From the NCBI RefSeq assembly GCF_030409605.1, contig NZ_JAUFQG010000004.1, positions 540,430 through 604,429 of the forward strand: a DNA stretch of 64,000 nt. Reading direction: 5' to 3'. The translations under genes were made by a program, and so were the position numbers. This document shows, piece by piece, positions 1 to 64,000 of the stretch. Each line of letters starts with the position of its first letter. Position 1 is the first letter of the stretch. The notes beneath the pieces were generated by a model. That model worked only from the letters and a program-made list of their open reading frames with translations. It did not search any database and was not told where the DNA came from. The stretch comes from Simiduia curdlanivorans. Lineage in GTDB: Bacteria > Pseudomonadota > Gammaproteobacteria > Pseudomonadales > Cellvibrionaceae.

Positions 1-775
1 CATCAAGCGCGGCACCGATCACTTGCTATCGGGCAAAAAAGCCTTGGTGATTGGCTACGGCGATGTGGGCAAAGGTTCTGCAGCGTCACTGCGCCAAGAA
101 GGCATGATTGTGAAGGTCACAGAAATTGACCCTATCTGCGCCATGCAAGCCTGTATGGATGGCTACGAAGTGGTTTCGCCCTACAACAAGGGCGAGAACA
201 CCGGCAAAATTGAAGACATTAATACCACGCTGCTTTCCAACACTGATTTAGTGGTTACCACCACCGGTAACGTTAATGTGTGCGATAGCGCCATGCTGCA
301 ATCATTAAAGAGCAGTGCCGTGGTGTGCAACATCGGCCACTTCGACAACGAAATTGATACCGCCTTCATGCGCAAAAACTGGAGCTGGGAAGAAGTAAAA
401 CCACAGGTACACAAAATCTACCGCGCCGCATCAAAAGAAGCCGCCAACGGCGACCATTTACTATTGCTGTCTGAGGGCCGCTTGGTCAACCTCGGCAACG
501 CCACCGGCCACCCATCGCGCATCATGGACGGCTCTTTCGCCAACCAGGTGCTAGCTCAAATGTATTTGTTTGAGCGCAAGTTCGCCGATTTAAGTGCTGC
601 CGATAAAGCGGCCGGCATCTATGTAAAAGTATTACCGAAAAAACTCGACGAAGAAGTCGCCAAGGATATGGTGGAAGGTTTCGGTGGCGTGATGACCAAG
701 CTCACCAGCGCACAAGCGAAGTACATAGGCGTGAAAGCCGATGGCCCTTATAAGCCAGAAAGCTATAAGTATTAA
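1..775 (+). CDS. ahcY: adenosylhomocysteinase, C-terminal ~255 aa (5' end outside window)
   Basis: ORF 23..775 is open to the window edge. Translation has the NAD-binding motif [13 protein letters not shown] and the conserved SAHH C-terminus ending KPESYKY. It is followed by metF, as in the Pseudomonas ahcY-metF arrangement. Confidence 0.9.
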
Positions 776-826
776 CTAGCTACAAGGCGGGGGGCCGCCC
801 CCTACAAGCTACAAGCTAAAAAATCA
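776..826. repeat. GC-rich hairpin flanked by CTACAAG heptamer direct repeats (terminator or REP-like) between ahcY and metF
   Basis: Sequence ctagCTACAAGgcggggggccgcccCCTACAAGCTACAAGctaaaaaa lies immediately after the ahcY stop: a G6/C5 inverted segment with three copies of CTACAAG. Confidence 0.4.
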
Positions 827-841
827 CAGGATATTACAAAA

Positions 842-1678
842 ATGAGCGATGATGTTCGCATAAGCTTTGAGTTTTTCCCGCCTAAAACAGCTGAAGGCAA
901 AGCCAAGCTGCATAAGGTGCGGGAAGAGCTGCAGGGTTTTGATCCCGATTTTTACTCCGTCACTTACGGTGCCGGCGGCACCACCCGCGACACCACAAAA
1001 GGCGTGGTTAAAACGCTGATCGAGCAAGGCATTAGCGCTGCGCCACACCTGTCTTTCGGGGGCGACGACGAAGCCGCCGTGCTGTCTTTGCTCTCCGAGT
1101 ATAAAGACGCCGGTGTCGATCGCATTGTTGCGCTACGCGGCGACTTACCCTCAGGCATGGGCGGCCATTCACAACTGGTGTACGCCAATCAGCTGGTTAG
1201 CTTTATTCGGAAAAACTTTGGCGATCACTTCCATTTAGAAGTGGCGGCCTACCCAGAAATTCACCCGGAAGCAAAAAGTTACAGCGCCGATATCAACTAC
1301 CTAAAAGGTAAGTTCGATGCCGGCGCCAACAGCGCCATCACCCAATATTTTTTCAACCCAGACGCCTATTTCCACTTTTTGGAACAGTGTCACGACGCCG
1401 GTATTGATGCGCCTATTTACCCAGGCATTATGCCCATCATTAACTACCGCAATTTAGCACGTTTTTCCGACAGCTGTGGCGCTGAAATTCCGCGCTGGCT
1501 GCGCAAGCGGCTGGAAAGTTTTGGCGATGATAACGAATCACTGCAAGCCTTTGGTGTCGACCTAGTCACCGAACTGTGCGACACCTTGTTGGAAAATGGT
1601 GCGCCGGGTTTACATTTTTACACCATGAACCAGACCAACCCCACCGCACAAATTTTGAAAAATTTAAGCGGCGAATAA
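842..1678 (+). CDS. metF: 5,10-methylenetetrahydrofolate reductase
   Basis: 278 aa with an ATG start. Translation (FEFFPPKT, YSVTYGAGG, RIVALRGD, GIMPI) is collinear with MetF/MTHFR over its full length. Confidence 0.9.
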   Translation: MSDDVRISFEFFPPKTAEGKAKLHKVREELQGFDPDFYSVTYGAGGTTRDTTKGVVKTLIEQGISAAPHLSFGGDDEAAVLSLLSEYKDAGVDRIVALRGDLPSGMGGHSQLVYANQLVSFIRKNFGDHFHLEVAAYPEIHPEAKSYSADINYLKGKFDAGANSAITQYFFNPDAYFHFLEQCHDAGIDAPIYPGIMPIINYRNLARFSDSCGAEIPRWLRKRLESFGDDNESLQAFGVDLVTELCDTLLENGAPGLHFYTMNQTNPTAQILKNLSGE

Positions 1679-1682
1679 CGGC

Positions 1683-2408
1683 ATGCGCATACCACGCCTA
1701 TACGTTAACCAAGATCTTGCAACCGGCGCGGTGCTAGACCTAGACAGCGACGCCAGTCGCTATCTAGGTAGCGTGTTGCGCATGGAAGCGGGCAGGCCGT
1801 TGATTGTGTTTAATGGCCAGGGCGGTGAATACCTCGCCATGATAAAAACGGCCAGCAAGAAAAATGTCAGCATCGGCATCGGCAAACACAACGCCGAAAA
1901 TCGCAGCTCGCCCTTGGATATTCACCTCGGTATTGGCTTGTCGAAAGGCGATAGATTCGACTGGGTTATTCAAAAGGCAACAGAACTGGGCGTCAACACC
2001 ATCACGCCGTTAATCACCAGCCGCACCGACGTAAAGCTCAATAGCGAGCGGCAGGATAAAAAGTTGCAGCACTGGCAGCAAATTGCCATCAGTGCCAGCG
2101 AGCAATGCCAACGCAATTTGATTCCCACCATCGCCAGCCCGAGTAACACCAGCGATTGGCTAAGCCAGCGGGATGAGACATTAAAGTTAGTGCTACATCA
2201 TCGCAGCGATAAAAAGCTCGCCCAGCACCTCAAACCCACATCGGTGGCATTGATTATTGGCCCAGAGGGCGGCTTGGATGACGATGAAATTGCACTCGCG
2301 CTCAGCCAAGGCTTTCAAGCACTGACGCTTGGGCCCAGAGTTTTTCGTACAGAAACAGCACCCATGGCGGCGCTGACCTTACTGCAATACGAGTGGGGCG
2401 ATTTTTAA
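1683..2408 (+). CDS. rsmE: 16S rRNA (uracil1498-N3)-methyltransferase RsmE
   Basis: 241 aa starting 5 bp after the metF stop. The N-terminal PUA-like region (RLYVNQDL) and C-terminal SPOUT motifs (IIGPEGGL, LGPRVFRTETA) are typical of RsmE. Confidence 0.8.
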   Translation: MRIPRLYVNQDLATGAVLDLDSDASRYLGSVLRMEAGRPLIVFNGQGGEYLAMIKTASKKNVSIGIGKHNAENRSSPLDIHLGIGLSKGDRFDWVIQKATELGVNTITPLITSRTDVKLNSERQDKKLQHWQQIAISASEQCQRNLIPTIASPSNTSDWLSQRDETLKLVLHHRSDKKLAQHLKPTSVALIIGPEGGLDDDEIALALSQGFQALTLGPRVFRTETAPMAALTLLQYEWGDF

Positions 2409-2470
2409 TTCTTCTTTCGATTTTTAAGTGGTGCGCTTTACTAGACGCTTGTGTGGATCGAGCCATTGCC

Positions 2471-2989
2471 TCAATCGGCTTTCAGCAGTTCGACAAGTTT
2501 ATTCACCGTATTTAAGTTGCGCGCCGTAGTAGGCACACCTAAGCAGGCCTCTACTTTGGCCGCTAATTTAGAGCGGCCTATACCATCGGGTGCATGCAAG
2601 TAAAATACCTTCCCCACTAGCTCATAGCGCTCAGTTACCGCGGCAAGACTTTGCAAGCGTTCGGCATCTAACCTTGGCGCGGTATTGCAAAAGTAGAAAT
2701 GCAAGCTTTTACCGTCTTCGGTTGTAAACGGATTACGTTTCACCGTGTTTAGAAATTCCGCTTCGCTCAGCGACATAATCGCTGGCACAAACCCAAACCG
2801 CCGCTCAATCATGTGCGACAGTTTATCATCTGGCCGCTGTGCAGCGCTCAGCACGACGTTACCGCTCTGAATATAGGTTTTCACATTTTGGTAATGTTCA
2901 GCGTCCAACAACTCGCACAAGGCCTTCATAGGCAAAGTGTTTTTTCCACCCACATTAATGCCGCGCAACAAGATCACGTACTTTTTCAT
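2471..2989 (-). CDS. DUF1697 family protein
   Basis: 172-aa ORF convergent with rsmE. The start ILLRGINVGGKN is the signature N-terminus of the DUF1697 family. Confidence 0.65.
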   Translation of the reverse strand: MKKYVILLRGINVGGKNTLPMKALCELLDAEHYQNVKTYIQSGNVVLSAAQRPDDKLSHMIERRFGFVPAIMSLSEAEFLNTVKRNPFTTEDGKSLHFYFCNTAPRLDAERLQSLAAVTERYELVGKVFYLHAPDGIGRSKLAAKVEACLGVPTTARNLNTVNKLVELLKAD

Positions 2990-3050
2990 TTGCCCACCAA
3001 GATCGGGATAACATCTAAAGCGCTAGCCGATTTCAAAAAAACAATGCCGG

Positions 3051-4796
3051 CTAGGATGTAGCCGGTTGCGCCTCATCAGTTCGCCGCGCTAACTCGGGCA
3101 GCTGATAGAAACATACCCTATCTTTGCCTTCATGTTTTGCCTGGTAGAGCGCCGTATCGGCCGCCTCAAACAAAGCGCTTGGGCTATCGAGCGCATCTTC
3201 CGTGCAGCAGGCAACACCTAAGCTAATGGTGACATGCAAACCTTTAATGGGCGACGCCTTCACCAAACAGCGCAAGCGCTCCGCCAGCACACCGGCCTGC
3301 TCCATGCCGGTATTTGGCACCAATACGGCGAACTCTTCGCCACCGTAGCGGCAGGCTAGGGTTGGGCGGCGAACATGTTTGCGCAAAATGCGGCCTAACT
3401 CTTCAATCACCTCATCGCCACTGGTGTGGCCGTGATCGTCATTCACTGCTTTAAAATTATCGATATCGATAACAATCAGCGACAGTGGCTTTTTTGTGCG
3501 CTTGGCCTTGTCAATTTCCCGCGGCAGCACTTCGTCGAAATGACGACGGTTCGCCAGAGCCGTTAAGGCGTCGGAATAGCCGAGCTTTTGCATTTCATTA
3601 ACCCGGGCACTCAAGGCTAAAGATAACAGCACCATTTCCAACAGAGAGCCCATTTGGAAGCTGTTCTGCGTGACAAAATTATGAGGCAAGAAACCGAACT
3701 GTTTGAACATATAGATAAGCACGGATACCAAGAGCGTAGCCCAGGCCACCATGAAATAACGAGCCGGCACAGAGCCGCGCAATAACACTAATGACCCCAG
3801 CAGCAATATACAAAAACACACCAGCACGGTGAGCAGTGAGTAGGCAAAAATTAAATCTTGATAACCCAAAAATGGTGTCACCAACAGTAGGGTCGCCGTC
3901 ACTACTTGCAACACAACAGCGATTCGATCGGTGCGCGGCACCCAGTGCTGGGTCGAACATACCACGCGGGAAAACTTTAACCCGAAGAGCAGTGAAACGC
4001 CGAGTAATAGCAGTAAACTTTGATTGGCAAGCCAGGGGCTATTGGGCCAAATATATTGAAACGCAAAGCCGTTATGTACCGACATATAAAGCCCGTAACT
4101 CACCACATACACCATGTAATAGATGTAGGCGCGATCTTTTACCGCCAAAAACAAAATTAGGTTATAAATAACTAAAACTAAAAAGCCACCGTAATAAGCG
4201 CCAAATAACAGCTGTTCACCGCTAACGCGGCTCAGGGTGTGGCCAGTATCCGCAATGGACAAACCAATGTTCATCGGGCCATCGGATTTAAAGCGGAAGT
4301 AAACAGTCTTATCGCTATTGGCCGGCACAGTTACGGGAAAGAGAAAATCACGCACGCCCACGGCGCGGGCATCAAATACTCGCCTGTCGCCGGTGGAGGT
4401 GGCGCGCCACACCCCAGCTAGGTCTTGATCCCAGAAGTCCACATAATCGATGAGCGGATAATCTTGTCGAATCATCAATGCCGCATCAGTAGTTTTGGGG
4501 TTGTGTAACTTAAGCGACACCCAGTAGGCAGAATGGCTGAAACCAAAATTAGCGGCTGTTCTCGCCAGCGGTTGCAAACGTGTAGCCGACTCCTGCAGCA
4601 GCTGCGGAAACTCGATCTCGGCCGCCTCCTCAATATATAGATTGATATCTTGAGTTAAGTCCGTGGTTGGCATGCTGGCAAATACCAGCACGGCAGAATC
4701 CTCTCGCAGTTGATTCGCCGCTTGTTCAGCGCCGGCTTGGCTCGGCAGCAGCAAAGGGAGAATGCTGATCATCAGGGTTAGAATTATTTTTTTCAT
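3051..4796 (-). CDS. sensor diguanylate cyclase, 7TMR-DISMED2 periplasmic domain + 7TM-DISM + GGDEF
   Basis: The ORF runs to 4997, but Met68 (MKKIILTLMISILPLLLPSQAGA) gives a clean signal peptide, so I place the start at ~4796. After a periplasmic region there are seven hydrophobic segments and then a GGDEF domain with RYGGEEF. Confidence 0.85.
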   Translation of the reverse strand: MKKIILTLMISILPLLLPSQAGAEQAANQLREDSAVLVFASMPTTDLTQDINLYIEEAAEIEFPQLLQESATRLQPLARTAANFGFSHSAYWVSLKLHNPKTTDAALMIRQDYPLIDYVDFWDQDLAGVWRATSTGDRRVFDARAVGVRDFLFPVTVPANSDKTVYFRFKSDGPMNIGLSIADTGHTLSRVSGEQLLFGAYYGGFLVLVIYNLILFLAVKDRAYIYYMVYVVSYGLYMSVHNGFAFQYIWPNSPWLANQSLLLLLGVSLLFGLKFSRVVCSTQHWVPRTDRIAVVLQVVTATLLLVTPFLGYQDLIFAYSLLTVLVCFCILLLGSLVLLRGSVPARYFMVAWATLLVSVLIYMFKQFGFLPHNFVTQNSFQMGSLLEMVLLSLALSARVNEMQKLGYSDALTALANRRHFDEVLPREIDKAKRTKKPLSLIVIDIDNFKAVNDDHGHTSGDEVIEELGRILRKHVRRPTLACRYGGEEFAVLVPNTGMEQAGVLAERLRCLVKASPIKGLHVTISLGVACCTEDALDSPSALFEAADTALYQAKHEGKDRVCFYQLPELARRTDEAQPATS

Positions 4797-5074
4797 TTCA
4801 CAACCTAATTGAGGGCGAACATCTTCATGTGCACAACAGCACAGCCAACCGCACCGAAGATGGAAAACACAAGCAAGTGAGATCAAGGGTGCGAAGGGTG
4901 GCGCACTATTATTTTGTTGATTTAGGCGACATAACGCAACTAAACCCACAATGGCCGAGGTTATTCCAGTAGCAATAACTAAAACGCAATATAACAAGTC
5001 TTGCCAGGTTTCGTGAACTTAGTGCGCAAATATGTTAAAAAGCGCGCTTGGGTGAAAATAATAAGGATCACACA

Positions 5075-6733
5075 GTGACCACTAAGACTTGGGGTAGCCG
5101 ATGCGTAGGTGTATTGGCGTTAGCCGTCTGTATTTCCGCTTGCGACAATCACGATACCAGCCACAACAACAAAGCGCCTAGCACTAACGCTGCAGGCCTT
5201 ACCTTGCTGGCGCAAAATTGGAGCGATCAAGATCGCGAAGTAGCTTGGTTCACCTCCTTCGGTTCTCGGGTGATGCCCTACTCGTGGTTTTTAGCACTGG
5301 AGCAGGCGGCTAACCAGCTACCGTTTAACCAAGTCGCGCACATGGAAAGCTTCGGCTTTTCGATGCCGGGGGCGAGCGAGGCAAACCCGGATAATGTCGC
5401 CATAGGCCTTACCAAAACACCCGAGCGCGATGGCCACGAATGGATCGGGCTGGGCTGCTCTGGCTGCCACTCGGGCCAAGTTCACTATCGAGGCACGCGC
5501 CTACACATAGACGGCGGCGCGGCACTGATCGATTTTCAAGGTTTTGAACAAGCGGCTATCGATGCACTTGCTGCCACCCTCGACGACAGCGAAAAGCTGC
5601 AGCGCTTTGCCGCTAAATTAGGCCTAAGCAATATCGACGACCTGGCCGCCGAGCTTGCTAGCTGGACCGATTCACTGATTGCGCGGCAAACCATTAACCG
5701 CACCGAGAGTGATTATGGCTATGGCCGGCTCGACGCCTTCGGGCAAATTTTTAATGCCGTGGCGGTTGAGTTTCTCGGCATCGACGAAAACCGCCGCGAC
5801 CCGAATGCGCCGGTGAGCTACCCAGTGCTGTGGGATGCCTCACATCTAGATTTAGTGCAGTGGAACGCCTCAGCACCCAATGCAGGGCCTGGCCCTATCG
5901 TCCAAAATGCCACCACGGCGCTCGCGGTTTTCGGCCACATGGATATCGAAAAATCCGGCAACGGCTTTGGCTTTGCCTCCAACGTGGAAGTGGGTAATTT
6001 AGGCGCGATTCAAGATGCCTGGTACCAACTAACCGCACCCCAGTGGCCCGAATCCATCCTTGGCACAATAGACCAAACCTTGGCCGCGCAAGGTCGCGCC
6101 ATTTACGCCGAAAACTGCTTGGCCTGCCACGCACTGTCAGATCGCAATGATCCAAAACGGCGCATCAAGGCCAGCGCCGTCGCCCTCGATGTGGTTGGCA
6201 CAGATCCAGCCATGGCGGAAAATTTTGCCCATGCCACCGCCAAGGCCGGCGCCTTCGCCGGCAAAAAATTGATGTTTATTGCTGGCCCGGTGATTGAAGA
6301 AGAATCACCCACTATTTTACTCGTGGCCCACGCGGCCATGGGCGCCCTGCTCGACAAACCCTTCTCGGCGCTGTGGCAGGGTGTGCTGAGTATGCATTCG
6401 GTGATCGAAGCACCCGTCGACCCGCTGCCGCTCTATTACAAGGCCAGGCCGCTGTCGGGCATTTGGGCCTCGGCCCCTTATCTGCACAACGGTTCGGTCA
6501 TGAGCTTGGCCGATTTATTAGAGCAACCAGCGCAAAGAGCAAGTCGCTTTTTTGTCGGCAGGGTTGAGTTTGATCCCATCAACGTCGGCCTAAGCAGCCA
6601 AGTGCTAGCCCCAAATCAAGTGTCTGAATTGAACACCGAGCTGCACGGCAACAGCAATGCCGGCCACCTTTTTGGCACGGCTCTGGCTAGCTCAGACAAA
6701 CGCGCGCTGCTCGAATATTTGAAAACACTGTAG
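5075..6733 (+). CDS. di-heme c-type cytochrome lipoprotein, CCP/MauG-superfamily-like, unusually long (~550 aa)
   Basis: A GTG at aa 10 of ORF 5048..6733 is preceded by AAGGA. There is a signal peptide with lipobox ISAC. Two CxxCH motifs (CSGCH, CLACH) lie ~215 aa apart. A PYLHNGSV motif near the C-terminus resembles the conserved P-Y-F/M-H-N/D-G motif at the second heme of cytochrome c peroxidase/MauG enzymes. Confidence 0.7.
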   Translation: MTTKTWGSRCVGVLALAVCISACDNHDTSHNNKAPSTNAAGLTLLAQNWSDQDREVAWFTSFGSRVMPYSWFLALEQAANQLPFNQVAHMESFGFSMPGASEANPDNVAIGLTKTPERDGHEWIGLGCSGCHSGQVHYRGTRLHIDGGAALIDFQGFEQAAIDALAATLDDSEKLQRFAAKLGLSNIDDLAAELASWTDSLIARQTINRTESDYGYGRLDAFGQIFNAVAVEFLGIDENRRDPNAPVSYPVLWDASHLDLVQWNASAPNAGPGPIVQNATTALAVFGHMDIEKSGNGFGFASNVEVGNLGAIQDAWYQLTAPQWPESILGTIDQTLAAQGRAIYAENCLACHALSDRNDPKRRIKASAVALDVVGTDPAMAENFAHATAKAGAFAGKKLMFIAGPVIEEESPTILLVAHAAMGALLDKPFSALWQGVLSMHSVIEAPVDPLPLYYKARPLSGIWASAPYLHNGSVMSLADLLEQPAQRASRFFVGRVEFDPINVGLSSQVLAPNQVSELNTELHGNSNAGHLFGTALASSDKRALLEYLKTL

Positions 6734-6855
6734 CGCGCGGTACAGGAAGATTTATCCCGCCGCGGCAAAAATTTTTACTGCGGCACGGGCGTCGCCCGTT
6801 AAAGCAGCAACATTATTCTAACTATCTGATGTCAGCCTTTCGTAAGGATTACGCT

Positions 6856-9138
6856 ATGCTCAACTTTCTGAAAAAACTGCTAACCTCGCGCTGGCTTTGG
6901 CGTGTGATTATGTTGCTGGCAGTGCTCGCAGCGCTGGCCGTTCTGGCCTTCGTGTATTTCGTGCAGAGCAGCAAGGGCATCCAACCGCCGGAAGAGCACA
7001 CAGACAAAACCGTGTATTTAAATCAGAATTGGGGGGTGCAAGAGCGCGACACTTACTACTATTCGCCCCAAGGTACAGCGGTACCCCAAGGCGCCACCTT
7101 GGGCGCAGTGCGCTACGAATGGTTTGTCAATTTAGAGCTGCCGCTGTCTACCGAGCGCTTTGCTAGCCCGAGCAATATGCGCCGGTTTAAATTTTTAGTA
7201 GATCCAGCCCCCACACCGGCCAACCCAGATCACCTGCCCGTGGGCTTCACCAAACACTTCGATCAAAACATAGGCGACACCGTATTAGACATCACCTGCG
7301 CGGCCTGCCACACCGGCGAGCTGCACTACCAAAAAGACGGTGTTAATTACGCGCTGCGGGTCGACGGCGGCCAAGCCATGCACGCCTTCACCGACTTAAA
7401 CCGCGGCACCTTTGGCCCCACATTGATTACCGCGCTGCTGGAAACTTACGTCAACCCGGCTAAATTCAATCGCTTTGCCGATAAGGTATTAGCCGAAGGC
7501 GGCGACCGCGATTTACTCAAGCAACAGCTGGGTAAAAACCTCGGCGCGTTTTTAAGCATCAAACAAAATAACCCGCTCAAACATTTGTACCCCACACGGG
7601 AAGGCTATGGCCGCACAGATGCCCTAGGTCGCATTGCCAACACCCTGTTTGGCGATCACTTAATTGAAAGCAACATGCAGGTATCAGCAGCGCCAGTGAG
7701 CTACCCCTTCCTGTGGAATATTTGGAAATTTAACTGGGTGCAATACAACGGCTCGGTGGCACAACCCTTAGCGCGCAACGTGGGCGAAGCCTTAGGCGTG
7801 GGTGCGCATATTCCCCTGCGCAGCCCCGAGGGCGCGCCACTGCCCGCCGCTGAAATGTTCCGCAGCTCCGTGCGCATTGCCGATATTGAAAAAATCGAAC
7901 TGGCGCTGCAAAAACTTGTTGAACCCGAGTGGCCGAGCGATATTTTCGGCGCCGTTAATCAACCACTAGCCGAACAGGGCGAGACCTTATTTAAACAACA
8001 CTGCGTCGAGTGTCATGGCCCGCACGTGGCGAGCAAAGCGCGTCAGATGCAAGAAGCACCGCTGAAAAAATCTGTACACGATCAGTGGTTGATTGAAGTC
8101 ATCGAGCTAGATCATATTGGCACAGACGCCAATGCGGCACAGGGTTTCGTGGAAAAAACTTACGACTTATCGCCCGCAGGCATTACCAAAGACACCATTC
8201 ACCAAGTGCTCTACCCGCTATTTGAGCGCCGCCTAGCGCGCGATGTGTTGGCGCGCCTACAAACCCTGGCGATAACAGAACAACTAAGTGAGGAAGCGCG
8301 CGCGGCCTTCGCGGCGCTGGCGGCGCAATACCCGCCGGCCGATCATTTAGCCGATGCCGGTTTCGAGCCCTCGCCCTTTCCCGCCATCCTGGCGGCGCTA
8401 AATCAATTCGATTTAAAACCCAGCTACAGCCAAACCGTGGATAGCCAAGCCTATAAACAGCTTAACTGCGGCTTCAAATGCCAAGTGAATGCGCTCTGGT
8501 GGGACATTAATTTTGGCCGCGAGGCCAATACCAAGCTGGTTAGTAGTTTAGATCCCACTAAGCTCACCGAGGGCTTGGGCTTAAATATCATTGGCCTGTT
8601 AATCAAAAACCGCTACTACCAAGACAACAACCTAAGCTACGAACAAATTCAATGCTTGGAAGGTTTCGGCACCTTGGATTTACCGCAGCAGATTGCCGGC
8701 TATAAACCGCGCCCACTGGCTGGCGTTTGGGCCACGCCGCCGTTTCTGCACAACGGCTCCGTGCCCACAATTTATCAAATGCTGATGCCGCCCGAGCAGC
8801 GCGATAAACGCTTCTTCGTCGGCCGCCGCGATTACGACCCAGTGCATTTAGGCTATATCTCTAGCCCGGCGACCGACGCTGAAACCGACGGCCTCTGGTT
8901 CGACACCAGCATTAGCGGCAACCACAATACCGGGCATGGTTTCAGCGCCACACCCGAGCAGTGGGCGGCCTACAAAGGCGACTATAAAAACAACCCGCTG
9001 CCGAAGGGTATTATTGGCCCACTGCTGAGCCACGAGCAGCGCCTCGCATTAATCGAATACCTAAAAATTCATCGCGATAACCCAGCTGGTTATCAATTTG
9101 AGCCGGCGCCCAGCTGCCTCGCGAGCAGCGCTCTGTGA
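6856..9138 (+). CDS. di-heme c-type cytochrome, CCP/MauG-superfamily-like, N-terminal membrane anchor, 760 aa (paralog of the preceding gene)
   Basis: An ATG at aa 10 of ORF 6829 is preceded by AAGGA. One N-terminal transmembrane helix precedes CAACH and CVECH motifs and PFLHNGSV. The C-terminus (LIEYLKIH) matches the LLEYLKTL end of the upstream paralog. Confidence 0.75.
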   Translation: MLNFLKKLLTSRWLWRVIMLLAVLAALAVLAFVYFVQSSKGIQPPEEHTDKTVYLNQNWGVQERDTYYYSPQGTAVPQGATLGAVRYEWFVNLELPLSTERFASPSNMRRFKFLVDPAPTPANPDHLPVGFTKHFDQNIGDTVLDITCAACHTGELHYQKDGVNYALRVDGGQAMHAFTDLNRGTFGPTLITALLETYVNPAKFNRFADKVLAEGGDRDLLKQQLGKNLGAFLSIKQNNPLKHLYPTREGYGRTDALGRIANTLFGDHLIESNMQVSAAPVSYPFLWNIWKFNWVQYNGSVAQPLARNVGEALGVGAHIPLRSPEGAPLPAAEMFRSSVRIADIEKIELALQKLVEPEWPSDIFGAVNQPLAEQGETLFKQHCVECHGPHVASKARQMQEAPLKKSVHDQWLIEVIELDHIGTDANAAQGFVEKTYDLSPAGITKDTIHQVLYPLFERRLARDVLARLQTLAITEQLSEEARAAFAALAAQYPPADHLADAGFEPSPFPAILAALNQFDLKPSYSQTVDSQAYKQLNCGFKCQVNALWWDINFGREANTKLVSSLDPTKLTEGLGLNIIGLLIKNRYYQDNNLSYEQIQCLEGFGTLDLPQQIAGYKPRPLAGVWATPPFLHNGSVPTIYQMLMPPEQRDKRFFVGRRDYDPVHLGYISSPATDAETDGLWFDTSISGNHNTGHGFSATPEQWAAYKGDYKNNPLPKGIIGPLLSHEQRLALIEYLKIHRDNPAGYQFEPAPSCLASSAL

Positions 9139-11105
9139 GCCAAGTAAAAAATTTCCAACAGGTGCGCGAGGCCGAGCAAATTTGGCTAAGCGAACGCCGA
9201 AAGCAGGCGCAGGTTGATCCTGTGCTACCGGAAATTGGCCTAGCCTTTTCCGGTGGCGGCATACGCTCGGCGTGTTTTCATTTGGGCTTTTTGCAGGCGC
9301 TGATCGAGCGCAAAAAACTTCAGCGCGTGGATTATTTATCCACGGTATCGGGCGGCGGTTATATCGGTGCCTGTTTGCAATGGTTGAAACACCGCGCCAG
9401 TTCCAGCGCCAACGACGACTTGTTTGCCCAGCCGGTAAACGACAGCACCGTGTTGAACTGGTTGCGCGCGCACGGCAAGTATTTGGTCGACGGCAAGGGC
9501 ATTAACAACATGACCTTGCTGGCGGCGCTTTTAGCCAGCACGCTGTTTAACCTCGCGGTGGTTTTGCCGCTGTTGCTGCTGTGCGTTTGGCTGTTCGGCT
9601 TTCCACACACGCAACTGTACTGGCCACCGCACTGGCACTTGCCCGGTGCCGACGTGATAGAGGGGCACAGCGGCTATCTACTGGCGCTGCTCATCAGTGC
9701 CGGTTCATTTATCAGTTTCTTGATCGCCGTGCCGCTGATGGCACTTTGGCGTCAGGGCCGCACCCAGCACAACTTCAAACCCCGGCTGTGGATGGGCAGG
9801 CTGCTCAATATCGGCGTCATCGCGGGGCTAATTGGCTTACTCCCCATCGCGGCGCAATTAAGCGATATGCTGTTCGCCTTAGCCGGCTCCGAATCCCTGT
9901 CCCAAATTGGCAAACATCTAAACTATTTGCTGCCCTTCATCGGCGGCGTGTTGACCATTTCGCGCGCAACCTTTAAACCCGGTTTGGCCCTCGCTGGCCT
10001 CACGCTCATGCTCTACGGGCTGGCCGCTTTCGCCTACCATTTAGTTTTTCACACAGGGTTAATTGCACAGCCCGGTTACTGGGCCTTCTTGGCATTGGCC
10101 ATCGCGCTGCTAATGTTGGCCAGCGTTAACCGCACCTCGATGCACAGCTACTACCTATCGCGCCTGTGTAACGCATTTTTTATGTGCACAAAAGCCGACG
10201 ACAATCACGGCCAAGATCTAGCCCTAGCCACATTAACCCCGGCCACGGGCGCACCCCTGCCACTGATCAACACCACCATGAGCACGGCCAGCTCGAGCAA
10301 CCGGCTCTGGCGCGAGCGCATGGGTTTGAGCTTTACCCTGTCGCCGCTGTTTTGTGGCGCGCCACCTACCGGCTTTGCCAGCACCTCGGCGTTTCAATCT
10401 GGCCGCTTGACCCTAGGCGAGAGCATGACCACCTCGGGCGCGGCGGTAGACCCAGGCACCGCGCAAACCGCCAACGGCGCGCTGAGTTTTTTAATGGCGC
10501 TACTAAATTTTCGCCTCGGCTTCTGGACCAAGGCGCCGAGAGCGGCTGATACCTTTTTTTCCCATATGCCCTACTGGCTCATCATGCGCGAAATGTTTGG
10601 CTTCGGCTTAAGCGAAAGCCATAACAATATTCACTTAAGCGACGGCGGCCACTTTGAAAACCTCGGCGTCTACGAGCTCATCCGCCGCGAGCTGTCGATT
10701 ATTGTGGCCGGTGATGCGGGAGCAGACCCGAGCGTCAATTTCTCCGATTTAGGCTTGCTGATTCAGCGCGCCTACGCCGACTTCGATTGCCATATCGCCA
10801 TCAATACTGCGCAGCTTAGCGAGGTAACAGACGGCATACACGCCAGCTGTTTCGCCGTGGGCAATATCACCTACAGCTCCGGCAAAACCGGTAAGCTCTA
10901 CTATGTGAAAAGCCTACTCACCGCAGCCGCTGGCACCCAACTGGCGAGCTTTGCCTACACAGATCCAAGCTTCCCCAATGACAGCACGGCAAATCAATTC
11001 TATGATGAAGAGCACTTCGATGCCTATCGAGCCTTGGGAAAGCTCAATATGCTTTCGCTGCTAGAGCAACACGAAGCCGATATTTTTCCCGAGCCACTTA
11101 ACTAA
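9135..11105 (+). CDS. patatin-like phospholipase with a polytopic membrane insertion between catalytic Ser and Asp
   Basis: A GTG start overlaps the TGA stop of the upstream gene (GTGA). It has the oxyanion motif FSGGGIRS, the serine motif TVSGGG and, ~430 aa later, DGGHFENLGV (the patatin/cPLA2 catalytic Asp motif). Residues ~130-330 form multiple hydrophobic helices. Confidence 0.8.
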   Translation: MSQVKNFQQVREAEQIWLSERRKQAQVDPVLPEIGLAFSGGGIRSACFHLGFLQALIERKKLQRVDYLSTVSGGGYIGACLQWLKHRASSSANDDLFAQPVNDSTVLNWLRAHGKYLVDGKGINNMTLLAALLASTLFNLAVVLPLLLLCVWLFGFPHTQLYWPPHWHLPGADVIEGHSGYLLALLISAGSFISFLIAVPLMALWRQGRTQHNFKPRLWMGRLLNIGVIAGLIGLLPIAAQLSDMLFALAGSESLSQIGKHLNYLLPFIGGVLTISRATFKPGLALAGLTLMLYGLAAFAYHLVFHTGLIAQPGYWAFLALAIALLMLASVNRTSMHSYYLSRLCNAFFMCTKADDNHGQDLALATLTPATGAPLPLINTTMSTASSSNRLWRERMGLSFTLSPLFCGAPPTGFASTSAFQSGRLTLGESMTTSGAAVDPGTAQTANGALSFLMALLNFRLGFWTKAPRAADTFFSHMPYWLIMREMFGFGLSESHNNIHLSDGGHFENLGVYELIRRELSIIVAGDAGADPSVNFSDLGLLIQRAYADFDCHIAINTAQLSEVTDGIHASCFAVGNITYSSGKTGKLYYVKSLLTAAAGTQLASFAYTDPSFPNDSTANQFYDEEHFDAYRALGKLNMLSLLEQHEADIFPEPLN

Positions 11106-11120
11106 CCCACACCGCCGAGA

Positions 11121-11471
11121 ATGATTATGAAAACGATAAAATTACTAGCCATTGGCGCCAGCTTATTTACCAGCGTTACAGCGATGGCGGCCGACAACTA
11201 CCTGTGCACCAACGCCGGTAGCGAGCGCAGCGTGAAAGTGATTTACCAAGCCCCTGGTGTTGCCGTGCCCTGCGAAGTGCAATACACCAAAGATGGCATC
11301 AGCCAAACCCTGTGGACGGCGGAAAACCTAACCGGTTATTGCGAAGAGAAAGCCCAAGCCTTTGCCGACAAACTCAGTGGCTGGGGTTGGCAGTGCAACC
11401 AGCAGGGCGACGGAATGATGGACGCCAGCGACGAAGACATGACCCCAGCTGAAGGCGCCGACGGCAACTAA
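11121..11471 (+). CDS. small secreted Cys/Trp-containing protein, function unknown
   Basis: 116 aa starting 15 bp after the patatin stop. It has a signal peptide (LLAIGASLFTSVTAMA), four Cys, a SGWGWQCNQQ segment and an acidic tail. Confidence 0.65.
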   Translation: MIMKTIKLLAIGASLFTSVTAMAADNYLCTNAGSERSVKVIYQAPGVAVPCEVQYTKDGISQTLWTAENLTGYCEEKAQAFADKLSGWGWQCNQQGDGMMDASDEDMTPAEGADGN

Positions 11472-11540
11472 TAAGGCGGTTTTACGCGCTTTGGCATTCT
11501 TTCCCGAGCGCGTAGCTTTTATTGCGAGAGGTTTTTGAAG

Positions 11541-11630
11541 GTTACAGCTAACAGTTTACAGTTTACAGCTCACAGGAAAAGCAGGAGCAAAAAACACAAG
11601 CTCTTCGCTGTTAACTGTTAACTGTTAACT
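11541..11630. repeat. intergenic heptamer tandem-repeat hairpin element: (ACAGYTN)x5 - spacer - (CTGTTAA)x3
   Basis: ggttACAGCTAACAGTTTACAGTTTACAGCTCACAG, then a 32-nt spacer containing gcaaaaaacacaag, then CTGTTAACTGTTAACTGTTAACT. The arms are imperfect reverse complements. It lies between convergent gene ends. Confidence 0.6.
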
Positions 11631-11643
11631 CAAAATACCCTCC

Positions 11644-12249
11644 CTAAACCTTGTTTGCCTTTTTCACCCGCACGCGATTATTCACATCGCGACTCGCGCG
11701 TATGAGCCCATTATCCAGAAGGCTCGGGCCAGACTTGGCCAAGCGATCGTATAAAACAACGTTAACGCTGGCGGCCAAGTTCATCGAGCCCACGGTGGGT
11801 ACATACACTACTGCATGGGCGCGATCGATTATGGCCTGCTTTAAGGTGCCGTCCTCAGGGCCAAATAAATACAGCGCCTGCGCTGGGTGCTGAAACGCGG
11901 GCAAGGGAACAGCGCCCTCGACTAGATCCACACACACAACGGCCATGGTGCTGGGAATGGCCGCAAAAAAATCATCAATATGCTCAAGTGGAATATTTTC
12001 GCCAGCGCGCTGGGTATCGGTATGAAATTTAGCCGCTTTGGCGTAGCGATTACCCGAGTAAAAAACCGCGTCCGCTTGGTAGCAACCGGCAGCGCGCATA
12101 ACGGCACCGACATTGCTGGGGCTCTTCGGGTTGGTTAAACCGATAGCAACGGTGGGCGCATTGATTGCAATGGGTGCAGAAGATGCGCCCTGATCACAGC
12201 TTGTCTTGTCGTTCATAGGGTTTTCAATCAAATGAGGCTTAACAGCCAT
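11644..12249 (-). CDS. SpoU/TrmH-family RNA 2'-O-methyltransferase
   Basis: ~200 aa with SPOUT motifs (LTNPKSPSNVGAVMRAAG, LYLFGPEDGTL, VPTVGSMNLAASVNVVLY). The start may instead be Met12 (~12216). Confidence 0.75.
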   Translation of the reverse strand: MAVKPHLIENPMNDKTSCDQGASSAPIAINAPTVAIGLTNPKSPSNVGAVMRAAGCYQADAVFYSGNRYAKAAKFHTDTQRAGENIPLEHIDDFFAAIPSTMAVVCVDLVEGAVPLPAFQHPAQALYLFGPEDGTLKQAIIDRAHAVVYVPTVGSMNLAASVNVVLYDRLAKSGPSLLDNGLIRASRDVNNRVRVKKANKV

Positions 12250-12296
12250 TGGCGATTGGGGTAGGGTAACAAACTATTTCTCTCAAGGCTTACTCA

Positions 12297-12782
12297 GTGA
12301 CAGATTCACCGCCTCGCATAGCCATTTTCGCCGATGTGCAAAACATCTACTACACCACCCGCCAAGCCTACCAACGCTCGCTAGACTACCGAAAGCTTTG
12401 GCACCTACTCGCGGGCCAAGGCGAGATAGTCATGGCCACCGCTTACGCCATTCACCGCGGCGACGAGAACCAGTTGAAATTCCAGCAAGCGCTGAAAAAC
12501 ATCGGCTTTACCGTGCGCCTCAAACCCTACATCCAACGCAGCGACGGTTCGACCAAAGGCGACTGGGACGTAGGTATTGCCATCGATGTCATGGAGCAGG
12601 CGCCGGTGGTAGATCGCGTGGTGCTACTTTCGGGCGACGGCGATTTCGATCTACTCTTGGAGAAGGTGAAAATGAAATTCCAGATTCAGGCCGATGTCTA
12701 CGGCGTGCCAGCGCTCACCGCAAATTCACTGATCACATCGGCCAGCCAGTTTTACCCGATTACCGAGGCTTTGTTGATGTAA
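12297..12782 (+). CDS. NYN-domain (LabA-like) protein
   Basis: 161 aa: IAIFADVQNIYY then VLLSGDGDFDLL, the classic NYN/PIN-like acidic residues. Confidence 0.75.
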   Translation: MTDSPPRIAIFADVQNIYYTTRQAYQRSLDYRKLWHLLAGQGEIVMATAYAIHRGDENQLKFQQALKNIGFTVRLKPYIQRSDGSTKGDWDVGIAIDVMEQAPVVDRVVLLSGDGDFDLLLEKVKMKFQIQADVYGVPALTANSLITSASQFYPITEALLM

Positions 12783-12788
12783 GAAGGA

Positions 12789-12945
12789 GCTGCAAGCTAC
12801 AGGCTGCAAGAGGTTAGGAAGATTACAGCTGACAGTTCACAGTTCACAGAAAGGGCAAAGGCAAAAATCACAGGCGCCAAGAATCAGCTACCTAGCTTTT
12901 AGCTGTCAACTGCCAACTGCCAACTGCCAACTGCCAACTGCTCAC
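12789..12945. repeat. intergenic heptamer tandem-repeat hairpin element: (GCTRCAR)x3/(ACAGYTN)x4 - spacer - (CAACTGC)x5
   Basis: gctgcaagctacaggctgcaag...gattACAGCTGACAGTTCACAGTTCACAG, then a spacer (gggcaaaggcaaaaatcacagg) similar to the spacer of element 11541..11630, then gtCAACTGCCAACTGCCAACTGCCAACTGCCAACTGCtcac. Confidence 0.6.
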
Positions 12946-13036
12946 TAATTCTCGCGACTATGGTGTTGGTTACGCTATCATAAGCGCCATTTTTAGGGTG
13001 CTACAACGCAGCATCAACCAGACAGGGAGCTTAGTC

Positions 13037-14488
13037 TTGATCATCATCCCAACGGAAAAGCGCTTCGACTGGCGCTACGCACCCACGGTCATGTTCGGCA
13101 TCGTGCTGATCAACGTGCTAGTGTTCTTTTTCTATCAATCCGGCGATGACAATAAGATTGAGCAAGCCCTCGAGATCTATCAGCAGCAGGGCTTTTTAGA
13201 GCTTGAATGGCCAGAGTACAAAAAATATCTGACCACAAAAAGCACCGAGCAGGACGATGAACAACTCACCTACGTAGAGGAACTTTTCGAACAGGAAGAT
13301 TTCGGCAATTTAGCCGTAGAAATAGTTTTCGATACGGCCTTTTACGACCACCTGTTCAAAGACCCATACAATCTAATTGGCTACCAAAAAGTCGAAGTCT
13401 GGCTCGACCAGAGAGCAAAAATCAACGCCAGCATTCTCAACCTCAGCTTTATTGCCTACGGCTTAGTTCCCGCCGACCTCTCGATCACCACCTTGTTTAC
13501 CACCCAATTTTTGCACGGCGACACCATGCACCTATTGGGCAATATGTTCTTCTTAGTGATTTGCGGCTTTGCGGTAGAAGCGGCTATCGGCCATTGGCGT
13601 TTTCTGGCTTTCTATTTAATTTCCGGTGTATTCGCCAGCCTAGCCCATGCGCTGCTAGACCTCTCCAGCACCCAACCCTTGGTTGGCGCGTCTGGCGCTA
13701 TATCCGGCGTGATGGCGATGTATTTAGCGGTATTTAAATTTCGAAAAATCGAATTTTTCTATTGGCTATTTATTTTTGTCGGCTACATCAGAGCACCGGC
13801 CTTGATTATTCTGCCCATTTACATCGGTAAAGAGCTAGTGAGCTTTTATACCGATACCGATTCAAACGTGGCCGTTATGGCGCACGCCGGCGGCTTTGTC
13901 ATGGGCGCCCTGCTGATGTTCGTCAGCCAGTGGCTTAGCCCGAAAAGTATCGATGTTGAGTACATTGAAACCGACCAAAGCATAGACCCCTATCAAGAAG
14001 CGCTGGCGCTGGTGTATACCGACATCGAAAACTTTCGCTTTGACTCGGCCTATAAAAATACCCAAGCCTTGATTGCCCAGCACGGCGAAAACTTTAGGAA
14101 CCTTGCGCTCCTTGCCCAGCTAGCTCAACTCAGAAGCCCAGCCGATCAGCAGGCCGCCATGCTTGGCCTATTGAAGGTGGAGACGCAAGAGCCTATCGAA
14201 TTAGAGCGCCAAGCCCAATTACTCATCGACTCAGCCCAGCCAGCCGATTATTTATCCGAACAGGAACTGTGCAAGCTCGGTAGCCGCCTGTGCCGGTTAG
14301 AAAACCTCAAACCTGCCGAAGCGCTATTTGACATAGTGCAGAATAGATACGGCCACCTAGCAGCCAGCCAAAACAATCTCGCCCTGCTGGCAAAAAAATT
14401 GTCTATTGCCTTTGCCAAAACCAATAATGCCCTGAAGTCCAAGCACTACCATGGCCTTGCCAGCAAGCTTGTAGGGAGCACACTGTAA
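13037..14488 (+). CDS. rhomboid-family intramembrane serine protease with C-terminal helical (TPR-like) extension
   Basis: Catalytic GASGAISG and AHAGGF motifs lie in a 6-TM core. The ORF opens at 12998 (GTG). A TTG at ~13037 with GGGAG 7 nt upstream or an ATG at ~13091 are plausible starts. Confidence 0.75.
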   Translation: MIIIPTEKRFDWRYAPTVMFGIVLINVLVFFFYQSGDDNKIEQALEIYQQQGFLELEWPEYKKYLTTKSTEQDDEQLTYVEELFEQEDFGNLAVEIVFDTAFYDHLFKDPYNLIGYQKVEVWLDQRAKINASILNLSFIAYGLVPADLSITTLFTTQFLHGDTMHLLGNMFFLVICGFAVEAAIGHWRFLAFYLISGVFASLAHALLDLSSTQPLVGASGAISGVMAMYLAVFKFRKIEFFYWLFIFVGYIRAPALIILPIYIGKELVSFYTDTDSNVAVMAHAGGFVMGALLMFVSQWLSPKSIDVEYIETDQSIDPYQEALALVYTDIENFRFDSAYKNTQALIAQHGENFRNLALLAQLAQLRSPADQQAAMLGLLKVETQEPIELERQAQLLIDSAQPADYLSEQELCKLGSRLCRLENLKPAEALFDIVQNRYGHLAASQNNLALLAKKLSIAFAKTNNALKSKHYHGLASKLVGSTL

Positions 14489-16062
14489 TGGAATATTGCC
14501 ACTTTCACCCGCTCTCATCGGCCACCTTTTATTGCGACCACTGCCTTACCAACCTGTGCGACCACTGCATAGACGACACTCAACAGCGCGGTGGCGAGCG
14601 CTGTATTAGCTGCGCAAAACCGCTCATTAGCTTGGGCGCAGCGCACAGCGCCGAGCCATTCTGGCGTAAACTAAAAGACGCTTTTCACTACCCACTCTAC
14701 GGTCAGTCGTTAACGTTAATCATTGGCGTCGCCGTGATGACCAGCGTGGTGGCCTATATTCCCTTTGCCATCGTCTTCTATCTCATGGCCGTGGGCGCTT
14801 TAATGCGCTATAGCTTTGCCTGCCTAGAAAATACCGCCAATGGCAAAATGACGGCGCCCGATATCACCGAGGCTTACGAAGGTGGCATACTGCTGATATT
14901 TCAATTAATCGGCATTGTCGTCATTATGACGGCAGCTGTTTTTGGCGTTAACGAATTTTTAGGCGAAGGCCTTGCCCGCCTACTCGCCGTATTTTGTCTA
15001 TTGAGTTTTCCCGCGATTATTATTTTATTCGCCTTGAACAGAAATATGTTCGACGCCATTAATCCTCTCAGTATCACTCAGCTGATACTGTCAGTAGGCC
15101 TCTCCTACGGCGTGCTATTGGGTTTAATCTTGGTAATGAGCGCATCCGTTAGCGTTATTCACGAACTCATCGGTGCAGAATTTTCCTTCATCAATGCCTT
15201 ACTACAAGGCATCGTTTCCAACTTCTATACCGTTGTGACCTTTCATATCATGGGCTATATGATCTTCCAATATCAGGCCGAGCTAGGCTTCGTTGCCCGA
15301 GAAGATCACGGTGGTATCGCCAAAAGCAAAACTGAGCAAGACTTGCACAATGCCAAAATAGACATAGCACTTAAACTAGGGCAATACGGCCGAGTGGTAG
15401 ATCTGTTCGGCGAAGCCAATCGGAAATTCCCCAATGACTACAATTACTATGTGCGCTGCTTCGACCTTCTCTGCGCTATCAAACAAACCGATCGCTTAGA
15501 AAAGTTTTTACCTTTCTACTTTGATTTTTTACCCAAGGCTCAACGCGGCGATCAAATTTACCCGAGCTTTAAACGCGCCCTCGGCCTCATACCCAACTAC
15601 CTACCCGCCACCGCCAAGCTGCGCCACCAGCTGGCGGAGCAATGCCAATTCAAAGGCGACCCCAAGTCAGCGCTGCGCCTGCTCAACGGCATTCACAAAC
15701 ACTTCCCCACCTACCCAAAACTAACGGCCGCCTACGAAGTGATGGAGCGCGCCTTGGGCGACCTACCCAACATGGAAAAGCAGCGCGCGCAATGTAAAAC
15801 ATTCATTGAAAACTTAAAACAAAAGGCCGCAGAAGCAGAAGCGGCAAAACAGGCGGCGCAAGCCATACTAAAACCCAAGAACAAGCCCATGCTCGACAAG
15901 TCGGCTCTGCGGCCGAATAAAGACAACACGCCACAGGAAGCCCAAACACAGCCGCTGCGCAAGAGCGAGCAACAAAAGCTACGGGCACAGCAATTAGCGG
16001 AGAGAAATGCTAAGGGAGAGGCAGAGGGCAAAGACTTGCCACCGATTGAGTTTAAGCCTTAG
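14488..16062 (+). CDS. membrane protein with N-terminal B-box-type zinc finger, polytopic middle and Lys/Gln-rich C-terminus
   Basis: The ATG overlaps the rhomboid stop (TAATG). CHFHP..YCDHCLTNLCDHC..CISC is a Cys/His zinc-binding pattern. Eight or more hydrophobic helices follow, and the C-terminal ~90 aa are low-complexity K/A/Q/E-rich. Confidence 0.65.
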   Translation: MEYCHFHPLSSATFYCDHCLTNLCDHCIDDTQQRGGERCISCAKPLISLGAAHSAEPFWRKLKDAFHYPLYGQSLTLIIGVAVMTSVVAYIPFAIVFYLMAVGALMRYSFACLENTANGKMTAPDITEAYEGGILLIFQLIGIVVIMTAAVFGVNEFLGEGLARLLAVFCLLSFPAIIILFALNRNMFDAINPLSITQLILSVGLSYGVLLGLILVMSASVSVIHELIGAEFSFINALLQGIVSNFYTVVTFHIMGYMIFQYQAELGFVAREDHGGIAKSKTEQDLHNAKIDIALKLGQYGRVVDLFGEANRKFPNDYNYYVRCFDLLCAIKQTDRLEKFLPFYFDFLPKAQRGDQIYPSFKRALGLIPNYLPATAKLRHQLAEQCQFKGDPKSALRLLNGIHKHFPTYPKLTAAYEVMERALGDLPNMEKQRAQCKTFIENLKQKAAEAEAAKQAAQAILKPKNKPMLDKSALRPNKDNTPQEAQTQPLRKSEQQKLRAQQLAERNAKGEAEGKDLPPIEFKP

Positions 16063-16177
16063 GGCCCTTTAGATATACCGTGAAGTAAGACGCTATTGAG
16101 TTTCATTCGAGCACTAAGATATTTAAATTAAGGATTATGCACGACTTCAGGAGATTAACCGTTACAGCTTTTAAAGC

Positions 16178-16378
16178 TTAACTGAGAACCCCATCATAAG
16201 ACCAAAATCGCTTCCAGCTGCTTGGCTTTGGATGCGCAAGAGCATATTCCCTTCGCTTTATGTGATCCAAACTTTCGAACCAGTCGGCAAATTCAAACCA
16301 GTAACTTTCCCCCGGATCTTGCCGCCACCACATCGAGCCTAAAGGCTTGTTCGGATATTTTTCCCAAGGAGGCATCAT
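16178..16378 (-). CDS. hypothetical small Trp-rich protein
   Basis: 66-aa ORF in the AT-rich islet (MMPPWEKYPNKPLGSMWWRQDPGESYWFEF...). Its reality is uncertain. Confidence 0.35.
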   Translation of the reverse strand: MMPPWEKYPNKPLGSMWWRQDPGESYWFEFADWFESLDHIKRREYALAHPKPSSWKRFWSYDGVLS

Positions 16379-16570
16379 TGCCTATACCATAGAAATAGAA
16401 ACAATTTTGGAGTTAATAAACAACCCTTAACGGTACATAGAATGCAACCCATGCCGGTTAAAGACCTATGACTTAGTGCCATTAGAAAACGGTAATTAAC
16501 AGTTAACACTTGTAGCGAGGCGGGATTAGTGCCGAGTTCAGCAGCGATAGGAGCGGCTTGACCACCCTTA

Positions 16571-16948
16571 TTAATTTCCATTCGCACACACCAACTTGAG
16601 GTCGTGATTAATGGACTTGTAAAATTGAGGGTAGCCACTATCGGTTTTGTATGACACTACAACCCCATTCTCTAGTAACCCGATATTGTAGGACGGATAA
16701 GTATACCAAAGCTTAGGTAGATACGACGCATAAGACGGACTCCAACCTTCATTATTACTCCTAATCCAATTTGTAATTTCTAGGTATCTCTCATCTGCGC
16801 CAAAAATTTGCTTACCGCAATATTCAAATTCCGAAGGTAACAACGCAGCATCGATACTTTGCGATCGAAATACATATAGCAGTAATCCAACCACTAGGAA
16901 AACCACAGTTAGAAATATAACTCCGATGATCTTTGGTGCACTTTTCAT
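16571..16948 (-). CDS. hypothetical membrane-anchored protein
   Basis: 125 aa with an N-terminal TM helix (IIGVIFLTVVFLVVGLLLYVF) and an aromatic-rich ectodomain, in a low-GC region. Confidence 0.5.
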   Translation of the reverse strand: MKSAPKIIGVIFLTVVFLVVGLLLYVFRSQSIDAALLPSEFEYCGKQIFGADERYLEITNWIRSNNEGWSPSYASYLPKLWYTYPSYNIGLLENGVVVSYKTDSGYPQFYKSINHDLKLVCANGN

Positions 16949-16994
16949 AGAATCTTAACGCCAATGTTATGCGGAATTATTTTTGGATAAAATT

Positions 16995-17786
16995 ATGATT
17001 AAATTAGTGCTAGTTTTAATTCTAGCTGTACAAATTTTAACGGTTCTTGTAGGAAAAGAAGAAAGTGACTCGCCCACAAGTTACGATAGTGAATTAAATG
17101 CAAAGCAACTGCGAGAAAAACTTGTTAAATCGTGCAGCAAAAAAAATGAAATTTATGCATTCTGTACTTGTTTTCGGGAAAATCTTGATTTAGTGACAGA
17201 TGATGACCTGACTAAATACCGAGATCGAAAAAGGGTTTTAGAGGCTGAGGCGATGAAAGCGAAGGTATCAGGTGATATAGTTAAGCTAGATGTAATTACC
17301 ACTGACATCAGTGAAGGATTGATTGATAACAAGATAAGTAAAAAATGCATGCCACCGCTTTTATTGGAGGGCGAGGAGTATGAGAAAAATTTTAATAAAG
17401 GAATCTATCACTACGCAAAAAAGGATTACAAAAAAGCAATAGAGTATTGGTTGCCATACGCTGAAGCTGGCAGCGGGCCCGCAATGGCAAACCTAGCTGC
17501 GCTCTACAATAGAGAAATAGATGGACAGATTGATCTACTAAATTTATACCATTGGAGTTTTAAGTCAGGTCTTAATGGAGATTCACAGGCGCAATTTAAT
17601 TTGGCTGTAATGTTTTTAAACGGCGAGACGGGAAGCAAGGATCTGATAAAGAGTTATGTATGGGCTGAGAAGGCGGCGCAAGGTGGTCACGACACAGCGC
17701 AAAAGCTTAAGGGTGACCTTGATCGTTATCTATCCAATGATCAGATCGTTGAGGCACAAAAGTACTCAGCAGAGATATTTCAATAG
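16995..17786 (+). CDS. Sel1-like repeat (SLR/TPR-like) protein with signal peptide
   Basis: ATG at aa 5 of ORF 16983. Sel1 repeat signatures: AEAGSGPAMANLAALYN, GDSQAQFNLAVMFLNGETG, AEKAAQGGHDTAQKL. Confidence 0.7.
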   Translation: MIKLVLVLILAVQILTVLVGKEESDSPTSYDSELNAKQLREKLVKSCSKKNEIYAFCTCFRENLDLVTDDDLTKYRDRKRVLEAEAMKAKVSGDIVKLDVITTDISEGLIDNKISKKCMPPLLLEGEEYEKNFNKGIYHYAKKDYKKAIEYWLPYAEAGSGPAMANLAALYNREIDGQIDLLNLYHWSFKSGLNGDSQAQFNLAVMFLNGETGSKDLIKSYVWAEKAAQGGHDTAQKLKGDLDRYLSNDQIVEAQKYSAEIFQ

Positions 17787-17917
17787 GGCCAAGGAAGTTG
17801 CATAACAAATCAAGGCAGCCGAACCAAAACGCTTACTTCGTTCGCGTTTCGGTCGGCTGCTTGAGGCGTTATATGCCGTGTGAAGCGAAGCGTAACGAGG
17901 TCACATTGACATTTTTG

Positions 17918-18325
17918 TTATGCATTTTCTTCCTCATCAAAGTACATATCCCAAGAAATACCTAACCCATATTTTACCAACTCTTTCATCATTGCCACGC
18001 TCAGTCTAGGCCCACCCTGGCCAGTTGAATCCCAACGGCAAAATATATCAGTTGAACAGCCAGAATCGCGAAGGGATGATAGCTCACCCTCTTTACCGTT
18101 TAGTAGAGAAAGCAAAAGCTCCAAATGTTTCACGTTATCGGTGGAATTCAAATCAACTTCTGTAGTTCTCGACCAAAAGTTCAACTCTCTTCTGGGTTTG
18201 TATTTTGAATTAGGGTCTCTTGGTACTGAATCAGTCGATTGGATGCCAATATACTTTTCGATTTCATCAGGGTGCATTTCATCTGAAAATATTCTTAATG
18301 TAGCGTATGTTTCAGTACAAGCCAT
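17918..18325 (-). CDS. DUF4279-like hypothetical protein
   Basis: 135 aa. The N-terminus TYATLRIFSDEMHPDEIEKYIGIQSTDS resembles the DUF4279 family N-terminal signature. Low GC. Confidence 0.5.
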   Translation of the reverse strand: MACTETYATLRIFSDEMHPDEIEKYIGIQSTDSVPRDPNSKYKPRRELNFWSRTTEVDLNSTDNVKHLELLLSLLNGKEGELSSLRDSGCSTDIFCRWDSTGQGGPRLSVAMMKELVKYGLGISWDMYFDEEENA

Positions 18326-18530
18326 TCTGGTTCTCTAGGTTTGCATAACAGTATTTCTCAGCGCCTCGGAGCAGAGCTATCGCACCAACTCTGCCTTTAA
18401 TTTCCAGAAGTTATCACAACTTTTAGATTAGGCGCAAAATAATGCGCCTTGGTGGCATATATCCCCCTGACGAAAGTTTGTATGAATATCACATAAGAAA
18501 CACGGACATCAGGTGATACCTACACCACGA

Positions 18531-19604
18531 TTAACCTACTTCAGCCGTATTACCGTTTTGCAACTGCTTGACTACTTGCGCAACGATCACCAAACCCACC
18601 GGCAATAAAAACACAAACACGGCGTTGCCCAGCAGCGATAACCATGGGTGGCCGATGGCGGCCATGATGAGGTAGGCGGTATAGGCCACGTAACCGGCGA
18701 GAAATAGTACACCCTCGGAGCGATCTATTACGGCATCGGTAAAGAAGATGGGTAAGCACATTAACGCCACCAAGCACATTACCGGTAGATCTAAGTGCAT
18801 TAAACTTAACGGCGCGAGCAAACCTTCCGGCGCCACCATGCTGGAGATACCCAACACACCTAACAGATTAAAAATGTTACTGCCGATAACGTTACCCACG
18901 GCGATATCGCGCTGGCCTTTTATGGCGGCGGCAATGGAAGTAACGACTTCGGGCAAGGAAGTGCCTACCGCAACGATAGTGAGACCAATCACCACCTCAC
19001 TTAAACCCAACCAGCGCGCCAGCGTTACCGCGCCCTCCACTAACCAAGTTGAGCCCAATACCAGCATGATTAAACCGCTAACAATGGCGGCTATATCTAG
19101 CCATAAAGCGCGATTGGGTGCAGGTGAAATGACTTCAACAGATGTTTCAGGCTTAGGCTCAGTTCTGCCCTTAATAAAGAGATAACTGGTGTAGGCGAGC
19201 AAACCTAAAAATAATGCTAGGCCTTCGCCAAAACCAAATTTTCCGTCTTGTGCCATCCACCAAACCGCGCCACTGGCAACGATCATCACCGGCACATCCA
19301 GCCGAATAAGTTGCACCGAGACGGTTAAGGGCAAAATAATTGCCGCAACGCCCAGAATAAACAAGACGTTAAAGATATTGCTGCCAATCACATTGCCCAA
19401 GCCGATGCCGGCCTGGCCGTCCAGCGCCGCTTTGACGCTAACCGCCAACTCCGGCGAGCTGGTGCCAAAAGCCACAACCGTTAAGCCTATCACCAAGGGC
19501 GACACGCCAATGCGAGATGCCAAGTTAGCCGCGCCTTTTATCAAGATATCGGCACCAAAAACCAACAACAGCAAACCAAGAACAAACAACAATAAGGTGA
19601 TCAT
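18531..19604 (-). CDS. Ca2+/Na+ antiporter, CaCA family (YrbG-like)
   Basis: 357 aa with two internal alpha-repeats each containing GTSxPE (FGTSSPELAVS, VGTSLPEVVTS) and GNVIGSNIFN. Confidence 0.85.
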   Translation of the reverse strand: MITLLLFVLGLLLLVFGADILIKGAANLASRIGVSPLVIGLTVVAFGTSSPELAVSVKAALDGQAGIGLGNVIGSNIFNVLFILGVAAIILPLTVSVQLIRLDVPVMIVASGAVWWMAQDGKFGFGEGLALFLGLLAYTSYLFIKGRTEPKPETSVEVISPAPNRALWLDIAAIVSGLIMLVLGSTWLVEGAVTLARWLGLSEVVIGLTIVAVGTSLPEVVTSIAAAIKGQRDIAVGNVIGSNIFNLLGVLGISSMVAPEGLLAPLSLMHLDLPVMCLVALMCLPIFFTDAVIDRSEGVLFLAGYVAYTAYLIMAAIGHPWLSLLGNAVFVFLLPVGLVIVAQVVKQLQNGNTAEVG

Positions 19605-19723
19605 AGGATCAGCGCTCTGGAAAACTGAGCTTAATATGACGCCAGTAAATAGAATTAAATAGGGGTAGCTTCAAATATATTTTGAGCCGAGAGTTAGCCA
19701 GCAATAACCACCAAATTTCAGGC

Positions 19724-19750
19724 ATAAAAAAACCGGCCTAAGCCGGTTCT
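19724..19750. terminator. rho-independent terminator, bidirectional hairpin
   Basis: aaaaaaAACCGGCctaaGCCGGTTct. A GC stem is flanked by an A-run and T-rich sequence, just downstream of minus-strand gene 19766..20077. Confidence 0.6.
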
Positions 19751-19765
19751 ATTAACACCGAACAA

Positions 19766-20077
19766 CTAGCGACAGCGGTAGACACCAAAGGTCATGGCGC
19801 CGTCTTCGCTCAGCTCTGACTCGCGCACCAAGGTGTCGCCGCCCATGCTATAAGCTTGGTCTTTGGCCAGTGCCGCCAACTCGGTGATGACTTTTTCATC
19901 CTTGCGCACAAAAATGCCCACCTTGCTGACACCCTTAGCCGTTGCCGCGCCAAGGCGATCACAAGACTGCACATCTGAGGCCGTTGCCAACTTAATACCC
20001 GCCGCTTCTGGCTTGGGCTCTACCCAAGTACAAGCAACAGCGACGAGAGACAATAAAATAAGCATCACAGTTTTCAT
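19766..20077 (-). CDS. small periplasmic lipoprotein, function unknown
   Basis: 103 aa with a signal peptide ending LVAVAC (lipobox-like), followed by a terminator. Confidence 0.6.
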   Translation of the reverse strand: MKTVMLILLSLVAVACTWVEPKPEAAGIKLATASDVQSCDRLGAATAKGVSKVGIFVRKDEKVITELAALAKDQAYSMGGDTLVRESELSEDGAMTFGVYRCR

Positions 20078-20180
20078 AATTCACTCCAATTCAGGGCGTG
20101 GTTTGCGTGCGCCCACTTTACCGATAAACGCCACAATCGCAAGGGCAGGAGTAGAGTTTCAGGCAAAAAATCGACTGCCA

Positions 20181-20206
20181 TAAAATGCCCCCAAGGCCTG
20201 GGGGCA
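20181..20206. terminator. rho-independent terminator for the aldehyde dehydrogenase gene
   Basis: ataaaatGCCCCCAaggccTGGGGGCa lies 10 bp downstream of the minus-strand stop at 20216. Confidence 0.55.
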
Positions 20207-20215
20207 CAAGAGAAT

Positions 20216-21709
20216 TTAATCGAATTCTATCCAGGTGGTTTTAAGCTCGGTGTAGTCGTCGAAGGCATGCATGGATTTATCCCGGCCATTACCCGACTGC
20301 TTGAAGCCGCCGAAGGGTACGGTCATGTCGCCGCCGAAATAGTTATTGATCCCCATAGTGCCGACGCGCACCGCTTTGGCAACGCGATGGGCCACATTGA
20401 TATCTTTACTCCACACGGCACCGGCCAGCCCAAAGATCGAATCGTTGGCAATGGCAATGGCCTCGGCTTCGGTTTCGAACGGAATCACGGTCATCACCGG
20501 GCCAAAAATTTCTTCTTGGGCGATGCGCATTTGATTATTGGCGCCGGTAAAGATGGTCGGCTCGTGATAGAAACCACCGTCGGTCACCTTCACGCGTTTG
20601 CCGCCGTAGGCGAGCGTCGCGCCCTCATCGCAACCGATGCGAACATACTCCGCCACGGTGTTGTATTGAGCCTCGTCAACCATAGGCCCCATGCTAGTGG
20701 CTGGGTCTAGCGGGTTGCCAGGCAGCCAAGATTTTGCGTGCTCGATAACCTTGGCGACAAAGGCGTCGTGAATAGAGGCTTGCACCAATAAGCGCGTGCC
20801 CGCGGTACAGGTCTGCCCGCCGTTGTAAAACACCGCCGTGGCTGCCATGGCCGCCGCCTTATCTAAATTGGCATCGGCAAATACAATATTCGGGCTTTTG
20901 CCGCCTAGCTCTAAGTAGGTGCGCTTTAAGTTCGACTGACCAGAATACTCCATCAGCATTTTGCCCACGGGGGTGGAGCCGGTGAAGGTCAAACCCTCTA
21001 CATCCATATGTTTCGCAAGGTGGCTGCCAAGGCTACCGCCAGGCCCCGGCAATACCTGTAACACGCCATCGGGCAAGCCAGCTTGCTTAGCCAAGCCAGC
21101 CAGCTTAATAGCCGTTAGCGGTGTGTTAGAGGCAGGCTTTAAGATCACCGAGTTACCGGTGGCAATAGCGGGCGCGATTTTCCAGGCCGTGGTGGAAAAG
21201 GGAAAGTTCCAAGGCACTATGGCGGCCACCACACCTAAGGGCAGGCGCGTGACCAGTGCCAAGGTGTCGTGCGGCGTGGGCGCCACCTGATCGTAGACTT
21301 TATCAATGGCCTCACCACTCCAGCGCAAGGTGCGAGCGGCAGCGGGAACATCCACATTGAGGGTATCTGAAATGGGTTTGCCCACATCCAAGCACTCGAG
21401 CAGAGCCAGCTCTTCGGCATGGGCTTCGACCAACTCGGCCCAGCGCACCAACACTTTTTTGCGCTCAGACGGCGCTTGATTGGCCCAGGTGCCAGCCTCA
21501 AAAACCGCTTTTGCGGAGGCAATGGCCCGGTCGGCATCCTCTGGGCCACAGCTTGCTACGGCAACTAACACCTCGCCGGTGGCGGGGTTGAGCGTCGGCC
21601 GGGTATTACCCGATAGCGCATTAATATAAGCACCATCAATGAAGGCGCGACCTTCAATAGTCAAACTAGCCGCGCGATCGGCCCAATCTTTTGCGCTGAA
21701 ATCTTGCAT
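20216..21709 (-). CDS. NAD(P)+-dependent aldehyde dehydrogenase (PuuC/gamma-glutamyl-aminobutyraldehyde dehydrogenase-like)
   Basis: 497 aa with ELGGKSP, catalytic Cys in GQTCTAGTR, FTGSTPVGK and PWNFP motifs. Confidence 0.9.
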   Translation of the reverse strand: MQDFSAKDWADRAASLTIEGRAFIDGAYINALSGNTRPTLNPATGEVLVAVASCGPEDADRAIASAKAVFEAGTWANQAPSERKKVLVRWAELVEAHAEELALLECLDVGKPISDTLNVDVPAAARTLRWSGEAIDKVYDQVAPTPHDTLALVTRLPLGVVAAIVPWNFPFSTTAWKIAPAIATGNSVILKPASNTPLTAIKLAGLAKQAGLPDGVLQVLPGPGGSLGSHLAKHMDVEGLTFTGSTPVGKMLMEYSGQSNLKRTYLELGGKSPNIVFADANLDKAAAMAATAVFYNGGQTCTAGTRLLVQASIHDAFVAKVIEHAKSWLPGNPLDPATSMGPMVDEAQYNTVAEYVRIGCDEGATLAYGGKRVKVTDGGFYHEPTIFTGANNQMRIAQEEIFGPVMTVIPFETEAEAIAIANDSIFGLAGAVWSKDINVAHRVAKAVRVGTMGINNYFGGDMTVPFGGFKQSGNGRDKSMHAFDDYTELKTTWIEFD

Positions 21710-22218
21710 CTCGTTAGCTCCTACAGTGAATGCCCCTATTGTAGCGCCTTCCTAGAAAAGCCAAATGACCCATTTTGGTATATTCACGAAAGGCATAAAT
21801 AGAAAACTTTAAATTCATTTTGAAAATACACAAGGAGGTTTCTTGCGTAACTATTTAGCCCACCGATAGCCGACCGATCAGCCACTGGGTATTAAACTTA
21901 TCTATTACTGTTATTGCTCAGGCAAATGCTGTAATTAAACTAACTTGGCTGATCATTAAACACTCCAAATCCGAAACAAATATTGATTTAGGCGCTAGGT
22001 TCTAATGCAATAATCGAAGCTTTCGCAAAATTTTGTAGCAGAATTACAAGATTATTACCTTTATTTATCACATCTATAGCTGGAACCGAGATAACACTCA
22101 CGACTATGATAGCGCTCCGCTATTTCCACGGCTGAACCATCAGCCGTATCCAAAGGCTGAATATACAGCTGGAGTCAATCTGACAAAAAAAGGGCGGGTG
22201 CTCATAGAGGATAACAAG
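21710..22218. promoter_or_regulatory. 500-bp AT-rich divergent promoter region (aldehyde dehydrogenase <-> pntAA)
   Basis: Long non-coding AT-rich spacer between divergently transcribed genes. No specific sites assigned. Confidence 0.3.
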
Positions 22219-23364
22219 ATGCTAATCGGCATACCCAAAGAAATAGAGGCGGGTGAAACCCGCGTCCCCGTGTTACCAGACGGCGTTAAAAAGCTGGTGG
22301 CACAAAACGCTACGGTGACCATCGAAGCCGGTTTAGGCGATTCACTGCAAATTCCAGACAGCGCCTATACCGATGTGGGTGCCACAATTGCGGAAAGCCG
22401 CACGGCGCTGCTGGGCCAAGCCGATGTGATTTTACGCTTGCGCAAGCCGGCCATCGACGAGGTGGCGCTGCTGAAACAAGGCTGTATCCATATTTCGTTT
22501 TTGGACCCCTTTAACGAACACGCCTTGGTAGACGCCTTCGCCGCGCAAGGTGTCACCGCCATTAGCATGGAAATGATTCCGCGCATCACCCGCAGCCAGA
22601 AGATGGACGCCCTGTCATCGCAAGCCAACTTGGCCGGCTACGCCATGGTGCTACTGGCCGCCGAGCGCTTGGATCGCATTCTGCCGATGATGATGACCCC
22701 CGCAGGCACCATCACCCCCGGCCGGGTATTCGTGATTGGCGCCGGTGTTGCGGGCCTGCAGGCGATTGCCACGGCCAAGCGCCTGGGCGCCAGAGTCGAC
22801 GCCTTCGATACTCGCCCGGTGGTGAAAGAACAGGTTGAGTCGCTGGGCGCGAAATTCTTGGAAATCGACCTAGGTGAAACCGGCCAAACCGCCGGCGGCT
22901 ACGCCAACCAATTAACCGAAGCGCAAATTGAAAAGCAGCGCCAAGGTCAAACCGATGTGATGGCCAACAGCGATATCGTGATTACCACGGCACAGGTTTT
23001 CGGCCGCAAGGCGCCGCGCATTATCACCAAAGACATGCTGGCGGCGATGAAACCGGGCTCTATTGTGGTGGACATGGCAGTCGACAGCGGCGGCAACGTC
23101 GAAGGCTCCGAGCCGGATAAAGAAGTGAACATCAACGGCGTGACCATTATTGGCTACCGCAACCTGCCCGGTCGCGTAGCGCAAAACGCCAGCCAGATGT
23201 ATTCCAACAATTTAATTAATTTGGTGTTCGATTACTGGCAAAAAGACACGGGCATTTTTGCGCTCGACCTCGAAGAAGAAATTCAGAAAGGCTGCGTGAT
23301 TACCCATGGCGGTGAGCTAGTCAACAATGTGATTAAAAACGCCCGCAAGCCCGCGGCCGCTTAA
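22219..23364 (+). CDS. pntAA: NAD(P) transhydrogenase subunit alpha part 1 (dI domain)
   Basis: Start at MLIGIPKEI (Met8 of ORF 22198). Rossmann motif VFVIGAGVAGLQA. Full-length similarity to PntAA/alanine dehydrogenase-like dI. Confidence 0.9.
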   Translation: MLIGIPKEIEAGETRVPVLPDGVKKLVAQNATVTIEAGLGDSLQIPDSAYTDVGATIAESRTALLGQADVILRLRKPAIDEVALLKQGCIHISFLDPFNEHALVDAFAAQGVTAISMEMIPRITRSQKMDALSSQANLAGYAMVLLAAERLDRILPMMMTPAGTITPGRVFVIGAGVAGLQAIATAKRLGARVDAFDTRPVVKEQVESLGAKFLEIDLGETGQTAGGYANQLTEAQIEKQRQGQTDVMANSDIVITTAQVFGRKAPRIITKDMLAAMKPGSIVVDMAVDSGGNVEGSEPDKEVNINGVTIIGYRNLPGRVAQNASQMYSNNLINLVFDYWQKDTGIFALDLEEEIQKGCVITHGGELVNNVIKNARKPAAA

Positions 23365-23390
23365 CACCGAAATATTTTGAGGAAGACATC

Positions 23391-23699
23391 ATGTCACCCG
23401 AATTACAACAAATCGTTTACCTGTCGTTCATTTTAATGCTGGCCATCTTTTTAGGCTTCGAACTCATTGCCAAAGTGCCGGCAACTTTGCACACACCTTT
23501 GATGAGTGGCTCCAACGCCATCTCCGGTATCACCTTGGTTGGCGCATTAGTTAGCGCCGGTGCCGAGCACTCGGCCATGGCCACCTGGTTAGGCGCTGCG
23601 GCGGTAACACTGGCCACCATCAACGTGGTGGGCGGCTACTTGGTCACCGATCGCATGCTCGCCATGTTCAAGAAGAAAGCCGCCGGAGGTAAAGCATGA
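23391..23699 (+). CDS. pntAB: NAD(P) transhydrogenase subunit alpha part 2 (membrane)
   Basis: 102 aa with 3-4 TM helices. Stop overlaps the pntB start. Confidence 0.85.
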   Translation: MSPELQQIVYLSFILMLAIFLGFELIAKVPATLHTPLMSGSNAISGITLVGALVSAGAEHSAMATWLGAAAVTLATINVVGGYLVTDRMLAMFKKKAAGGKA

Positions 23700-25063
23700 A
23701 CGCAGCCATCGTCATCAACTTTGCCTACATCCTTTCAGCCCTAGCTTTCGTTCTCGGCTTAAAGATGCTGGGTTCGCCGGCTTCGGCGCGCAAGGGTAAT
23801 TTAATTTCTGCCGTGGCCATGCTCTTGGCCATTGCGGTCACCTTATTTGATAAGCAGATCATCAGCTTTGAATGGATTGTCGGCAGCATGCTGCTCGGCA
23901 CGGTGATCGGCGTGCTAGCCGCGCGCTTGGTGGCCATGACGTCCATGCCAGAAATGGTGGCGCTGTTTAACGGCTTCGGCGGTGCGGCGAGTTTGCTCGT
24001 GGGTTGGGCCGCGCTGTACGACGGCACCATCACGCCTTTCATCGCCAGCACCATTGTGCTGTCAATTTTGATCGGTGGCGTGACTTTGTCTGGCTCTATG
24101 ATCGCCTGGGCAAAGCTGTCGGAAAAAATGCCCGGCCGCGCCATTACCTTTACCGGCCAAGCCATTGTAAACGGTTTGATTGTTATCACTCTTTTGCTCA
24201 ACGCGGTGTGGTTTGTGCAAGTCCCGGATGCAGAATCCATCCACCTGTATGCGGTCATTGCCATCGCCTTAGTGTTCGGCATCATGCTGGTCATCCCCAT
24301 TGGCGGCGCCGATATGCCCGTGGTTATTTCTTTGCTGAACTCCTACTCGGGCTTAGCCGCCTGTGCGGCTGGTTTCGTATTGAACAACAACTTGCTAATT
24401 GTGTCCGGTGCATTAGTCGGCGCCAGTGGTATCATCTTGACCAACATCATGTGCCGCGCCATGAACCGCTCGCTCGCTAACGTGTTGTTCAGCGGCTTTA
24501 AAGCGGTGAAAAAATCCACCACGGTGGTGGAGGGCGAAATTAAGCCGATCAATTGCGATGACGCTTACTTGATTCTCGAAGCTGCGGCCAATGTGGTATT
24601 CGTACCTGGCTATGGCATGGCCGTGTCGCAAGCTCAGCACGTGGTGCGCGAACTTGCCGACCACCTGGAAAACAATGGCTGCCAAGTGCGCTACGCCATT
24701 CACCCGGTCGCCGGTCGCATGCCTGGCCACATGAACGTACTGCTGGCCGAAGCCAGCGTACCTTATGATCAACTGTACGAGATGGATGCCATCAACCCGC
24801 AGATGAGCAGTGTGGATGTGGCCATTGTTATCGGCGCCAACGACACGGTAAACCCAGCAGCCACCGAAGACGAAGGCAGCCCCATCTACGGTATGCCGGT
24901 GATTAAAGTGGCCGATGCGCGCACCGTATTCGTACTCAAGCGCAGCATGAATGCCGGCTACTCGGGCGTGGAAAACCCACTCTTTTACAAAGACAATGTG
25001 CGCATGTTGTTTGGCGACGCCAAAGCGTCCCTGCAAACCATTGCCGGTGAGTTTTCAGCCTAA
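23696..25063 (+). CDS. pntB: NAD(P) transhydrogenase subunit beta
   Basis: 455 aa: an N-terminal 9-TM domain and a C-terminal NADP(H)-binding dIII (GYGMAVSQAQ, IGANDTVNPAA). Confidence 0.9.
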   Translation: MNAAIVINFAYILSALAFVLGLKMLGSPASARKGNLISAVAMLLAIAVTLFDKQIISFEWIVGSMLLGTVIGVLAARLVAMTSMPEMVALFNGFGGAASLLVGWAALYDGTITPFIASTIVLSILIGGVTLSGSMIAWAKLSEKMPGRAITFTGQAIVNGLIVITLLLNAVWFVQVPDAESIHLYAVIAIALVFGIMLVIPIGGADMPVVISLLNSYSGLAACAAGFVLNNNLLIVSGALVGASGIILTNIMCRAMNRSLANVLFSGFKAVKKSTTVVEGEIKPINCDDAYLILEAAANVVFVPGYGMAVSQAQHVVRELADHLENNGCQVRYAIHPVAGRMPGHMNVLLAEASVPYDQLYEMDAINPQMSSVDVAIVIGANDTVNPAATEDEGSPIYGMPVIKVADARTVFVLKRSMNAGYSGVENPLFYKDNVRMLFGDAKASLQTIAGEFSA

Positions 25064-25098
25064 GACTTGCCACAACTATTGATGTGAGCATTTCTGCA

Positions 25099-25136
25099 AC
25101 AATAAAAAAGGGTGGCACTTGCTACCCTTTTTTATT
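25099..25136. terminator. bidirectional rho-independent terminator (38-bp near-perfect palindrome)
   Basis: CAATAAAAAAGGGTggcacttgctACCCTTTTTTATTG lies between convergent pntB and zinc-ribbon genes. Confidence 0.65.
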
Positions 25137-25146
25137 GTCCGCCCTG

Positions 25147-25695
25147 TTATTTATCGGCGGCGTAGGGATCATCGGCAAAAAGATAGGCGCGCAGTACCGA
25201 TCTATCTTCTTGCTGCATCAACCATTCGCGAAAATTCTTTAGCTTCTGGTAGCGCTCGGTACCAAATTTCTTTTCATATAAATCGCTAAAGGTCTGCTTG
25301 GCGTGGTCGGCGCGAATTTGTTTTTGCCATTGCCGCGTCAGCACTTTGTTGAGCGAACCGGCAAGTTTATGCTCTTTCAACAACTCCCACTCGCCCTTAT
25401 CCAACCAGATGCCGCCCACTGCCGGGCTATAATCCAATTTGTGTTGAATATCAGCCGCCAATTTAATTTTTTGCATGATGGCACCAGACACGGGGCAAAG
25501 CATCGCCGATGCAGTTTCCGACATTTCCATCGGCTGAGCTTCGGAGAAGTCGTGATCCGGGTGCGCCGCCAACCAAGCCACATAGTCTTCGACGAAGACC
25601 CAATTACCCAAGCAATGATGACAGGTGTGGGCGCGAAACAACCCGTCGATAAAGCTCGGCCGTAACTCACCCTGCTTGCAACTTGTACACTTCAT
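25147..25695 (-). CDS. zinc-ribbon protein (CxxC..CxxC + CPxxG), last gene of PspA/flotillin/giant-ATPase operon
   Basis: 182 aa: MKCTSCKQG..CHHCLGNW and a second CPVSG element. It starts 23 bp downstream of the giant gene stop on the same strand. Confidence 0.6.
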   Translation of the reverse strand: MKCTSCKQGELRPSFIDGLFRAHTCHHCLGNWVFVEDYVAWLAAHPDHDFSEAQPMEMSETASAMLCPVSGAIMQKIKLAADIQHKLDYSPAVGGIWLDKGEWELLKEHKLAGSLNKVLTRQWQKQIRADHAKQTFSDLYEKKFGTERYQKLKNFREWLMQQEDRSVLRAYLFADDPYAADK

Positions 25696-25718
25696 ACTAT
25701 TCCCGCCTTCGCTACTGA

Positions 25719-28700
25719 TTATTCTTTATGTTCATCGTTCTTTTTCAGAGACCGCTTATTACCCGCCGCCAAGGCGCGCAGCTGATGTGATACATCCTGC
25801 ATCTTGTCGTGGGTTTTCAAATCTATTTCTAGTTTTTTGTCCATGCTGCGCACCAGCGGGAAAATACTGTTTTCGATAGTATCGGCCAAGGCCGTTAACA
25901 TGCGATCGATACCAGGAACCGGCTGATTAATCACCTCCACTTTTGGCGCCAACTTTTCTAAGGATTTTGCGATACCCAGAATTGCTAATACTAGAGGTTC
26001 GCGCGCCGACTTCTCTGTTCTAGGCTTGGCCTGAGCCGTTACCATGGCTTCGCGCAAGGATTGAACGCTGGCCACCATATCAACCAATTGCGCTACAATT
26101 TTGCCGCCGGCATCGGCATCGTCGCCACCCATGGCTTTATTGCGCATGAAATCTTTCTTGATCGCCTGCCAGCGCTCCGCCTGCAGCTCCGTCATGTTGC
26201 CGCGCAATTCGGCCAATTTTAATAAGTTGGCCTCGGCACCGGTGGTGAGCAACTGGGCCTCACCTAAATAGTGATCGGCTATCATCTGCATCAGCTCGGC
26301 ATCGTTCATCACGGCAGAAATTTTCTCCGTCATTTTATTCATATTGCGGTAGCTACCCTGCAACTTGAACGGTGGCTCGGTGCGGTATTTGTCATCTTGC
26401 GCGGCGGAGATAATGTATTGCTGGTTAATTTTTAATACCACATCGCGCACCACCATCATTTTCTTCAAAACGCCGGTGATCTCACCAATTTCAGAACTGC
26501 TATAGGCATGGCTTAAATCTGTTGTGGCAATACTCTCGCCTTGCGCCATTTTCACCAGCTTATAAACATCGGCCATTTCCCGTGTTGCCAGCGGCGCTAA
26601 TACCGGGTTTGAGGTGAGCGAGTTTTCGATATAACTCAGCGCAAATTGCTCGTCCATACCGCCGAGAATATCGCCCAAGTTATAGATATCGGCTCGGTTA
26701 GCGAGCATATCCGGAATTTTAAATGCCTCACCCGACTCAGTGTAGGGGTTACCCGCCATCACTACGCAAAACTTCTTACCGCGCATATCGTAGGTTTTAG
26801 TCTGCTTGCGCCATACGCCTTCGATGCGCCGTGTGCCGTCGCACAAGGAAATAAATTTCTGCAAAAACTCTGGGTCTGTGTGTTGAATATCATCGAGATA
26901 CAACATCACGTTATTACCCATCTCTAAACCCAGGTTTAGTTTCACCAATTCCTGTCGCGCCGTGGCATTGGGCGCTTGCTCTGGGTCGAGTGACAGCACG
27001 TTATGGCCGAGCGACGGGCAGTTGATTTTCATAAAAATCAAACCCAGCCGATTTGCCACATACTCCATTAAGGTGGTTTTACCGTAACCCGGCGGCGAAA
27101 TCATCATCAGCAAACCCATGAGATCGGTTCGCTTAGTTTCACCAACGGTACCCATTTGCTTGGCGAGGTTGTCGCCAATTAAAGGCAGATAGGATTCATT
27201 AATGAGCCGGTTTCGAACAAAGGAGCTCAGCGGCCGCGCTTTAAATTCATGTAGCTTTAAGCCCTTGCGCTCGCGCTCAACGATAGCCTGACGCACCTTG
27301 TGGTACTGATGATAACCGGCCACCACCACGCGCCGATGGTGCGCCATGCGCAACAGAAAACTGTCTATCTCTAGACTCAAACGGCCTTGATCGAGTAGCG
27401 GGTGATCACCCAACAGTCCCTCAACGATCAATTGTAAGTCGGCCTCGGTATCGCGCCGACGTACATTTTTAGCCGCCAGCATGGCTGCAGCCTCGGGAAT
27501 AAAATGGCGCGCCTTATCACTTTTCTGATGTTCGGTCAGTGCATCGAGCCAGACGCTAATGACGCGAAGCTTCTCACCGGGGCGTTGGTCTAAATTTTCT
27601 AACACCGACTGAAATCTTGCCCACACCACGTCGTCCATGGCACTTCGCAAGCCTGCCTCTAATGCGCGCGCATACTTGCTGGATATAAACGCAAATTGAT
27701 CTCGGGCCAATTCAGCCACCAAATACTGAGCCGCGCGCTCGGTATTGTGGCCACTGCTATCAACGCCCTGCGCCTCAACCCAAAGCGACATGGCAGCGTG
27801 AACCTCCTGCTCTAAAAGCGCTATCGCTTTACCGCTGGCGAACAAGGTATTCAGTAGGGCCGCCGATTGTGCCCGTTGTTGCCACTGCTTTACCTTTGAC
27901 TGGCTTAAGCGGGTATCGTCAGCCACATCGACAAAGCTTGCCCAAAAAACCTGCGCCAAGGCGCGGCACTGCGGGTCGAAGCGCAAGAGATCTGCGGCAT
28001 CTAGCGCCGGTAAGAGCGCCTGCAGAATTTTGGTTGCATCGCTATCGTGTATGCCTTTTTCGTAACCCTCTTTGTAGCGCGGCGCGGCAAAAGCTTTGAC
28101 CAAGTTAGCCAGCTTCGCCTCATCTAACAAAGCCTCTTGCAGAATGCCTAAACTCAGCGCCTCGCTCCCCGCACGCGCCGCCTCGAGCAAACTGTAGGCG
28201 AGGTATTCACCTCGGTACACCTGCTCCGTCTCGGACTCAATATTCAACTGCCAGTAATCACTGAGTGCGTTCAGCTCGGCATCGTCTATTGGCTCGTAGT
28301 AATCCGTGCCCAAGAGATGAATATTGAGTTTATTATTTCGCGGAATAATGGTCAGGTCTAACTCCTGGGTATTGACCGAAAAACGGTGCCGCGGGCCCAA
28401 TTTTATAACACTGCCACCCGCTTCAAAGATGTCGCTTTTATCGCGCAGCGAACGCAGCGCCTGTTCTTTTACCGCCTTAAAGCGCGCATCCACATCATCG
28501 GCTTTGACGGCGCTATTGAGCTGGCGCAAGCGCTCGGAAAATTCCCGCACTTTTTGCACCAAGGCATCGGAGGCAAAGTAGGTGTTTAGCTCGTCTTTAT
28601 CGGTGAACTTTAGGGTTCGCTTTTCGATGCTCGATAACACTCGACTGGCCGCGTCTACAACCGACTGTGCCTTTTGCTGCTGCTCATCCAATAACTTCTG

Positions 28701-30995
28701 CTTATGGCCCTCAAAGGCCTCATAAACCTCTTCCCGCTTGCCAATAATCTCAGTCAAAAATTGATCGTACTCGCTAAACTGGCTTTCGAATTCTTCTAAC
28801 TGCACCAGTAGTCGCGATAACTGCTCATCGCACTTTTCCGGTGTATCGGCCAAACTCAGGGCGTTGTTAATACTTTGGCTAAACAGTTTAAATTGGGCAC
28901 CAAACTGCGCCGTTGCCTCGGTCGAGCCTAGGCTTTTATATTTGTTGCGCGCGATAGCGCGGCTTTGATTGAGCAAGCCGTAAACTTCAGAAATCGCATC
29001 GACGATACGGGTCGTCACGGTGGCGTCATCACCTTGCAAGGTACTCATGAGTTCGGTTAACAAATCGAGCTCAGCCGCTGCTTGATCAATATTGTCAATG
29101 CAGGGTGTGACCTCCGCCCTCACCTCGGCTTGATCAACCGCGGCCTGAACCCCTTGAATTTTTTCGTGATAGGGTTGCAGGGCTTTTTCATCGGCGAGAA
29201 AGCCTAAGGTACGCTCACTCAAATTCGCTTCTGCTGACTCTAGCTCCTTGGTCAACGTTTCAATAATCTTGAGGTCGATATAACGATAACTGGAGATACT
29301 AACTAAATGCCCGCGCTGGCGGCGCAACTTAGTCAGCATCGAAACAAATTGATCAGCACTCTGCCATTCGTCTGGCCGCACCGCGCGCAACAGTTCCACC
29401 TGGGTTTGTTTTGCGTCGGTTAACGCTTTGCTCGATTGCAGCTGAATAGATTGAACCTTTTCAAACTCATCAATCACTAGCTCGGCGGTCGCGGAAACAT
29501 CTTTCAACACCTGCGCCAAGTCACCCAGCGCTTCGTCGGACACCCAATAGTGTTCGTCGAATATTTTTTTCGCCGCTAGATTTAGCTCTTCATAAATTTT
29601 TGCGGACACCTCGGGATTCTCGATCAACCGAGTAAGACTTAATAGATTTGAAACACCGCGCACCAGCTCTGAGTTACCTATTTTACCGAAAGCGGTTTTG
29701 CTAGGCGGTAGTTTACTGGCGAATTCAGCGCTAAAGAAGGGCGTGGTCCAAATTTGCATGGGATGCACCCGCGTCGGTTCATCGCCGGCGCTGAATATCA
29801 CCAAGGTGCCATCATCGGCCAAGGCGTAACCGTGGCAAGTTATCGGATTTTTTAGGCTCTTCTCGATCATATTGTAGGAGAGCAATACCAAAACACCGTT
29901 GACCGGCTCATAAAAAACATAGAGCACATCTTCGCCGTTGGGCGAGCGCACGACGCGTTTAATTTTTAGGCCAATGGTGCGCTCTTCGAAAGTTTTATGC
30001 TCGCCAGTTTGTAAGTAGTAACCACCGGGGAAAATAATCCCGTGATCCTCTGGCAGCTGCACGCAAGACATGCCAATGGCGTCTATACGAAGCACTTTTT
30101 GCGTCAGGGTGTTATAAACAAAGTGGCGCCAAAGCTCTTCGCGGTAAGGCTTAACTTTCAACAATATCAAGGCACCTACACGGGCATAGGAAATATCGGC
30201 ATCGTCTAAGGATTGGGTTTTATCTTCAACTGGCTCGCGGTAGATACCTAAGCCATCTTCGGTATTATTTTCCACCTTGATGGTAAGATCGCCGCCCACG
30301 GTTTCCACAAACACGGTGTCTTCAATATTGACATGTGGGTGTTTGCCGTGCACGCTGTGTTCGCGCGTAGTTTCTATCCAGGTAAAATCAAAAGCCGGCG
30401 GCAGAGAGATATCGCGCTCACCACGGTTATCAATATATTTTACGGTTTTACCATCGGCCGATATGGACCAGCGAAATACGCGCAGGTCATCTAATCGCTC
30501 GCCAATCTGAAAACCCGCCAGTAATTTTCCGTCTTTAACACTTAGCTCGATTAACTTAGTGTGCTTGTAGTAGCGATATAGCTCGCTGAAATCGTTGACG
30601 AAGCCTCTATCGGCTAAAAAAGTTCCCTCGGCGGAAACCTGCTCGAGATCTGTATCGGAATCATTGGAACCCAATTTGAATAGAGAAAAAACGTCTTCGA
30701 CTGCGGTCTCTTTCTTTAAGCCAATGAAAACGTTGTAGCCGAATAAAAGATAATCCCCAACTTGGACGATATCTCTTGGCACACAGTTATTGACCGTTCG
30801 AATGCGAGTGCGGGCGCTGACGGCCATGTCAGAGCTGCCGAACTCCTGCAAGCGGCGCTCATTGATAGTGTTAGCAATCTGCTTTAGCGATTGCCCTTGT
30901 GCAACCAGACGCTTGCGGATGATCTCGTAGGCACCGCCCTGCGCAACCGCATCGTCAACTACACCGTCTTGCGCCGGCTTCGCAGCTTCGCTCAT
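25719..30995 (-). CDS. 1758-aa multidomain protein with C-terminal AAA_5 (MoxR/McrB/dynein-type) ATPase module; N-terminal ~1150 aa uncharacterised
   Basis: Uninterrupted 5.3-kb ORF. Motifs: Walker A ISPPGYGKTTL, Walker B VMLYLDDIQH, sensor-1 CVVMAGNPY, Arg finger/sensor-2 MLANRADIYN. The central region is predicted coiled coil (QLQSSKALTDAKQTQVELL...). Often auto-annotated 'DNA repair ATPase' without support. Confidence 0.85.
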   Translation of the reverse strand: MSEAAKPAQDGVVDDAVAQGGAYEIIRKRLVAQGQSLKQIANTINERRLQEFGSSDMAVSARTRIRTVNNCVPRDIVQVGDYLLFGYNVFIGLKKETAVEDVFSLFKLGSNDSDTDLEQVSAEGTFLADRGFVNDFSELYRYYKHTKLIELSVKDGKLLAGFQIGERLDDLRVFRWSISADGKTVKYIDNRGERDISLPPAFDFTWIETTREHSVHGKHPHVNIEDTVFVETVGGDLTIKVENNTEDGLGIYREPVEDKTQSLDDADISYARVGALILLKVKPYREELWRHFVYNTLTQKVLRIDAIGMSCVQLPEDHGIIFPGGYYLQTGEHKTFEERTIGLKIKRVVRSPNGEDVLYVFYEPVNGVLVLLSYNMIEKSLKNPITCHGYALADDGTLVIFSAGDEPTRVHPMQIWTTPFFSAEFASKLPPSKTAFGKIGNSELVRGVSNLLSLTRLIENPEVSAKIYEELNLAAKKIFDEHYWVSDEALGDLAQVLKDVSATAELVIDEFEKVQSIQLQSSKALTDAKQTQVELLRAVRPDEWQSADQFVSMLTKLRRQRGHLVSISSYRYIDLKIIETLTKELESAEANLSERTLGFLADEKALQPYHEKIQGVQAAVDQAEVRAEVTPCIDNIDQAAAELDLLTELMSTLQGDDATVTTRIVDAISEVYGLLNQSRAIARNKYKSLGSTEATAQFGAQFKLFSQSINNALSLADTPEKCDEQLSRLLVQLEEFESQFSEYDQFLTEIIGKREEVYEAFEGHKQKLLDEQQQKAQSVVDAASRVLSSIEKRTLKFTDKDELNTYFASDALVQKVREFSERLRQLNSAVKADDVDARFKAVKEQALRSLRDKSDIFEAGGSVIKLGPRHRFSVNTQELDLTIIPRNNKLNIHLLGTDYYEPIDDAELNALSDYWQLNIESETEQVYRGEYLAYSLLEAARAGSEALSLGILQEALLDEAKLANLVKAFAAPRYKEGYEKGIHDSDATKILQALLPALDAADLLRFDPQCRALAQVFWASFVDVADDTRLSQSKVKQWQQRAQSAALLNTLFASGKAIALLEQEVHAAMSLWVEAQGVDSSGHNTERAAQYLVAELARDQFAFISSKYARALEAGLRSAMDDVVWARFQSVLENLDQRPGEKLRVISVWLDALTEHQKSDKARHFIPEAAAMLAAKNVRRRDTEADLQLIVEGLLGDHPLLDQGRLSLEIDSFLLRMAHHRRVVVAGYHQYHKVRQAIVERERKGLKLHEFKARPLSSFVRNRLINESYLPLIGDNLAKQMGTVGETKRTDLMGLLMMISPPGYGKTTLMEYVANRLGLIFMKINCPSLGHNVLSLDPEQAPNATARQELVKLNLGLEMGNNVMLYLDDIQHTDPEFLQKFISLCDGTRRIEGVWRKQTKTYDMRGKKFCVVMAGNPYTESGEAFKIPDMLANRADIYNLGDILGGMDEQFALSYIENSLTSNPVLAPLATREMADVYKLVKMAQGESIATTDLSHAYSSSEIGEITGVLKKMMVVRDVVLKINQQYIISAAQDDKYRTEPPFKLQGSYRNMNKMTEKISAVMNDAELMQMIADHYLGEAQLLTTGAEANLLKLAELRGNMTELQAERWQAIKKDFMRNKAMGGDDADAGGKIVAQLVDMVASVQSLREAMVTAQAKPRTEKSAREPLVLAILGIAKSLEKLAPKVEVINQPVPGIDRMLTALADTIENSIFPLVRSMDKKLEIDLKTHDKMQDVSHQLRALAAGNKRSLKKNDEHKE

Positions 30996-31052
30996 GGTTT
31001 ATTCCTTTTCCACTAAAGAGAGGCAAACGAGGGGAGCTAGGCTCTCCACTTT

Positions 31053-32948
31053 TTACGCGCTTGGCGTGTCTTTGTTGACGTCCGCAACCGGCGTATCTAC
31101 CAAGCGATGCAATATCGCCTGTAGGGTTCCGCTCTTTTCAGCCAAGCCATCAATGGCCTTGCCGATGGACAGAGACTTAGCAAAGTTATTGAAGAAATGA
31201 TCTTCACCGCCGACGATATCGATCTTGGCTTTCTGCAGCGCAGTCGCCAAGACTTCGGCATTTTCTTTAGCGATTTCCTTACCTGCATCGATAGACGCCA
31301 AGGCCTCTTTCAATGCGGTTTCCAGCCCCATGCGGAACTCTTCGTGGGCACGCGCCTGTGCGCTCATGCTATTCATGGCGCCGAACTTCTCAACCAGGCC
31401 ATCGGCCTCGGCTTTAAATTGCTCGCGCGTCACTTCGGCATTGGCCATACCGATTTGGCGTGCAGCGCGCGCCTCAGAATCGCCTTTGGCGCCGATAACT
31501 TCGGCTTGCGCTTTACCCGTACCCAAGAGCGCATCGGCTTCCGCATCGCCTTTGGCGCGAATAACATTGGCTTCAGCAAGCCCTGGCGCTGCGCGCTCGG
31601 CCTGCACGCCTTCCGCCATTTTCTTCTTCGCCTCAGCTTCTTTAGTAGTCGCTTCCAATTGCGCTTGCGCTAACAAGGTAATCTCTACCGACTTATGCTT
31701 GGCGGCCTGCTCTTCAGCTTCAGCGGCTTTCACCTGCTTCACTTTGTCTTCTTCAGCCAGCGCTTCCGCTGCCAACACTTTAGTTTGCTTGGCGCGATCG
31801 GCCTCGGACACTTCGCGCACTTCTTTAATGCGCTCTTCTTCGATGGCCACAGTCTTATCGACAGCGACGCGCTCGCGAATCACATTGGCAATTTCTTTCT
31901 TCTCAACTTCTACCGCTTTTTCAGCTTCTATGCGTTGAATTTCAACTTCGCGCTCGCGGGCAACAATTTCCAGATCTCGCGCTCGGGTTACTTTTTCTTC
32001 TTCGATAGCCACAGCGCGTAAACGATTCTGCGTGGCCACCTCGATTTCGCGCTGTTGATTCTCGGTTTTAACCGCAAGATCTTGATCGACCTGAATGGTA
32101 GTAGACTGAGCCCTGAGGCGCTCTTCTTCCTGCACCTTTTTTGTTTCCGCCTCTTCGCGCGCCCGAATGGTGGCGATTTCGCGCTCTTGCTTGGCTTCGG
32201 CATCAGACTGCTGACGCTCAAGCGCGAGCATGGCCTCAACGGTTTCCACGTTCTTCTTTTTGATTGCCAATTCTTCATCGCGCTCTAGCACATTGGTGCG
32301 CACATTCTGCACCGCGGTGAGCTCGGTAATTTTCTTGATGCCCTCGGCATCCATGATGTTGCTAGGGTCGAGGGATGATTTCGGCGTTTGCTCTAGGTAG
32401 TCGATGGCCACATCTTCGAGCACATAGCCATTTAAATCCTCGCCAATGACCGCGACAATTTTTTCGCGGAACTGCATTCTGTTTTCAAACAGATTAACGA
32501 ACTCAATTTGCTTACCCACGGTTTTCAAAGCTTCGGAAAACTTGGCATTAAACAGTAAGTTAACCGCTTCGCGATCTGAAGCACGACTAGCGCCGATGGA
32601 CTTGGCCACCTTCAACACATCTTCCGCGGTTTCGTTAACCCGAAGATAGAAGGCAACGGTAATATCGGCGCGCATATTGTCGGCACAAATTAAGCCGTCT
32701 TTGCCACGCCTATCCACTTCCAAGGTAATCAATGAAATTTTCATCAATTCCTTTTTGTGAATAATCGGGTAGACCAGTGCACCGGTAAAATGCACTTTCG
32801 GCTTCGGACTCATATCGTTGACGATAAGTGCCACACCTTGCTCCACCTTTACATAAAAGGCTTTAAAGAGCGCCGCTAGCCCCATGAGAATTACAAAGAC
32901 TATCCCTACACCCGAAAGAATCGGCATGAGCACTGAAAGATCAGCCAT
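31053..32948 (-). CDS. flotillin/SPFH (band 7) family protein, YqiK-like, with long EA-rich coiled-coil
   Basis: 631 aa: N-terminal TM helix, SPFH domain (QGVALIVNDMSP... DNMRADITVAFYLRV), ~250 aa of E/A/K/R heptad-like repeats, and a C-terminal flotillin tail. Confidence 0.85.
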   Translation of the reverse strand: MADLSVLMPILSGVGIVFVILMGLAALFKAFYVKVEQGVALIVNDMSPKPKVHFTGALVYPIIHKKELMKISLITLEVDRRGKDGLICADNMRADITVAFYLRVNETAEDVLKVAKSIGASRASDREAVNLLFNAKFSEALKTVGKQIEFVNLFENRMQFREKIVAVIGEDLNGYVLEDVAIDYLEQTPKSSLDPSNIMDAEGIKKITELTAVQNVRTNVLERDEELAIKKKNVETVEAMLALERQQSDAEAKQEREIATIRAREEAETKKVQEEERLRAQSTTIQVDQDLAVKTENQQREIEVATQNRLRAVAIEEEKVTRARDLEIVAREREVEIQRIEAEKAVEVEKKEIANVIRERVAVDKTVAIEEERIKEVREVSEADRAKQTKVLAAEALAEEDKVKQVKAAEAEEQAAKHKSVEITLLAQAQLEATTKEAEAKKKMAEGVQAERAAPGLAEANVIRAKGDAEADALLGTGKAQAEVIGAKGDSEARAARQIGMANAEVTREQFKAEADGLVEKFGAMNSMSAQARAHEEFRMGLETALKEALASIDAGKEIAKENAEVLATALQKAKIDIVGGEDHFFNNFAKSLSIGKAIDGLAEKSGTLQAILHRLVDTPVADVNKDTPSA

Positions 32949-32990
32949 AATGGTTACTCCATTTCCAAATAACGTAAGTTTTAAATGAAA

Positions 32991-33683
32991 TCAATTACCG
33001 GAAAATTCAGCTTCCGAAATGACTTTATAAATATTTGTCGCAACCTCGTGCTCTAATAATACCACGCGATCACCCTTCACAAATTCAACACCCGGCTCGC
33101 TGCGCACCTTAAGCAGCAAACCCGCGCCACCGTCCGACAAAATCGCCTCGCCCATTTGGCTATTAACCACTGAGCTACGCACAACCGCCGTTTGCCCGAT
33201 AATAAATTGCACCGTTTGCTGGCGTGCATTTTTAAATAAGGGGCGGAGCGGCTTTATCACCTGACTGGTGATCATCACCGCAGCATACAGGGAAGCGAAA
33301 AGCACCGGCAAACCGAGCAAATAGCGCAAAAAACCATCTGGCACCCAACCAAACAGGAAGTGCACAAGGTAATAGCAGACCAGCCAGCCGAATAGTGCGA
33401 TCAGCGACACGATAATGGTGACAGGTACACCCTGAAGACCGAACTTCAACATCAAGGCGGCCAGTACATCGGGGGTTGAGTGACTGCTATCGGCATTGAT
33501 ATCTAGGTCGCCGTCCATATCCGGCACATCGAAATCGAGCATATCAATATCGACGAAACCCAAGACCGCAACCAGCCAATACAGCAGGCATAAAATTAGA
33601 AAGAAGCTAAAAATAGCGGTCGGGAAAGACGCTAAATTTTGATAAAAGGGGTCCATTTTATCGGAAAGTAGTATTGCGAACAT
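32991..33683 (-). CDS. YqiJ-like inner-membrane protein with NfeD-type OB-fold C-terminus
   Basis: 230 aa with 3-4 TM helices, an acidic loop (DIDMLDFDVPDMDGDLD) and a C-terminal beta-rich segment (GQTAVVRSSVV...LLLKVRSEPGVEFVKGDRVVLLE), as in NfeD partners of flotillins. Confidence 0.65.
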   Translation of the reverse strand: MFAILLSDKMDPFYQNLASFPTAIFSFFLILCLLYWLVAVLGFVDIDMLDFDVPDMDGDLDINADSSHSTPDVLAALMLKFGLQGVPVTIIVSLIALFGWLVCYYLVHFLFGWVPDGFLRYLLGLPVLFASLYAAVMITSQVIKPLRPLFKNARQQTVQFIIGQTAVVRSSVVNSQMGEAILSDGGAGLLLKVRSEPGVEFVKGDRVVLLEHEVATNIYKVISEAEFSGN

Positions 33684-33756
33684 GCCCCAACTCCCTGGTC
33701 AATTTTTGCACGCCGTAGCGCAGCCTTGAAAGCGCCCTCAAGCGGGGCGCACTAGG

Positions 33757-34458
33757 CTATGCCTTCTTATTTTTTAGCCGCTCGAGCACATCGGCTGCAC
33801 TGGCGCCACTGGAGGCAATACCTGCCGCCTCTAATTTGGCCTGCAATGATACATCAGAATCTTCCTGTGCCAACTCCGAAGCGGCGGCCATTTGTGCCGA
33901 CTTCAGCTCTTGGCGCTCTTTAATGCGCTCGAGCGAGTCCATGGCGGTGCGCATTTTGGAGTTTGAGCCGCTGTGGCGCTCGGCCACTGCCGCCTGCGCA
34001 CGCTGGACATTATCCGTGGCTTTTACCGTATCCACCTGTTGCTTCAAGCGCTTAAGGTTTTGCTCAGTCTGCTTAATCGCCGCGCGTAGCTTGTCGGCAT
34101 TGGCGGCATAGGCCTGCACTGACTCTTGCTCCTGCTTTAGCTGGTTTTCAAAATCGGCAATTTTACCAGCCACTTCCAGCGCTAAAGCCTCATCCGACTT
34201 GTCTAGCGCCTTAACCGCATAAGCTTCGTGCTCTTCAACCTTTTTCTGCAAGCCGGCCACTTTCTGCTCGGCCAACTTTTGACGGGCAATAATCTCTGCC
34301 AAACTATCCTTTGAAAGCTTCAAGCCCTCAGAGGCATCGCGCACCTCCTGATCGAGAATTCGCAACGCTTGACTGTCGACAATCGCCTCGCCCGCTTCAT
34401 TTACGCCACCGCGCAACGCGGTCATCATCTTCGCCCAAATATTCATATTTTTCTCCAA
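33757..34458 (-). CDS. PspA/IM30-family protein (YjfJ-like; bacterial ESCRT-III superfamily)
   Basis: 233 aa, all-helical coiled coil. The N-terminus MNIWAKMMTALRGGVNEAGEAIVDSQALRILDQEVRDA is collinear with E. coli YjfJ/PspA family starts. The start may be Met5. Confidence 0.85.
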   Translation of the reverse strand: MEKNMNIWAKMMTALRGGVNEAGEAIVDSQALRILDQEVRDASEGLKLSKDSLAEIIARQKLAEQKVAGLQKKVEEHEAYAVKALDKSDEALALEVAGKIADFENQLKQEQESVQAYAANADKLRAAIKQTEQNLKRLKQQVDTVKATDNVQRAQAAVAERHSGSNSKMRTAMDSLERIKERQELKSAQMAAASELAQEDSDVSLQAKLEAAGIASSGASAADVLERLKNKKA

Positions 34459-34468
34459 TTCGCTAAAA

Positions 34469-35092
34469 TTAATTAAGCAAATGCTCAGCGTAAGCTTCTG
34501 TTGCCTGAATCACATTGCTCGCCAACACTTCAATTTCAAAGATAATATTCTGCAGCGCCGAGGCCGAACTGAGCGCACCAAACATGTGGTAGTAATCGCC
34601 CTCGGCGCCCAAATTATCTAAACTTATGGTCGATAGCGGAAAGTACTTGTGGGTGCGCAAAACCATTTCATTAAACGCCGCCGTATCTTTAACTTCGCTC
34701 ACCGACCACAACAGGGATTCGACGATGATCTGCTCGCCCACAACCGTTAAGAAAACCGGCAAATCGCCATACTCTTTCATAACAATATGCAACGCCGGTT
34801 CGACGCCGTCGATCAACTCGACACTGGCTCGACGCTGCTCGCTGAATAAATCACTCTCTTGCAAAGCTGCGTAGAGGGTGGCCGTTGTCCAAGCGTGTAA
34901 TTCCTGCATAAACACTTCTCCTTTCGTCATTTCTACTTCGCCCGGCAGCCGCAGCAACTTTTCATATTGCAAAAGTAACTTGCTGTGCTTGGGGAGAATC
35001 CAAACTTCCTTTTTAACCAGCCCCTGCTCGCGCAGCCGCTGGCGATACTCTCGTTGATAATGTGCAGATGATTTAGGCTTCATAAGGGTCAC
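34469..35092 (-). CDS. DUF2170 (YjfI-like) protein
   Basis: 207 aa encoded 10 bp upstream of the PspA-like gene. The listed start is GTG; an ATG at aa 4 (~35083) is the more likely start. Confidence 0.65.
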   Translation of the reverse strand: MTLMKPKSSAHYQREYRQRLREQGLVKKEVWILPKHSKLLLQYEKLLRLPGEVEMTKGEVFMQELHAWTTATLYAALQESDLFSEQRRASVELIDGVEPALHIVMKEYGDLPVFLTVVGEQIIVESLLWSVSEVKDTAAFNEMVLRTHKYFPLSTISLDNLGAEGDYYHMFGALSSASALQNIIFEIEVLASNVIQATEAYAEHLLN

Positions 35093-35099
35093 AATAATT

Positions 35100-35158
35100 A
35101 ATTACATGTAAGAAGGCAAGAAAATTACATGTAATATTTAGACAAATTACATGTAAGC
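35100..35158. promoter_or_regulatory. three copies of the perfect palindrome ATTACATGTAAT in the promoter/leader of the YjfI-PspA-flotillin-ATPase operon
   Basis: aattaATTACATGTAAgaaggcaagaaaATTACATGTAATatttagacaaATTACATGTAAgcgc lies 8-70 bp upstream of the operon start. Centre-to-centre spacings are 24 and 22 bp. Confidence 0.5.
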
Positions 35159-35331
35159 GCTAGCTGATACCGGGGAAACCTCGCACAGAAGTATGCAAGC
35201 TATTGAAAATAAAGAGATTTATTTGAGACCCTTATTGATTATGGCAAGGCTCTGCAAGACACTAATACCCGCTTTACGCTTCGCCAATAAGGAAATTTCG
35301 CCCTCCCTAGGGTTGTGGAAGGCTCGGTTAG

Positions 35332-36732
35332 CTAGAATTTCACCCGCATAGCCTGCGCCGTTAAACAATATTTACCCTGCTGCAAAAAGTGACAATAAGA
35401 GGCGTACTGCTCATCAGTTAACGCTTCGCCATTGGCGTCGGCATAGAGCAGCGCCACCACCCGCCCACACACCTCTATCGGAGCGATGAAGCAGGGCTGC
35501 AGACCCATTAGCTCCTTGATTAACACCGGAAATAAATGCTCGCTTTTATTCACCCTTTCCAATGAAAACCACTGCGGCGCTTTAAACAACAACGCCTCTG
35601 AAAATAACTGCACCGAGGCTTCGTTAAAATGTAACCGCTCGCGCCAAACCACGGCATCCGGCCCCGCCGCATAACGGGTCACCAGTTTACTTTTCAACAC
35701 CAGAACCACTGCCACCCTGGCTAAACCGGCGCCGTGGTGCAAACCGCGCACGATCAATTGGTAGACATGATCGGCGTCGGCACCCAATTGCGCCGCCGAT
35801 GATAACTCGCGCAAAACCGTCAACTGAATTTTTTCATCGGCTTTTACTGGCAGGCGAGCAAGCGCCTGATCCTGTGAACCGGGAATAAAATCCACCAAAC
35901 CGGAGGCGCCAAAAACGGACGCTAACTCACCCGCTGAATCGGCAATACGGATAGCGTCGGCCGTGGCTTGCGCTAGGCTAACTTTTCTCACGTTCGCCAC
36001 TTGCTTGAGCACCTGCTGAGCCTCTTTACTGTGCCAACCAAAGCGACTGACCTGACTGATAGCCTCGCCCATTCGAATCGCGTTGATGGATGCCGATGGC
36101 GCGCTGCTCGAGCTTAAGGCCTGCTCCAGTAGACTACTCAAGTGCCAGCGGTGCACCAATTCCCGGGTTAAGGAGCGAAATTGCAGGCCCAATACGGCCT
36201 CGCAGGCATCGTGCTCATTCACGCCCTCAGTCAGCTGATCGTCTAGCTGATCAGCCTGTATCTCGCCCTTAGACCAGACGGCCAGCTCGCCCACATGAAA
36301 TAGCAGTGCGGCAACAAACACTTGCTCAGCCACATCCTGATCCACCGTTGGGGCTAAAAACTTTGCCTGTAAGGCAGCGTGAAAGGCGCGCGCCATGGAT
36401 TGCAGCAAGCGCTCGCGCGGCTGAGCCCCCAGAAGTTGATCTACCAATAAGAGCGAAATGCATATGCCTTTCACACCCTCGAAACCCACTTGAATGATGG
36501 CGCGGGTAACGGTGTTGATGGCACCGCCGCCAGGGTTGTAATGAATGCTATTAGCCACACGCAACAGTTGAGAGGTGAGATTCGAGTCTTTTAATACTGC
36601 ATCAGACATTTCGTTAACGCGGGTATCGGCATTAGTGGTGAGTTCATTTAACTGTTCGATTACCCGCCCTAACACCGGCAGGTCGGCCGCGTCTAACTTT
36701 TGCACCCATGCTTGCAAACCGATAACGGCCAT
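35332..36732 (-). CDS. HDOD-domain signalling protein with C-terminal GAF-like region
   Basis: 466 aa. N-terminal HDOD features (LPVLGRVIEQLNELT, DLTSQLLRVANSIHYNPG). Confidence 0.7.
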   Translation of the reverse strand: MAVIGLQAWVQKLDAADLPVLGRVIEQLNELTTNADTRVNEMSDAVLKDSNLTSQLLRVANSIHYNPGGGAINTVTRAIIQVGFEGVKGICISLLLVDQLLGAQPRERLLQSMARAFHAALQAKFLAPTVDQDVAEQVFVAALLFHVGELAVWSKGEIQADQLDDQLTEGVNEHDACEAVLGLQFRSLTRELVHRWHLSSLLEQALSSSSAPSASINAIRMGEAISQVSRFGWHSKEAQQVLKQVANVRKVSLAQATADAIRIADSAGELASVFGASGLVDFIPGSQDQALARLPVKADEKIQLTVLRELSSAAQLGADADHVYQLIVRGLHHGAGLARVAVVLVLKSKLVTRYAAGPDAVVWRERLHFNEASVQLFSEALLFKAPQWFSLERVNKSEHLFPVLIKELMGLQPCFIAPIEVCGRVVALLYADANGEALTDEQYASYCHFLQQGKYCLTAQAMRVKF

Positions 36733-36836
36733 CGCAACACTCCCTAAAATGTCGTCTCAATGATCTAAAGACTAGCAGTGCAATCCACAGATCTAACCTA
36801 TAATTCAAAATCAATCTAATACAGAGATGGCAACTC

Positions 36837-38306
36837 ATGCTTAGACATATCCCGCGCCAGCGCTTAGCGGCAGCATTGGCACTGACTATATGCGCACCTT
36901 CAACCCTTGCCGCTAACGGATTCATGCAAACAGGCCCAGCCGGTACCTACGGCAAGGCCAGCAGCGGGCAAACCGCAATATCCAATAGCGGCAACCCGGC
37001 AGCCATTGGTTTTGATCGCCAACGCATGAACCAGGAGAACACAGTGCTGGGTGCGCTCTACCTCGGCGGAGAACTGGAATACGGCAATATCCAGGAGCTG
37101 TTCGACATCTACGACGAACTGGCCAATGCCTTTAACGACGACGGCAGCAGCAGTGGCGGCGGTAGCGGTGGCGGAAGCACAAGTGGCGGTGGGCTAGACT
37201 TTGGCGACATAGACATCAATGACCCCGATATCGCAGCCATCATCGATCGAGTTGAAGGCCAAGCCAACCACATAGGCGCCTTGCTGGCACTGGTGGCAAC
37301 TGAAGGTTATGCCAACGCCGACGCCGCCGTAGACCTACCGTTGATTTTTAACACAGACATTTTTGGTGGCACCCTAGGTTTTAATTTCAGCTACAGCGGC
37401 TCGGCCTCCGCCGTTGGCTTTATGGAGGATATCGACTTCGATGCCGCCACCGCACAAACCGAATTAGAGGCCGCCTTCAATTTACAACCCGGCGACCCAG
37501 CCACTACCTACGATTTGAGCGGCGGCATTTCTCTGACCATCGACCCCAATACCAACAGCGTTAGTGGTACCTTTGACAACGACAGCTTGCTGGCCACCAG
37601 AGCCGCACAGGCAACCCAATTTGGCGTCAGCTATAGCTACCCAATTGTGTTCGAAAATAGCAGCACCTTATATCTAGGCGCCACCGCAAAATATGTGCGC
37701 ATGGGCTTAGCACGGGTAGCAACACGCATCGGCGACATAACAGACTCGGAAGATTTATTTGACGACATTCGCGATGCGAAGTTCGTCAACACCAACCGAT
37801 TCGGCATGGACTTCGGCGCACTTTGGGTTGCCAAGCACGTCTCCTTGGGCACCAGCATTACCGATGCCTTTGAACCCAGCTATGAATTTAATGCCATCGA
37901 CACCAGCAACTACAACAACCCAACCCTCGGCGCGCTCATTGATGAGTTACAAACCTATGAGCAAGAGCGGCAAATCACTGTCGAGGGCAGCCTCTATACG
38001 GAAGACCGCGCCTGGGCGTTAAGTACGAGTTACGAAACTGCCGCCATTAAAGATCCACTTGGTGCCGAACATCAGTGGTTTAGCATTAGCGGCGGCTGGA
38101 ACTCCAATAGCTTTTGGGTTCCATCAGTGCGGCTTGGTTACCATATGAACCAAGTAGGCAGCGAAATAAATATGTACAAGTTAGGTTTCACACTATTTCG
38201 CTATGTGGATTTAGATCTCGGTATGTCATCCGAAAAGGTTGAAATAGATGGCACTTCTTTACCCCAGGGTGCGAGTGCGAATCTCGGTTTTCACTACACC
38301 TTTTAA
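36837..38306 (+). CDS. outer-membrane beta-barrel protein (TraF-like/long-chain OMP family) with Gly/Ser-rich insert
   Basis: 489 aa with a signal peptide (ALALTICAPSTLAANG) and alternating amphipathic beta-strands. It ends in an aromatic terminal residue, ...GFHYTF. The insert is GSSSGGGSGGGSTSGGG. Confidence 0.7.
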   Translation: MLRHIPRQRLAAALALTICAPSTLAANGFMQTGPAGTYGKASSGQTAISNSGNPAAIGFDRQRMNQENTVLGALYLGGELEYGNIQELFDIYDELANAFNDDGSSSGGGSGGGSTSGGGLDFGDIDINDPDIAAIIDRVEGQANHIGALLALVATEGYANADAAVDLPLIFNTDIFGGTLGFNFSYSGSASAVGFMEDIDFDAATAQTELEAAFNLQPGDPATTYDLSGGISLTIDPNTNSVSGTFDNDSLLATRAAQATQFGVSYSYPIVFENSSTLYLGATAKYVRMGLARVATRIGDITDSEDLFDDIRDAKFVNTNRFGMDFGALWVAKHVSLGTSITDAFEPSYEFNAIDTSNYNNPTLGALIDELQTYEQERQITVEGSLYTEDRAWALSTSYETAAIKDPLGAEHQWFSISGGWNSNSFWVPSVRLGYHMNQVGSEINMYKLGFTLFRYVDLDLGMSSEKVEIDGTSLPQGASANLGFHYTF

Positions 38307-38326
38307 TCGCTGAGAAACCGAAATAG

Positions 38327-38646
38327 AAAAGGCTGCAATTGCCACTGCTGTCCCATAGTTATATTGCGGGAGAGTTTGGTGTCCGTACTAGCGACCGTCA
38401 CCCGCATGGGTTGATATCGCAATTAGGCAAAGCATGCTTTGCAGCGATAGCAACGCCCACAGTGTGTCATTGTGGGCCGGTCCCAAAGGGCGGGTGTTGA
38501 GACTACATGGTTGTATTCACGTCGTGTCGCTAGTGCGGGTACCAAACTCATGTCCAAATATACGCCCAGATGTCGCATCTATTGTGAGGCTTATAGACTA
38601 ACGATGATCGCGTCGTTTTTGTGAGACAGTGGTGTGCAATTGCAGC
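38327..38646. repeat. 320-bp MITE-like or structured-RNA element with nested inverted repeats
   Basis: Terminal inverted repeats GAAAAGGCTGCAATTGCCACTG / CAGTGGTGTGCAATTGCAGCCTTTTTTC. Inner inverted repeats GAGTTTGGTGTCCGTACTAGCGAC / GTCGCTAGTGCGGGTACCAAACTC. Central perfect palindrome GCAAAGCATGCTTTGC. It lies between convergent gene ends. Confidence 0.5.
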
Positions 38647-38664
38647 CTTTTTTCACCTTGAGAT

Positions 38665-39987
38665 TTACTTTTTTAACAGCTCCATCAATGCGATAACCGT
38701 AGCTTCTACACCCTTCGTAACCGAAGGTTCTGGCGCAATTTTAAATAGAGGGCTGTGATGGCTCGGCACAGGTTCACCACCGGCTTTCTCGCGCTCGAAA
38801 TCTGCTTTAGGTGTTCCGCCGATAGCAAAATAGACACTGGGTATATAAGGGTCGGTTGTGAAGAACGGGAAGTCTTCTGCCCCCATTCCCAGTCGACGAT
38901 AGTTTTCATCGAATGCGTCGGCGCCCATTTTTTCACGCCATACAGCCTTTAAACGCTGGGTCATGGGTATATCGTTTACCGTTGGCGGCGTTGGCTCATC
39001 GGAGATAATTACCTTTGGCAAATTATCCTCCGGTAAACCGGCAGCGCGACCAATATTAACCGCAACGCGCTCAATGGCAGCCATCAGGTATTCACGCGTT
39101 TCCCAACTATCGTTGCGCACGGTTACTTGCAAGCGCGCCTCATCGGAAATTATATTGTGCTTAGTGCCCGCATGAAATGAACCCACCGTAATTACCGCCG
39201 GTTCTTTCGGCGCGATTTCACGGCTCACAATCGTTTGCAACGCCAACACAATTTGCGCACCTATGACCACTGGGTCTTTACCACGATGAGGCGAGGCACC
39301 GTGGGCGCCAATACCGGGCACAACGATATCGATACTATCAACACCCGAATAAGGCGAACCCTCAACCGCAACCAACTTGCCTGCTTCAATTTCCGAACTC
39401 ACATGAAACGCCATAGCGTAATCGGGTTGACCAAAGCGCTTCCAAATACCATCGTCCATCATGCCTTTCGCGCCGCCCACTCGCTCTTCAGCGGGCTGGC
39501 CGATCAACATTAAGGTGCCAGACCACTCACTTTTGCGCTGCGCCATCTGGCGCGCGGTACCCACCAGACTGGTGATATGCACATCGTGGCCACAGGCGTG
39601 CATCACGTTCACCACATTGCCGTCCCAATCTTTTTGGGTCGCTTTTGAAGCGTAAGGTAAACCGGATTTTTCCTCCACCGGCAGGCCGTCCATATCGGCG
39701 CGCATCATCACCAGCGGGCCCTTGCCGTTTTTCATGATGGCCACAACACCGGTTTTACCGACACCTTCAGTAACTTCAAAACCCGCGGCACGCAGCTCCT
39801 TAGCAAGGCGCTTGGCGGTTTGCGTTTCTAGGTGGGACAGCTCAGGGTTTTTATGAAAGTGCTCAAATAGCGGAGCCAAATGTTTTTTATAATCTTTCTC
39901 AACATCTTGCGATAAATCACCGGCAAACGCGCCTGCGCTAGCGAGCAAGACTGCCAGGGCCAAGGAATGCTTAATCATAGTCTTCAT
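38665..39987 (-). CDS. secreted M20D-family amidohydrolase/peptidase (hippuricase/aminoacylase-like)
   Basis: 440 aa with a signal peptide and metal-binding motifs MHACGHDVH and GQPAEE, typical of the M20D family. Confidence 0.85.
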   Translation of the reverse strand: MKTMIKHSLALAVLLASAGAFAGDLSQDVEKDYKKHLAPLFEHFHKNPELSHLETQTAKRLAKELRAAGFEVTEGVGKTGVVAIMKNGKGPLVMMRADMDGLPVEEKSGLPYASKATQKDWDGNVVNVMHACGHDVHITSLVGTARQMAQRKSEWSGTLMLIGQPAEERVGGAKGMMDDGIWKRFGQPDYAMAFHVSSEIEAGKLVAVEGSPYSGVDSIDIVVPGIGAHGASPHRGKDPVVIGAQIVLALQTIVSREIAPKEPAVITVGSFHAGTKHNIISDEARLQVTVRNDSWETREYLMAAIERVAVNIGRAAGLPEDNLPKVIISDEPTPPTVNDIPMTQRLKAVWREKMGADAFDENYRRLGMGAEDFPFFTTDPYIPSVYFAIGGTPKADFEREKAGGEPVPSHHSPLFKIAPEPSVTKGVEATVIALMELLKK

Positions 39988-40020
39988 CTCTTTTTATTTA
40001 GGAAAATATAGAGTTTAGGG

Positions 40021-40512
40021 TTAGTGCTGTTGAATCAGCGCAATGATGTCGCTGGCCCAATTCGCGTCTGGCTGTTCGATAATTCTGCCAACTTCTTTTT
40101 TATCTTTTAGCACCACGAGCGTAGGGGTAAATTCTAAGCCATAACGCGCCACCACAGCCGATGGCTCAAGTTTATCTCGAGATATAGCCGTTAATCGCAA
40201 GGATAGATTCGGATTCTCTGCCAGCTCGATTAACTTAATAAGCTTTGGCACTTCCCGAACACTATCGTGACACCAAGTACCAAAAAGCACACGCAAGCTA
40301 ATAGCGGAGTCGATTGACGTCAGCAATTGAACCTCTTGCTCCGAAATAATCGCGGTTTTATAGGACGCAGCAAAGGCATCAAGGACTAACAGATCCGACT
40401 CTGAAACAGGCCCGACTAAGTCCTGATGAGCACTTAACGACTCAGCAGCATGGGCCACTGAAACAGTCATAAGGAAAAAGATAACACTATATAACGCTTT
40501 CTTAATCATCAT
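40021..40512 (-). CDS. periplasmic thioredoxin-fold protein (WCxxS variant)
   Basis: 163 aa with a signal peptide and FGTWCHDSV active-site-like motif. The ATG overlaps the stop of the upstream gene (TAATG). Confidence 0.6.
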   Translation of the reverse strand: MMIKKALYSVIFFLMTVSVAHAAESLSAHQDLVGPVSESDLLVLDAFAASYKTAIISEQEVQLLTSIDSAISLRVLFGTWCHDSVREVPKLIKLIELAENPNLSLRLTAISRDKLEPSAVVARYGLEFTPTLVVLKDKKEVGRIIEQPDANWASDIIALIQQH

Positions 40513-41051
40513 TATTTTCTCGATACCGCAGCCATGATATGACCATAGGCCTTAGTTAGTTTATTGACAGCATCAGAACCGCCCGCGAGCACGCTTCCGG
40601 TTAGCAATATATCTAATAACGTGAAGGCCTTACCCTGCCAGCCTGACGGCAACTCCAGCACCAAGCTGCCCAGAATTCGAAAACCCACTAGCGCAATCAT
40701 CAAGCCAAAACACAACCCCATTTGCTGCGCAATAAGACGCGAGTGACTTCGGTACTCGCTGCGCGAGATCGTTAACGCGCCGAGCTGATCAAGCTGCTCT
40801 TTACTTGGTGTTGCAATCAACTTCAATTGCGTGAGCGCAAGATCGAGGCGGTCGGCACCACCACCGCGCAAAGCGGAAAGAAACACTTCAATTGCCCGCT
40901 CGACAAATAAACAAATCAACAAAACACTGGCAAAGACAACAGGGAAAACGGTGAGCGAGTTTGGCTGCACACTCAGCCCTTGGGTTGGAAGCACAATGCC
41001 AACGCCAGCAATCGCTAAAATGACAATCAAAGTAAAAAGATAGCGCTGCAT
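40512..41051 (-). CDS. hypothetical inner-membrane protein, 4 TM
   Basis: 179 aa, hydrophobic, translationally coupled to the thioredoxin-fold gene. Confidence 0.55.
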   Translation of the reverse strand: MQRYLFTLIVILAIAGVGIVLPTQGLSVQPNSLTVFPVVFASVLLICLFVERAIEVFLSALRGGGADRLDLALTQLKLIATPSKEQLDQLGALTISRSEYRSHSRLIAQQMGLCFGLMIALVGFRILGSLVLELPSGWQGKAFTLLDILLTGSVLAGGSDAVNKLTKAYGHIMAAVSRK

Positions 41052-41069
41052 AGATCTCTCAGAATATTT

Positions 41070-41984
41070 TTATCGCCGTTGCAACAGCAACCAGTCGTAC
41101 ACATCTTGACTCGCGTAAACCCGTGTCCAAGCATCGTGGCCCATATCTTCGTGTACAGTAAACCGCACTTCCGATGCTTTATAACTTTCTAGGTGATTGA
41201 TACCGGCATAAAAGAACGCTTTGCTTACCGCACTATCACGGCCACCGGCAAATGCCCACACCGGTAACTTTGCTTTCGCGATAGGCGCCATTAAACTCGG
41301 ATGCCCCCAACCCACAACAGGTACTGCTGCTGCAAATAATGTAGGGTGCTTACTCGCCATATACCAAGTGCCAAATCCACCGTAACTGATGCCGCTGATG
41401 TAGCTGCGCCGCTTATCCGTCGCGTAATTTTTATGCACTGACTCCAGTATCGACAATACATCTTGCTCAACTTGCTCCCAGCCCATGGGTAACAGCGGTG
41501 ACACGTCACTGAGATCGGTGATATTTTTACCCGCTCGCATTAATTCAGGTGTATCGAACGGTGCCGGCCGCTCGGGCACACCCTTGGCTAGGCGCTGGGG
41601 AATTTCCGCGCGGGAGCGGTTAGCGATATAGGGGATTTTTTCCATGCCTAACATATGCAATTGCGGCGCAATAATAACGAAAGGCAAGTCGCGCTTTTGA
41701 ATCCAGGCTTCATACAGAGGGCCGTGCTTCAAAACATAATCCAACTCTTCTAAACCATCGCCTCGCTCGCCATTGCCATGGAGGAACAAAAGCACCGGCC
41801 ATTTTTTCTTGGGCTCATCCTGATAGCCAGCGGGCAAATAGACAAAGTACTCGCGCGGCTTTTTATCTAACGCGGACACATAGCTTTCGCGCACCAACTG
41901 CGGCTCACTGGGCGATGACTCACCGCACCCCGCCAGCAGCAAGTACGAGAATAAAATCGCGGCGATTACTGTGGAAATTTTCAC
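41070..41984 (-). CDS. alpha/beta-hydrolase (esterase/depolymerase-type) lipoprotein
   Basis: GTG start at VKISTVIAAILFSYLLLAGC (lipobox), overlapping the SDR stop by 4 nt. LFLHGNGERG and nucleophile elbow GISYGG. Confidence 0.75.
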   Translation of the reverse strand: MKISTVIAAILFSYLLLAGCGESSPSEPQLVRESYVSALDKKPREYFVYLPAGYQDEPKKKWPVLLFLHGNGERGDGLEELDYVLKHGPLYEAWIQKRDLPFVIIAPQLHMLGMEKIPYIANRSRAEIPQRLAKGVPERPAPFDTPELMRAGKNITDLSDVSPLLPMGWEQVEQDVLSILESVHKNYATDKRRSYISGISYGGFGTWYMASKHPTLFAAAVPVVGWGHPSLMAPIAKAKLPVWAFAGGRDSAVSKAFFYAGINHLESYKASEVRFTVHEDMGHDAWTRVYASQDVYDWLLLQRR

Positions 41985-42745
41985 GCCATTCTCGCTATCA
42001 ACGCAACCGGCAACCAGGCGAGTAAACGCACCACCAACGCCCACGGCCAACGCGGCACAGTTGAGCGCTTTACTTTGCGCTCAATCAGATCCACTAAAAG
42101 GCGACCACCCTTTTCCACCGGGATGCAAAAAGGTCGAGACCTCGCGGCCTGATTGATCGGGGTGTCGATATAACCTGGGCAGAGCAACGTAACGTCGATG
42201 GGCTTAAAATATAACTCGGCGCGCAAGGCTTCCACATAGTGACTCACCGCGGCTTTCGACGCGCCGTAAGCGCCGCCACCGGGCAGGCCTCGATAGCCGG
42301 CCACGCTACTCACCGCAATGATGTGTCCAAAACCCTGCGCCTTAAACAGGCTAACGGCCGCATCGATAGTGGCCATGCAACCGAGCACATTGGTGTCGAT
42401 GGTAGCTTTTACTTTTTCGAAACTAAGCTTGCCAATACGCTGGCTGTAACCGATGCCAGCGTTGGCAATTATTTTATCGAGACTGCCAAAATGTTGCCTG
42501 GCTTCCTCCAAGGCGGCCTTTACATCGTCGAACTCAGTAACATCAAGCGCCCGGATTAACACGGCGGTTTGGTATTCGGCCTCTAGCTTGGCTTTTAGTT
42601 GCTCGAGGTTTTCTAACCTGCGCGCCGTTAGCGCTAGCTGATAGCCACGGCGCGCAAATTCGATTGCCATCTGCTGACCTAAACCGCTCGAGGCACCGGT
42701 GATAAAAACGGTTTCGGTCTTCGGATTGTTTTTGCTATTGGTCAT
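41981..42745 (-). CDS. short-chain dehydrogenase/reductase (SDR)
   Basis: TGASSGLG cofactor motif, then the catalytic triad with YGASK. Confidence 0.85.
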   Translation of the reverse strand: MTNSKNNPKTETVFITGASSGLGQQMAIEFARRGYQLALTARRLENLEQLKAKLEAEYQTAVLIRALDVTEFDDVKAALEEARQHFGSLDKIIANAGIGYSQRIGKLSFEKVKATIDTNVLGCMATIDAAVSLFKAQGFGHIIAVSSVAGYRGLPGGGAYGASKAAVSHYVEALRAELYFKPIDVTLLCPGYIDTPINQAARSRPFCIPVEKGGRLLVDLIERKVKRSTVPRWPWALVVRLLAWLPVALIARMA

Positions 42746-42869
42746 GCGGGTTATTGCCTTTTATTATTTTCGTTAGGGGTCGTTAGAATATAGAACCGAT
42801 AAACAAGCTAACTTGACATTAAACGGGTCTACTATCAAATCAACCTATTTACACCCTTATTCAGACGAA

Positions 42870-43568
42870 TCAAATCACCTGTGTTGCAACACGCAAGAGC
42901 GATTGGCCGCGACTATCCAGCAATTGCGCCACCAATTCATCGCCTGCTTCAAGGGGTCCGACGCCTGCGGGTGTGCCGGTGAGCAAGACATCGCCCGGAG
43001 CAAAGCTGAAAAATTGACTGGCATAGGCCAGCAGTTCCGCCACCGGCGTTAACATATCACGGGTATTGCCATCCTGCGTCACCACACCGTTGCGGGTGAG
43101 GCGCAAGCCGATGTTTTGCAGATCTTCGGGCGGCGCGAGAAAGGCCGATAAGGGCGCACTGCCATCGAAGCCCTTGGCCTTCTCCCATGGGTGACCTTTT
43201 TGCTTTAGCGCTGCCTGTAACTCGCGCAAGGTCAAATCGAAAGCCAAGCCGATGCCGGCGACGGATGCCAAGGCCTGCTCAGGCGTTGCGTCTTTTAGCT
43301 CGGTGCCAATAAGCACGCTCATCTCGGTTTCAAAATGACAACTGCCCCAACGCCTCGGCACGCTAAATGGCTTGGCCATATCGCGCGCACAGCCCGCAGT
43401 TTTGATGAACAGCATAGGTTCAGTGCCTACTTTACTGCCCATTTCTTTTATATGATCGGCATAATTCTGACCGACACAAACAATTTTCCCGAGCGGCAGA
43501 GGGATAGCGGTTGCGCCGGCACTGTTCGGCTGGGCCCATCTATGTTGGTATGTCATGGCTAAACTCAT
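42870..43568 (-). CDS. fumarylacetoacetate hydrolase (FAH) family protein, YcgM-like
   Basis: Start at Met63 of ORF 42870..43754 (MSLAMTYQ). KIVCVGQNYADH, FIKTAG and ETEMSVLIG motifs. Confidence 0.8.
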   Translation of the reverse strand: MSLAMTYQHRWAQPNSAGATAIPLPLGKIVCVGQNYADHIKEMGSKVGTEPMLFIKTAGCARDMAKPFSVPRRWGSCHFETEMSVLIGTELKDATPEQALASVAGIGLAFDLTLRELQAALKQKGHPWEKAKGFDGSAPLSAFLAPPEDLQNIGLRLTRNGVVTQDGNTRDMLTPVAELLAYASQFFSFAPGDVLLTGTPAGVGPLEAGDELVAQLLDSRGQSLLRVATQVI

Positions 43569-43769
43569 CGGTTTTTTAGCATTGTAACGCGCCAACCGCG
43601 CTGTTTGGGGCAGGCCACAGCAGCATTCTGCAGGAAAATACCGAGCATCAGCAATTGATTGCGTGCGCCCGCTTTGCGGACTTTGTGTCTGTGGTATTAT
43701 GGCGCCCCATTTTCCCCCGGCCTTGCCCGCGCGCGAGGCCTGAGCGCATTGCATACAAGGTGATATTCC

Positions 43770-44999
43770 ATGGCTAAGGTGTCTTTAGACAAGAGCAAAA
43801 TCAAGTTCCTGCTACTTGAAGGCGTGCACCAATCTGCGGTTGATAAGTTAACCGAAGCCGGTTACACCAATATTGAGTACCACAAGACCGCCTTACCCGA
43901 AGACCAATTGTTAGAGAGTGTTAAAGACGCGCACTTCATTGGTTTGCGCTCGCGCACCCAATTAACCCGCGAAGTATTCGAGGCAGCCAACCGCTTGATT
44001 GCCGTCGGTTGCTTCTGTATTGGCACCAACCAAGTCGACCTCGACGCCGCACAAGAGCACGGTGTTGCCGTGTTTAACGCGCCTTACTCCAATACCCGCT
44101 CCGTTGCCGAATTGGTGATAGCGGAGGCGATTTTATTGCTGCGTGGCATTCCTGAAAAGAACGCCGTTTGCCATCGCGGTGGCTGGCAGAAATCGGCCGA
44201 GGGCTCGTTTGAGATTCGCGGTAAAACCCTGGGTATTGTCGGTTACGGCTCGATTGGCAGCCAAGTTAGCGTGCTGGCCGAATCCCTCGGCATGAAAGTC
44301 ATCTTCTCCGATGTGGTGACCAAGCTACCGCTGGGCAACGCCGAGCAGTGCAAAGATTTAGACACTCTGCTGGCCAAGGCCGATATCGTCAGCCTGCACG
44401 TGCCCGAAACCGGTGCCACCAAAATGATGATGGGCGCGAAGCAAATCAAGCTGATGAAACCGGGTGCGATTCTGATCAACGCCTCGCGCGGTACGGTGGT
44501 GGATATTGACGCCCTAGCCGAAGCGCTGAAATCTGGCGCCCTTGCCGGTGCCGCCATCGATGTGTTCCCGGTTGAGCCTAAGGGCCCACAAGACGAATTT
44601 GTTTCACCACTGCGCGAGTTCGACAACGTCATCTTGACCCCACACATTGGCGGTTCAACTATCGAAGCCCAGGCCAATATTGGCGTAGAAGTAGCTGAGA
44701 AGCTGATCAAGTTCTCCGACAACGGCACCACCACCAGCTCGGTAAACTTCCCCGAAGTGGCCCTGTCGACCCATACCAATGTGCACCGCCTGCTGCACGT
44801 GCACCATAACGTACCGGGTGTTATGTCAGCCATTAACCGACTCTTCTCTGAAAACAACATCAATATCATTGGTCAGCACTTACAAACCAATGAAAAGGTG
44901 GGCTATGTGGTGATCGAGGTGGCGGCCAGCAACTCCGAAACAGCACTGGAAAAAGTACGCGAGGTTGAGGGGACTATCCGCTGCCGCGTCTTGTTCTAA
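43770..44999 (+). CDS. serA: D-3-phosphoglycerate dehydrogenase
   Basis: 409 aa: substrate- and NAD-binding domains (GIVGYGSIGSQV, catalytic HIGGST) and a C-terminal ACT domain. Confidence 0.9.
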   Translation: MAKVSLDKSKIKFLLLEGVHQSAVDKLTEAGYTNIEYHKTALPEDQLLESVKDAHFIGLRSRTQLTREVFEAANRLIAVGCFCIGTNQVDLDAAQEHGVAVFNAPYSNTRSVAELVIAEAILLLRGIPEKNAVCHRGGWQKSAEGSFEIRGKTLGIVGYGSIGSQVSVLAESLGMKVIFSDVVTKLPLGNAEQCKDLDTLLAKADIVSLHVPETGATKMMMGAKQIKLMKPGAILINASRGTVVDIDALAEALKSGALAGAAIDVFPVEPKGPQDEFVSPLREFDNVILTPHIGGSTIEAQANIGVEVAEKLIKFSDNGTTTSSVNFPEVALSTHTNVHRLLHVHHNVPGVMSAINRLFSENNINIIGQHLQTNEKVGYVVIEVAASNSETALEKVREVEGTIRCRVLF

Positions 45000-45026
45000 G
45001 TGCTTAGCTGCAAGGCTCAACCCTTC

Positions 45027-45053
45027 AAAAAGCCGCGCAAGCGGCTTTTTTTA
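45027..45053 (+). terminator. rho-independent terminator of serA
   Basis: aaaaaGCCGCgcaaGCGGCttttttta lies 28 bp after the stop. Confidence 0.65.
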
Positions 45054-45124
45054 TGGCGCATCTTTTTCATGCATTCCTTATTTTCACGCGCCGCTACACC
45101 GCGCCGCACCTTTAGGACGATACC

Positions 45125-46018
45125 GTGGTATTTACCCAAGAACAAAAGCTAGGCGTGGGCCTAGCCGCCGGCGCCTTTTTGCTATGGGGCTTGTTTCCCA
45201 TTTTTCTCAAGGCGCTAAGCGTTATCGAACCGCTTGAGTTAGTTGCCCATCGAATCGCCTGGTCTTGGCTATTTGTCACCTTGGCCATCACGGTGCTGAG
45301 ACAATGGCCAAAACTGCTGGGGTTTTGCATACAGCCTAAAATGATGGCGGCGCTGTTACTGTCGACCTTATTACTCGGCTTTAACTGGTTTCTGTTTGTG
45401 TATGCTGTAAACACCAACAAAGTGCTCGAAGCCAGCCTCGCCTACTACATCAACCCACTACTTAATATGGCCTTGGGTGGCGTGTTCCTAAGTGAGCGCT
45501 TACGCCCACTGCAATGGCTTGCTGTTGTTCTGGCCTGCACGGGGGTGGGTATAGAAATCGCGGTGTTCGGCTCTGTACCCTGGCTGGCCTTAGGCATGGC
45601 GAGCTCCTTCGCGCTTTACGGCCTGATTCGAAAATTAGCGCCCATCGACAGCCTCAATGGCATGATGATCGAGTGTAGCTACCTGCTGCTCCCGGCTTTG
45701 GCCTACCTATGGCTGTTTGGCCAAGAGACACTCACCCAGCTGGAGCTCAAGCACTGGTATCTGCTACTTGTGTTCGGGCCGGTGAGCACCGTGCCGCTGA
45801 TGATGTTCGCCTCGGCGACGCGCAAGATCCAATACACCACCATCGGCTTTTTACAATACATAGGGCCAACGCTCATGTTCTTCCTCGCGGTGATGCTCTA
45901 TGACGAGCGCTTCGGCCCAGCCAAAACCGTGACCTTTAGCTTTATCTGGCTAGGTGTTTTGTGTTTCAGTGCCGACGCCCTGTACAAGCGATCTCGCTCG
46001 GGGTCAGCTCAAGCTTGA
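45125..46018 (+). CDS. rarD: EamA/DMT-family transporter RarD
   Basis: 297 aa with 10 TM helices. N-terminus GVGLAAGAFLLWGLFPIFLK and the overall pattern match RarD. Confidence 0.75.
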   Translation: MVFTQEQKLGVGLAAGAFLLWGLFPIFLKALSVIEPLELVAHRIAWSWLFVTLAITVLRQWPKLLGFCIQPKMMAALLLSTLLLGFNWFLFVYAVNTNKVLEASLAYYINPLLNMALGGVFLSERLRPLQWLAVVLACTGVGIEIAVFGSVPWLALGMASSFALYGLIRKLAPIDSLNGMMIECSYLLLPALAYLWLFGQETLTQLELKHWYLLLVFGPVSTVPLMMFASATRKIQYTTIGFLQYIGPTLMFFLAVMLYDERFGPAKTVTFSFIWLGVLCFSADALYKRSRSGSAQA

Positions 46019-46082
46019 CAATCGCCGCAAAAGAAACATACTGATATCACAATGATATCAATTTTGTTTTTGGAGTTTTGCC

Positions 46083-46940
46083 ATGCATACGGAAATTGAC
46101 GGTAAAAGCCGATCCGGCTATTTGATGATTTTGGTGTTGCTTGCGTTTCAGGGCATGGGGGTTTTCCTCATTATTACTGGGCCTATGCCAGTTAAGCTGC
46201 TGGCGTTGCTGGAATCTATTGTGGTCTTTATCTGCTGGTTCGGCCTGTACATGGTGCACCCCAATCAAGGCAAGGTACTGCAGCTATTCGGCAACTACAA
46301 AGGCACAGATCGCAGCCCCGGCCTCCGTTGGAATAACCCGCTCTATAGCAAGCGCGCGGTCAGTTTGCGGGTGCGCAACTTCGAAAGCGGCCGATTGAAA
46401 GTGAACGATGCCAACGGCAACCCCATCGAGATTGCCGCGGTAATCGTTTGGCGCGTGGTAGACACCGCCGAAGCGGTATTCGAAGTCGATGACTACGAGC
46501 ACTATGTCACCATCCAGAGCGAGGCCGCGCTGCGCAATCTCACCACCAGTTATCCCTATGAGCACGATGAAGACGACCACCGCTTAACCCTGCGCGGTCA
46601 CTCCAGTGCCATTGCCGAGAAGTTGCGCACCGAGGTGCAAGAACGCCTCGGCAAAGCCGGCGTCGACGTGCTCGAGGCGCGCTTATCGCATCTCGCCTAT
46701 GCCCCGGAGATTGCCCAAGCCATGCTCCAGCGCCAACAGGCCAGCGCCATACTGGCGGCGCGCCGGCTCATCGTTAAAGGCGCGGTGGGTATGGTTAAAG
46801 ATGCCATCGAGCAGCTCAGCGCCGAGCAGGTGGTCGAGCTAGATGACGAACGCAAAGCCGCCATGGTGAGCAATCTACTCGTGGTGCTGTGCGGAGAGCA
46901 CAACGCGCAGCCAATACTGAATGCGGGCTCGCTCTACTAA
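46083..46940 (+). CDS. SPFH/band-7 domain membrane protein
   Basis: 285 aa with two N-terminal TM helices and an SPFH core. SD sequence TGGAG lies 8 nt upstream. Confidence 0.75.
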
Positions 46941-47015
46941 TTTAGGTGCAAGCGCTAACCGCTAATTCTTAGACCGATGGGCGCCCCAAGCGCCCAGTTT
47001 AAATAAGGGACAGTT

Positions 47016-47219
47016 GTGGCCAAAAAAGCCTATCCGCTTCGCATTAATGAATCCGTTATCAATGCTATGCAGCGTTGGGCGGATGACGATTTGCGCAGCC
47101 TAAATGCTCAAATTGAGTATGTGTTAAGGGAAGCACTGGTTAAGAGCGGCCGTGTGAAACTGGTGCAATCGGTCGTCACCGAGCTCGAGCCGATTGAGCC
47201 CAACCAAACACCTGAATAA
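47016..47219 (+). CDS. Arc/MetJ-type ribbon-helix-helix DNA-binding protein
   Basis: 67 aa. The N-terminal beta-strand KAYPLRINESV is followed by two helices. Confidence 0.55.
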   Translation: MAKKAYPLRINESVINAMQRWADDDLRSLNAQIEYVLREALVKSGRVKLVQSVVTELEPIEPNQTPE

Positions 47220-47490
47220 ACACCCTTAGCCTTAAGCCCCATGCCCCTTCCAGCTCTGCCCGCGCGCTTGATAATCGGTTACCGATACTGTTCTGCTACA
47301 TAAAACAACGCTCACTCATGTGGCTAGGCAAGCCTTTAAGCGACGATCTAAGGCTGAGTCACACAACCTAAAACAAAATTTTATGTCGCTAAGTTATTGA
47401 TTTATAGTGAGTGTCAGGTTTTTGTCGGGTTCGAGGCGTGGTTGTCGGGATAGGGGTTTCACTAGTCTGGCCACACAGCAAGGAGGACAC

Positions 47491-47979
47491 ATGATTATCA
47501 GGAAACTACGTTTACAAAAGGGCTGGTCGCAGGAGCAGCTCGCCGAACTCTCCGGCCTTTCCGTGCGCACCATACAGCGCATCGAAAGAGGCCAGTCAGC
47601 CGGGCTTGAAACACTGAAATCCCTCGCTGCTGTATTTAACGTTGAACTATCAACCTTACAGCCAGAGGTAACACCTATGTCAGAATCCAGCGACACCAAA
47701 ATAACGCCCTCGCTCTCGACAGACGAGCGAGATGCGATCGAATATGTACGGGACTTAAAAGGTTTCTATTCGAATTTAACCACCTATATTTTAGTAATTG
47801 GCTTCCTATTCTTCATCAATCTCACCACCAGCCCCGGCAATATTTGGGCTTGGTGGCCGGCCTTGGGTTGGGGTATCGGCATTGTGGTGCACGCGCTTAA
47901 CGTATTCGAAGTGAGCGATATGTTTGGTGCCGATTGGGAGCGGAAGCAGGTCGAGAAACGCCTCGGCCGTAAACTTTAA
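47491..47979 (+). CDS. XRE-family HTH regulator fused to a C-terminal 2TM domain
   Basis: Strong SD AAGGAGG upstream. HTH (IRKLRLQKGWSQEQLAELSGLSVRTIQRIERG), then two TM helices (YILVIGFLFFINL, WWPALGWGIGIVVHAL). Confidence 0.7.
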   Translation: MIIRKLRLQKGWSQEQLAELSGLSVRTIQRIERGQSAGLETLKSLAAVFNVELSTLQPEVTPMSESSDTKITPSLSTDERDAIEYVRDLKGFYSNLTTYILVIGFLFFINLTTSPGNIWAWWPALGWGIGIVVHALNVFEVSDMFGADWERKQVEKRLGRKL

Positions 47980-48018
47980 CTAACGCCTTGCGAACAGCCT
48001 AAAAGCTTGGAGATCGCA

Positions 48019-48381
48019 ATGAACGAACATGAAAAACTCAACTATGTGGAGTGGCCGGCGGCCAATATCGCCGCCACCAAGCAGTTTTTTGAAGCGGCTT
48101 TTGATTGGCAATTTACCGATTACGGGCCGGATTACGCGGCCTTTAATCATCAAGGCCTCGAGGGTGGGTTTTACGCGGCGCCACTACATTCCCGCTCAGA
48201 CCGGGGTGGCGCTTTGCTGGTTTTCTTCAGCGATGACTTAGAGCAAACCTTGGCCAAAGTGGAGCGCCATGGCGGCCAGGTATGCAAGCCAATTTTTGAC
48301 TTCCCCAGCGGCAGGCGCTTTCACTTTCTCGAGCCGAGTGGCAATGAATTAGCGGTGTGGTCAGACAAAGCGGGAGGGTAA
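48019..48381 (+). CDS. VOC/glyoxalase-family protein
   Basis: ~120 aa with SD GGAGA upstream. Typical paired beta-alpha-beta-beta-beta modules (FHFLEPSGNELAVW). Confidence 0.7.
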   Translation: MNEHEKLNYVEWPAANIAATKQFFEAAFDWQFTDYGPDYAAFNHQGLEGGFYAAPLHSRSDRGGALLVFFSDDLEQTLAKVERHGGQVCKPIFDFPSGRRFHFLEPSGNELAVWSDKAGG

Positions 48382-48476
48382 AACCAACCATCGAACGATT
48401 AAAAGCGATGAGCCCGAGTTAATATATCGATGGTTATATTTGGCCGGTTTTGCGCCACTGGGTTAACGCGACCAAA

Positions 48477-48971
48477 TTAAATGGCGCCGCCGTTTCGGCG
48501 GTAATCCAAAATTACCTGCTCCAGCGCCCCCACGTCGGGAATGGAGCAGATCTCACCTTCTAGGTCGACGCGGATACGCTCGAATGGCATCGTCTGCACG
48601 CCTTCTACTTCATGGATGATACTGGCCAACACGCGACTCAAGCGCGGAATACCCTGGGTCTGAATGGCAAAAAAAGGCAAATCGTCGTTAACGCCGGTAT
48701 TATTAAAAACGGCGATACGGGTGCGTGGGCCAATGTCGCCAATGGCTTCGCCGCGCAGCGCTTCCAATGAAATCAACGGCAGTTTTTGCTTGCGCCATTC
48801 AAAAACCCCTAACAGCCACTCGGGCGCATCGGCAACGAGTTCGGGACGAGCATAGGGAACAATTTCCGCAATTGAAACGGTAGGCGCTAGCATCGCATGC
48901 TCGCTCATGGGCAAGATAAGGCTTGGGATATCCATGGCCATTTGATTTTCGATGGCTGCTTTTGCTTTCAT
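48477..48971 (-). CDS. chpC: CheW-like coupling protein ChpC
   Basis: 164-aa CheW-like domain downstream of chpB in the conserved Pil-Chp operon order. Confidence 0.8.
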   Translation of the reverse strand: MKAKAAIENQMAMDIPSLILPMSEHAMLAPTVSIAEIVPYARPELVADAPEWLLGVFEWRKQKLPLISLEALRGEAIGDIGPRTRIAVFNNTGVNDDLPFFAIQTQGIPRLSRVLASIIHEVEGVQTMPFERIRVDLEGEICSIPDVGALEQVILDYRRNGGAI

Positions 48972-49020
48972 ATTTTTGCCTGAGTTCTATTAAATGCACC
49001 CTACCCGGGTAAAACCAATC

Positions 49021-49929
49021 CTACTGCCTTAACGATAGCTGTTTACGAGCGACAAACTCAGCGGCCAAGGCCTTAGGATCGCCCTCAAAGCTCACCACAC
49101 CGGTGCCGCGCACTTCGTCGGGCATACTCGACACGGTGCAGCTAATCGCCGACTGCGCCCAAACTGTACCACCTTGTTGACGCATGAGGCGAACCGCCGC
49201 CTTGCCATCATCGCCCATGCCGGTAAACACAATAACACCGGACTTGGCACCGTATATTGACGCTACGTTTGCGACTATCTGATTGATAGCCGGTTTATAG
49301 CTACCAGACCAAGGCTTCGGGTTTACCACGAGCGATCCGTTCGCCTGAACCTCCGCCTGCTCATCTGGCCTTATAATCAATACTTGATTGTTCGCAATCA
49401 CAGCGCCATTCACGGCCAAAATCGCCGAAAACTTTGTGCCCTTGCTGATTGCCTGAGCAAGGTTGACATCAAAACCTTGATCAATGTGTTGCGCGTAAAT
49501 AAACGCGATATTCAGACCTAAAGGCAACTCGCTTAAAAATAACTTCACCGCCGCGGGCCCGCCGGTTGACGCGGCTAATACCCATACCTCATCCGGCACT
49601 TCGACCCTACTTGCCACATTCACCATGCCTGGGATTTGACGCAACTTACTCGACACTCGCCGGTGCCAATTAGCATCTTGCACAAACTGGCCATCGTCAA
49701 AAATCACTGGTACATCAAGGCTTTTCAGCCAATCTTCAGCGGCCGGATTTTCGCCCTCGCCATCGAGAACAACCACCCAAGCATCGGCAATAATGGCATC
49801 GATATTTTCGCGCTTATTGCAGTCCAGAACAGCGCTAACCAGATAACCTTGCTCAACAATGACCTTATTGTAAATTCCTTTCAAATCGGGACATTCCAAC
49901 AACAACCCGATTCGTAATTGATCTTTCAA
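49021..49929 (-). CDS. chpB: chemoreceptor glutamine deamidase/methylesterase ChpB (CheB-like)
   Basis: 302 aa with a degenerate receiver and a CheB methylesterase domain (LAASTGGPAAV, IVFTGMGDDG). Confidence 0.85.
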   Translation of the reverse strand: MKDQLRIGLLLECPDLKGIYNKVIVEQGYLVSAVLDCNKRENIDAIIADAWVVVLDGEGENPAAEDWLKSLDVPVIFDDGQFVQDANWHRRVSSKLRQIPGMVNVASRVEVPDEVWVLAASTGGPAAVKLFLSELPLGLNIAFIYAQHIDQGFDVNLAQAISKGTKFSAILAVNGAVIANNQVLIIRPDEQAEVQANGSLVVNPKPWSGSYKPAINQIVANVASIYGAKSGVIVFTGMGDDGKAAVRLMRQQGGTVWAQSAISCTVSSMPDEVRGTGVVSFEGDPKALAAEFVARKQLSLRQ

Positions 49930-49968
49930 ACTGACTCTTCCTTGAATCCACTGTCACGCGCTGGTGAG

Positions 49969-52900
49969 TTAGTGTTGATTCTCACCACTCAACTCGCGAA
50001 TATTGGCCAACAGGCCATCCTCTTGATAGGGTTTACCCATATATTTATTGACCCCCAAACTAAAGGCGCGCTCGCGGTGTTTATCACCAGTGCGCGAGGT
50101 GATCATAATGATGGGAATGTGCTTCAAGCGACTGGTCGAGCGAATATTTTTCGCAACTTCGAAGCCATCCATGCGCGGCATTTCAATATCCAGCAACATC
50201 ACATCGGGGATAACATCTTGTAAAATCCTCAACGCATCGGCGCCATCTTTTGCGGTAATCACGTTATAGCCTTCGCGCTCCAGGAACCGGCTGGTTACTT
50301 TACGCACCGTTACCGAGTCATCCACCACCATGACTAGGCGCGCAGAATCCTCCTCGTCTACCGACGATGGTGCGTTTAACAACTGCGCCTGTGTAAGACT
50401 AAGCGCCGCCTCCTTACGAATCATGGCGTGTAGATCCAAAATCACCACAACACTACCATCACCCATAACCGTGGCACCGGATAAACCTTGCACGGTGCTG
50501 AATTGGTGGCCCAAGGTCTTTACCACAATTTCCCGGCTACCCATTAGCGTATCAACTTGCAAGGCCACCGCGTGTTCAGAGCTGCGCACCAAGATTACCG
50601 GTAGCGGCAATGCATGGCCTTCTAACTTAGGCCTTAGATCTTTATTAAGCATATTACCCAAATAGCGCACGCGATAATTTTCGCCGGCGTATTCAAAGCG
50701 CGCATCTGCGTCTTGATAATAATGCTCCAACTCGAATGGGCTGACGCGCACAATACCTTCAATAGTATTCAACGGGATAGCGTAGCGGTCGTCGCCGATT
50801 AACACCATCAAGGCGCGGTTTACCGATACCGTAAACGGCAAGCGAATAACGAACTCTGTGCCCTCGCCATAGCGCGAGTCGATATACATCGCACCGCCTA
50901 GCTGTTTAATCTCCGAGTGCACCACGTCCATGCCGACGCCGCGACCGGAAATTTGTGTGACCTTCTCGGCGGTAGTAAAACCCGCAGACAAAATAAACTG
51001 CATGATTTCCTGATCGCTTAACTTTGCATCCGCCGCCATTAAACCGCGCTCGATGGCCTTAGCTTTTACCCGATCAAGATTAATGCCCCGACCATCGTCA
51101 GCTAACCGCAGTACCACGTCGCCACCTTCGCGACCCAAGCTTAAAACAATCCGTCCTTCGCTATCTTTGCCTGCTGCCTGACGGCCAGCGGCATCTTCAA
51201 TCCCGTGATCCACTGCATTGCGCAGCATATGCTCTAAAGGCGCAACCATGCGCTCCAACACCGAGCGATCCATTTCGCCTTCGGCGTTATCCAGTTCGAA
51301 ACTTACTTGTTTATCTAGCTCCGTGGCGACCTGGCGTACAATACGGCGCAGCCTTGGCACCAAGCGTGAAAATGGCACCATGCGCGAGCGCATGAGGCCC
51401 TCTTGCAAATCGGTATTAATGCGCGACTGCTGCAATAAAAGCGTTTCGGCGTCACGGGTTTTATCGGTCAGCGTGCTCTTCAAATCCAGCAAGTCCGACG
51501 CCGACTCGATCAAAGACTTTGAGAGCTGTTGCAACTGCGAGTAGCGATCCATTTCTAGCGGATCGAAATCTTCCGTATCTTGCAATTGTTCTTGACGGAA
51601 AATAATTTGCGCTTCGGTTTCAATATCTAAGCGGCGTAACTGTTCCTGCAAACGCGAAATGGTGGATTCCATTTCGTCAATGGCAACGCCAATCTCACTA
51701 ACCTGCTCTTCCATTCGACCGCGCGAGATAGATGTTTCACCGGCGAGGTTTACGAGGTCTTCCAGCAGATCCGCGGATATTTTTACCACTTCCTGAGGTT
51801 GATTGCGCTTAACGGCTAGCTGCGCTGCAGCCCTGCTCTGCTTGCTTGCCTCTTTCGACTTAGTGCCGGCCACCGAGGGCGCCGGTGCGCGAGGATTAAA
51901 CGGGATAACATCCGCAGAGGTATAAGATTTATGCGGCACGACTTGCTGGCTAGGTTGTTGTGCCGGTTTTGGCTCAACCCTATCTGCAACAACTTGTGGC
52001 GGCTCCGCATCTGCGGCTTGATCGTCTTCATCATTAGCTGAGGGCTGTGTCGCAGCCGCGGCGCTCTCTTCCGCCGCGCCCAGTGACGACAAATCGGTTT
52101 TTGCCGATTTATCGATGGCACGCATAGCTTCGGCTAGGCCTTCGGGCTCATAGCTTTGTACCGCGACCCTGACCTTCTCAGTGCCATTTAACAAGAGATC
52201 TTGATACTGATGCATTACCTCAAACAGCTGTGCGTCAACTTCAACACCGTTGTTTTCTCTGCCTATTAAGTAGGTTTCGAACTCATGAGAAATATCACCC
52301 AAGCCTGTGAGACCAGCCAGACGAGCACCACCTTTTAAGGTGTGCAGGATTCGCTTCAGCTCATCTAAATAGGTACTGCTGGCCCAATCTTCAGACCATC
52401 CATTAATAGCGTGATCCGTTTCTTCGAGTAGTTCATCCGCTTCTTCCAGAAAAATTTCAAAAATTTCCGGATCAATTTCTTCTTCGGCAATATCCGAGTC
52501 GTGCTCTTCAATAGTTACTGAAACACTGGGTGAATCTGCTTCTGCTTCTGCTTCTGCTTCTGCTTCTGCTTCTGCTTCCAGTATATTTAACCCGGTATCT
52601 TCTGTTTCAATAACTTGGTCATAGCTTTCAATAATAAACGGGGTAGGATCGTCTTCGGCTTCCAGCTCGACATCCTGAACATCAGGCAGGGAAAGCTCTA
52701 ATTCCTCGGGTTCGATAACAGAGTCGTTCGAAGAATAATCTAAGCTGATGTCTGCTTCGCTTTCTGGCTCGGCTTCCAGCGCTTCCGAAGGCAGCGTAAA
52801 AACAATGTCTTCTTCCGATTCTTCCGGCAAAAGATCAGCGGGAATTTCACCCTCCAGCTCAATCGGTGCCAAGGAGACTAAAGACACCATAATATCATCG

Positions 52901-55900
52901 GAAACGGGGGCGATATTCTGACCGGCAGCTACCGCATCAACCATGTCCAACAAGGCATCGTGGCCGGTATGTAAAATGCCATACCCAACCTCATCAATCG
53001 TAACCTGACCAGCCGCTACACCTTCGTACACTTGCTTAAGCTGACCACTCAAGCCGCTCATCTGCACAAGGTTGGCGTGTTCGGCACCGCGCTCTAAATT
53101 TTCTAACTCGTGACACAGGGCCGCCATTTGTTCGGCGACAACACCCTCTTCCTGCCAGGCGCGAAGCATGTCATCGGCACCCAATAGAAGATTCATTTCC
53201 TCCGCCATAAAAATGCTAAGCAATTCAGGATCTACTTTTTTCTTACCCTGAATTTCGGCTTCTTGCTGGCGAATAAGCGGACCAACCGACAGCTCTTTTA
53301 GCTCGGCCACACGCGCAATAAACTGTTGCAAATGTGGAAACTCGACTTCCCTACCGGCGGAAATATTTTCCAGCGCGGCGCGGGTATAAGTAACGGCGTC
53401 GCCAATGAGCTGCAGAATGTCCTCATCGATATTGACTTGGTAAGAGCGCAATTCTTTTACGAAGCGCTCTAGCGGCGTCGCCATTTCAGCAATCGATGCT
53501 ACATCTGCCATATGCGCGCTACCCTTTAAGGTATGCAAGGCGCGCTGTAGGTTTTCGCTGGGCGGGGTATATAAAGGCGCCTGCTCTTGCATTTCGAGCA
53601 CGAAAGCTTCCACCTCTTCGAGGTGGGTGTTAGCTTCGGAACCAAATATTTCCCAAAGCATGGAGTCCGGCTCGTTATCGTCATCTTCGACAACGGGCGC
53701 TGGCGCACTTGGCTCGACCCCAGCCAACAACTCGGCGGGAATATTGCCCTTCGATAAACTCTCAGCCCACTCGCGATACTGAGTCGCTGCCACTTGGTCT
53801 GGCACCGGCTTTTTCTCTTGGAAAGCATTGATCATGCCGGGAAAAAGGGCAACCACTCGCTCAATTAGATCCAGGTGAATGGTGTTCGGCTCGATGCTGC
53901 CATCGATAATGCGATTCAGCATATTTTCGATGGACCACGCCAGCTCACCGATGTCCATGGCCTTAACCATGCGGCCCGAACCCTTCAGTGTATGGAATGC
54001 CCGCCTAAATTCTGTGAGCGCTTCCTGATCATTGAAATCTTCCTTCCAGCGCGGGAAGAATTCATTGATTGTTTCAATAACCTCTTCTGCTTCTTCGATA
54101 AAGATTTCACGAATTTCTTCGTCGACTTCGTCTTCATCATCGACAACGGTTTCGGCGACGGGGGTAACGGTGGCCTCAACTGGATCATGCGGCTCACTAA
54201 CAGGCTCAAAGGCGGAATCTTCCAGCTCAATCGATTCAGCGTCGGTCTGTTCAGCGTCATATTGTGGAGCTGTTTTGAGATCAGCACCTGCGTCGTCTGT
54301 TTCGTTATCTTCAAGCGCCTGGCCTAATTCAACGCTAGGGGCTTCCGTGCTTGCCGAGGGCTTTGCCGCTTCCGGCACAGGCACATTCATATCCACATCT
54401 TCGACGCCGGCCATCTTTTTCAAGACGCTCTCTGCATTGCTCGATGCTGGGGTAGCCTCAGTTTTTAATTTGCTGGCCGCAACGGCGTAACCTAAGGCCT
54501 CAACACTCTCTTCCGCAACACTGAGCAGAAGGTCATCATCTTCCTCTAGGTCGCCACCGAGGCGCTCTAAATAATATTCAACACTGGTAATTGCATCGGC
54601 CAAAATATCTAAGGTTGACCATTCGGGTGGCGTGTTTGCACCCAGCAATTTTTCTTCGACAAAACGCGCGCAAGCACCAATAATTCGAGCCGGCCTCGGT
54701 AGCGGCACCATGTCTAAACCGCCGCGAATCTCGCGCAGCATGTTGGGTACGTTACCTAGGTGCGACTGACCCCACTGAGACGCGATATATTCGATGACTG
54801 CATCTTTGGCCTGCTCTAAACCGTTGCGACACTCACGCAACACCTGCTCTTGCGCTTCGTTCAAATTGATATCGCGCAAGGGCACTTGACCGGTGGCGGT
54901 ACCTGCATTTCGCGCTAGGTTTTGCAGCCCGTTTTCAACATCAATAATTTCGCCGGCAACCCCCATTAACACCTCGTGGGTTAGGGTATCGGGCTGCTGA
55001 ATAGCGCGATCGAGCACCGATGTCTGCGCTAAGATTTTTTGCCTGAGCGAACCTAAGCCCAACACCGCAAGGGTGTCGGCTACGCGCTTCAACACCGGCA
55101 GGGCGTCTTGAACATAGGCCGTCGAGTTTTCACCGGTTAGGCACATATCCATGGCGTGCTTGATGATATCGAGCTCGTCGCCAATAGCGGCCACAACACT
55201 GCGCATGGCATCGCCATCAGGGCCACTCAGCAAATCTTCGGCGTCCGGGTCTTCCGATTTTTCAGTTGGCAGCGCTTCGTCTAAACGATACTTTGCTTTG
55301 ATATTGCTCAGCTGGGGCGTGCGCGATTCAGCGCGGGCAATGTAATAGAGTAAATTCTTTAGCAGTTCGTGTGGCGAACCAGCCTTTAATGCCTTCAAGC
55401 CATGTACTGAAAGCACTTTTATTTCGCGATCGAGTTGGCGCAGTAGATTTTTAACGGAGACGCTGGCTTCAATTGAGTCGTTTTGCAAACCTTCAATCAG
55501 CGCGAGCGAAATTTCCCACAGCGGTTGACGCGCAGTACCCTGCGTTAGCTTGTGAAGTTTGCTAAAAACTTTTTGTAGGTAGGCTAAACTTTCATCGGCT
55601 TTGACGCCGCGAATAACACCCGCGGCGGCCATTTGATACATCTGCCGCAGCTTAGTGACCATGACGACAAATTGTTTGGCGTCTTCTGCAAGCGGAATGC
55701 GCTGGCCGGTAATTTTCTTTGCCGCGCTCATGTCGGGCGTAAACAGCTGGGTTTCGGTGAGCAAACTTTCGCCACGCACGGCACGTAAATCATTCAATAA
55801 TGGCAGCACCATTGCGGGCTGATCTTTACGGCTGTTTTTTATGTGTTCTAGATAGAGCGGCAACTGCAAAATGGCCCGCATCAGGACTTCTTGCCCCTCG

Positions 55901-56157
55901 GACTCATTTTTAACCAAGCCATTCATTAATGCTTGCGCCAGCTGCTCCATCTCTTCAGCCATCAGCGCTGCGCCATAGAACTCCACCATTTTAAGGGAGC
56001 CGTGCACTTGATGGATGTGAGTTAAGCAAAACCGAATACGGGTAGCGTCTTTCGAGTTTTCAACATAGGCCTCGAGAGCTTGGCGCGCCTGCTTAAGCGA
56101 CTCGCCAATTTCTCCTATCACCCAATCCAGGGCTGCAAAGTTACGGTTGTCTCCCAA
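49969..56157 (-). CDS. chpA: multi-Hpt hybrid histidine kinase ChpA (CheA-like) with C-terminal CheY receiver
   Basis: 2062 aa: repeated Hpt modules (HTLKGSA x several), dimerisation and HATPase domains (GRGVGMDVV), a CheW-like domain and a terminal REC (VDDSVTVRK...LLDIEMPRMDG). Confidence 0.9.
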   Translation of the reverse strand: MGDNRNFAALDWVIGEIGESLKQARQALEAYVENSKDATRIRFCLTHIHQVHGSLKMVEFYGAALMAEEMEQLAQALMNGLVKNESEGQEVLMRAILQLPLYLEHIKNSRKDQPAMVLPLLNDLRAVRGESLLTETQLFTPDMSAAKKITGQRIPLAEDAKQFVVMVTKLRQMYQMAAAGVIRGVKADESLAYLQKVFSKLHKLTQGTARQPLWEISLALIEGLQNDSIEASVSVKNLLRQLDREIKVLSVHGLKALKAGSPHELLKNLLYYIARAESRTPQLSNIKAKYRLDEALPTEKSEDPDAEDLLSGPDGDAMRSVVAAIGDELDIIKHAMDMCLTGENSTAYVQDALPVLKRVADTLAVLGLGSLRQKILAQTSVLDRAIQQPDTLTHEVLMGVAGEIIDVENGLQNLARNAGTATGQVPLRDINLNEAQEQVLRECRNGLEQAKDAVIEYIASQWGQSHLGNVPNMLREIRGGLDMVPLPRPARIIGACARFVEEKLLGANTPPEWSTLDILADAITSVEYYLERLGGDLEEDDDLLLSVAEESVEALGYAVAASKLKTEATPASSNAESVLKKMAGVEDVDMNVPVPEAAKPSASTEAPSVELGQALEDNETDDAGADLKTAPQYDAEQTDAESIELEDSAFEPVSEPHDPVEATVTPVAETVVDDEDEVDEEIREIFIEEAEEVIETINEFFPRWKEDFNDQEALTEFRRAFHTLKGSGRMVKAMDIGELAWSIENMLNRIIDGSIEPNTIHLDLIERVVALFPGMINAFQEKKPVPDQVAATQYREWAESLSKGNIPAELLAGVEPSAPAPVVEDDDNEPDSMLWEIFGSEANTHLEEVEAFVLEMQEQAPLYTPPSENLQRALHTLKGSAHMADVASIAEMATPLERFVKELRSYQVNIDEDILQLIGDAVTYTRAALENISAGREVEFPHLQQFIARVAELKELSVGPLIRQQEAEIQGKKKVDPELLSIFMAEEMNLLLGADDMLRAWQEEGVVAEQMAALCHELENLERGAEHANLVQMSGLSGQLKQVYEGVAAGQVTIDEVGYGILHTGHDALLDMVDAVAAGQNIAPVSDDIMVSLVSLAPIELEGEIPADLLPEESEEDIVFTLPSEALEAEPESEADISLDYSSNDSVIEPEELELSLPDVQDVELEAEDDPTPFIIESYDQVIETEDTGLNILEAEAEAEAEAEAEADSPSVSVTIEEHDSDIAEEEIDPEIFEIFLEEADELLEETDHAINGWSEDWASSTYLDELKRILHTLKGGARLAGLTGLGDISHEFETYLIGRENNGVEVDAQLFEVMHQYQDLLLNGTEKVRVAVQSYEPEGLAEAMRAIDKSAKTDLSSLGAAEESAAAATQPSANDEDDQAADAEPPQVVADRVEPKPAQQPSQQVVPHKSYTSADVIPFNPRAPAPSVAGTKSKEASKQSRAAAQLAVKRNQPQEVVKISADLLEDLVNLAGETSISRGRMEEQVSEIGVAIDEMESTISRLQEQLRRLDIETEAQIIFRQEQLQDTEDFDPLEMDRYSQLQQLSKSLIESASDLLDLKSTLTDKTRDAETLLLQQSRINTDLQEGLMRSRMVPFSRLVPRLRRIVRQVATELDKQVSFELDNAEGEMDRSVLERMVAPLEHMLRNAVDHGIEDAAGRQAAGKDSEGRIVLSLGREGGDVVLRLADDGRGINLDRVKAKAIERGLMAADAKLSDQEIMQFILSAGFTTAEKVTQISGRGVGMDVVHSEIKQLGGAMYIDSRYGEGTEFVIRLPFTVSVNRALMVLIGDDRYAIPLNTIEGIVRVSPFELEHYYQDADARFEYAGENYRVRYLGNMLNKDLRPKLEGHALPLPVILVRSSEHAVALQVDTLMGSREIVVKTLGHQFSTVQGLSGATVMGDGSVVVILDLHAMIRKEAALSLTQAQLLNAPSSVDEEDSARLVMVVDDSVTVRKVTSRFLEREGYNVITAKDGADALRILQDVIPDVMLLDIEMPRMDGFEVAKNIRSTSRLKHIPIIMITSRTGDKHRERAFSLGVNKYMGKPYQEDGLLANIRELSGENQH
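52536..52579. repeat. (GCTTCT)7 hexamer microsatellite inside chpA encoding an (AE)n tract
   Basis: ctgcttctgcttctgcttctgcttctgcttctgcttctgcttcc on the plus strand corresponds to ILEAEAEAEAEAEAEAD in ChpA. Confidence 0.8.
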
Positions 56158-56175
56158 TGGGCCGTCCTCTCTTCT

Positions 56176-57042
56176 TTAGCCGCCGGCGTTGCCGGTGGCG
56201 ATACGCATGTAGGCTTGAATCTCATCGCCGCCTACGCGCTTCAATTTAGGGTGATTCCAGTCTGTGATCTCGCCCAGCCCGACAACTAAAACGCCGTTTG
56301 GCTTTAACCTTTCCACCAAGAGATTGAGAATTTCTCTACGCCGCCAACGGCGAAAATAAATTAATAAGTTCTGGCAAAAAATCACATCCATGGGCACGGC
56401 CGGCATCTTACTGATCTCCAGCACATTGCCATGTGTAAAACACACACGATCTCGTATTTTATCGACCACCTGCAGGTTATTTCCCGCGGCGGTGAAGTAT
56501 CTTGCGCGCTCTTGTTGGGTCGCTAATTCGGCCCGCCTCGCCGGATATAAACCCAATCTCGCCTTTTGTAGCGAGGGCAGGCTAATGTCCGTTGCGGTAA
56601 CCCCAAAATAGGGCTCTAGCGCCCCCAGCTCAAAACAGTCGTTGGTCACCATAGCCAAGGTATAGGGCTCTTCGCCGGTGGCGCAACCTACGCTCCAAAT
56701 GTCAAAGCTACCACTGAGCGACTGATTATCGATGCGCGATTGGACTAAACGGCGAACGTATTCGATAGACGGACGATGGCGAAAAAAGCTGGTCTCTTTG
56801 ACTACTAATCGATCGACCAGCACCGACCACTCAACAATGCCCTGCAGCCCATCAATAACCTGACTGAGGTAATCTCGGTAGTCCGCACAATCCAACTCGC
56901 GCATGCGACTGGCAATCTGGGTCTGCAAAAAGGCACGCTGATGCGGCGCAACCTGAATACCAGTGCGATCTTCCAGCAATTTACTCCATTGCTGAAACTC
57001 CGTATCTGACAATTCGGGCAACGCCCGCAACGACCACACCAC
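56176..57042 (-). CDS. pilK: chemoreceptor methyltransferase PilK (CheR-like)
   Basis: 288 aa, CheR-type SAM-dependent MTase (VWSVGCATGEEPYTLAM). Confidence 0.85.
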   Translation of the reverse strand: MVWSLRALPELSDTEFQQWSKLLEDRTGIQVAPHQRAFLQTQIASRMRELDCADYRDYLSQVIDGLQGIVEWSVLVDRLVVKETSFFRHRPSIEYVRRLVQSRIDNQSLSGSFDIWSVGCATGEEPYTLAMVTNDCFELGALEPYFGVTATDISLPSLQKARLGLYPARRAELATQQERARYFTAAGNNLQVVDKIRDRVCFTHGNVLEISKMPAVPMDVIFCQNLLIYFRRWRRREILNLLVERLKPNGVLVVGLGEITDWNHPKLKRVGGDEIQAYMRIATGNAGG

Positions 57043-57062
57043 GCTGCTAAGTCCCGCCTAAC

Positions 57063-59216
57063 TTACGCTTTTTGCGCGCTATCGAGATCTAAGCTACTCA
57101 GCTCGGCATTAAACTCGCCGTCGAGATCAAAGCTCACTTCGTCGTCATCTTCTACGGTATCGTCTAGGGTCAACGCATCTTCATTGTAAGAGCCGCTCAG
57201 CTCTTCCGGTAACTTGAAGCCCGCTACCGATTCACGTAAGTCGAGCGCCATCTCCGCTAGGGTACCAATCGACTGAGCCGTTGCTGAGGTACCAGCCGAT
57301 GTTTGCGAGGTAATCTCTTGAATAACATTCATCGTGTTAGAAATGTGGCCGGCCGATGAGGCCTGCTGACGCGCAGCGTTGGAGATGTTCTGAATCAATT
57401 CCGCCAAGCTGGACGATACGTTTTCAATCTCTTCCAGTGCCACACCCGCATCCTGCGCAAGGCGAGCACCACGTACCACTTCGGCCGTGGTTTGTTCCAT
57501 CGAGATTACCGCTTCGTTGGTATCGTTCTGAATCGTTTTAACCAGCGCCTCAATCTGCTTTGTTGCCGCAGCAGAACGTTCCGCAAGACGCTGTACTTCA
57601 TCCGCTACCACCGCGAAGCCTCGACCAGCGTCACCCGCCATCGATGCCTGAATCGCAGCGTTAAGTGCCAGAATGTTGGTTTGGTCAGCAATGTCGTTAA
57701 TTAGCGATACGATGTCACCAATTTCCTGTGACGATTCACCCAGTCGCTTAATACGCTTCGAGGTGTCTTGAATCTGTTCGCGAATGGTATCCATCCCGTG
57801 GATGGTGTTCTGTACCACTTTTGCACCGTTGCTCGCGATCGATACCGACCGCTCCGCTACCGCGGCCGATTCGGCGGCGTTCGCAGATACCTGATCAATG
57901 GTCACAGCCATTTCATTTACCGCCGCGGAGGCGCCAGCAATTTCTTGCGCCTGGTGTTCAGATGCTTCGGCCAGATGTAATGCTGTTTGCTGGGTTTCCT
58001 GTGCCGCAGACGATACGTTCACAGCCGTTTCGTTGATTCGAGAAACCAGTACACGCAGTTGGTCAATGGTGAAGTTAATGGAGTCAGCAATCGCACCGGT
58101 GAAGTCCTCCGTTACCGTGGCAGTGGTTGTCAGGTCACCATCTGCAAGGTCGGCAAGTTCATCAAGTAGACGCAAAATCGCGTTCTGGTTACGTTCGTTG
58201 GTCTCTTCTTCCACTACCAGTCGCTGGCGCGTTCCCTGGGACCATTGGAAACCGATGGCAACAATGGCAATTACACCGATCAAACCGAGAATAGCGATGG
58301 TTAAGTTGTTTGGTTGACGATCGCCGGCATTGATAACAATCTTGTCAGAAAGATTGGTCAATGCTTCTAGTAAGCGAGGCGAGTCATCGAGAATTTGGTT
58401 AGTTGCCTGCCGGGCTTTAAACAGTGCCGGAGATGCTTCAAATATTTCGCGAATCGAGCTGCTTACGAATTCAAACAACTCAGAAATTTCATCCAAGCTT
58501 CCGACCGCCTCGCGCTCGGTTACACGCGAAATGCTCATCGCAGCATCGCCGCTCTTCATACCTAAGAGCACCTTACCGAACAAGTTGGCATCCAGGTTGA
58601 ACTGATCGGCGGCCTGATCCGCATCGGTACCACCACGGAGCATTTTATCCACGTTTCGACCAATACGTTCAGCACGCCAAGACTGCATCTGGGCAACCGA
58701 TACTTGGTCGGCAGGAGCATCGCTTTCCAACAGAATTTCAACGATATTATTATGTTCCGCCTGCAGTTCTGGCAGAGATTCATTCAGCGTAATAGCCACA
58801 TCGTTTAGGAAGATGATGGTGTCTTTGTTGGTTACGATGGCGTTAGAACTGGCCTTCACACTCTGCCAAATGGCGTCGAAACCAGCGAACTCTTCCGCCA
58901 GCGCTGTGCGGGTATCGATATCCGACGCGCGCAGCCTGTCCCACAGACCGCCCATTTCAGTGATCACCTTGGCTAATTCAGGGAAGGCCTGTTCGTTGCC
59001 CGAGGTGGCTTCACGAGCCAGCGAGGTAACGCGGAATGATAGGGCGCGCAATTCAGCGGTTAATTGCAGATAACTCTGATCTTTCGCGGTGTTTTGTTGC
59101 ACCATATAGAAACTCGCACCCATCAGTACAAGTACAACCAACAGAGCGAGGGCTAAAAAAGCCATCGCTGGGTTGCTTCGCATAGATGCGACTATGCCCC
59201 TTCTTTCATTCTTCAT
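57063..59216 (-). CDS. pilJ: methyl-accepting chemotaxis protein PilJ
   Basis: 717 aa: TM1, a large periplasmic domain, TM2, HAMP and an MCP signalling domain with a conserved hairpin. Confidence 0.9.
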
Positions 59217-59292
59217 GCTACGCTCCTGACCAACGTTGCGTGTGACTAAAAAATTTCAGCGGGCAAGCCCGCTTAAAAATACGTTTGAGTGG

Positions 59293-59847
59293 TTAATCTT
59301 CTGCCGCGTTCACAAAACGCGGCTCGCCGGCTAAACTCGCCGGGCTAAAAACATTCCATTGGTTCTCGCCCTGACGATAAGCACCACTGACAAAAGGCGA
59401 CAAGGCCTGAGGCAAGTCAGTGCCATCTTCATGGAAAGTATCGACGGGAAAATGTTGCATACCGAATACTTGGTCGACGATTAAACCGGAATAGAGTTCA
59501 TCTCGATCAAGAATCAAAACCCGCCGCTGTTTGCGATGGCTGGAAATTTTTGAACCAAAAAAAGCCGCCAAGTCAAACAGCGGTAACAAGCGACCACGCA
59601 CGTTCGCAACACCGCGCACCCAAGGCTGAACGCCGGGCAATCGCGTGTAAGGTGGCACTTCGAGCATTTCACTAATTTCATCCATAGGTGCAACGAAACG
59701 CCGCCCCATCAGTGAAAAACCGATTCCACTCCAATGCGGCTTAATAGCAACCTGGGCTGGCAAACCTCGAGCGAAGTGCTTACTGCGGCCAGCAAGCTCA
59801 ACTAAGGCCTGAAAAGCTCTTGATTCCTTTGCCTGTGGCTCTGACAT
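59293..59847 (-). CDS. pilI: CheW-like protein PilI
   Basis: 184-aa CheW-like domain between pilH and pilJ. Confidence 0.85.
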   Translation of the reverse strand: MSEPQAKESRAFQALVELAGRSKHFARGLPAQVAIKPHWSGIGFSLMGRRFVAPMDEISEMLEVPPYTRLPGVQPWVRGVANVRGRLLPLFDLAAFFGSKISSHRKQRRVLILDRDELYSGLIVDQVFGMQHFPVDTFHEDGTDLPQALSPFVSGAYRQGENQWNVFSPASLAGEPRFVNAAED

Positions 59848-59878
59848 GAATTCCTCGTTACACCAATTAATTCAATGC

Positions 59879-60241
59879 CTAGGCCATTGCGTCAGCAATA
59901 GCTTGCACTAAGGTCTTTTCGCTAATGGGTTTGGTCAAATAGGCTTTTGCCCCCTGACGCATGCCCCAAACGCGATCAGTTTCCTGATCTTTAGTGGTGA
60001 CAATAATAACGGGAATATGCGCCGTTTCACTCGCCTTGCTAAGCTGGCGAGTTGCCTGAAAACCATTGAGGCCAGGCATAACAATGTCCATTAACACCAA
60101 ATCTGGGCGCTCTTTTTTCGCGACAGCAACACCCTGCTCACCGTTCTCGGCGGTAATGACGGCATGGCCATTTTTCTCGAGAATACTCGTCAGCTTGTAA
60201 GTTTCTGTGGGTGAATCGTCGACGATTAGCACTTTTGCCAT
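59879..60241 (-). CDS. pilH: CheY-like response regulator PilH
   Basis: 120-aa single REC domain (VLIVDDSPTE, D52 in LVLMDIVMPGLNG, K in LTKP). Confidence 0.9.
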   Translation of the reverse strand: MAKVLIVDDSPTETYKLTSILEKNGHAVITAENGEQGVAVAKKERPDLVLMDIVMPGLNGFQATRQLSKASETAHIPVIIVTTKDQETDRVWGMRQGAKAYLTKPISEKTLVQAIADAMA

Positions 60242-60302
60242 AGGTCCCCCGGGAACATCTCGTTTTTGTTATTGACGTGTGGGCGGCTAAGCCAACCCTT
60301 CT

Positions 60303-60698
60303 TTAAGATGCTTTTGCCTGACCCACGTGGGTCTGGATAGCACCAAGCAGTTCCGTCTTTGAGAATGGCTTGGTCAAATATTGATCAGAGCCTACTATCC
60401 TGCCTTTAGCCTTATCAAAAAGGCCATCCTTGCTCGATAGCATGATTACTGGAGTCGATTTAAACTCGCTATTGTTCTTAATAAGAGCACAAGTTTGATA
60501 GCCATCTAAACGCGGCATCATGATATCCACAAAGATGATATCAGGCCGTGTATCGGCGATCTTCGCCAGCGCATCAAAACCATCGGTTGCTGTAATGACA
60601 GTGCAACCGGCCTTATTCAGTAATGTTTCTGCCGTTCGACGAATCGTTTTACTGTCGTCGATCACCATAACTTTCAGGCTTTCCAGATTGACGTCCAT
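60303..60698 (-). CDS. pilG: CheY-like response regulator PilG
   Basis: 131 aa. LKVMVIDDSKTIRRTAETLL..GFDALAKIADTRPDIIFVDIMMPRLDGYQTCALIK is near-identical in pattern to P. aeruginosa PilG. Confidence 0.9.
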   Translation of the reverse strand: MDVNLESLKVMVIDDSKTIRRTAETLLNKAGCTVITATDGFDALAKIADTRPDIIFVDIMMPRLDGYQTCALIKNNSEFKSTPVIMLSSKDGLFDKAKGRIVGSDQYLTKPFSKTELLGAIQTHVGQAKAS

Positions 60699-61023
60699 AA
60701 TGTATGTGTGCCTTTCGCTTTAATTTGTACCTCGACCAGGCCTCATACCAAAGGCGGCTAATCGTTGCACGATCAGCATAGCAGTCCCAAGAAAATATGA
60801 CGACTGACCTGGATTTTCGACGAAGTGACCGCCGACTGAATGTTTTAACACAGTTGTTAAGCTTACGCTATAAGCGCCTGAATAAAATGGGAATTTACCC
60901 GCAACGTGACGCACCCTATAGCTCTAAAAAGCCGATGACGTTATCCTTCAACTCAAGGACGACTCAAGCCAGTCTTCCCTCAGCCTAAAGAACTAATTTT
61001 GCGCGCCAAACATGAGGTAACCT
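60699..61023. promoter_or_regulatory. divergent pilG / gshB promoter region
   Basis: 325-bp non-coding spacer between divergent starts, in the same arrangement as P. aeruginosa PA0407/PA0408. Confidence 0.35.
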
Positions 61024-61989
61024 ATGACAATTCGCTTAGGTGTCGTTATGGACCCCATCCATACCTTCAACCCGAAGAAAGACACCACCGTCGTCCTCAT
61101 GCAAGCTGCCCTTGCCGCTGGCTGGGAAGTTATCGGCTTTGAGCAGGGCGACCTATGGCTAGATCAGGGCGCAGCCAAAGGTCTCGGTCGCCGCCTTCAG
61201 GTCAATGCCGACGCCCACACCCAACCCAACCACTGGTATCAGGCCGACGAGCCAGTGCCACTGAATCTGGGCGAGCTCGACGTACTGCTCATGCGCAAAG
61301 ACCCTCCCTTCGACAGCGAGTATGTGTACAGCACTTACATCCTCGAGGCGGCGCAGCGCCAGGGTGCACTGGTGGTTAACGACCCGCAAAGCTTGCGCGA
61401 CTGCAACGAGAAGGTATTTGCCACCCAATTTCCAGACTGCTGCCCACCGGTATTGGTGACCCGCAATAACAAGCTGCTACGCGAATTCCATAAAACCCAC
61501 AGCGACGTGATTTTTAAGCCACTCGACGGCATGGGCGGTAGCGGCATATTCCGAGTAAAGGCGGACGACCCCAATGTCGGTGTGATTCTCGAAACCCTCA
61601 CCCATTTCGGCACAGAGACCATTATGGCGCAGCGTTACTTGCCGGAAATCAAGGCCGGCGACAAGCGCATACTGGTCATCGACGGCGAACCCGTGCCCTA
61701 CAGCCTCGCGCGCATACCCAGCCAAGGCGAAACCCGCGGCAACTTGGCCGCCGGTGGCACAGGCGTGGCGCAGCCGCTGTCGGAGCGGGACCGTTGGATT
61801 GTCGCACAGGTGGCACCTAGCCTCGTCGCCAAAGGCCTGCTGTTCGTTGGCCTCGATGTCATTGGCGATTACTTAACCGAAATCAATGTCACCAGCCCAA
61901 CCTGTGCGCGGGAAATCAATAACGCCTTTGATACCGATATTGGCGGGCTGCTCATCGCCGCAATCGCCAAGCGTTTAGAGGCTAAATAG
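61024..61989 (+). CDS. gshB: glutathione synthetase
   Basis: 321 aa, ATP-grasp. Collinear with GshB (MTIRLGVVMDPI...KPLDGMGGSGIF...). Confidence 0.9.
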   Translation: MTIRLGVVMDPIHTFNPKKDTTVVLMQAALAAGWEVIGFEQGDLWLDQGAAKGLGRRLQVNADAHTQPNHWYQADEPVPLNLGELDVLLMRKDPPFDSEYVYSTYILEAAQRQGALVVNDPQSLRDCNEKVFATQFPDCCPPVLVTRNNKLLREFHKTHSDVIFKPLDGMGGSGIFRVKADDPNVGVILETLTHFGTETIMAQRYLPEIKAGDKRILVIDGEPVPYSLARIPSQGETRGNLAAGGTGVAQPLSERDRWIVAQVAPSLVAKGLLFVGLDVIGDYLTEINVTSPTCAREINNAFDTDIGGLLIAAIAKRLEAK

Positions 61990-61993
61990 CACC

Positions 61994-62905
61994 ATGAGTG
62001 AAGCGCTAGCGCCCACCGCCCCTGGGGTAACAAATAGCGAGAGCCAAGGCGATCGGCTGACCTTTACCTTGTTTGTCGCCATAGCCTTTCACGCATTGGT
62101 GATTTTGGGTGTTGGCTTCAGTATCGATCCCGCCGGCGGCAAAATGCCAACCTTGGAAATAACGCTGGCAAACCACAAAAGTGCAACGGCGCCAGAGAAA
62201 GCGGATTTTCTAGCTCAACAGGATCAAGAGGCGAGCGGCACTATCGACGAAGCCAAAGCTCAAACCACGGATCAGTCGGCCGAGTTCTTCGCGCCATCCA
62301 TCAACGACGTCAACCCCATGCCCCAGCAGCGCCAAATCAAGCCCAGCGAAAGGCGCGACGACCAGCTGGTGACCACCACCAGCAAGAGCAGCCACAGCGC
62401 CAGCCTGCAGCTAGACCAACCCACGCCGGAGCAGGAAGAGCGCGATGGCGAAATTGAGGAGCGACCCAACTACAACGAGGAAATTGCCAGCCTAATGGCG
62501 GAAATCGATCGCCAGCGCCAGCAATACGCCAAGCGGCCGAGAGTGAGGCACCTCACCTCCGTGGCCACCAAGAGCTCGGCCGAAGCTGCCTACCTACTGA
62601 AATGGACAGACAAAGTCGAGTTTGTCGGCAACCGCAACTTCCCCGAGGAAGCCTTGCGCAAAGAAATTTTTGGCACGCTGACTATCGCAGTCCGGATCAA
62701 ACCGGATGGCCAAATAGATCGGCTCGAGATCACCTCGCCCTCGGGCTATCGTCTACTCGACGATGCGGCAATGGCCATCATCCGCGACGCTTCACCCTTC
62801 GCGCCCATTCCCTTGGATGTACTTAAAGATCACACCCACCTGGAAATTGTGCGCTCACTTAGCTTTGAAATAAGCGGCCTGAAATCGCGCGAAGCGCTAA
62901 ATTAG
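61994..62905 (+). CDS. tonB: TonB-family energy transducer (TonB3-like)
   Basis: 303 aa: N-terminal TM helix, Pro/Gln-rich spacer and a C-terminal TonB domain (GTLTIAVRIKPDGQIDRLEITSPSGYRLLDDAAMAIIRDASPFAPIP). Confidence 0.75.
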   Translation: MSEALAPTAPGVTNSESQGDRLTFTLFVAIAFHALVILGVGFSIDPAGGKMPTLEITLANHKSATAPEKADFLAQQDQEASGTIDEAKAQTTDQSAEFFAPSINDVNPMPQQRQIKPSERRDDQLVTTTSKSSHSASLQLDQPTPEQEERDGEIEERPNYNEEIASLMAEIDRQRQQYAKRPRVRHLTSVATKSSAEAAYLLKWTDKVEFVGNRNFPEEALRKEIFGTLTIAVRIKPDGQIDRLEITSPSGYRLLDDAAMAIIRDASPFAPIPLDVLKDHTHLEIVRSLSFEISGLKSREALN

Positions 62906-62943
62906 TCGCTTGTTTTTTCGTCGACTAACCCCATACTGATGCT

Positions 62944-63537
62944 ATGAGTAAATCTAAAAAAATTAATCGAGATGAGTTGAAAGCAGGTAGCCTCAAAGGC
63001 CGCTTTTTAGTGTCTATGCCCTGCCTGCAAGACCCTTACTTCAACCACTCAATCACCTATATCTGCGACCACAGCGAAGATGGCGCCATGGGTTTAGTAC
63101 TGAACCACCCGCTAAGCGATATCAATGTGGGCGATATTTTCCAGCAGTTGGATTTAGTCACCGACCAAGAGCTCGCCAATGAGCCGGTGTTCTCCGGCGG
63201 CCCGGTACAGAAAGAGCGCGGTTTTGTGCTCCACCCCCAGGGCCAAGAGTGGGACTCGACCATTGCCATATCAGACAAGGTCAACCTCACCGCATCGAAA
63301 GACATCCTCGCCTCCATGGCCGCCGGTCACGGCCCCACCAGGGCCATAGTGGCACTGGGCTATGCGGGCTGGGAAGCTGGGCAGCTGGAAGACGAAATTG
63401 CCAACAACGCCTGGATTACTCTCGATGGCGACGATTCATTGCTGTTCGATACACCGGCCCATTTGCGCTGGTCTGCGGCGGCAAAGATGCTCGGTTTCGA
63501 TCTGAACTTGCTATCCAATCACGTAGGTCATGCGTGA
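62944..63537 (+). CDS. yqgE: UPF0301 protein YqgE/AlgH
   Basis: 197 aa. The GRFLVSMPCLQDPYFNHSITYICDHSEDGAMGLVLN signature is found across the YqgE/AlgH family. Confidence 0.85.
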   Translation: MSKSKKINRDELKAGSLKGRFLVSMPCLQDPYFNHSITYICDHSEDGAMGLVLNHPLSDINVGDIFQQLDLVTDQELANEPVFSGGPVQKERGFVLHPQGQEWDSTIAISDKVNLTASKDILASMAAGHGPTRAIVALGYAGWEAGQLEDEIANNAWITLDGDDSLLFDTPAHLRWSAAAKMLGFDLNLLSNHVGHA

Positions 63538-63962
63538 CGCAAACCATCATCGCCTTCGACTTCGGCACCCAAAATATTGGCGTCGCCTACGGCCAAACCC
63601 TGACCAACACTGCGCGGGAATTACAGGCACTAAAAGCCAAAGACGGCATACCTAACTGGTTAGACATAGAGCGACTACTGCAGCAGTGGCAACCGTCACT
63701 ACTGCTCGTTGGCTTGCCATTAAACATGGACGGCAGCGAAAGCGAGCTAGCCACTCGGGCGCGAAAGTTTGGCAACCGGCTACATGGCCGCTTTGGCACC
63801 CAAGTGGCGCTATGGGATGAACGGCTTAGCACGCGCGAAGCTAAAGCAGAGGCGCAAGAGCGCGGCCACAAAGGTCACTATAAAAGCGATCCGATAGATT
63901 CCATTGCCGCGCGGTTAATTTTAGAAAGTTGGTTGAATGAGCATGTGGCAGCTAACAGCTAA
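63534..63962 (+). CDS. ruvX: putative pre-16S rRNA nuclease / Holliday-junction-resolvase-like YqgF (RuvX)
   Basis: GTG start overlapping the yqgE TGA (GTGA). N-terminus TIIAFDFGTQNIGVAYGQ matches the RuvX/YqgF start. ~142 aa. Confidence 0.8.
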   Translation: MTQTIIAFDFGTQNIGVAYGQTLTNTARELQALKAKDGIPNWLDIERLLQQWQPSLLLVGLPLNMDGSESELATRARKFGNRLHGRFGTQVALWDERLSTREAKAEAQERGHKGHYKSDPIDSIAARLILESWLNEHVAANS

Positions 63963-64000
63963 CAGCTAACAGCTAACAGCTAACAGCTAACAGCTAACAG
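63949..64000. repeat. (AACAGCT)n heptamer tandem array, at least 7 units, running off the window end
   Basis: gctAACAGCTAACAGCTAACAGCT... begins inside the last codons and stop of ruvX and continues to position 64000. Confidence 0.7.

Follow-up and report, generated by a model that had tools for sequence, protein, structure and literature searches.

The window, a stretch of 64,000 nucleotides from the genome of Simiduia curdlanivorans, contains four tightly linked plus-strand genes, here called A to D, and a fifth gene, for a diguanylate cyclase, that is transcribed divergently from A (Table 1). All four plus-strand open reading frames were confirmed as described in the first-pass annotation. 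The 4-nt overlap between B and C and the 15-nt gap between C and D also stand, and the gap between A and B measures 122 nt rather than 123. Gene A has a GTG start with an AAGGA Shine-Dalgarno sequence 8 nt upstream, and its product matches a Simiduia curdlanivorans entry in the NCBI protein collection at 100% identity. The start of B at 6856 is preceded by AAGGA at 9 nt; an alternative, longer start at 6829 has no Shine-Dalgarno sequence. The stop codon of B overlaps the start of C (GTGA), and the two genes are translationally coupled. The cyclase gene lies outside the block originally annotated (5075-11471) and had been overlooked.

Table 1. Features of the module and its flank, in coordinates of the window.
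Feature	Position	Strand	Remarks
7TMR-DISM diguanylate cyclase	3051..4796	-	Pfam domains
Divergent intergenic region, cyclase/A	4797..5074	.	278 bp; promoters and regulatory sites presumed
A, RoxA-family di-haem cytochrome c lipoprotein (NF040606)	5075..6733	+	552 aa
B, RoxA-family di-haem cytochrome c, N-terminal membrane anchor	6856..9138	+	760 aa
C, cPLA2-like patatin Ser/Asp lipase (predicted)	9135..11105	+	656 aa
D, small secreted protein, last gene of operon	11121..11471	+	116 aa; no Pfam match

Scanning for promoters and terminators gave counts similar to those of shuffled sequence, with only weak sigma-70-like matches in the divergent intergenic region. An Rfam search found no riboswitch near the operon, the c-di-GMP type included, and returned only chance matches to miRNA models. 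The downstream rhomboid and TPR genes were considered as further members of the module and rejected, as they recur at one other locus only (L166).

The di-haem proteins A and B

Both large cytochromes match the NF040606 model over its full length, A with 518 bits (profile positions 1-524) and B with 474.8 bits (profile positions 1-523, with an insertion), against a curated cutoff of 150; on these profile scores the assignment of A and B to this family is far beyond chance. As first annotated, each protein carries exactly two CxxCH motifs (CSGCH128 and CLACH348 in A, CAACH148 and CVECH383 in B) and one P-Y/F-L-H-N-G-S-V motif (PYLHNGSV at 468-475 in A, PFLHNGSV at 629-636 in B). Both also have a C-terminal His motif, at residue 531 in A (NAGH531) and 694 in B. 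The two CxxCH motifs, the PF21419 motif P-[YF]-[LF]-H-N-G-S-V and the C-terminal His motif are invariant in 42 homologues of A and 12 orthologues of B; among the latter, with a mean column identity of 65%, the haem motifs are all invariant. A and B are paralogous, at 29-37% identity, as had been proposed. Their different anchoring is likewise borne out: A carries the lipobox ISAC23 with Asp as the next residue and with Cys23 invariant in the 42 homologues, and B has a single N-terminal hydrophobic anchor that is kept in the 12 orthologues. Relative to A, B is enlarged by an insertion of some 180 aa (residues ~435-610) enclosing a conserved pair, Cys538/Cys542; a Pfam search with this insertion matched no family. 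Fatty-acid cis-trans isomerase (Cti) was considered for B and rejected, as Pfam found only PF21419 and generic cytochrome c models. The di-haem family as a whole is large, with at least 3,160 clusters at E<=0.001 in a protein search.

The first-pass annotation had described A and B as CCP/MauG-like di-haem enzymes. The di-haem character and the ~200-400 extra residues hold, the latter as a RoxA-like arrangement, but the CCP_MauG family does not: the Pfam CCP_MauG model matches neither protein, and both fall in the RoxA-type family NF040606. In fold comparison both resemble RoxA (4b2n), clearly more than the CCP/MauG core, and RoxA is their sole strong structural relative, at an identity of only ~16-20%. 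In BCCP and MauG the sixth ligand is Met or Tyr; we infer from the alignments that in A and B the conserved C-terminal His replaces it. Their C-terminal GN.N.GH motif aligns with the C-terminal motif of RoxA, in which His641 is listed as a haem-binding residue (PMC4496055). A and B differ from classical CCP and from MauG/MbnH also in being without a conserved protein substrate.

A likeness in layout is found in the oleate-diol synthase of P. aeruginosa, the 'FadCcp' subfamily, in which PA2077 is a 10S-dioxygenase and PA2078 a 7,10-diol synthase (PMC4496055, PMC5155153). These are tandem periplasmic RoxA-like di-haem paralogues that use unsaturated fatty acids as substrates, and their oxylipin products control motility and biofilm formation (PMC4496055, PMC5155153); the oxylipins are also linked to cell-to-cell signalling of the quorum-sensing type (PMC5155153, PMC6377657). 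Compared by layout and published description, PA2077/PA2078 and A/B share tandem large di-haem paralogues that are exported and related to RoxA rather than to CCP. Both pairs have two CxxCH motifs, a P-Y-[FL]-H-N-G-S-V motif (with Phe for Tyr in B) and a C-terminal His, at positions 130/375/553/611 in PA2077 (PMC4496055 Table 1), as against the positions given above for A and B. The pairs differ in size, identity and attachment: PA2077 and PA2078, UniProt Q9I238 and Q9I237, have 634 and 624 aa, are 43% identical to each other and are soluble or loosely membrane-associated, whereas A and B, at 552 and 760 aa, share about 30% identity and are membrane-tethered. For PA2077/PA2078, host lipids have been proposed as a possible source of fatty acids (PMC5155153), whereas the module described here encodes a phospholipase of its own, along with a diguanylate cyclase.

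Lipase C, the cyclase and the conserved neighbourhood

Protein C matches Pfam Patatin PF01734 with 45 bits against a cutoff of 27.7. It has the oxyanion motif GGGIRS, the nucleophile Ser72 (SVSGGG) and Asp503 (DGG), all invariant in 24 homologues; in its nucleophile motif, [ST]-V-S-G-G, the first Gly of GxSxG is substituted. The earlier description of a membrane-split patatin lipase is upheld, the catalytic domain being interrupted by about six helices at residues 125-334. The AF2 model (pLDDT 82.6) finds its best folds in human cPLA2 alpha (1cjy) and GIVD cPLA2 (5iz5/5ixc), with E 4e-6 to 1e-4 and probability 1.0. ExoU, VipD, PlpD, CapV and CapE share with C the Ser/Asp dyad and a glycine-rich oxyanion loop, but structural matches to them, as seen for VipD, PlpD and ExoU, are much weaker than to cPLA2, and none of the five is known to have its catalytic domain interrupted by a polytopic set of membrane helices. 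Pfam matched nothing in the insertion, in which a loop on the periplasmic side keeps the Trp-Pro residues W163-P164 and the His-x-Gly residues H178-x-G180 invariant. C has no signal peptide, and loop charge counts under the positive-inside rule place its lipase domain, by prediction, in the cytoplasm. C is best described, from sequence and model, as a predicted cPLA2-like Ser/Asp phospholipase with a cytoplasm-facing catalytic domain and a six-helix insertion into the inner membrane. An anti-phage defence reading of the CBASS type, with the patatin as effector in the manner of CapV or CapE, was dropped, as none of the five proteins matched a PADLOC model at E<=0.01.

An alternative is that the module serves the catabolism of exogenous unsaturated polymers or lipids. 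Like RoxA on rubber, A and B would then split the C=C bonds of isoprenoids, carotenoids or polyunsaturated lipids taken from the environment, and C would remove ester bonds from the substrate. Simiduia species are marine polymer degraders, and after NF040606 the nearest named families are indeed RoxA, RoxB and RoxC. Against this, the RoxA, RoxB and RoxC equivalog models give at best 33-64 bits for A and B, over a short motif region only, where the cutoffs are 900-1000; the active site of the lipase is predicted to be cytoplasmic; and comparison of the neighbourhoods found no uptake or beta-oxidation genes conserved nearby. RoxA itself is described as extracellular and acting on polyisoprene (PMC4877957), whereas A and B, 16-20% identical to it, are membrane-anchored and paired with a phospholipase. 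Catabolism of this kind is considered highly improbable.

The divergent gene encodes a protein with a signal peptide, a periplasmic 7TMR-DISMED2 domain (Pfam, 7.6e-29), seven transmembrane helices (7TMR-DISM_7TM, 1.6e-51) and a cytoplasmic GGDEF domain (4.3e-44). Its GGEEF motif, beginning at residue 485, is intact. The I-site RxxD expected five residues upstream of GGDEF is absent; the sequence there is RRPTLACRYGGEEF, with RRPT, that is, Thr for Asp. Signals are known for a minority of 7TMR-DISM receptors.

Conservation was judged at loci taken from the best 80 matches of each scan, mostly MAG or metagenome contigs, and percentages drawn from them describe a sample. With the patatin as query, B lies directly upstream of the orthologous patatin in 14 of 14 judgeable loci; with B as query, C follows directly downstream in 20 of 25. 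The two genes are translationally coupled or within ~90 nt of each other throughout. A adjoins in varied orders, upstream of B, convergent after C, or divergent beside the cyclase. The cyclase adjoins in almost all judgeable loci despite the shuffled gene order, and full-length orthologues of it (39-51% identity) lie beside di-haem/patatin genes at many loci (L002-6, L008-10, L012, L014-16, L021, L024, L026 and L035; further L085-L101, L103, L110, L129, L131, L141, L144, L166 and L167). In five B loci the cyclase is present without an adjoining lipase (L090, L092, L093, L099, L103), and loci of Marinobacterium, Marinobacter and Gallaecimonas are without a 7TMR-DISM cyclase; no single partner is therefore obligatory. 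In Gallaecimonas a PilZ-domain gene is found ~1 kb upstream of A. Clustering the open reading frames of the neighbourhoods gave, beyond A/B, C and the cyclase, only lineage-specific synteny, in a noisy data set with spurious overlapping reading frames in GC-rich contigs. Of the four-gene block first proposed, the B-C pair and A are conserved and D is not; the true fourth member is the divergent cyclase. By this comparison of gene order, three to four genes form a module that is conserved in Gammaproteobacteria and predicted to reside in the inner membrane. As the first-pass annotation had supposed, the combination is not a described system, in that literature searches found no paper describing it.

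Protein D is, as had been noted, a secreted protein containing Cys and Trp: it bears a signal peptide, includes the SGWGWQC segment and keeps four Cys invariant. On this basis it had been suggested as the substrate of A and/or B, acting as MauG-type enzymes that would oxidise or cross-link its Trp or Cys. Co-conservation speaks against the suggestion. D is syntenic only within Simiduia, the window and the S. aestuariiviva locus (L085) being the sole loci that carry it. No member of the D family was found by tblastn and profile search in ~160 other loci, dozens of them with B-C, so that every other A-B-C locus lacks it. A word-indexed search yielding five homologues had at one stage suggested that D is confined to Simiduia; this was overturned by an exhaustive search, which gave 858 clusters at E<=1e-3, and family members turn up in fusions and in unrelated gene contexts. 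Even within the genus the first Trp of GWGW varies, one homologue of the Simiduia clade having Met there, and the conserved partners of A and B are a lipase and a cyclase, with no protein substrate among them. On these comparisons the MauG-substrate model is close to refuted, and D, linked to the module only in Simiduia, is by the same comparisons not part of the conserved module.

NF040606 proteins of sister clades keep different company: at 29 of 39 judgeable loci they are followed by the gene for a secreted protein related to catalases. This mini-catalase shows a distal His as well as a proximal Tyr motif, and its best solved matches are 3e4w and the coral allene oxide synthase 1u5u. Two loci (L138 and L106) combine a TM-patatin, an SGL-family protein, a di-haem protein and the mini-catalase, with an adjoining, convergent GGDEF gene; a third (L032) has a di-haem protein, a P450 and a TM-patatin. 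The di-haem proteins of L138 and L032 score 493 and 484 bits against NF040606. Catalase-related AOS and HPL enzymes are known to convert fatty-acid hydroperoxides (PMC5617202). Relatives of the P450 type, too, act on such hydroperoxides in other systems.

These partnerships bear on the possibility that the module is a haem-based envelope sensor, in which B, with or without A, would serve mainly as a periplasmic sensor of redox state, O2, H2O2 or NO and modulate the cyclase through DISMED2, the lipase being an output or regulated effector, for example in c-di-GMP-controlled membrane remodelling. Cyclase linkage is the most constant feature, the cyclase-B pair remains in the five loci without C, the GGDEF and lipase domains would both be cytoplasmic, and the PilZ-domain gene of cyclase-less Gallaecimonas points the same way. 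However, B with its 760 aa is enzyme-like, has a RoxA-like fold and keeps its catalytic-type motifs all invariant; in sister clades the family is found beside a mini-catalase or P450 gene where no cyclase is present; and domain and HMM searches detected no c-di-GMP-binding domain in C. A sensor of this kind is regarded as decidedly unlikely.

Lipid oxygenation and c-di-GMP as the candidate function

The reading that best accommodates these data is that the module serves to oxygenate membrane lipids, with a coupling to c-di-GMP, its functional steps being drawn from homology and gene context; a probability of roughly 45% is assigned to it. The first-pass annotation had offered peroxidised-lipid chemistry as an alternative, and the evidence leans in this direction. 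B is predicted to be held at the periplasmic face by its N-terminal anchor, and A by its lipid anchor. C would free an unsaturated acyl chain from an inner-membrane phospholipid, and the chain would then reach the periplasmic leaflet, possibly by way of the membrane insertion of C. Since the lipase domain is predicted on the cytoplasmic side and the haem enzymes on the periplasmic side, this hand-over of substrate calls for a putative transfer step. B would oxygenate the C=C bond, probably to a hydroperoxide; this chemistry is proposed because characterised members of the clade do likewise, RoxA and RoxB on polyisoprene and PA2077 on oleate. A second step may fall to A, as the hydroperoxide isomerase PA2078 suggests by analogy; in sister clades the adjoining gene encodes a mini-catalase or a P450. 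Through the neighbouring cyclase, either the oxidised lipid or the pathway's state would be coupled to c-di-GMP, with information flowing in one direction or the other. D would be a Simiduia-specific add-on.

The same lipid-directed parts could instead repair or detoxify membrane lipids that have become peroxidised: A and B, as true peroxidases, would reduce lipid hydroperoxides at the periplasmic face with electrons from periplasmic cytochromes, C would excise the damaged chains and the cyclase would report oxidative stress of the envelope. Phospholipase A2 and glutathione peroxidase of eukaryotes offer a parallel for the excision of damaged acyl chains, and a mini-catalase neighbour fits the removal of hydroperoxides as well as their conversion into signals. 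The lack of a Pfam CCP_MauG match tells against repair, as does the neighbourhood comparison, in which no redox-partner gene was conserved in the block. The persistent cyclase link and the P450 neighbour at L032 would suit product formation better than scavenging. Further, the nearest characterised relatives, RoxA and PA2077/PA2078, are oxygenases or isomerases and not peroxidases (PMC4496055). Repair is judged rather unlikely, though not negligible.

For the lipid-oxygenation reading, a counterpart in organisation can be seen in the eicosanoid and oxylipin cascades of eukaryotes. The shared logic is a cPLA2-like lipase, haem oxygenases and a membrane receptor producing a second messenger, and the AOS/HPL/P450 step has its counterpart in the catalase-related or P450 genes of sister loci. 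The cascades differ in that COX and LOX stand in place of the c-type di-haem oxygenases proposed here, the lipase here is an integral membrane protein, and the receptor is a diguanylate cyclase. The parallel is confined to functional analogy and does not extend to pathway homology.

A wider proposal, put forward more tentatively as possible but somewhat unlikely, is that many Gammaproteobacteria possess a self-contained eicosanoid-like cascade, in which the lipase would mobilise the cell's own acyl chains, A and B would make periplasmic oxylipins and the cyclase would read them, setting c-di-GMP; NF040606, with mini-catalase or P450 partners in other phyla, would then be a large unrecognised family of lipid dioxygenases.

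Bacterial oxylipin biology now rests mostly on PA2077/PA2078 of P. aeruginosa and a few lipoxygenases. Whatever the function, the six-helix insertion in a cPLA2-like catalytic domain is an unusual architecture that is worth structural study. Should lipid-peroxide repair prove to be the role, the module would still represent a new envelope stress pathway. If the lipid-oxygenation reading is true, the RoxA-type di-haem enzymes would make up a widespread lipid-oxygenase family, of the size given above, and C would be the first bacterial phospholipase dedicated to supplying such oxygenases. The ligand class of at least one group of 7TMR-DISM receptors would also be identified, and the oxidation of membrane lipids would be tied directly to c-di-GMP.

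The four-gene block and its genomic linkage

Four plus-strand open reading frames are present as the first-pass annotation described, encoding two di-haem cytochromes (A and B), a patatin lipase (C) and a small secreted Cys/Trp protein (D). A and B are separated by 122 nt, B and C share a 4-nt GTGA overlap, and C and D lie 15 nt apart. The start codons chosen for A and B are preceded by good Shine-Dalgarno sequences, which the longer alternatives lack. Because the next gene, for a SpoU methylase, is convergent, the operon ends with D. The window belongs to Simiduia curdlanivorans (Cellvibrionaceae), an NCBI protein of which shares 100% identity with the product of A. In A and in B, CxxCH occurs exactly twice, together with a P-[YF]-L-H-N-G-S-V motif. 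As previously proposed, A is a lipoprotein (lipobox ISAC, Cys23, then Asp) and B is anchored in the membrane, by a single N-terminal hydrophobic segment; D has a signal peptide and four Cys.

Locations of the genes and regions discussed (window positions unless a locus is named)
Feature	Location	Strand or orientation	Description
A	5075-6733	+	552 aa, two CxxCH, lipobox
B	6856-9138	+	Two CxxCH, N-terminal hydrophobic anchor
C	9135-11105	+	Patatin lipase
D	11121-11471	+	Signal peptide, four Cys
SpoU methylase gene	11644-12249	Convergent to operon	Next gene after D
Diguanylate cyclase	3051-4796	Divergent from operon	7TMR-DISMED2/7TM/GGDEF (Pfam domains)
Rhomboid-TPR pair	12998-16062	+	496-aa rhomboid, long C-terminal extension, abutting 524-aa membrane/TPR protein with Cys-rich N-terminus
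Rhomboid-TPR pair, Rudaea MAG	L166:14782-17635		Beside module
Low-GC stretch	16000-18000		GC 0.407 (~0.51-0.55 elsewhere), small ORFs
Sel1-repeat protein	16983-17786		Inside low-GC stretch
Giant protein	25719-30995	-	1758 aa; DUF3686 ('ATPase involved in DNA repair'), DUF7902, AAA domains
Adjoining ORF	31053-32948	-	631 aa, no Pfam match
ChpA-like CheA and MCP	49969-59216	-	2062-aa hybrid CheA (multiple Hpt, HATPase, CheW, receiver); MCP at 57063-59216
PilZNR/PilZ gene, Gallaecimonas kandeliae	L168:6303-6956		c-di-GMP receptor, ~1 kb upstream of A
Mini-catalase genes	L106, L109, L113, L120, L122-L125, L133, L135-L138, L150-L164 (e.g. L138:8249-9424)		Directly downstream of di-haem gene
Di-haem/P450/patatin row, Verrucomicrobia MAG	L032:637-6281		RoxA-family di-haem gene, cytochrome P450, TM-split patatin

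With C as query against one genome per species, and with ~35% full-length identity or higher defining an orthologous patatin, the patatin start either coincides with the end of a B orthologue (52-63% identity) or lies no more than a few tens of bases from it in 14/14 judgeable loci (Aliikangiella, Pleionea, Marinobacter, Dokdonella, Arenimonas, Steroidobacteraceae and other MAGs); like all fractions here, this is a sample figure without phylogenetic correction, each collection scan comprising the best 80 loci, many on MAG or metagenome contigs. B also directly precedes C in Marinobacterium, Permianibacter and S. aestuariiviva. When B was aligned against metagenome contigs, a sample unbiased for C, the lipase gene directly followed B in 20 of 25 cases (orthologues at 51% identity or above whose contigs leave space for a following gene); among the five loci without C, the genes after B are unrelated in the two that were read (L099 and L103). 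Three A homologues, looked up independently, all fall within this conserved module of three to four genes. The position of A varies, since it may directly precede B, follow C in convergent orientation or flank the cyclase divergently, and many Steroidobacteraceae-type loci have no A within 10 kb.

The most constant neighbour of the module is the diguanylate cyclase, which the first-pass annotation did not list. Full-length orthologues (39-51% identity) adjoin it in almost every judgeable locus, lying divergently on the upstream side, on the downstream side or behind A, and are also present in all five loci lacking C; Marinobacterium lacunae, Marinobacter sp. SS21 and Gallaecimonas kandeliae are without it. 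That the genes stay linked in several gammaproteobacterial orders, although their arrangement is shuffled, argues strongly for functional coupling. The PilZ gene of G. kandeliae is possibly an alternative link to c-di-GMP.

Of the originally proposed four-gene block, the B-C linkage is mostly kept, A is variable in position and D is not retained outside Simiduia. S. aestuariiviva has cyclase, A, B, C and D in the same order, with the four Cys of D invariant. A word-indexed search gave five D homologues and an exhaustive search 858 clusters at E<=1e-3; some family members carry fusions to DPBB/RlpA-like or pilin domains, and for one the gene context is unrelated. Since a profile of 138 family members plus D found no D-family member in ~160 other loci, D was added at the level of the genus and is no conserved partner. 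The first-pass annotation itself took such a lack of co-conservation as refuting D as a MauG-type substrate, and MauG-type maturation of D is accordingly very improbable. D and P0246-P0394 belong to a large family of small secreted four-Cys proteins with no Pfam model, whose consensus core is CT..G.ER...V.Y...G..VPCEVQYTK.G..Q.LW.A.N..GYCE..A..F..K..GWGW.C.

Elsewhere in the window, the giant DUF3686 protein and its adjoining ORF may constitute an uncharacterised NTPase system, the ChpA-like CheA and MCP region resembles a Pil-Chp type IV pilus chemosensory cluster, and the low-GC stretch may be horizontally acquired. The rhomboid-TPR pair recurs beside the module in the Rudaea MAG and in none of the other loci searched.

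Di-haem proteins and membrane-split lipase

Both cytochromes match the NCBIfam family NF040606 ('di-heme-cytochrome C peroxidase', 524 positions) end to end (A 518 bits, B 475 bits; cutoff 150), and the RoxA, RoxB and RoxC equivalogs (cutoffs 900-1000 bits) give short motif-level matches only, at 33-64 bits. In Pfam, A and B yield no more than generic cytochrome c matches and the RoxA-like_Cyt-c motif of 39 residues, and CCP_MauG is not among the matches. The two are therefore not over-sized bacterial cytochrome c peroxidases, as they had been described: A has the usual length of its family, and B has the same scaffold plus the N-terminal anchor and an insertion of ~180 residues matching no Pfam family. 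Placement in the CCP/MauG superfamily stands, but by sequence it is specifically in the RoxA-type branch. Among the functionally characterised bacterial Ccp-family proteins treated in the oleate-diol synthase paper, this branch comprises the rubber oxygenase RoxA, the oleate 10S-dioxygenase PA2077 and the diol synthase PA2078 (PMC4496055). PA2077 of P. aeruginosa and its paralogue PA2078 have been modelled on RoxA and have the same motif layout (PMC4496055); the likeness of A and B to this pair is one of layout. RoxA is also the nearest structural relative of A and B. Across 42 A homologues and 12 B orthologues there is no change in the haem-binding Cys/His, the HNGS-motif His or the C-terminal His, and conservation extends to the A lipobox Cys and to the B anchor.

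C scores above the Pfam Patatin threshold. Its oxyanion loop GGGIRS, Ser72 in [ST]-V-S-G-G-G and Asp503 in D-G-G are invariant among 24 homologues (down to 40% identity), as are Trp163-Pro164 and His178-x-Gly180 in the predicted first periplasmic loop. The membrane-split architecture is borne out by a confident structure model (pLDDT 82.6) with about six helices between the catalytic elements (125-155, 179-206, 215-250, 254-276, 282-306, 313-334), an insertion matching no Pfam family. Lys/Arg residues cluster in the predicted cytoplasmic loops and are absent from the alternate loops, and C lacks a signal peptide, so that a cytoplasmic orientation is expected for the catalytic domain. Human cytosolic PLA2 alpha and GIVD cPLA2 match its structure best (E ~4e-6 to 1e-4, probability 1.0), with VipD, PlpD and ExoU far behind. 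No description of a split patatin of this type was found in the literature.

Proposed lipid oxygenation and competing readings

More distant B-like proteins of a sister clade (36-46% identity) still belong to NF040606 (484-493 bits) and are mostly without patatin. Immediately downstream, in 29 of 39 judgeable loci, is a gene for a secreted catalase-related protein of ~330-390 aa, whose distal His motif (R-D-x-H-A-K) is of catalase type and whose proximal motif is R...Y; an SMP-30/gluconolactonase-like gene lies upstream in 13 of these mini-catalase loci. Among solved structures, the catalase-related protein best matches the coral allene oxide synthase domain 1u5u and 3e4w, the 33-kDa catalase-related protein of M. 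avium paratuberculosis, which reacts with organic hydroperoxides. The di-haem and mini-catalase gene pair looks like a second conserved operon type, apparently undescribed. Fatty-acid hydroperoxides produced by a fused dioxygenase are the substrates that catalase-related AOS/HPL enzymes transform (PMC5617202). L138 and L106 combine TM-patatin, SGL-family, di-haem and mini-catalase proteins with an adjoining convergent GGDEF gene; together with L032, an independent cross-phylum version of the lipase and haem-oxygenase theme, they join the patatin-type and catalase/P450-type neighbourhoods. Lipase, dioxygenase and then a P450/catalase-type hydroperoxide-transforming enzyme is the classic layout of an oxylipin pathway, and the sister-clade gene neighbours offer independent support for probable lipid-hydroperoxide chemistry.

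Sequence and structure models place C as a cPLA2-like lipase in the inner membrane, A and B as RoxA-type proteins tethered on the periplasmic face, and the cyclase as a receptor with a predicted periplasmic sensor domain, their genes being tightly and conservedly coupled. C would free an unsaturated acyl chain, which would reach the outer leaflet spontaneously as protonated fatty acid or via the C insertion; B would oxygenate it, A might process the product by analogy with PA2078, and the oxidised lipid would be coupled to c-di-GMP through the cyclase. The reverse direction, with c-di-GMP controlling the lipase, is equally possible. Like all functional statements on the module, this reading of lipid oxygenation and signalling is inferred from gene context and homology; its probability is put at roughly 45%. 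Its main rival, membrane repair by removal of lipid hydroperoxides, draws on the same parts and is considered unlikely. A haem-based redox sensor complex is a lesser and improbable candidate, and catabolism of exogenous unsaturated lipids or isoprenoids a distinctly improbable one.

NF040606, Patatin and 7TMR-DISM, the families of the components, are all catalogued already, and no account of their combination was found in the literature, in keeping with the initial impression of an undescribed system. For the lipid-oxygenation reading, the general scheme resembles eukaryotic cPLA2-to-oxygenase cascades purely as an analogy. In function, the closest precedent is the oleate-diol synthase PA2077/PA2078, which lacks a lipase or cyclase of its own and any tethering to the membrane like that of A and B. 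The oxylipins of that system regulate motility and biofilm formation (PMC4496055, PMC5155153). The module may tentatively be regarded as a bacterial di-haem lipid-oxygenase system.

Follow-up and report, generated by a model that had tools for sequence, protein, structure and literature searches.

A predicted patatin/cPLA2-superfamily lipase split by a transmembrane bundle in Simiduia curdlanivorans and its probable link to RoxA-like di-haem enzymes

Enzymes of the patatin and cPLA2 types are as a rule soluble proteins that reach membranes by recruitment. In Simiduia curdlanivorans, a gene of this superfamily encodes a protein in which a long hydrophobic stretch lies between the two catalytic residues. 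This raises the question of whether one active site could be assembled across such a stretch, and of what the enzyme would do beside the di-haem enzyme whose gene it overlaps. The gene was analysed within a window of 64,000 nucleotides (contig NZ_JAUFQG010000004.1, positions 540,430 to 604,429), and the coordinates given here are positions in this window.

The lipase gene (9135..11105, + strand, as are all of its parts) is present as a whole open reading frame of 656 aa. Its GTG start codon (9135-9137) overlaps the TGA (9136-9138) that ends an upstream ORF of 769 aa, and the resulting GTGA overlap (9135..9138) points to translational coupling; the choice of this start is backed by invariance from F7 on in an alignment of 40 homologues. 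The first-pass annotation had described a patatin-like protein with three motifs, all of which were found. The predicted cytoplasmic N-terminal catalytic half (aa 1-124, 9135..9506), recognized by the Pfam Patatin match and by alignment to VipD and cPLA2-delta, carries the oxyanion-hole motif GGGIRS (aa 40-45, 9252..9269), which fits the patatin pattern G-G-x-R/K, and the nucleophile motif VSGGG (aa 71-75, 9345..9359). The latter stands in the context T-V-S-G-G ([ST]-V-S-G-G family-wide), so that the first Gly of G-x-S-x-G is replaced, and its Ser72 falls on the nucleophile Ser in alignments with VipD (GASAG) and cPLA2-delta (GISGS). The catalytic Asp motif DGGHFENLG (aa 503-511, 10641..10667), with Asp503 in a DGG (aa 503-505) that fits the patatin pattern D-G-[AG], follows Ser72 at a separation of 431 residues. 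Residues G40-S45, V71-G75 and D503-G505, as well as N509 of the Asp motif, are unchanged across the 40 homologues (39-90% identity).

Assignment to the patatin family was supported by a Pfam Patatin (PF01734) score of 45.0 bits against a gathering threshold of 27.7. The match is partial and takes in only the model's first half (positions 1-103 of 191), over aa 36-137. PLA2_B (PF01735) stayed below its threshold (12.3 bits vs 23, E 0.058, aa 34-83 only), and in the lipase Pfam showed neither a C2 domain nor any other additional one. Among PDB sequences, VipD was the best match for the N-terminal block, and none matched a profile of the C-terminal half at E<=10.

The insert between the two halves (aa 125-330, 9507..10124) begins about 50 residues past Ser72 and ends about 170 residues ahead of Asp503; alone it has no Pfam match. 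It had been described as at least five hydrophobic helices separating Ser from Asp. Its membrane character was borne out by hydropathy and by an AlphaFold2 model of the lipase (pLDDT 84.5, pTM 0.84), and the count is corrected here to six. Five strong hydrophobic segments were seen on the Kyte-Doolittle scale (125-161, 179-205, 218-250, 282-305 and 308-336), and six long helices in the model (125-154, 179-204, 215-250, which is kinked, 253-280, 282-305 and 313-328). TM1 and TM5 contain no charged residue over 22-30 positions. In the 40-homologue alignment, the number of Lys and Arg per loop alternates along the chain (2.9, 0.7, 3.2, 0.7, 2.65, 0.17 and 1.95), a positive-inside pattern that fits N-in/C-in. 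Since helix 4 has weak hydrophobicity (mean hydropathy 0.67), it is the AlphaFold2 model, together with the loop charges, that carries the even helix count. Only with an even number of helices can the two catalytic halves be on the same side of the membrane, and with N-in/C-in, a topology predicted with high confidence from the model and the charges, both would be placed at the cytoplasmic face.

These data also bear on whether the architecture is an artefact, that is, a buried soluble core mistaken for membrane helices, a fortuitous DGG, or an ORF fusion or frameshift. The weak helix 4 leaves some doubt, but on the exact helix count only. Homologues in many genera are full-length and colinear (650-730 aa), TM1 and TM5 are charge-free, the loops are positive-inside and the model is confident; the invariance of both the Ser and the Asp motifs shows that the DGG is not fortuitous. 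An artefact is thus extremely improbable.

In the model, the lipase begins with a 24-residue helix directly followed by the catalytic core. The patatin alpha/beta/alpha fold is present, and so is the cPLA2-type catalytic-domain fold that goes beyond the patatin core, with cPLA2-like elaborations in the predicted cytoplasmic C-terminal half (aa 331-656, 10125..11102); cPLA2 also ranked first in Foldseek. It is proposed that aa 1-124 and 331-656 would meet at the cytoplasmic face as one cPLA2-like domain, and that the six-helix bundle would keep the active site at the inner leaflet at all times, standing in for the Ca2+/C2 membrane recruitment of eukaryotic cPLA2. The bundle may also guide substrate or product.

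Judged from sequence matches, this predicted membrane-split patatin/cPLA2 architecture defines a very large family and is not peculiar to the S. curdlanivorans genome. The lipase was matched by 8,684 clusters (50% identity) at E<=1e-30, and its relatives occur in at least 595 species of many phyla, including long forms missed entirely by Pfam. The insert recurs among relatives with 4-10 hydrophobic segments, and of 73 relatives read over the full gene, 72 keep the three motifs (the exception is L025); seven further relative loci, cut or frameshifted, are outside this count. No published description of a patatin/cPLA2 catalytic domain split by a polytopic bundle was found.

The neighbourhood of the gene provides further clues to its function. 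The upstream gene (6829..9138, + strand) encodes a 769-aa di-haem c-type enzyme, here called di-haem B, with an N-terminal membrane anchor, two CxxCH motifs and RoxA as its closest fold. Before it lies a paralogue, di-haem A (5048..6733, + strand; 561 aa; NF040606, 518 bits), with a lipoprotein-type signal sequence (N-terminus ...LAVCISAC) and CxxCH at aa 137 and 357; RoxA (4b2n) is its only PDB sequence match. Both proteins have two CxxCH, a RoxA-like cytochrome c segment and a RoxA-like fold, and what they share with RoxA is a 38-aa sequence block and the fold, nothing more. Transcribed divergently is a gene (3051..4997, - strand) for a 7TMR-DISMED2/7TM/GGDEF diguanylate cyclase by Pfam, with the motif GGEEF; its start is probably Met68, at about position 4796, from which a signal peptide is read. 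The other neighbours of this module in the window are housekeeping genes.

The association is conserved within a gammaproteobacterial clade. Di-haem B stands immediately upstream of the lipase in every clade locus with enough flank, and the overlap between the two genes (ATGA or GTGA) recurs in 15 of 19 non-redundant related loci, which upholds the earlier claim of translational coupling. Di-haem A is found in most clade loci, sometimes moved elsewhere. GGDEF orthologues (42-52% identity) adjoin the module in 16 of the 19 non-redundant clade loci, among which three gene orders occur; a 17th locus (L008) has a weaker match (27%), and a Marinobacterium locus is without this neighbour. Di-haem A and the GGDEF gene stay with the module despite shifts in gene order among Simiduia/Permianibacter, Kangiellaceae and Lysobacterales, and, presumed shadow-ORF clusters set aside, the di-haem and GGDEF families are the only neighbours that recur beyond closely related loci. 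Conserved only in this di-haem-associated clade are His178, His261 and His302, predicted to face the periplasm, together with Gly180 and Arg217, the latter on the cytoplasmic side. Among the distant relatives of the lipase, the majority have no di-haem gene nearby, so the general role of the family is independent of them.

Patatin-fold enzymes are frequent as effectors in defence and virulence, and the VipD match might suggest a membrane-destroying anti-phage effector comparable to CapV of CBASS, or a secreted toxin of the ExoU or VipD kind. Such a role is very improbable: no module gene matched a PADLOC defence family, no cyclase (CD-NTase), secretion or mobile-element context accompanies the housekeeping neighbours, and the chromosomal cluster is conserved between orders. 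Being polytopic in the inner membrane, the lipase cannot be a secreted toxin. The GGDEF receptor suggests another role, membrane remodelling controlled by c-di-GMP, in which local c-di-GMP would switch the lipase on, as cyclic dinucleotides do with CapV and CapE, the lipase would alter lipid composition and the di-haem enzymes would have a separate or accessory part. This is improbable, as domain searches found no c-di-GMP-binding domain or motif in the lipase, the GGDEF gene is coupled to it less tightly and less universally than di-haem B is, and the Marinobacterium module does without a GGDEF neighbour.

On balance, we favour the reading in which the protein is an inner-membrane Ser/Asp-dyad acyl hydrolase that probably supplies oxygenases of the periplasm with acyl chains. 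That it hydrolyses membrane lipid is likely, though the lack of the first Gly of G-x-S-x-G counts against it, and phospholipase A or lysophospholipase is the most likely activity predicted. Some cPLA2 and PNPLA enzymes carry out transacylation with the same Ser/Asp fold, and the lipase could likewise transfer acyl chains from one membrane lipid to another; with its active site fixed in the bilayer, it would prefer lipid acceptors to water, and the unusual [ST]VSGGG motif is strictly conserved. Nothing in the sequence separates transfer from hydrolysis, however, and a released free fatty acid would more readily account for the link to periplasmic oxygenases, which makes an acyltransferase a rather poor prospect.

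For the hydrolase in the gammaproteobacterial clade, it is proposed that the lipase is made in step with the membrane-anchored periplasmic RoxA-like enzyme and is its probable working partner. An unsaturated acyl chain would be freed by the lipase from phospholipid of the cell itself and then oxygenated in the periplasm by the di-haem enzymes, as oleate is by PA2077 and PA2078. A point against this scheme is that the lipase domain is predicted on the cytoplasmic side and the di-haem enzymes in the periplasm, which obliges the product to cross the membrane. The 7TMR-DISMED2-GGDEF receptor, which may sense the product or else control the lipase, would tie the pathway to c-di-GMP; the ligands usually assumed for DISMED2 domains, however, are carbohydrates or ions and not lipids. 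That the chain passes to the di-haem enzymes and becomes an oxylipin-like product, as suggested by analogy, is tentative. A bolder version, which we regard as doubtful, would see here a self-contained bacterial counterpart of the eukaryotic lipid-mediator cascade from cPLA2 to oxygenase: the bundle, whose clade-specific histidines face the periplasm, would hand the chain on to a docked dioxygenase of RoxA-like type, the second paralogue would convert the product further, the 7TM c-di-GMP-making receptor would read the oxylipin-like product, and the wider family would be the prokaryotic sister group of eukaryotic cPLA2. The same genes could also serve repair of oxidised lipid, an unlikely alternative in which the lipase would cut peroxidised acyl chains out of the inner membrane, the di-haem enzymes, as 'cytochrome c peroxidases', would reduce the freed lipid hydroperoxides in the periplasm, and the GGDEF sensor would report oxidative stress in the envelope.

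A catalytic domain split by a polytopic bundle is apparently undescribed, yet very common in bacteria, and the nearness of its predicted fold to human cPLA2 bears on the origin of the eukaryotic group IV enzymes. If the proposed hydrolase and its coupled RoxA-like and diguanylate cyclase partners do form one pathway, bacteria may draw on their own membranes for oxygenated lipid signals, in contrast with P. aeruginosa, which uses host fatty acids only. The four-gene cluster is a defined unit open to deletion, expression and assay.

Among known enzymes, canonical patatins (potato patatin 1OXW, PlpD, iPLA2-beta; PF01734) are matched by the lipase over the first half of the Pfam model. Their Ser-Asp spacing is about 140 aa, whereas that of the lipase is 431 aa with a polytopic membrane insert, and about 100 extra residues of the lipase align with cPLA2 only. 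The shape nearest to the predicted fold is that of human cPLA2 (group IVA alpha, 1CJY; group IVD delta, 5IXC), at a structure-based identity of only 17%; cPLA2, with Ser228 and Asp549 of 1CJY about 320 aa apart, is a better comparator for this bacterial lipase than potato patatin. The human enzymes differ in the serine motif (GxSGS versus TVSGG), and cPLA2-alpha types have a C2 domain with Ca2+-dependent recruitment, whereas the lipase has no C2 and carries a permanent six-helix bundle in its catalytic domain. CapV, CapE, ExoU and VipD share with it the patatin fold and action on membrane phospholipid (predicted for the lipase), but they are soluble and triggered by cyclic nucleotides or host factors, while the lipase is integral to the membrane. 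For the di-haem pair, the comparison is with the oleate-diol synthase of Pseudomonas aeruginosa, PA2077 and PA2078, tandem periplasmic RoxA-group di-haem enzymes that make oxylipins, one of them predicted to be membrane-associated (PMC4496055). The window has a comparable tandem pair of RoxA-like paralogues; these enzymes belong to NCBIfam NF040606, and no function has been reported for them. The oxylipins of PA2077/PA2078 promote biofilm formation (PMC5155153), and this biofilm-related output has a parallel in the diguanylate cyclase linkage of the window module, in which, unlike the P. aeruginosa pathway, the putative sensor is a GGDEF receptor.

The lipase, a predicted membrane-integrated protein of 656 aa encoded at 9135–11105 on the plus strand, carries the oxyanion motif GGGIRS (aa 40–45), the serine motif VSGGG (aa 71–75, with Ser72 as the candidate nucleophile) and the motif DGGHFENLG (aa 503–511, beginning with Asp503), each at the place where the first-pass annotation had read it. 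Ser72 and Asp503 are separated by 431 residues, and the serine motif has the form [ST]-V-S-G-G in place of the consensus G-x-S-x-G. The Pfam Patatin model matches the protein with 45 bits (cut-off 27.7), and the match is confined to the first half of the model (aa 36–137), which is the pattern expected of a domain split by an insertion. No NCBIfam model was found for the lipase. The nearest protein, from Simiduia litorea, is 90% identical, and homologs of full length (650–730 aa) come from Marinobacterium, Gallaecimonas, Permianibacter, Aliikangiella, and Steroidobacteraceae, as well as from many metagenomes. Among 40 aligned homologs (39–90% identity), G40–S45, V71–G75, and D503–G505 are invariant, as are residues from F7 on; the early onset of this invariance supports the GTG start (9135–9137). 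As had been noticed from the sequence, this start overlaps the TGA (9136–9138) of the upstream 769-aa ORF, and an ATGA/GTGA overlap of the same kind recurs in 15 of 19 non-redundant loci.

The region between the two halves of the catalytic domain contains five strongly hydrophobic segments by Kyte–Doolittle analysis (aa 125–336). The AlphaFold2 model built from the 40-sequence alignment (mean pLDDT 84.5, pTM 0.84) shows six long helices there, at aa 125–154, 179–204, 215–250 (kinked), 253–280, 282–305, and 313–328, which bears out the earlier proposal of a hydrophobic membrane insertion with at least five helices. Across the alignment, TM1 and TM5 have essentially no charged residues and a mean hydropathy of about 2. 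The mean number of Lys and Arg residues is 2.9 in the N-terminal flank, 0.7, 3.2, 0.7, 2.65, and 0.17 in loops 1 to 5, respectively, and 1.95 in the C-terminal flank. This alternation follows the positive-inside rule for a protein with six helices and an N-in/C-in topology, so that both catalytic halves would face the cytoplasm. No signal peptide was detected in the lipase, and the insert alone had no Pfam match. Taken as a whole, the six-helix architecture and topology are considered highly likely. An artefact, in which the hydrophobic stretch is a buried soluble core, the DGG motif is fortuitous, or the gene is a fusion or frameshift product, is poorly supported. The soluble core was rejected on the uncharged TM1 and TM5, the loop charges, and the modeled helices, the fortuitous motif on its invariance, and the fusion or frameshift on the full-length homologs present in many genera.

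In a structural comparison of the lipase model, human cytosolic phospholipase A2 (cPLA2) matched best: the scores were 29.5 over 351 residues for cPLA2-delta (5ixc_A), 27.1 over 380 residues for cPLA2-alpha (1cjy_B), 17–19 over 220–266 residues for patatin, PlpD, CapV, CapE, iPLA2-beta, and VipD, and 9.4 over 201 residues for ExoU. In a Foldseek search, cPLA2 likewise came first (E about 1e-6). The lengths aligned with cPLA2 exceed the 326 residues of the C-terminal half (aa 331–656), and the model therefore very probably joins the N-terminal half (aa 1–124) and the C-terminal half into one cPLA2-like domain. Recognition at the sequence level was limited to the N-terminal block (VipD, E 0.004; cPLA2-delta, E 0.0045), where Ser72 falls on the nucleophile serine in both alignments. 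A profile of the C-terminal half matched no PDB sequence at E ≤ 10, so the link with cPLA2 is drawn solely from the N-terminal block and the modeled fold. Based on the Pfam threshold, motifs, and fold, the lipase is a member of the patatin superfamily, and its nearest structural relative, as judged from the model, is eukaryotic cPLA2. It scored 12.3 bits against PF01735, below the cut-off of 23; it resembles a cPLA2-type enzyme in its predicted working, yet is no PF01735 member by sequence. In cPLA2-alpha (1CJY), Ser228 and Asp549 are about 320 aa apart. The first-pass annotation had set the Ser–Asp spacing against that of canonical patatins (431 versus about 140 aa in potato patatin); cPLA2-alpha is the fairer comparator. 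The novelty of the lipase thus lies in the membrane bundle and not in the length of the spacing: a polytopic membrane domain inside the catalytic domain sets it apart from every characterized member of the patatin superfamily. Searches of the full-text literature, with most subscription journals lying outside the coverage, brought up no account of a patatin or cPLA2 enzyme whose domain contains a membrane insert.

Relatives of the lipase are widespread. When one genome per species was scanned, they turned up in at least 595 species, and the matches listed include Gamma-, Beta-, and Alphaproteobacteria, Acidobacteriota, Campylobacterota, Verrucomicrobiota, Gemmatimonadota, Planctomycetota, Nitrospirota, and others. 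A lipase profile searched against 1.84 billion representative proteins gave 25,785 matches at E ≤ 1e-3, 16,549 at E ≤ 1e-10, and 8,684 at E ≤ 1e-30. Database labels for such proteins go no further than "patatin-like phospholipase family protein" or "hypothetical". The pattern GGG[IVF]RS ... [ST]VSGGG[YF] ... DGGxxxN is kept in 72 of the 73 relatives whose full gene was read (seven cut or frameshifted loci being left out of the count), the exception being locus L025. The DGG motif, which the first-pass annotation would have held fortuitous had homologs lacked it, is thus not fortuitous, being invariant in the 40 homologs and kept in these distant relatives. In the full-gene loci, the Ser–Asp spacing ranges from 413 to 821 aa, with 4–10 hydrophobic segments in between. 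A long form of the family (loci L046–L084, e.g., L063 of Luteimonas, L075 of Bradyrhizobium, and L079 of Chromobacterium) has 8–10 hydrophobic segments, 550–820 aa between Ser and Asp, and an additional conserved block, R-x-Y-S-N-Y-L-[ST]-P, after the serine motif, and some of its members bear long C-terminal extensions. The long-form Chromobacterium relative had no Pfam match, Patatin included.

Upstream of the lipase lie two paralogous di-haem c-type proteins of 769 aa (di-haem B, 6829–9138, plus strand) and 561 aa (di-haem A, 5048–6733, plus strand), each with two CxxCH motifs. Both match NCBIfam NF040606 (475 and 518 bits, respectively) and the Pfam RoxA-like cytochrome c segment, and the sole PDB sequence match of the 561-aa paralog is RoxA. 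At its N-terminus, the 769-aa protein carries a membrane-anchor helix, and the 561-aa protein has a lipoprotein-type signal. Divergent from these genes and upstream, at 3051–4997 on the minus strand, is a 7TMR-DISMED2/7TM/GGDEF diguanylate cyclase with a GGEEF motif. In its mechanical ORF, the initial TTG precedes a clear signal peptide (MKKIILTLMISILPLLLPSQAGA) by 67 codons, and its homologs align only from about aa 34–150 onward; because of both, its true start is probably Met68, at about position 4796, in which case it and the di-haem operon would share about 250 bp of divergent intergenic sequence.

The neighbors of this module were surveyed by tblastn in 84 related loci. In the lipase subfamily of at least 36% identity (Simiduia, Permianibacter, Marinobacterium, Marinobacter, Kangiellaceae, Steroidobacteraceae, and Lysobacterales), the gene immediately upstream of the lipase is di-haem B in every locus whose contig extends far enough, and the pair is usually joined by di-haem A and the DISMED2-GGDEF gene. 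The placement of the latter gene varies: in Simiduia and Permianibacter it lies upstream in divergent orientation, in Kangiellaceae it follows immediately downstream, and in Lysobacterales it forms with di-haem A a divergent pair downstream of the lipase. Since the gene set is kept despite rearrangement, there is good evidence for a functional link among its members. Additional GGDEF-domain genes, besides the DISMED2-GGDEF ortholog, lie near the module at 10014–10733 (minus strand) in L001/L002, 13245–15607 in L008, and 1254–1733 in L016, and hint at a wider c-di-GMP connection. Distant relatives mostly have no di-haem neighbors (exceptions are L026, L039, and L040); clustering of their neighbors revealed no shared partner and hence no pointer to the general role of the lipase family. 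No other neighbor family recurred beyond closely related loci, save clusters taken as shadow ORFs.

Three histidines of the lipase, His178 (9666–9668), His261 (9915–9917), and His302 (10038–10040), lie at the periplasmic ends of TM2, TM4, and TM5. They are conserved in 13–17 of 17 lipases of the di-haem-associated clade, where Gly180 and Arg217 are listed as conserved with them, and are not conserved in distant relatives without di-haem neighbors. They might serve the periplasmic partner as a contact, metal, or haem site, and would fit a contact or hand-over site; the pattern is a lead only, as the alignment is uncertain in the membrane region.

The module is surrounded by housekeeping genes (for AdoHcy hydrolase, MTHFR, RNA methyltransferases, and a rhomboid protease), and PADLOC returned no match for any module gene. 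A role as a defense effector or as a secreted toxin is poorly supported and was rejected on these grounds, together with the lack of a cyclase, secretion system, or mobile element nearby and the chromosomal conservation of the cluster in several orders; a toxin is further opposed by the polytopic inner-membrane nature predicted for the lipase, which rules out its secretion. A 116-aa ORF with a signal peptide (11121–11471, plus strand) starts 15 bases past the stop codon of the lipase. No family model matches it; among the related loci compared, it is kept only in S. litorea (93% identity), and it is probably outside the module. A low-GC patch at 16001–18000 (GC 0.41, compared with about 0.51–0.55 elsewhere in the window) encodes a Sel1-repeat protein, a DUF4279 protein, and one ORF without a family match, and may have been horizontally acquired. 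At 12998–16062 (plus strand), the gene for a 496-aa membrane protein with a rhomboid domain overlaps by 1 nt (14488) the next gene, for a 524-aa polytopic protein with a Cys-rich N-terminal segment and C-terminal TPR-like repeats; the two look like a second translationally coupled membrane pair.

A working scheme can be proposed. The six-helix bundle would anchor to the inner leaflet a Ser/Asp acyl hydrolase that faces the cytoplasm, replacing the Ca2+/C2 recruitment of eukaryotic cPLA2, and the enzyme would free an acyl chain from membrane glycerophospholipid. Lipid acyl hydrolase activity is likely, with probably conventional chemistry; transfer of acyl chains instead of hydrolysis is improbable. 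In the di-haem-associated clade, the RoxA-like enzyme that is co-translated and membrane-anchored may, with its lipoprotein paralog, receive the product and oxygenate it in the periplasm. Such a hand-over, yielding an oxylipin-like signal, is proposed tentatively and by analogy. A lipid-peroxide repair pair, in which the lipase excises oxidized chains and the di-haem proteins reduce them as peroxidases, is unlikely. The DISMED2-GGDEF receptor would couple the pathway to c-di-GMP; the reverse order, with c-di-GMP upstream as an activator of the lipase, appears slightly less likely than repair.

No description of the module gene cluster was found in the same full-text literature, again with most subscription journals outside its coverage. 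What is new is the lipase architecture, the size of this unstudied family, and the conserved association of the lipase with RoxA-like oxygenases and a diguanylate cyclase. The oxygenation step is modeled, by likeness of description, on PA2077/PA2078 of P. aeruginosa, two tandem periplasmic di-haem paralogs from the RoxA group, of which one has a predicted membrane association. They convert oleate to 10-hydroperoxy and 7,10-dihydroxy products (PMC4496055). These products promote biofilm formation, and the fatty acid is scavenged from the host (PMC5155153). With its linked lipase, the module described here would supply its own fatty acid.

Follow-up and report, generated by a model that had tools for sequence, protein, structure and literature searches.

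Known Operons Related to the Simiduia Locus

Operons that join PspA to a flotillin and a large AAA+ protein are known from comparative genomics and from work on Pseudomonas aeruginosa. Ravi et al. (mSystems 2024; preprint 2020; PMC11237479) described an operon type with the order CesT/Tir–PspA(YjfJ)–YqiJ/YuaF–flotillin–novel AAA+, shortened flotillin–YqiJ(–AAA+) operons that lack PspA, and a PLD/HKD hydrolase as the sixth gene "in some Proteobacteria". The P. aeruginosa representative is the bacABCDEF operon (PA3732-PA3727 / PA14_16140-16200; Macé 2008; Wallart 2024), for which RT-PCR across all junctions indicated one transcript (PMC10948618) and for which biofilm, rhamnolipid, swarming, and virulence phenotypes have been reported (PMC10948618, PMC2587700); these phenotypes are known only for Pseudomonas. 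The contact between BacA and BacB was given an AlphaFold interaction probability of 0.981 (PMC13092808). A further paper that names PA3729, an eLife study of Arc, was set aside as irrelevant because the protein is a background match in pull-downs.

Two other systems are partially comparable. In Escherichia coli K-12, the homologs of the first four genes (YjfI, YjfJ, YqiJ, and YqiK; 36%, 34%, 23%, and 30% identity to the Simiduia proteins) are divided between two separate loci, yjfIJ, which lies within a polyamine-type yjfIJKLMC operon, and yqiJK. This agrees with the preliminary description of the locus. A search of 5,426 complete E. coli genomes for the giant ATPase gave no homolog. The Bacillus subtilis operon pspA-ydjGHI (samGHI) places PspA together with an SPFH/flotillin-like protein and a two-zinc-ribbon protein, and its SPFH protein YdjI is needed for bringing PspA to the membrane (PMC8581546; Ravi et al. 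PMC11237479). By analogy, it offers the best experimental precedent for a coupling of PspA to flotillin and for a zinc-ribbon partner, but it contains no AAA+ ATPase, CesT-like protein, or YqiJ-like protein, and its proteins are not orthologous to those discussed here.

Identification of a bac-Type Operon in Simiduia curdlanivorans

A 64-kb stretch of the S. curdlanivorans genome (the window) contains six co-directional ORFs, designated A to F, on the minus strand at 25147-35092, which confirms the six genes of the preliminary description. The gaps between them, from A to F, measure 10, 73, 42, 57, and 23 bp, within the 10-75 bp noted before. The operon is almost certainly the S. curdlanivorans ortholog of the published multi-phylum membrane-associated operon, bacABCDE(F) in P. 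aeruginosa, based on a gene A product that NCBIfam assigns to its BacA equivalog and that aligns with the crystal structure of BacA (8q8o), and on an A-B-C-D-E order that is the same as in the Pseudomonas loci with 44-65% identity per protein (compared with Pseudomonas paraeruginosa L034). The P. aeruginosa genes bacA-E are orthologous to A-E in the same order and encode a DUF2170 protein, a PspA-like protein, a YqiJ-like protein, a flotillin-like protein, and a giant ATPase, whereas the sixth gene encodes a PLD-like protein (PLDc_2) in Pseudomonas and a zinc-ribbon protein in Simiduia. The operon itself is already known, and the linkage that had been regarded as new is found both in the operon type of Ravi et al. 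(PMC11237479) and in the experimentally studied P. aeruginosa ortholog (PMC10948618, PMC2587700). Pfam recovered DUF2170, PspA_IM30, Zn_ribbon_TFIIB, and AAA/AAA_5, in line with the assignments made from the sequence before, but whole-protein Pfam searches returned no match for the YqiJ/NfeD-like product of gene C or the flotillin encoded by gene D.

Gene A (34469..35083, minus strand, 204 aa from ATG 35083) encodes a BacA/YjfI-like protein. The ORF reaches GTG 35092 (34469-35092, 207 aa), but the start at ATG 35083 is favored because the alignment to the NCBIfam BacA model begins at residue 4 and the N-termini of the orthologs agree. With this probable start, the end at 35160 given in the preliminary description takes in the promoter rather than coding sequence. 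The protein matches Pfam DUF2170 (E 1.6e-52), NCBIfam NF050185 "biofilm formation regulator BacA" (309 bits, cut-off 300), and the P. aeruginosa BacA structure (PDB 8q8o, E 2.6e-40, residues 61-202 only), and is thus a DUF2170, CesT/Tir-fold protein of the BacA/YjfI type, as is found in the first position of bac-type operons. The DUF2170 domain (CesT/Tir-type chaperone fold) is preceded by a conserved N-terminal domain of ~45 aa that is weakly MazE-like: the MazE-like model PF11455 matches 20 of 32 gene A orthologs with a best E of 0.0013, under the cut-off, and a profile search of the PDB returned no solved structure that matches the domain. The conserved MazE-like N-terminal domain of BacA-type proteins seems to be undescribed in the searchable literature. 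Gene B (33757..34446, minus strand, 229 aa from the likely start ATG 34446, in an ORF that reaches TTG 34458; 33757-34458, 233 aa) encodes the YjfJ-type PspA/IM30 protein characteristic of the second position, with matches to Pfam PspA_IM30 (E 8e-46) and over the full length to E. coli YjfJ (34% identity, E 4e-31).

Gene C (32991..33683, minus strand, 230 aa) encodes a YqiJ/DUF1449-like inner-membrane protein with three TM segments. Its relation to E. coli YqiJ was identified by BLASTP (E 2e-5) and hhalign (probability 89%, E 2.2e-6), while the Pfam YqiJ_N match has an E of 0.028, and it shares 29% identity with a Hymenobacter "DUF1449 family protein" and 35% with its Deinococcus counterpart. 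The C-terminal domain is soluble and beta-rich, aligns to the C-terminal region of YqiJ, and may be NfeD-like: Pfam NfeD matches one of 27 gene C orthologs (E 0.0024), and profile searches of the YqiJ-like family against the PDB gave nothing useful. Gene D (31053..32948, minus strand, 631 aa) encodes a YqiK-type flotillin with an N-terminal TM segment, an SPFH/Band-7 domain, a long E/A/K-rich coiled coil, and a C-terminal region. Whole-protein searches of Pfam and the PDB were empty, probably because of the coiled coil, and a scan of the N-terminus alone was needed to detect Band_7 at residues 52-183 (E 1.2e-6, 29.1 bits, cut-off 23.6); the Pfam Flot C-terminal domain scored 6.9 bits, which is not significant. 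An alignment of 463 aa with E. coli YqiK shows 30% identity (E 5e-44), and proteins of this type are named "flotillin family protein / YqiK" in databases. Flotillins linked to the ATPase in Deinococcus, Streptomyces, and Hymenobacter are closer, at 59%, 52%, and 41% identity; the 59% to the Deinococcus protein compared with 30% to YqiK indicates that the ATPase-linked flotillins form a distinct subfamily that travels with gene E. Genes C and D thus supply the YqiJ-like protein and the flotillin of a bac-type operon.

Gene E (25719..30995, minus strand, 1758 aa) encodes the giant AAA+ protein, which consists of an N-terminal helix, a beta-propeller (~58-417, Pfam DUF3686, supported by Foldseek), a long helical region (~423-1250, with DUF7902 inside), one AAA+ module (Pfam AAA/AAA_5), and a helical C-terminal region; an N-terminal propeller followed by a coiled-coil/helical region is typical of the giant AAA+ proteins of bac-type operons. 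Walker A (GYGKTT, 1303-1308), Walker B (LYLDD, 1365-1369), and sensor-1 (N1416) are invariant, and R1434 was also identified. The AAA_5 module named in the preliminary description was matched by Pfam over 124 of 139 model positions, but with a weak score (26.1 bits against a cut-off of 22). AAA_5 is nevertheless the only AAA model that aligns across the whole core. A MoxR/AAA_5 core would, besides the Walker and sensor-1 motifs, be expected to have an NP…G…P…R segment after sensor-1 and a pre-sensor-1 beta-hairpin. Across the entire core, AAA_5 and MoxR proteins match best, whereas similarity to Vps4, p97, and Rix7 is limited to ~35 residues at Walker A, and a PDB sequence search with gene E gave matches only at the Walker-A level. 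The core therefore looks, from its sequence, MoxR/AAA_5-like and not like the classical Vps4 clade. Compared with the MoxR chaperones CbbQ, NorQ, and RavA, the protein is about six times larger, carries the propeller and an ~800-aa helical arm, and belongs to an operon without a VWA partner gene; a search of the six proteins and of the genes on either side found no VWA domain, the typical MoxR partner. HflK/C–FtsH, an SPFH cage around an AAA+ machine, is also comparable in part, but gene E encodes neither a protease domain nor a TM segment.

Conservation of the Operon Organization

The organization of the operon was compared among the best 80 of at least 572 gene E matches (51-67% identity) and three distant loci; 69 loci with enough upstream sequence were informative. 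The C-D-E order (YqiJ-like–flotillin–ATPase) is kept in all 69, in agreement with the fixed flotillin–YqiJ-like pair proposed before, and genes C and D are adjacent in 73 of the best 80 loci. The SPFH–NfeD pairing that had been suggested for these two genes holds for the SPFH domain and for the adjacency, while NfeD itself was found by Pfam only in the single gene C ortholog mentioned above. The CesT-like/PspA pair (A-B) is also present in 52 of the 69 informative loci, which keep the order of a single conserved unit as first described, and the remaining 17 are C-D-E loci without PspA, in agreement with the PspA-less operons of Ravi et al. The invariant core is accordingly formed by the YqiJ-like protein, the flotillin, and the giant ATPase. 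Roughly three quarters of the sampled loci add to it the CesT-like/PspA pair as an extra module, and the constant partner of the ATPase is therefore the flotillin pair and not PspA. More distant relatives of gene E could lack flotillin. The trio or the quintet recurs in Hymenobacter, Streptomyces, and Deinococcus (Bacteroidota, Actinomycetota, and Deinococcota), and the Streptomyces and Deinococcus loci have no adjacent PspA. This arrangement is far beyond chance, and the six genes are one conserved functional unit, bounded by a conserved promoter and a single strong terminator.

Promoter and Operator of the Operon

The promoter/operator region (35091..35156, minus strand) contains three exact copies of the palindrome TTACATGTAA (35147-35156, 35125-35134, and 35102-35111), a −35-like TTGCCT (35114-35119), and a −10-like TATTGT (35091-35096). 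The three copies are the only matches to TTACATGTAA with at most one mismatch in the 64-kb window. The −10-like element is located 7 nt ahead of ATG 35083, which predicts a leaderless or near-leaderless mRNA. Among the orthologs the promoter layout TTGA…17 bp…TAnnnT is conserved, and two palindromes at ~−48 and ~−25 that flank TTGA...TAnnnT are kept in ~40 of 51 ortholog promoters, where the pair straddles the −35 element and fills the spacer of a sigma-70-type promoter. The same paired palindromes, in the same promoter arrangement, occur upstream of P. aeruginosa bacA. Wallart et al. and Macé et al. proposed, on sequence only, a sigma-54 promoter for that operon (PMC10948618, PMC2587700). The sigma-54 motif TGG-N9-TGC has no match in the intergenic region 35093-35331; TTGA…17 bp…TAnnnT is conserved instead.

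The operator palindromes occur only where gene A carries its N-terminal domain. They are absent upstream of gene C in loci without gene A, and in E. coli the N-terminal domain is missing from YjfI and no ACATG motif precedes its gene. Five of six Xanthomonadales-type loci with a variant BacA N-terminus have a variant operator of two mutually inverted sites, and the sixth (L062) has one canonical palindrome. This distribution is consistent with DNA binding by the BacA N-terminal domain, and the overlap of the paired palindromes with the promoter suggests autorepression of the operon. In a P. aeruginosa bacA mutant, BacB-F are increased 6-13-fold (PMC10948618); the mutation is a transposon insertion, and read-through from the cassette could also raise the downstream proteins. 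The operator/promoter design together with the BacA N-terminal domain offers a simple, testable account of derepression in bacA mutants. The chance is close to even, if slightly short of it, that BacA-type proteins are bifunctional, with the CesT-like domain binding PspA and the N-terminal MazE-like domain binding the paired TTACATGTAA palindromes. If true, a partner-switch circuit would tie the engagement of PspA with the membrane directly to the transcription of the PspA–flotillin–ATPase operon, forming a functional analogue of PspA–PspF made of unrelated parts, and the BacA-operator circuit would take the place of the sigma-54 model in P. aeruginosa. The combination of paired palindromes with a sigma-70-type promoter and a leaderless mRNA seems not to have been described in the searchable literature. 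The main text of Ravi et al. contains neither operator palindromes nor the N-terminal domain of the DUF2170 protein, and it does not include zinc-ribbon or rhomboid accessories.

Potential Function of the Operon

The operon joins three topical membrane-organizing families, an ESCRT-III-like PspA, a flotillin/SPFH protein, and a very large AAA+ machine, and a membrane-associated, ATP-driven system is the most reasonable reading of its content. In the mechanism proposed here, the flotillin and its YqiJ-like partner would form an SPFH scaffold at the cytoplasmic side of the inner membrane, and the giant MoxR-like protein would dock on this scaffold through its beta-propeller and long helical arm and act as its ATP-driven assembly or remodeling factor. 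PspA would be a membrane-sealing or remodeling effector recruited to the scaffold, comparable with YdjI–PspA in B. subtilis, and the BacA-like protein would hold PspA via its CesT-like domain. Through its N-terminal domain on the paired TTACATGTAA palindromes over the sigma-70-type promoter, the BacA-like protein would repress the operon, and expression would thereby be coupled to the engagement of PspA with the membrane. Taken jointly, the identity of the operon and this mechanism are assigned a probability of about 0.7. The mechanism by itself is tentative, with appreciably less than an even chance, and the role of the giant ATPase as a dedicated remodeler of the flotillin assembly is its more speculative part. 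The single unit, the fixed gene pair, and the membrane machine of the preliminary description are retained in this interpretation, and its novelty, its Vps4 analogy, and its suggested defense role are not. Tests can be sharpened accordingly, with an ATPase that travels with flotillin rather than PspA and a motor that looks MoxR-like rather than Vps4-like.

PspA is a member of the ESCRT-III-fold superfamily, and the giant AAA+ protein might instead be dedicated to PspA, disassembling or recycling PspA polymers on the membrane in analogy to ESCRT-III/Vps4 with flotillin only as a site marker. PspA and the ATPase share one operon in the 52 loci with the A-B pair, and an ESCRT-like ATP-dependent remodeling was suggested for PspA–AAA+ associations by Ravi et al. 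(PMC11237479). However, the ATPase lacks an adjacent PspA in 17 of 69 loci and in the Streptomyces and Deinococcus loci, no MIT domain, the part of classical-clade ATPases that recognizes ESCRT-III tails, was detected in gene E by Pfam, and its core resembles MoxR/AAA_5 proteins more than the Vps4 clade. The analogy as originally stated is not supported on these grounds, and a PspA-dedicated ATPase is considered unlikely.

An anti-phage or abortive-infection system composed of membrane proteins and a large NTPase, a role also raised in the preliminary description, would be in line with the large orphan ATPases with accessory nuclease or PLD-like genes that are common in defense systems, and PLD-like genes follow gene E in 22 of the best 80 of at least 572 loci. 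It is nevertheless very improbable: PADLOC gave no match for five of the proteins and only coiled-coil noise for PspA (E about 1e-3), no homolog of the ATPase was found in 50,697 phage records, only 13 of 72,556 plasmid records have one and most of these are megaplasmids or chromids, the neighbors in the window (pntAB and an HDOD protein) do not form a defense island, and gene order and sequence are highly conserved across whole orders, which is atypical for defense islands. Similarly improbable is a DNA repair ATPase in an incidental neighborhood of membrane genes, a function named in the Pfam description of DUF3686 ("ATPase involved in DNA repair") and in the NCBI label of the 100% identical S. 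curdlanivorans entry ("DNA repair ATPase"), since Pfam detected no DNA-binding or nuclease domain in gene E, each conserved neighbor is membrane or membrane-associated, the P. aeruginosa ATPase shares transcript and regulation with the bac genes (PMC10948618), and a full-text search for DUF3686 returned no paper. The label appears to be inherited, with no experiment behind it.

Accessory Genes and Terminator

The sixth gene of the operon varies between zinc-ribbon, rhomboid, and PLD. Gene F (25147..25695, minus strand, 182 aa) encodes a zinc-ribbon protein with an N-terminal PF13453 ribbon (Pfam Zn_ribbon_TFIIB, E 4.5e-9), a second degenerate ribbon, and a helical C-terminus, and starts 23 bp past gene E with no structure in between. 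It had been listed as one of the six genes of the operon but is a variable accessory rather than a core member, with homologs near gene E in just 15-19 of the best 80 of at least 572 loci, usually behind rhomboid and PLD genes. No PLD or rhomboid homolog, and hence no PLD/HKD hydrolase as sixth gene, was found in the whole 64-kb window. The genes that flank the operon in the window, pntAB and the gene of an HDOD protein, are housekeeping genes.

None of the four internal intergenic regions gave a more stable fold than shuffled sequences. A simple scan for terminators did not exceed the number of sites in shuffled sequence, and a bulge caused it to miss the terminator after gene F. In this intrinsic terminator (25096..25142, minus strand), a U-run comes after an RNA fold of −24.8 kcal/mol with a z of −5.4. 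The genes are closely spaced, no terminator separates them, and the one strong terminator lies behind gene F, all of which would fit transcription into a single mRNA. The terminator is bidirectional and is shared by the operon and the convergent pntB gene.

Organization of the Operon

A total of six consecutive open reading frames on the minus strand, separated by short gaps as the preliminary description had reported, were confirmed by ORF, gap and Pfam analysis. The operon consists of gene A (BacA/DUF2170, 34469-35092), gene B (PspA of the YjfJ type, 33757-34458), gene C (a YqiJ-like 230-aa membrane protein, 32991-33683), gene D (flotillin, 31053-32948), gene E (giant AAA+ protein, 25719-30995), and gene F (zinc-ribbon protein, 25147-25695), with intergenic gaps of 10, 73, 42, 57, and 23 bp in this order. 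The true start codons of genes A and B are probably the ATGs at 35083 and 34446, respectively. The operon is flanked by pntAA/pntAB/pntB on the opposite strand and by a HDOD-domain gene, and a protein of Simiduia curdlanivorans (Cellvibrionaceae) matches the giant protein at 100% identity. Pfam matches within the operon products comprise DUF2170, PspA_IM30, DUF3686 with DUF7902 and AAA/AAA_5, and Zn_ribbon_TFIIB; the products of genes C and D had no Pfam match when scanned as whole proteins, and Band_7 scored above threshold when the N-terminus of the flotillin was scanned alone. The proposed resemblance of gene C to YqiJ was borne out (BLASTP, E 2e-5; profile comparison, probability 89%, E 2.2e-6), whereas the NfeD-type C-terminus proposed for the same protein is weakly supported. 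A strong bidirectional intrinsic terminator (25096-25142, -24.8 kcal/mol, z -5.4), missed by a simple terminator scan because of a bulge in its stem, is located between gene F and the convergent pntB gene. Four intergenic regions of the operon fold no better than shuffled sequence, and the A-B junction (10-22 bp) is too short for this test.

Conservation of the Gene Neighborhood

A giant-protein profile was run against species-representative genomes and yielded at least 572 confirmed loci, and the gene content of the best 80 was read by tblastn with the six window proteins. Homologs of gene E as a whole comprise more than 6,800 clusters at 90% identity. The gene order A-B-C-D-E on a single strand was seen among these best 80 of at least 572 loci, and the taxa include Cellvibrionaceae, many Pseudomonas, Xanthomonadales and Enterobacterales (Xenorhabdus, Pragia) together with Betaproteobacteria (Lampropedia), a zetaproteobacterium, and Longimicrobium. 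Within the 69 informative loci (at least 4.6 kb of sequence upstream of gene E), A-B-C-D-E was complete in 52 and C-D-E was found alone in 17, and no locus lacked C-D. The proposed linkage of the ATPase to membrane-associated genes is conserved, with synteny to the flotillin and YqiJ-like genes in 69/69 loci and to the CesT-like/PspA pair in 52/69. The operon is one strongly conserved unit with a core of YqiJ-like protein, flotillin, and ATPase, in which the CesT-like/PspA module is optional and the accessory genes are variable and membrane-related.

Three distant copies, each located on a large plasmid, retain the operon pattern: "chaperone Tir"–PspA–DUF1449–flotillin-like–ATPase in Hymenobacter, small membrane protein–flotillin–ATPase in Streptomyces, and YqiJ-like–flotillin-like–ATPase in Deinococcus. 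The window flotillin shares 59% identity with the Deinococcus flotillin but only 30% with E. coli YqiK (whole protein, E 5e-44), indicating that flotillins linked to the ATPase form a subfamily of their own and co-evolve with it. Extra genes (2-3.4 kb) separate flotillin and ATPase in Lampropedia, a zetaproteobacterium, and one other locus; inserted stretches lie at 6600-10000, 6620-8720, 7920-10000, and 7510-10000 of census loci L067, L068, L055, and L078, respectively.

Among the best 80 of at least 572 loci, gene E is followed by a rhomboid gene in 27, a PLD-like gene (BacF in Pseudomonas) in 22, a zinc-ribbon gene in 15-19, and occasionally a MscS-like gene. The rhomboid intramembrane-protease or PLD-like genes often lie directly 3' of the ATPase gene (e.g., L001 15250-15822, L003 15916-16605, Pseudomonas paraeruginosa L034 15234-15941, and 20-27 further loci), and the publications consulted on this operon do not refer to rhomboid genes in their main text. 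The MscS-like mechanosensitive-channel gene, found between the ATPase and zinc-ribbon genes in two loci (L017 15689-16852, L079 15632-16771), is another membrane-stress-related accessory. In contrast to its relatives, the window carries the zinc-ribbon gene as sole accessory, and no rhomboid or PLD homolog was found elsewhere in the 64 kb.

Relation to the Published bac Operon

The preliminary description regarded this gene linkage as new, but the operon type has been published both by Ravi et al. (mSystems 2024, preprint 2020; PMC11237479) and as the bac genes of Pseudomonas aeruginosa. Ravi et al. described an operon with a CesT/Tir(YjfI)–PspA(YjfJ) pair, a 3TM YqiJ/YuaF protein, a flotillin, a novel AAA+ protein and in some cases a PLD hydrolase, as well as shortened versions without PspA (PMC11237479). 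The P. aeruginosa counterpart was named "biofilm-associated cluster" (PMC2587700, PMC10948618), and a mutant in its PspA-like gene PA3731 has defects in biofilm, rhamnolipid, swarming, and virulence (PMC2587700). RT-PCR by Wallart et al. established bacA-bacF as a single operon; the same authors determined the structure of BacA and measured a 6-13-fold rise of BacB-F when bacA was mutated (PMC10948618). In the window, the product of gene A passes the NCBI BacA equivalog model and also matches 8q8o, the crystal structure of BacA. The window operon is an ortholog of this known system, and an ordinary one, in which the variable sixth position is taken by the zinc-ribbon gene. Its value as a discovery is low; the bac-type system is under-studied, and the operator and the N-terminal domain of BacA provide a modest new lead.

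A Putative Operator and the N-Terminal Domain of BacA

Three exact TTACATGTAA palindromes (35147-56, 35125-34, and 35102-11) are located directly upstream of gene A, and no further match, even at one mismatch, exists in the 64-kb window. They overlap a minus-strand promoter region (35091-35156, TTGCCT–17 bp–TATTGT) with a -10 element that ends 7 nt before the gene A ATG. About 40 of 51 promoters of orthologous loci contain two palindromes, near positions -48 and -25 relative to the ATG, which lie on either side of a TTGA -35 element and occupy the 17-bp spacer between it and a TAnnnT -10 element that ends 7-8 nt before the ATG. Based on these short distances the gene A transcript is predicted to be leaderless. 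The motif YYACATGTRR occurs 94 times in 1.8 Mb of locus sequence, mostly at gene A promoters. Of the 17 loci without gene A, 16 have no copy of it ahead of gene C, and the remaining one has a single ACATGT at -145. Nor does it precede E. coli yjfI or the Hymenobacter Tir-like gene, whose products both lack the N-terminal domain. A sigma-54 site has been proposed from sequence alone for the P. aeruginosa operon (PMC10948618, PMC2587700); no such motif was found upstream of gene A in the window.

All BacA orthologs in the sample carry a highly conserved segment before DUF2170 (M..KSSAHYQREYRQRLREQGLVKKEVWILPEHA..L..E..LR). This domain of about 45 aa (34928-35083, minus strand) is conserved in the same region of census loci L001-L079; E. 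coli YjfI (133 aa) and the crystallized P. aeruginosa BacA fragment (PDB 8q8o) lack it. The Pfam MazE-like antitoxin model gave sub-threshold matches in 20 of 32 orthologs (best E 0.0013). Six Xanthomonadales-type loci encode a variant N-terminal sequence, and in five of these the operator is also variant, with TTTCATGTAA and TTACATGAAA as its only two sites, inverted relative to each other and spaced 23-24 bp apart (L057 5408-5440, L066 5470-5502, L072 5470-5503, L065 5961-5993, and L078 3607-3639); L062, the sixth locus, carries one palindrome of the canonical type. This pattern looks like co-variation of protein and operator. In the simplest reading, BacA would bind DNA and act as an autorepressor through its N-terminal domain, which would explain the derepression in the bacA mutant (PMC10948618). 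Neither the palindromes and promoter design nor the N-terminal domain are described in the searched literature on the operon.

The Giant ATPase and a Possible Mechanism

Walker A (GYGKTT), Walker B (LYLDD), sensor-1 (N1416), and R1434 are invariant among the orthologs of gene E, and the protein is therefore presumably an active ATPase. It certainly belongs to the AAA+ proteins and is probably, with some reservation, MoxR/AAA_5-like: AAA_5 is the sole Pfam model that spans the whole AAA+ core, and similarity to Vps4, p97, and Rix7 is confined to the Walker A region. Pfam detected no MIT domain in the protein and no VWA partner with the operon. The giant MoxR-like ATPase may assemble or remodel a flotillin/YqiJ scaffold at the inner membrane, to which PspA would be recruited as a membrane-protecting effector, similar to Bacillus subtilis, where PspA depends on the SPFH protein YdjI to reach the membrane (PMC8581546). 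BacA may act as a chaperone of PspA and additionally repress the operon; an AlphaFold probability of 0.981 has been reported for the BacA–PspA interaction (PMC13092808), and Wallart et al. mention a strong interaction as unpublished (PMC10948618).

The alternative suggested in the preliminary description, a Vps4-like role in which the ATPase services PspA polymers, is possible but weakened by the loci without PspA and by the AAA+ type of gene E, which is not specifically homologous to Vps4. The defense function also suggested there found no support from PADLOC models, from 50,697 phage records, which contain no homolog of the ATPase, or from 72,556 plasmid records, 13 of which, mostly megaplasmids or chromids, carry one. 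Neither domain content nor gene context supports a role in DNA repair, and no support came from the searched literature; the name "DNA repair ATPase" used in databases derives from the Pfam DUF3686 description and is probably a misnomer that is spreading through annotations.

Base Composition of the Window

A 2-kb segment outside the operon (16001-18000) has a G+C content of 0.41, compared with 0.48-0.56 in the rest of the window, and a weakly positive GC skew, whereas nearly all other bins are negative. The segment could be horizontally acquired.

Follow-up and report, generated by a model that had tools for sequence, protein, structure and literature searches.

The window, by which we mean the whole stretch of 64,000 nucleotides of Simiduia curdlanivorans DNA that was analysed, carries a six-gene operon on the minus strand, downstream of an array of three short repeats. 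The genes are as follows.

34469 to 35083, minus strand: bacA, 204 aa, with an N-terminal module, a disordered linker (residues 46-66) and a DUF2170 / CesT-like domain.
33757 to 34458, minus strand: bacB, PspA/IM30 family, 55% identity to P. aeruginosa BacB.
32991 to 33683, minus strand: bacC, YqiJ-like membrane protein, 44% identity to P. aeruginosa BacC.
31053 to 32948, minus strand: bacD, called Band-7/flotillin-like, 631 aa, 70% identity to P. aeruginosa BacD.
25719 to 30995, minus strand: bacE, DUF3686, DUF7902 and AAA+ ATPase (Pfam), 1758 aa.
25147 to 25695, minus strand: bacF, zinc-ribbon protein (Pfam, Zn_ribbon).

The BacA protein of the window passed the NCBIfam equivalog model NF050185 ('biofilm formation regulator BacA') with 309.1 bits against a cut-off of 300, and the match spans model positions 1-202 of 206. 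BacB, BacC and BacD were compared directly with the P. aeruginosa proteins, and BacE and BacF were assigned by Pfam only. The downstream gene order (PspA-like, YqiJ-like, Band-7/flotillin-like, AAA+ ATPase and zinc-ribbon) is as in P. aeruginosa. Based on the NF050185 match and the identities of BacB, BacC and BacD, the operon is assigned by sequence as the orthologue of P. aeruginosa bacABCDEF (Wallart et al. 2024). The same gene neighbourhood was listed by Ravi et al. as a CesT/Tir-PspA-Band-7-AAA+ cluster. No Pfam family matched the BacD of the window, even at E = 10; the flotillin label that the initial annotation gave to this gene thus finds no counterpart in Pfam, and the Band-7/flotillin name comes from the literature only, through orthology with BacD. 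The longest bacB reading frame starts at a TTG (MEKNMNIW...), and an ATG four codons downstream (about 34446, MNIWAKM...) aligns with P. aeruginosa BacB. This ATG is probably the real bacB start.

Operons of the bac type, with PspA, flotillin and AAA+ genes, are widespread in Gammaproteobacteria and are linked to biofilm formation and virulence in P. aeruginosa. The sole proposal in print for their regulation is a sigma-54 promoter together with a protein-protein mechanism.

The array before bacA

The features of the bacA promoter region are given below, from the start codon outwards.

35081 to 35083, minus strand: ATG start codon of bacA, without a Shine-Dalgarno sequence.
35091 to 35096, minus strand: -10-like hexamer TATTGT, ending 7 nt before the ATG; TAnnnT in all orthologues.
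35102 to 35111: O1, putative proximal operator core TTACATGTAA, centred at about -23 from the A of the bacA ATG, inside the 17-bp -35/-10 spacer.
35114 to 35119, minus strand: -35-like hexamer TTGCCT, a consensus match only; TTGACx in many orthologous promoters.
35125 to 35134: O2, putative middle operator core, with its flanks ATTACATGTAAT, centred at about -46, just upstream of the -35-like hexamer.
35147 to 35156: O3, putative distal operator core TTACATGTAA, centred at about -68.

The unit common to the three copies is the 12-mer AATTACATGTAA (35100-35111, 35123-35134 and 35145-35156), and the dyad-symmetric core is the 10-mer TTACATGTAA at the positions of O1, O2 and O3. The initial annotation described three perfect 12-bp palindromes spaced 24 and 22 bp apart. 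Three copies are indeed present, as copies of the 12-mer; the perfect 12-bp palindrome ATTACATGTAAT is found in the middle copy only (35124-35135), and the outer two copies are ATTACATGTAAG. From copy to copy, 23 bp and then 22 bp were measured. In the 64 kb, 4 exact occurrences of the 11-mer ATTACATGTAA were counted, one at each of the three positions and one more where the middle copy is read on the reverse strand; shuffled sequences gave an expectation of 0.03. When one mismatch was allowed in the 10-mer core, the three array copies were the only matches in the window. The array is far beyond chance.

The distance from the array to the gene depends on the start codon. An in-frame GTG at 35092 lies 7-8 nt from the array end, in agreement with the distance of about 8 bp given earlier. 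The conserved bacA start is the ATG at 35083, and the array ends 16 nt before it. NCBI's own 204-aa protein of S. curdlanivorans, which is identical to the BacA of the window, also starts at this ATG. The GTG is probably not the real start. Both promoter hexamers of the window are weak, and neither the TTGCCT -35 nor the TATTGT -10 was listed by a stricter promoter scan of the window. A 13-nt inverted repeat (35082-35094 and 35223-35235, 92% complementary), by which the start region could pair in a read-through RNA, was also considered. Since it is not conserved in S. litorea or in the other loci, it is probably due to chance.

Conservation of the sites and of the promoter geometry

A protein-based scan with one genome per species gave 19 bacA loci, from Simiduia, Oleispira, an alteromonad, several Pseudomonas, Ventosimonas, Marilutibacter and Thermomonas. 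In every locus with upstream sequence, two or three copies of TTACATGTAA or of a variant such as TTACATGTGA lie directly before bacA, and the same operator layout is present at P. aeruginosa bacA. For 20 protein-selected loci, 45 sites with at most one mismatch were detected in the 111-bp promoter windows and 2 in the other 130 kb, an enrichment of about 1000-fold. When the intergenic regions of S. curdlanivorans and S. litorea were compared, only the last 90 bp or so could be aligned. These form the operator/promoter block, and the three sites within it are identical in the two species.

For the geometry, 29 distinct promoters of bacA were analysed, from Simiduia, Oleispira, Pseudomonas (P. 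aeruginosa included), Ventosimonas, Marilutibacter and metagenome contigs. Two sites are present in 16 of them and three sites in 13. The equivalent of O2 was found in all 29 promoters; the third copy is confined to the 13 and occurs in none of the Pseudomonas loci. ACATGT is invariant, and the consensus is A-T[T/C]ACATGT[A/G]A-T. The centre-to-centre spacing is 22-23 bp in 33 of the 42 neighbouring pairs. In 28 of the 29 promoters, 20-24 nt separate the centre of the proximal site from the ATG. The two proximal sites flank a -35-like hexamer, often TTGACx, and a TAnnnT follows the proximal site. The spacer between these hexamers, which are consensus matches only, is 17 bp in 25 of the 29 promoters, and many orthologous promoters have near-consensus hexamers of the TTGACA/TATGGT type. 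From the end of the -10-like hexamer to the ATG, 5-8 nt were counted in 26 of the 29. The dyad sites are thus at a conserved position, inside or abutting the -35 and -10 elements. Taken together, the comparison points to a genuine, deeply conserved operator array, whose binding side is deduced comparatively.

The most divergent locus is that of Thermomonas. Its sites are TTTCATGTAA and TTACATGAAA, the start codon lies inside the second site (L019, about 2960-3000), and its BacA has TEHQR instead of AHYQR. The variant sites and the variant head may reflect co-variation of head and operator.

Repeats of a non-regulatory kind might look similar, namely a REP-like hairpin pair, a cluster of restriction or methylation targets (ACATGT) or an RNA structure in the 5' leader, and most matches of the paired motif in metagenomes belong to satellite arrays or to AT-rich hairpin pairs found at the ends of genes (see below). 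However, the spacers between the bacA sites are not mutually complementary, the -35 hexamer is at a fixed offset, and the sites keep their distance to the start codon even among distant taxa. Furthermore, an Rfam scan of the whole window matched no family, and transcription is predicted to start downstream of the sites. We regard a non-regulatory origin of the array as scarcely credible.

A site in the optimal 17-bp spacer, together with a site abutting the -35, is in sequence terms the layout of repression by promoter occlusion. The initial annotation proposed an operator array for a repressor or an activator. The operator part is in line with the conserved dyads, about two helical turns apart at the promoter, whereas the activator option is disfavoured, because the proximal site lies inside the optimal -35/-10 spacer. 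MerR-type activators also bind within promoter spacers, and the imperfect -35 and -10 hexamers of the window would suit a promoter that needs activation, by another protein or by BacA itself acting positively. However, MerR-type promoters have spacers of 19-20 bp, not the 17 bp found here, and the near-consensus hexamers of many orthologues do not suggest such a need. In addition, the levels of the Bac proteins are higher, not lower, in a bacA mutant (see below). Activation through these sites is very unlikely.

In enterobacteria, transcription of pspA depends on sigma-54. For P. aeruginosa bacA, a -24/-12 element was proposed from sequence inspection by Wallart et al. 2024 (PMC10948618), and the palindromes could then be the upstream activating sequence for an enhancer-binding protein. 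We searched for TGGCAC-N5-TTGCW. No match with up to 3 mismatches was detected upstream of either P. aeruginosa bacA start, nor one with up to 2 mismatches in the promoter of the window, and the counts of the element in the window and in P. aeruginosa were at chance level. This confirms the earlier statement that no sigma-54 element is found at the window promoter, and the search gave the same result for P. aeruginosa bacA. Moreover, the published gene model starts at an internal Met, so its 'promoter region' falls in the sequence that encodes the conserved N-terminus. With centres at -23 and -46, the sites are also too close to be an upstream activating sequence. A sigma-54 promoter at bacA is highly improbable.

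The N-terminal module of BacA and its relatives

The sites adjoin a gene whose product has an additional domain at the N-terminus.

34949 to 35083, minus strand: N-terminal module of BacA, codons 1-45 (SSAHYQREYRQRLREQGLVKKEVWILP...), proposed DNA-binding head.

The DUF2170 domain covers residues 64-202 of the 204 residues of BacA only. The crystal structure 8q8o aligns to residues 61-202, and the N-terminal module is absent from it. The construct for 8q8o begins at the internal Met of P. aeruginosa BacA, a start that appears to come from the older PA14 gene model. For PA14 bacA, a PCR product of 478 bp spanning the gene has been published.

Residues 1-45 are the most conserved part of the BacA family. 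In 56 BacA sequences, S6, Y9, Q10, R11, R14, R16, R18, G21 and L22 are invariant, as are K24, K25, E26, W28 and P31. Pairwise comparison of the module codons gave 5027 synonymous against 1824 non-synonymous differences, and this excess shows that the N-terminal region is translated. In the AlphaFold model of BacA, residues 6-19 and 31-45 are helical and residues 20-30 are extended; the disordered linker and the CesT-like fold come next. The first helix is basic.

The most recurrent Pfam match of the module is PF11455 ('Antitoxin MazE-like'), obtained for 14 of 25 N-terminal segments with a best E of 0.0035. The BacA of the window gave E = 0.065 as the full protein and 0.048 as the N-terminal segment, with 13.7-14.1 bits, below the gathering threshold of 22 bits. 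Profile-profile comparison (hhalign) of the module with PF11455 gave P = 9.6e-5 over BacA residues 4-36, at a probability of only 58%. The order of secondary structures in the model of a PF11455 antitoxin matches that of the BacA module, and the motif R..R..LR..GL....W.P is common to both. Thus, with a sub-threshold score and this 58% probability, the BacA module resembles the DNA-binding end of the PF11455 antitoxins. The monomer models consist of a helix, an extended segment and one or more helices, and the ribbon-helix-helix label is unproven for the BacA module. When the PDB was searched by sequence and by profile with the two N-terminal families, nothing credible was found, and Foldseek with the PF11455 model returned no match.

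An exhaustive search with the 50-residue module gave 71 cluster representatives, which are mostly BacA with a few small stand-alone proteins (P0415, P0417 and P0431). P0431 bridges the two families, at 8e-4 to the BacA N-terminus and 3e-4 to PF11455 (21.1 bits against the threshold of 22), and P0415 also bridges them. The genomic contexts of P0415 and P0431 were uninformative, both genes being inside operons on short contigs. Two stand-alone module proteins are encoded in tandem on one short AT-rich contig (L153, 81-266 and 361-504). Another (L154, 216-389) is in a Phage_CRI, inovirus-like replication context, and a different palindrome, AATGTGCAGT...ACTGCACATT, adjoins it. Such stand-alone modules may belong to a wider family of small proteins that bind DNA.

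Metagenome contigs were scanned with DNA only, for TTACATGTRA-N10-14-TTACATGTRA, and at least 120 loci matched. Among the 120 matches listed, 13 are directly before a bacA homologue (12, and one fragment-level match), and 4 are directly before a PF11455 antitoxin of 70-74 aa followed by a PemK/MazF toxin. In these four PF11455 and PemK operons, GTTACATGTAAC occurs twice directly upstream. About 100 of the 120 listed are unrelated, being AT-rich hairpin pairs at gene ends or satellite repeats. Since most matches are unrelated, the motif alone is not diagnostic and the paired motif was rejected as the definition of a regulon in metagenomes; its specificity is seen only in the bacA and PF11455 subsets. 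In the AT-rich contigs, pairs of the type TTTACATGTAAAG-N6-8-CTTTACATGTAAA or CCTTACATGTAAGG-loop-CCTTACATGTAAGG stand at gene ends and are unrelated to bacA (L039, L041, L043, L049, L052, L060, L067, L068, L074, L077, L088 and L096-L099, for example). They look like a REP-like or terminator-like family of repeated hairpins. Satellite-like tandem arrays were seen in L027, L032, L036, L044, L076, L085 and L087.

We also picked eight PF11455 loci by protein alone, from Burkholderia, Paraburkholderia, Rhizobium/Agrobacterium, Methylopila and four metagenome clusters. In all eight, GTTACATGTAAC or a close variant lies within about 40 bp of the start, and PF11455 promoters often carry a pair of copies at 21-24 bp from each other. 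As variants, GTTTCATGTAAC, GTGACATGTAAC and GTTGCATGTAAC were seen, and GTTACTAGTAAC occurs twice in Paraburkholderia hospita. In P. hospita, a change of Arg to His in the antitoxin helix is found with an operator variant of CATG to CTAG; this covariation failed in a second His-bearing member. The flanking bases are A...T at the bacA sites and G...C at the toxin-antitoxin sites. The GTTACATGTAAC palindrome looks like the operator of the PF11455 antitoxin family. Our literature search for the motif gave nothing relevant, and no operator binding by PF11455 proteins is reported in the literature found. As a negative control, no such site was detected upstream of E. coli yjfI, which encodes a DUF2170 domain without the N-terminal module.

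Thus, two gene families that share only the module also share the operator core. This speaks more strongly than any other observation for the module as the DNA-binding head and for a binding of BacA to its own promoter. The initial annotation had seen no obvious cognate regulator in the window; the first gene of the operon, with its conserved PF11455-related N-terminal module, is such a candidate. That first reading was right in kind and missed the cognate regulator, the strand, the true start and the promoter geometry.

The sites could instead be bound by a separate regulator from elsewhere in each genome, for example a stand-alone antitoxin of the PF11455 type or a small helix-strand-helix protein, and the BacA N-terminus would then be otherwise employed. 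Stand-alone module proteins exist, the same core motif precedes PF11455 antitoxins, and the binding of BacA to the operator is deduced from sequence comparison alone. Against this, the cis-element accompanies bacA across Cellvibrionales, Oceanospirillales, Pseudomonadales and Xanthomonadales, and the sites always adjoin a gene whose N-terminus is the related module. There is no other conserved neighbour of bacA, and the systematic difference in flanking bases separates the bacA sites from those of the toxin-antitoxin operons. We consider a separate regulator unlikely. The HDOD protein encoded upstream in the window was also rejected as the regulator, being adjacent to bacA only in Simiduia and having no DNA-binding domain in Pfam.

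Proposed autorepression and a possible second start of bacA

We consider it probable that BacA binds the palindromes and represses a sigma-70 promoter of bacABCDEF. The three palindromes would be the operator array of a sigma-70-type, probably leaderless promoter driving the operon. Each 10-bp dyad would be bound by a dimer of the N-terminal 45 residues of BacA, with the basic helix, the extended segment and the second helix. With two helical turns from one to the next, the sites would face one side of the DNA and allow cooperative binding, and the likely cooperative contact is between the dimeric CesT-like C-terminal domains, carried on flexible linkers of about 20 residues. Occupation of O1 in the spacer and of O2 abutting the -35 would exclude RNA polymerase and result in autorepression. 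A signal may enter through the CesT-like domain, with BacB/PspA as its partner, and/or through a short isoform made from an internal start. We infer the binding by BacA, the repression, the cooperativity and this route of signal entry from the sites, their geometry and their association with the module.

In the P. aeruginosa PA14 bacA::Tn mutant, BacB to BacF are increased 6- to 13.5-fold, and the authors inferred negative control (PMC10948618). The mutant is an uncomplemented MAR2xT7 insertion, and read-out from the transposon could also raise the downstream proteins. Autorepression at the palindromes is a simpler account of this proteome than the published protein-protein mechanism. A confident BacA-BacB complex was predicted by AlphaFold (PMC13092808, 2026), which suggests the CesT-like domain as the signal-input side.

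The energy of the anti-Shine-Dalgarno duplex upstream of the bacA ATG is -2.2 kcal/mol on average, equal to the background (-2.4). Judging by the geometry, with no Shine-Dalgarno sequence and a -10-like hexamer 5-8 nt before the ATG, the transcript probably starts at or next to the ATG, and the mRNA is probably leaderless. A second start is indicated within the gene.

34907 to 34923, minus strand: internal Shine-Dalgarno sequence AAAGGAG and ATG (Met59, 34909-34907), at the boundary of the linker and DUF2170.

Nearly all bacA loci have a conserved Met near residue 59, preceded at a distance of 7-11 nt by a GGAG. At this internal site, the anti-Shine-Dalgarno energy averages -8.1 kcal/mol, against a background of -2.4 +/- 2.6 with a 5th percentile of -6.9. 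The codon phase of the GGAG differs among loci (K-G-E, K-E-G, Q-E-K and others) and the linker is poorly conserved as protein; the differing phases point to selection on the nucleotides. Gene callers often place the bacA start at the internal Met, giving proteins of 145-159 aa. In the passage of PMC4066749 (2014) that cites earlier work, PA3732 is among the P. aeruginosa genes with multiple RsmA sites around the Shine-Dalgarno sequence. Since the old gene model allows no other, we infer that the Shine-Dalgarno sequence meant in that passage is the internal one of bacA. From the duplex energy, the varied GGAG phase, the starts chosen by gene callers and the RsmA listing, we give a short BacA isoform without the DNA-binding head about an even chance. 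Its role, capping the CesT-like dimer interface or competing for BacB, is speculative.

A further step is that one leaderless bacA mRNA yields two proteins, a long repressor with the head and a short CesT-like, BacB-binding form that tunes the repression. We put this forward tentatively, as possible and rather doubtful. The short form, with the CesT-like dimerisation and BacB-binding domain only, or else BacB as a toxin-like co-repressor, would tune the cooperativity of the long form. The Tn5 transposase and its inhibitor are two isoforms made through an internal translation start. The likeness, which for BacA would be purely putative, is that the short form lacks the DNA-binding N-terminus and keeps the dimerisation domain.

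Among known systems, the autoregulated type II toxin-antitoxin operons of PF11455 (DUF3018) and PemK-MazF share with bacA the core palindrome (GTTACATGTAAC against ATTACATGTAAT at bacA), usually in two promoter copies 21-24 bp apart, and the related N-terminal module; DNA binding is presumed for the product of the first gene, as proposed for bacA. They differ in that the C-terminus of BacA is a CesT/Tir-like DUF2170 domain and not a toxin-neutralising tail, that the bac operon encodes PspA, flotillin-like and AAA+ proteins and not a toxin, and that BacA is below the Pfam threshold and the flanking bases are unlike. Tandem dyads of 8-12 bp, each bound by a dimer, with cooperative promoter occlusion, are known from the MetJ/Arc/CopG ribbon-helix-helix repressors and are proposed here for bac. 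In contrast to these repressors, the modelled order in BacA is helix, extended segment and helix, not strand-helix-helix, and the bac sites are two turns apart, not abutting.

The enterobacterial Psp system (PspF, sigma-54 and PspA feedback) is similar in that an operon of the PspA family is under negative feedback by a PspA-binding protein, a likeness that for bac derives from the predicted BacA-BacB complex. It differs from bac, which is without a sigma-54 element and whose putative operator overlaps a sigma-70-type promoter with no upstream activating sequence; the candidate regulator of bac is the operon's own first gene. The bacABCDEF operon of P. aeruginosa (PMC10948618; 8q8o) has the six orthologous genes, the same operator layout and proteomics indicating negative control by BacA. 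Wallart et al. 2024 (PMC10948618) proposed a sigma-54 promoter and a purely protein-protein mechanism; only the DUF2170 part was crystallised, and the operator, the DNA-binding module and the leaderless start were not described.

The kind of system, an autoregulated operator over a promoter, is familiar. Within the literature searched, three proposals are new: the fusion of a CesT-like chaperone domain to a DNA-binding head of the antitoxin type, the control of a PspA/flotillin operon by such a protein without sigma-54, and a probable leaderless bacA start with a second, internal start. The analysis supplies a concrete cis-element and a candidate trans-factor for the bac operon, and the published structural work on BacA used the protein without its probable DNA-binding head. 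For the PF11455 antitoxin family, it gives a first operator motif, from comparative genomics. Toxin-antitoxin autoregulation and membrane-stress operons may be linked in evolution. If the two-protein reading of bacA is true, the bac operon would have a sigma-54-independent feedback circuit of the Psp type, made from the regulatory parts of a toxin-antitoxin system.
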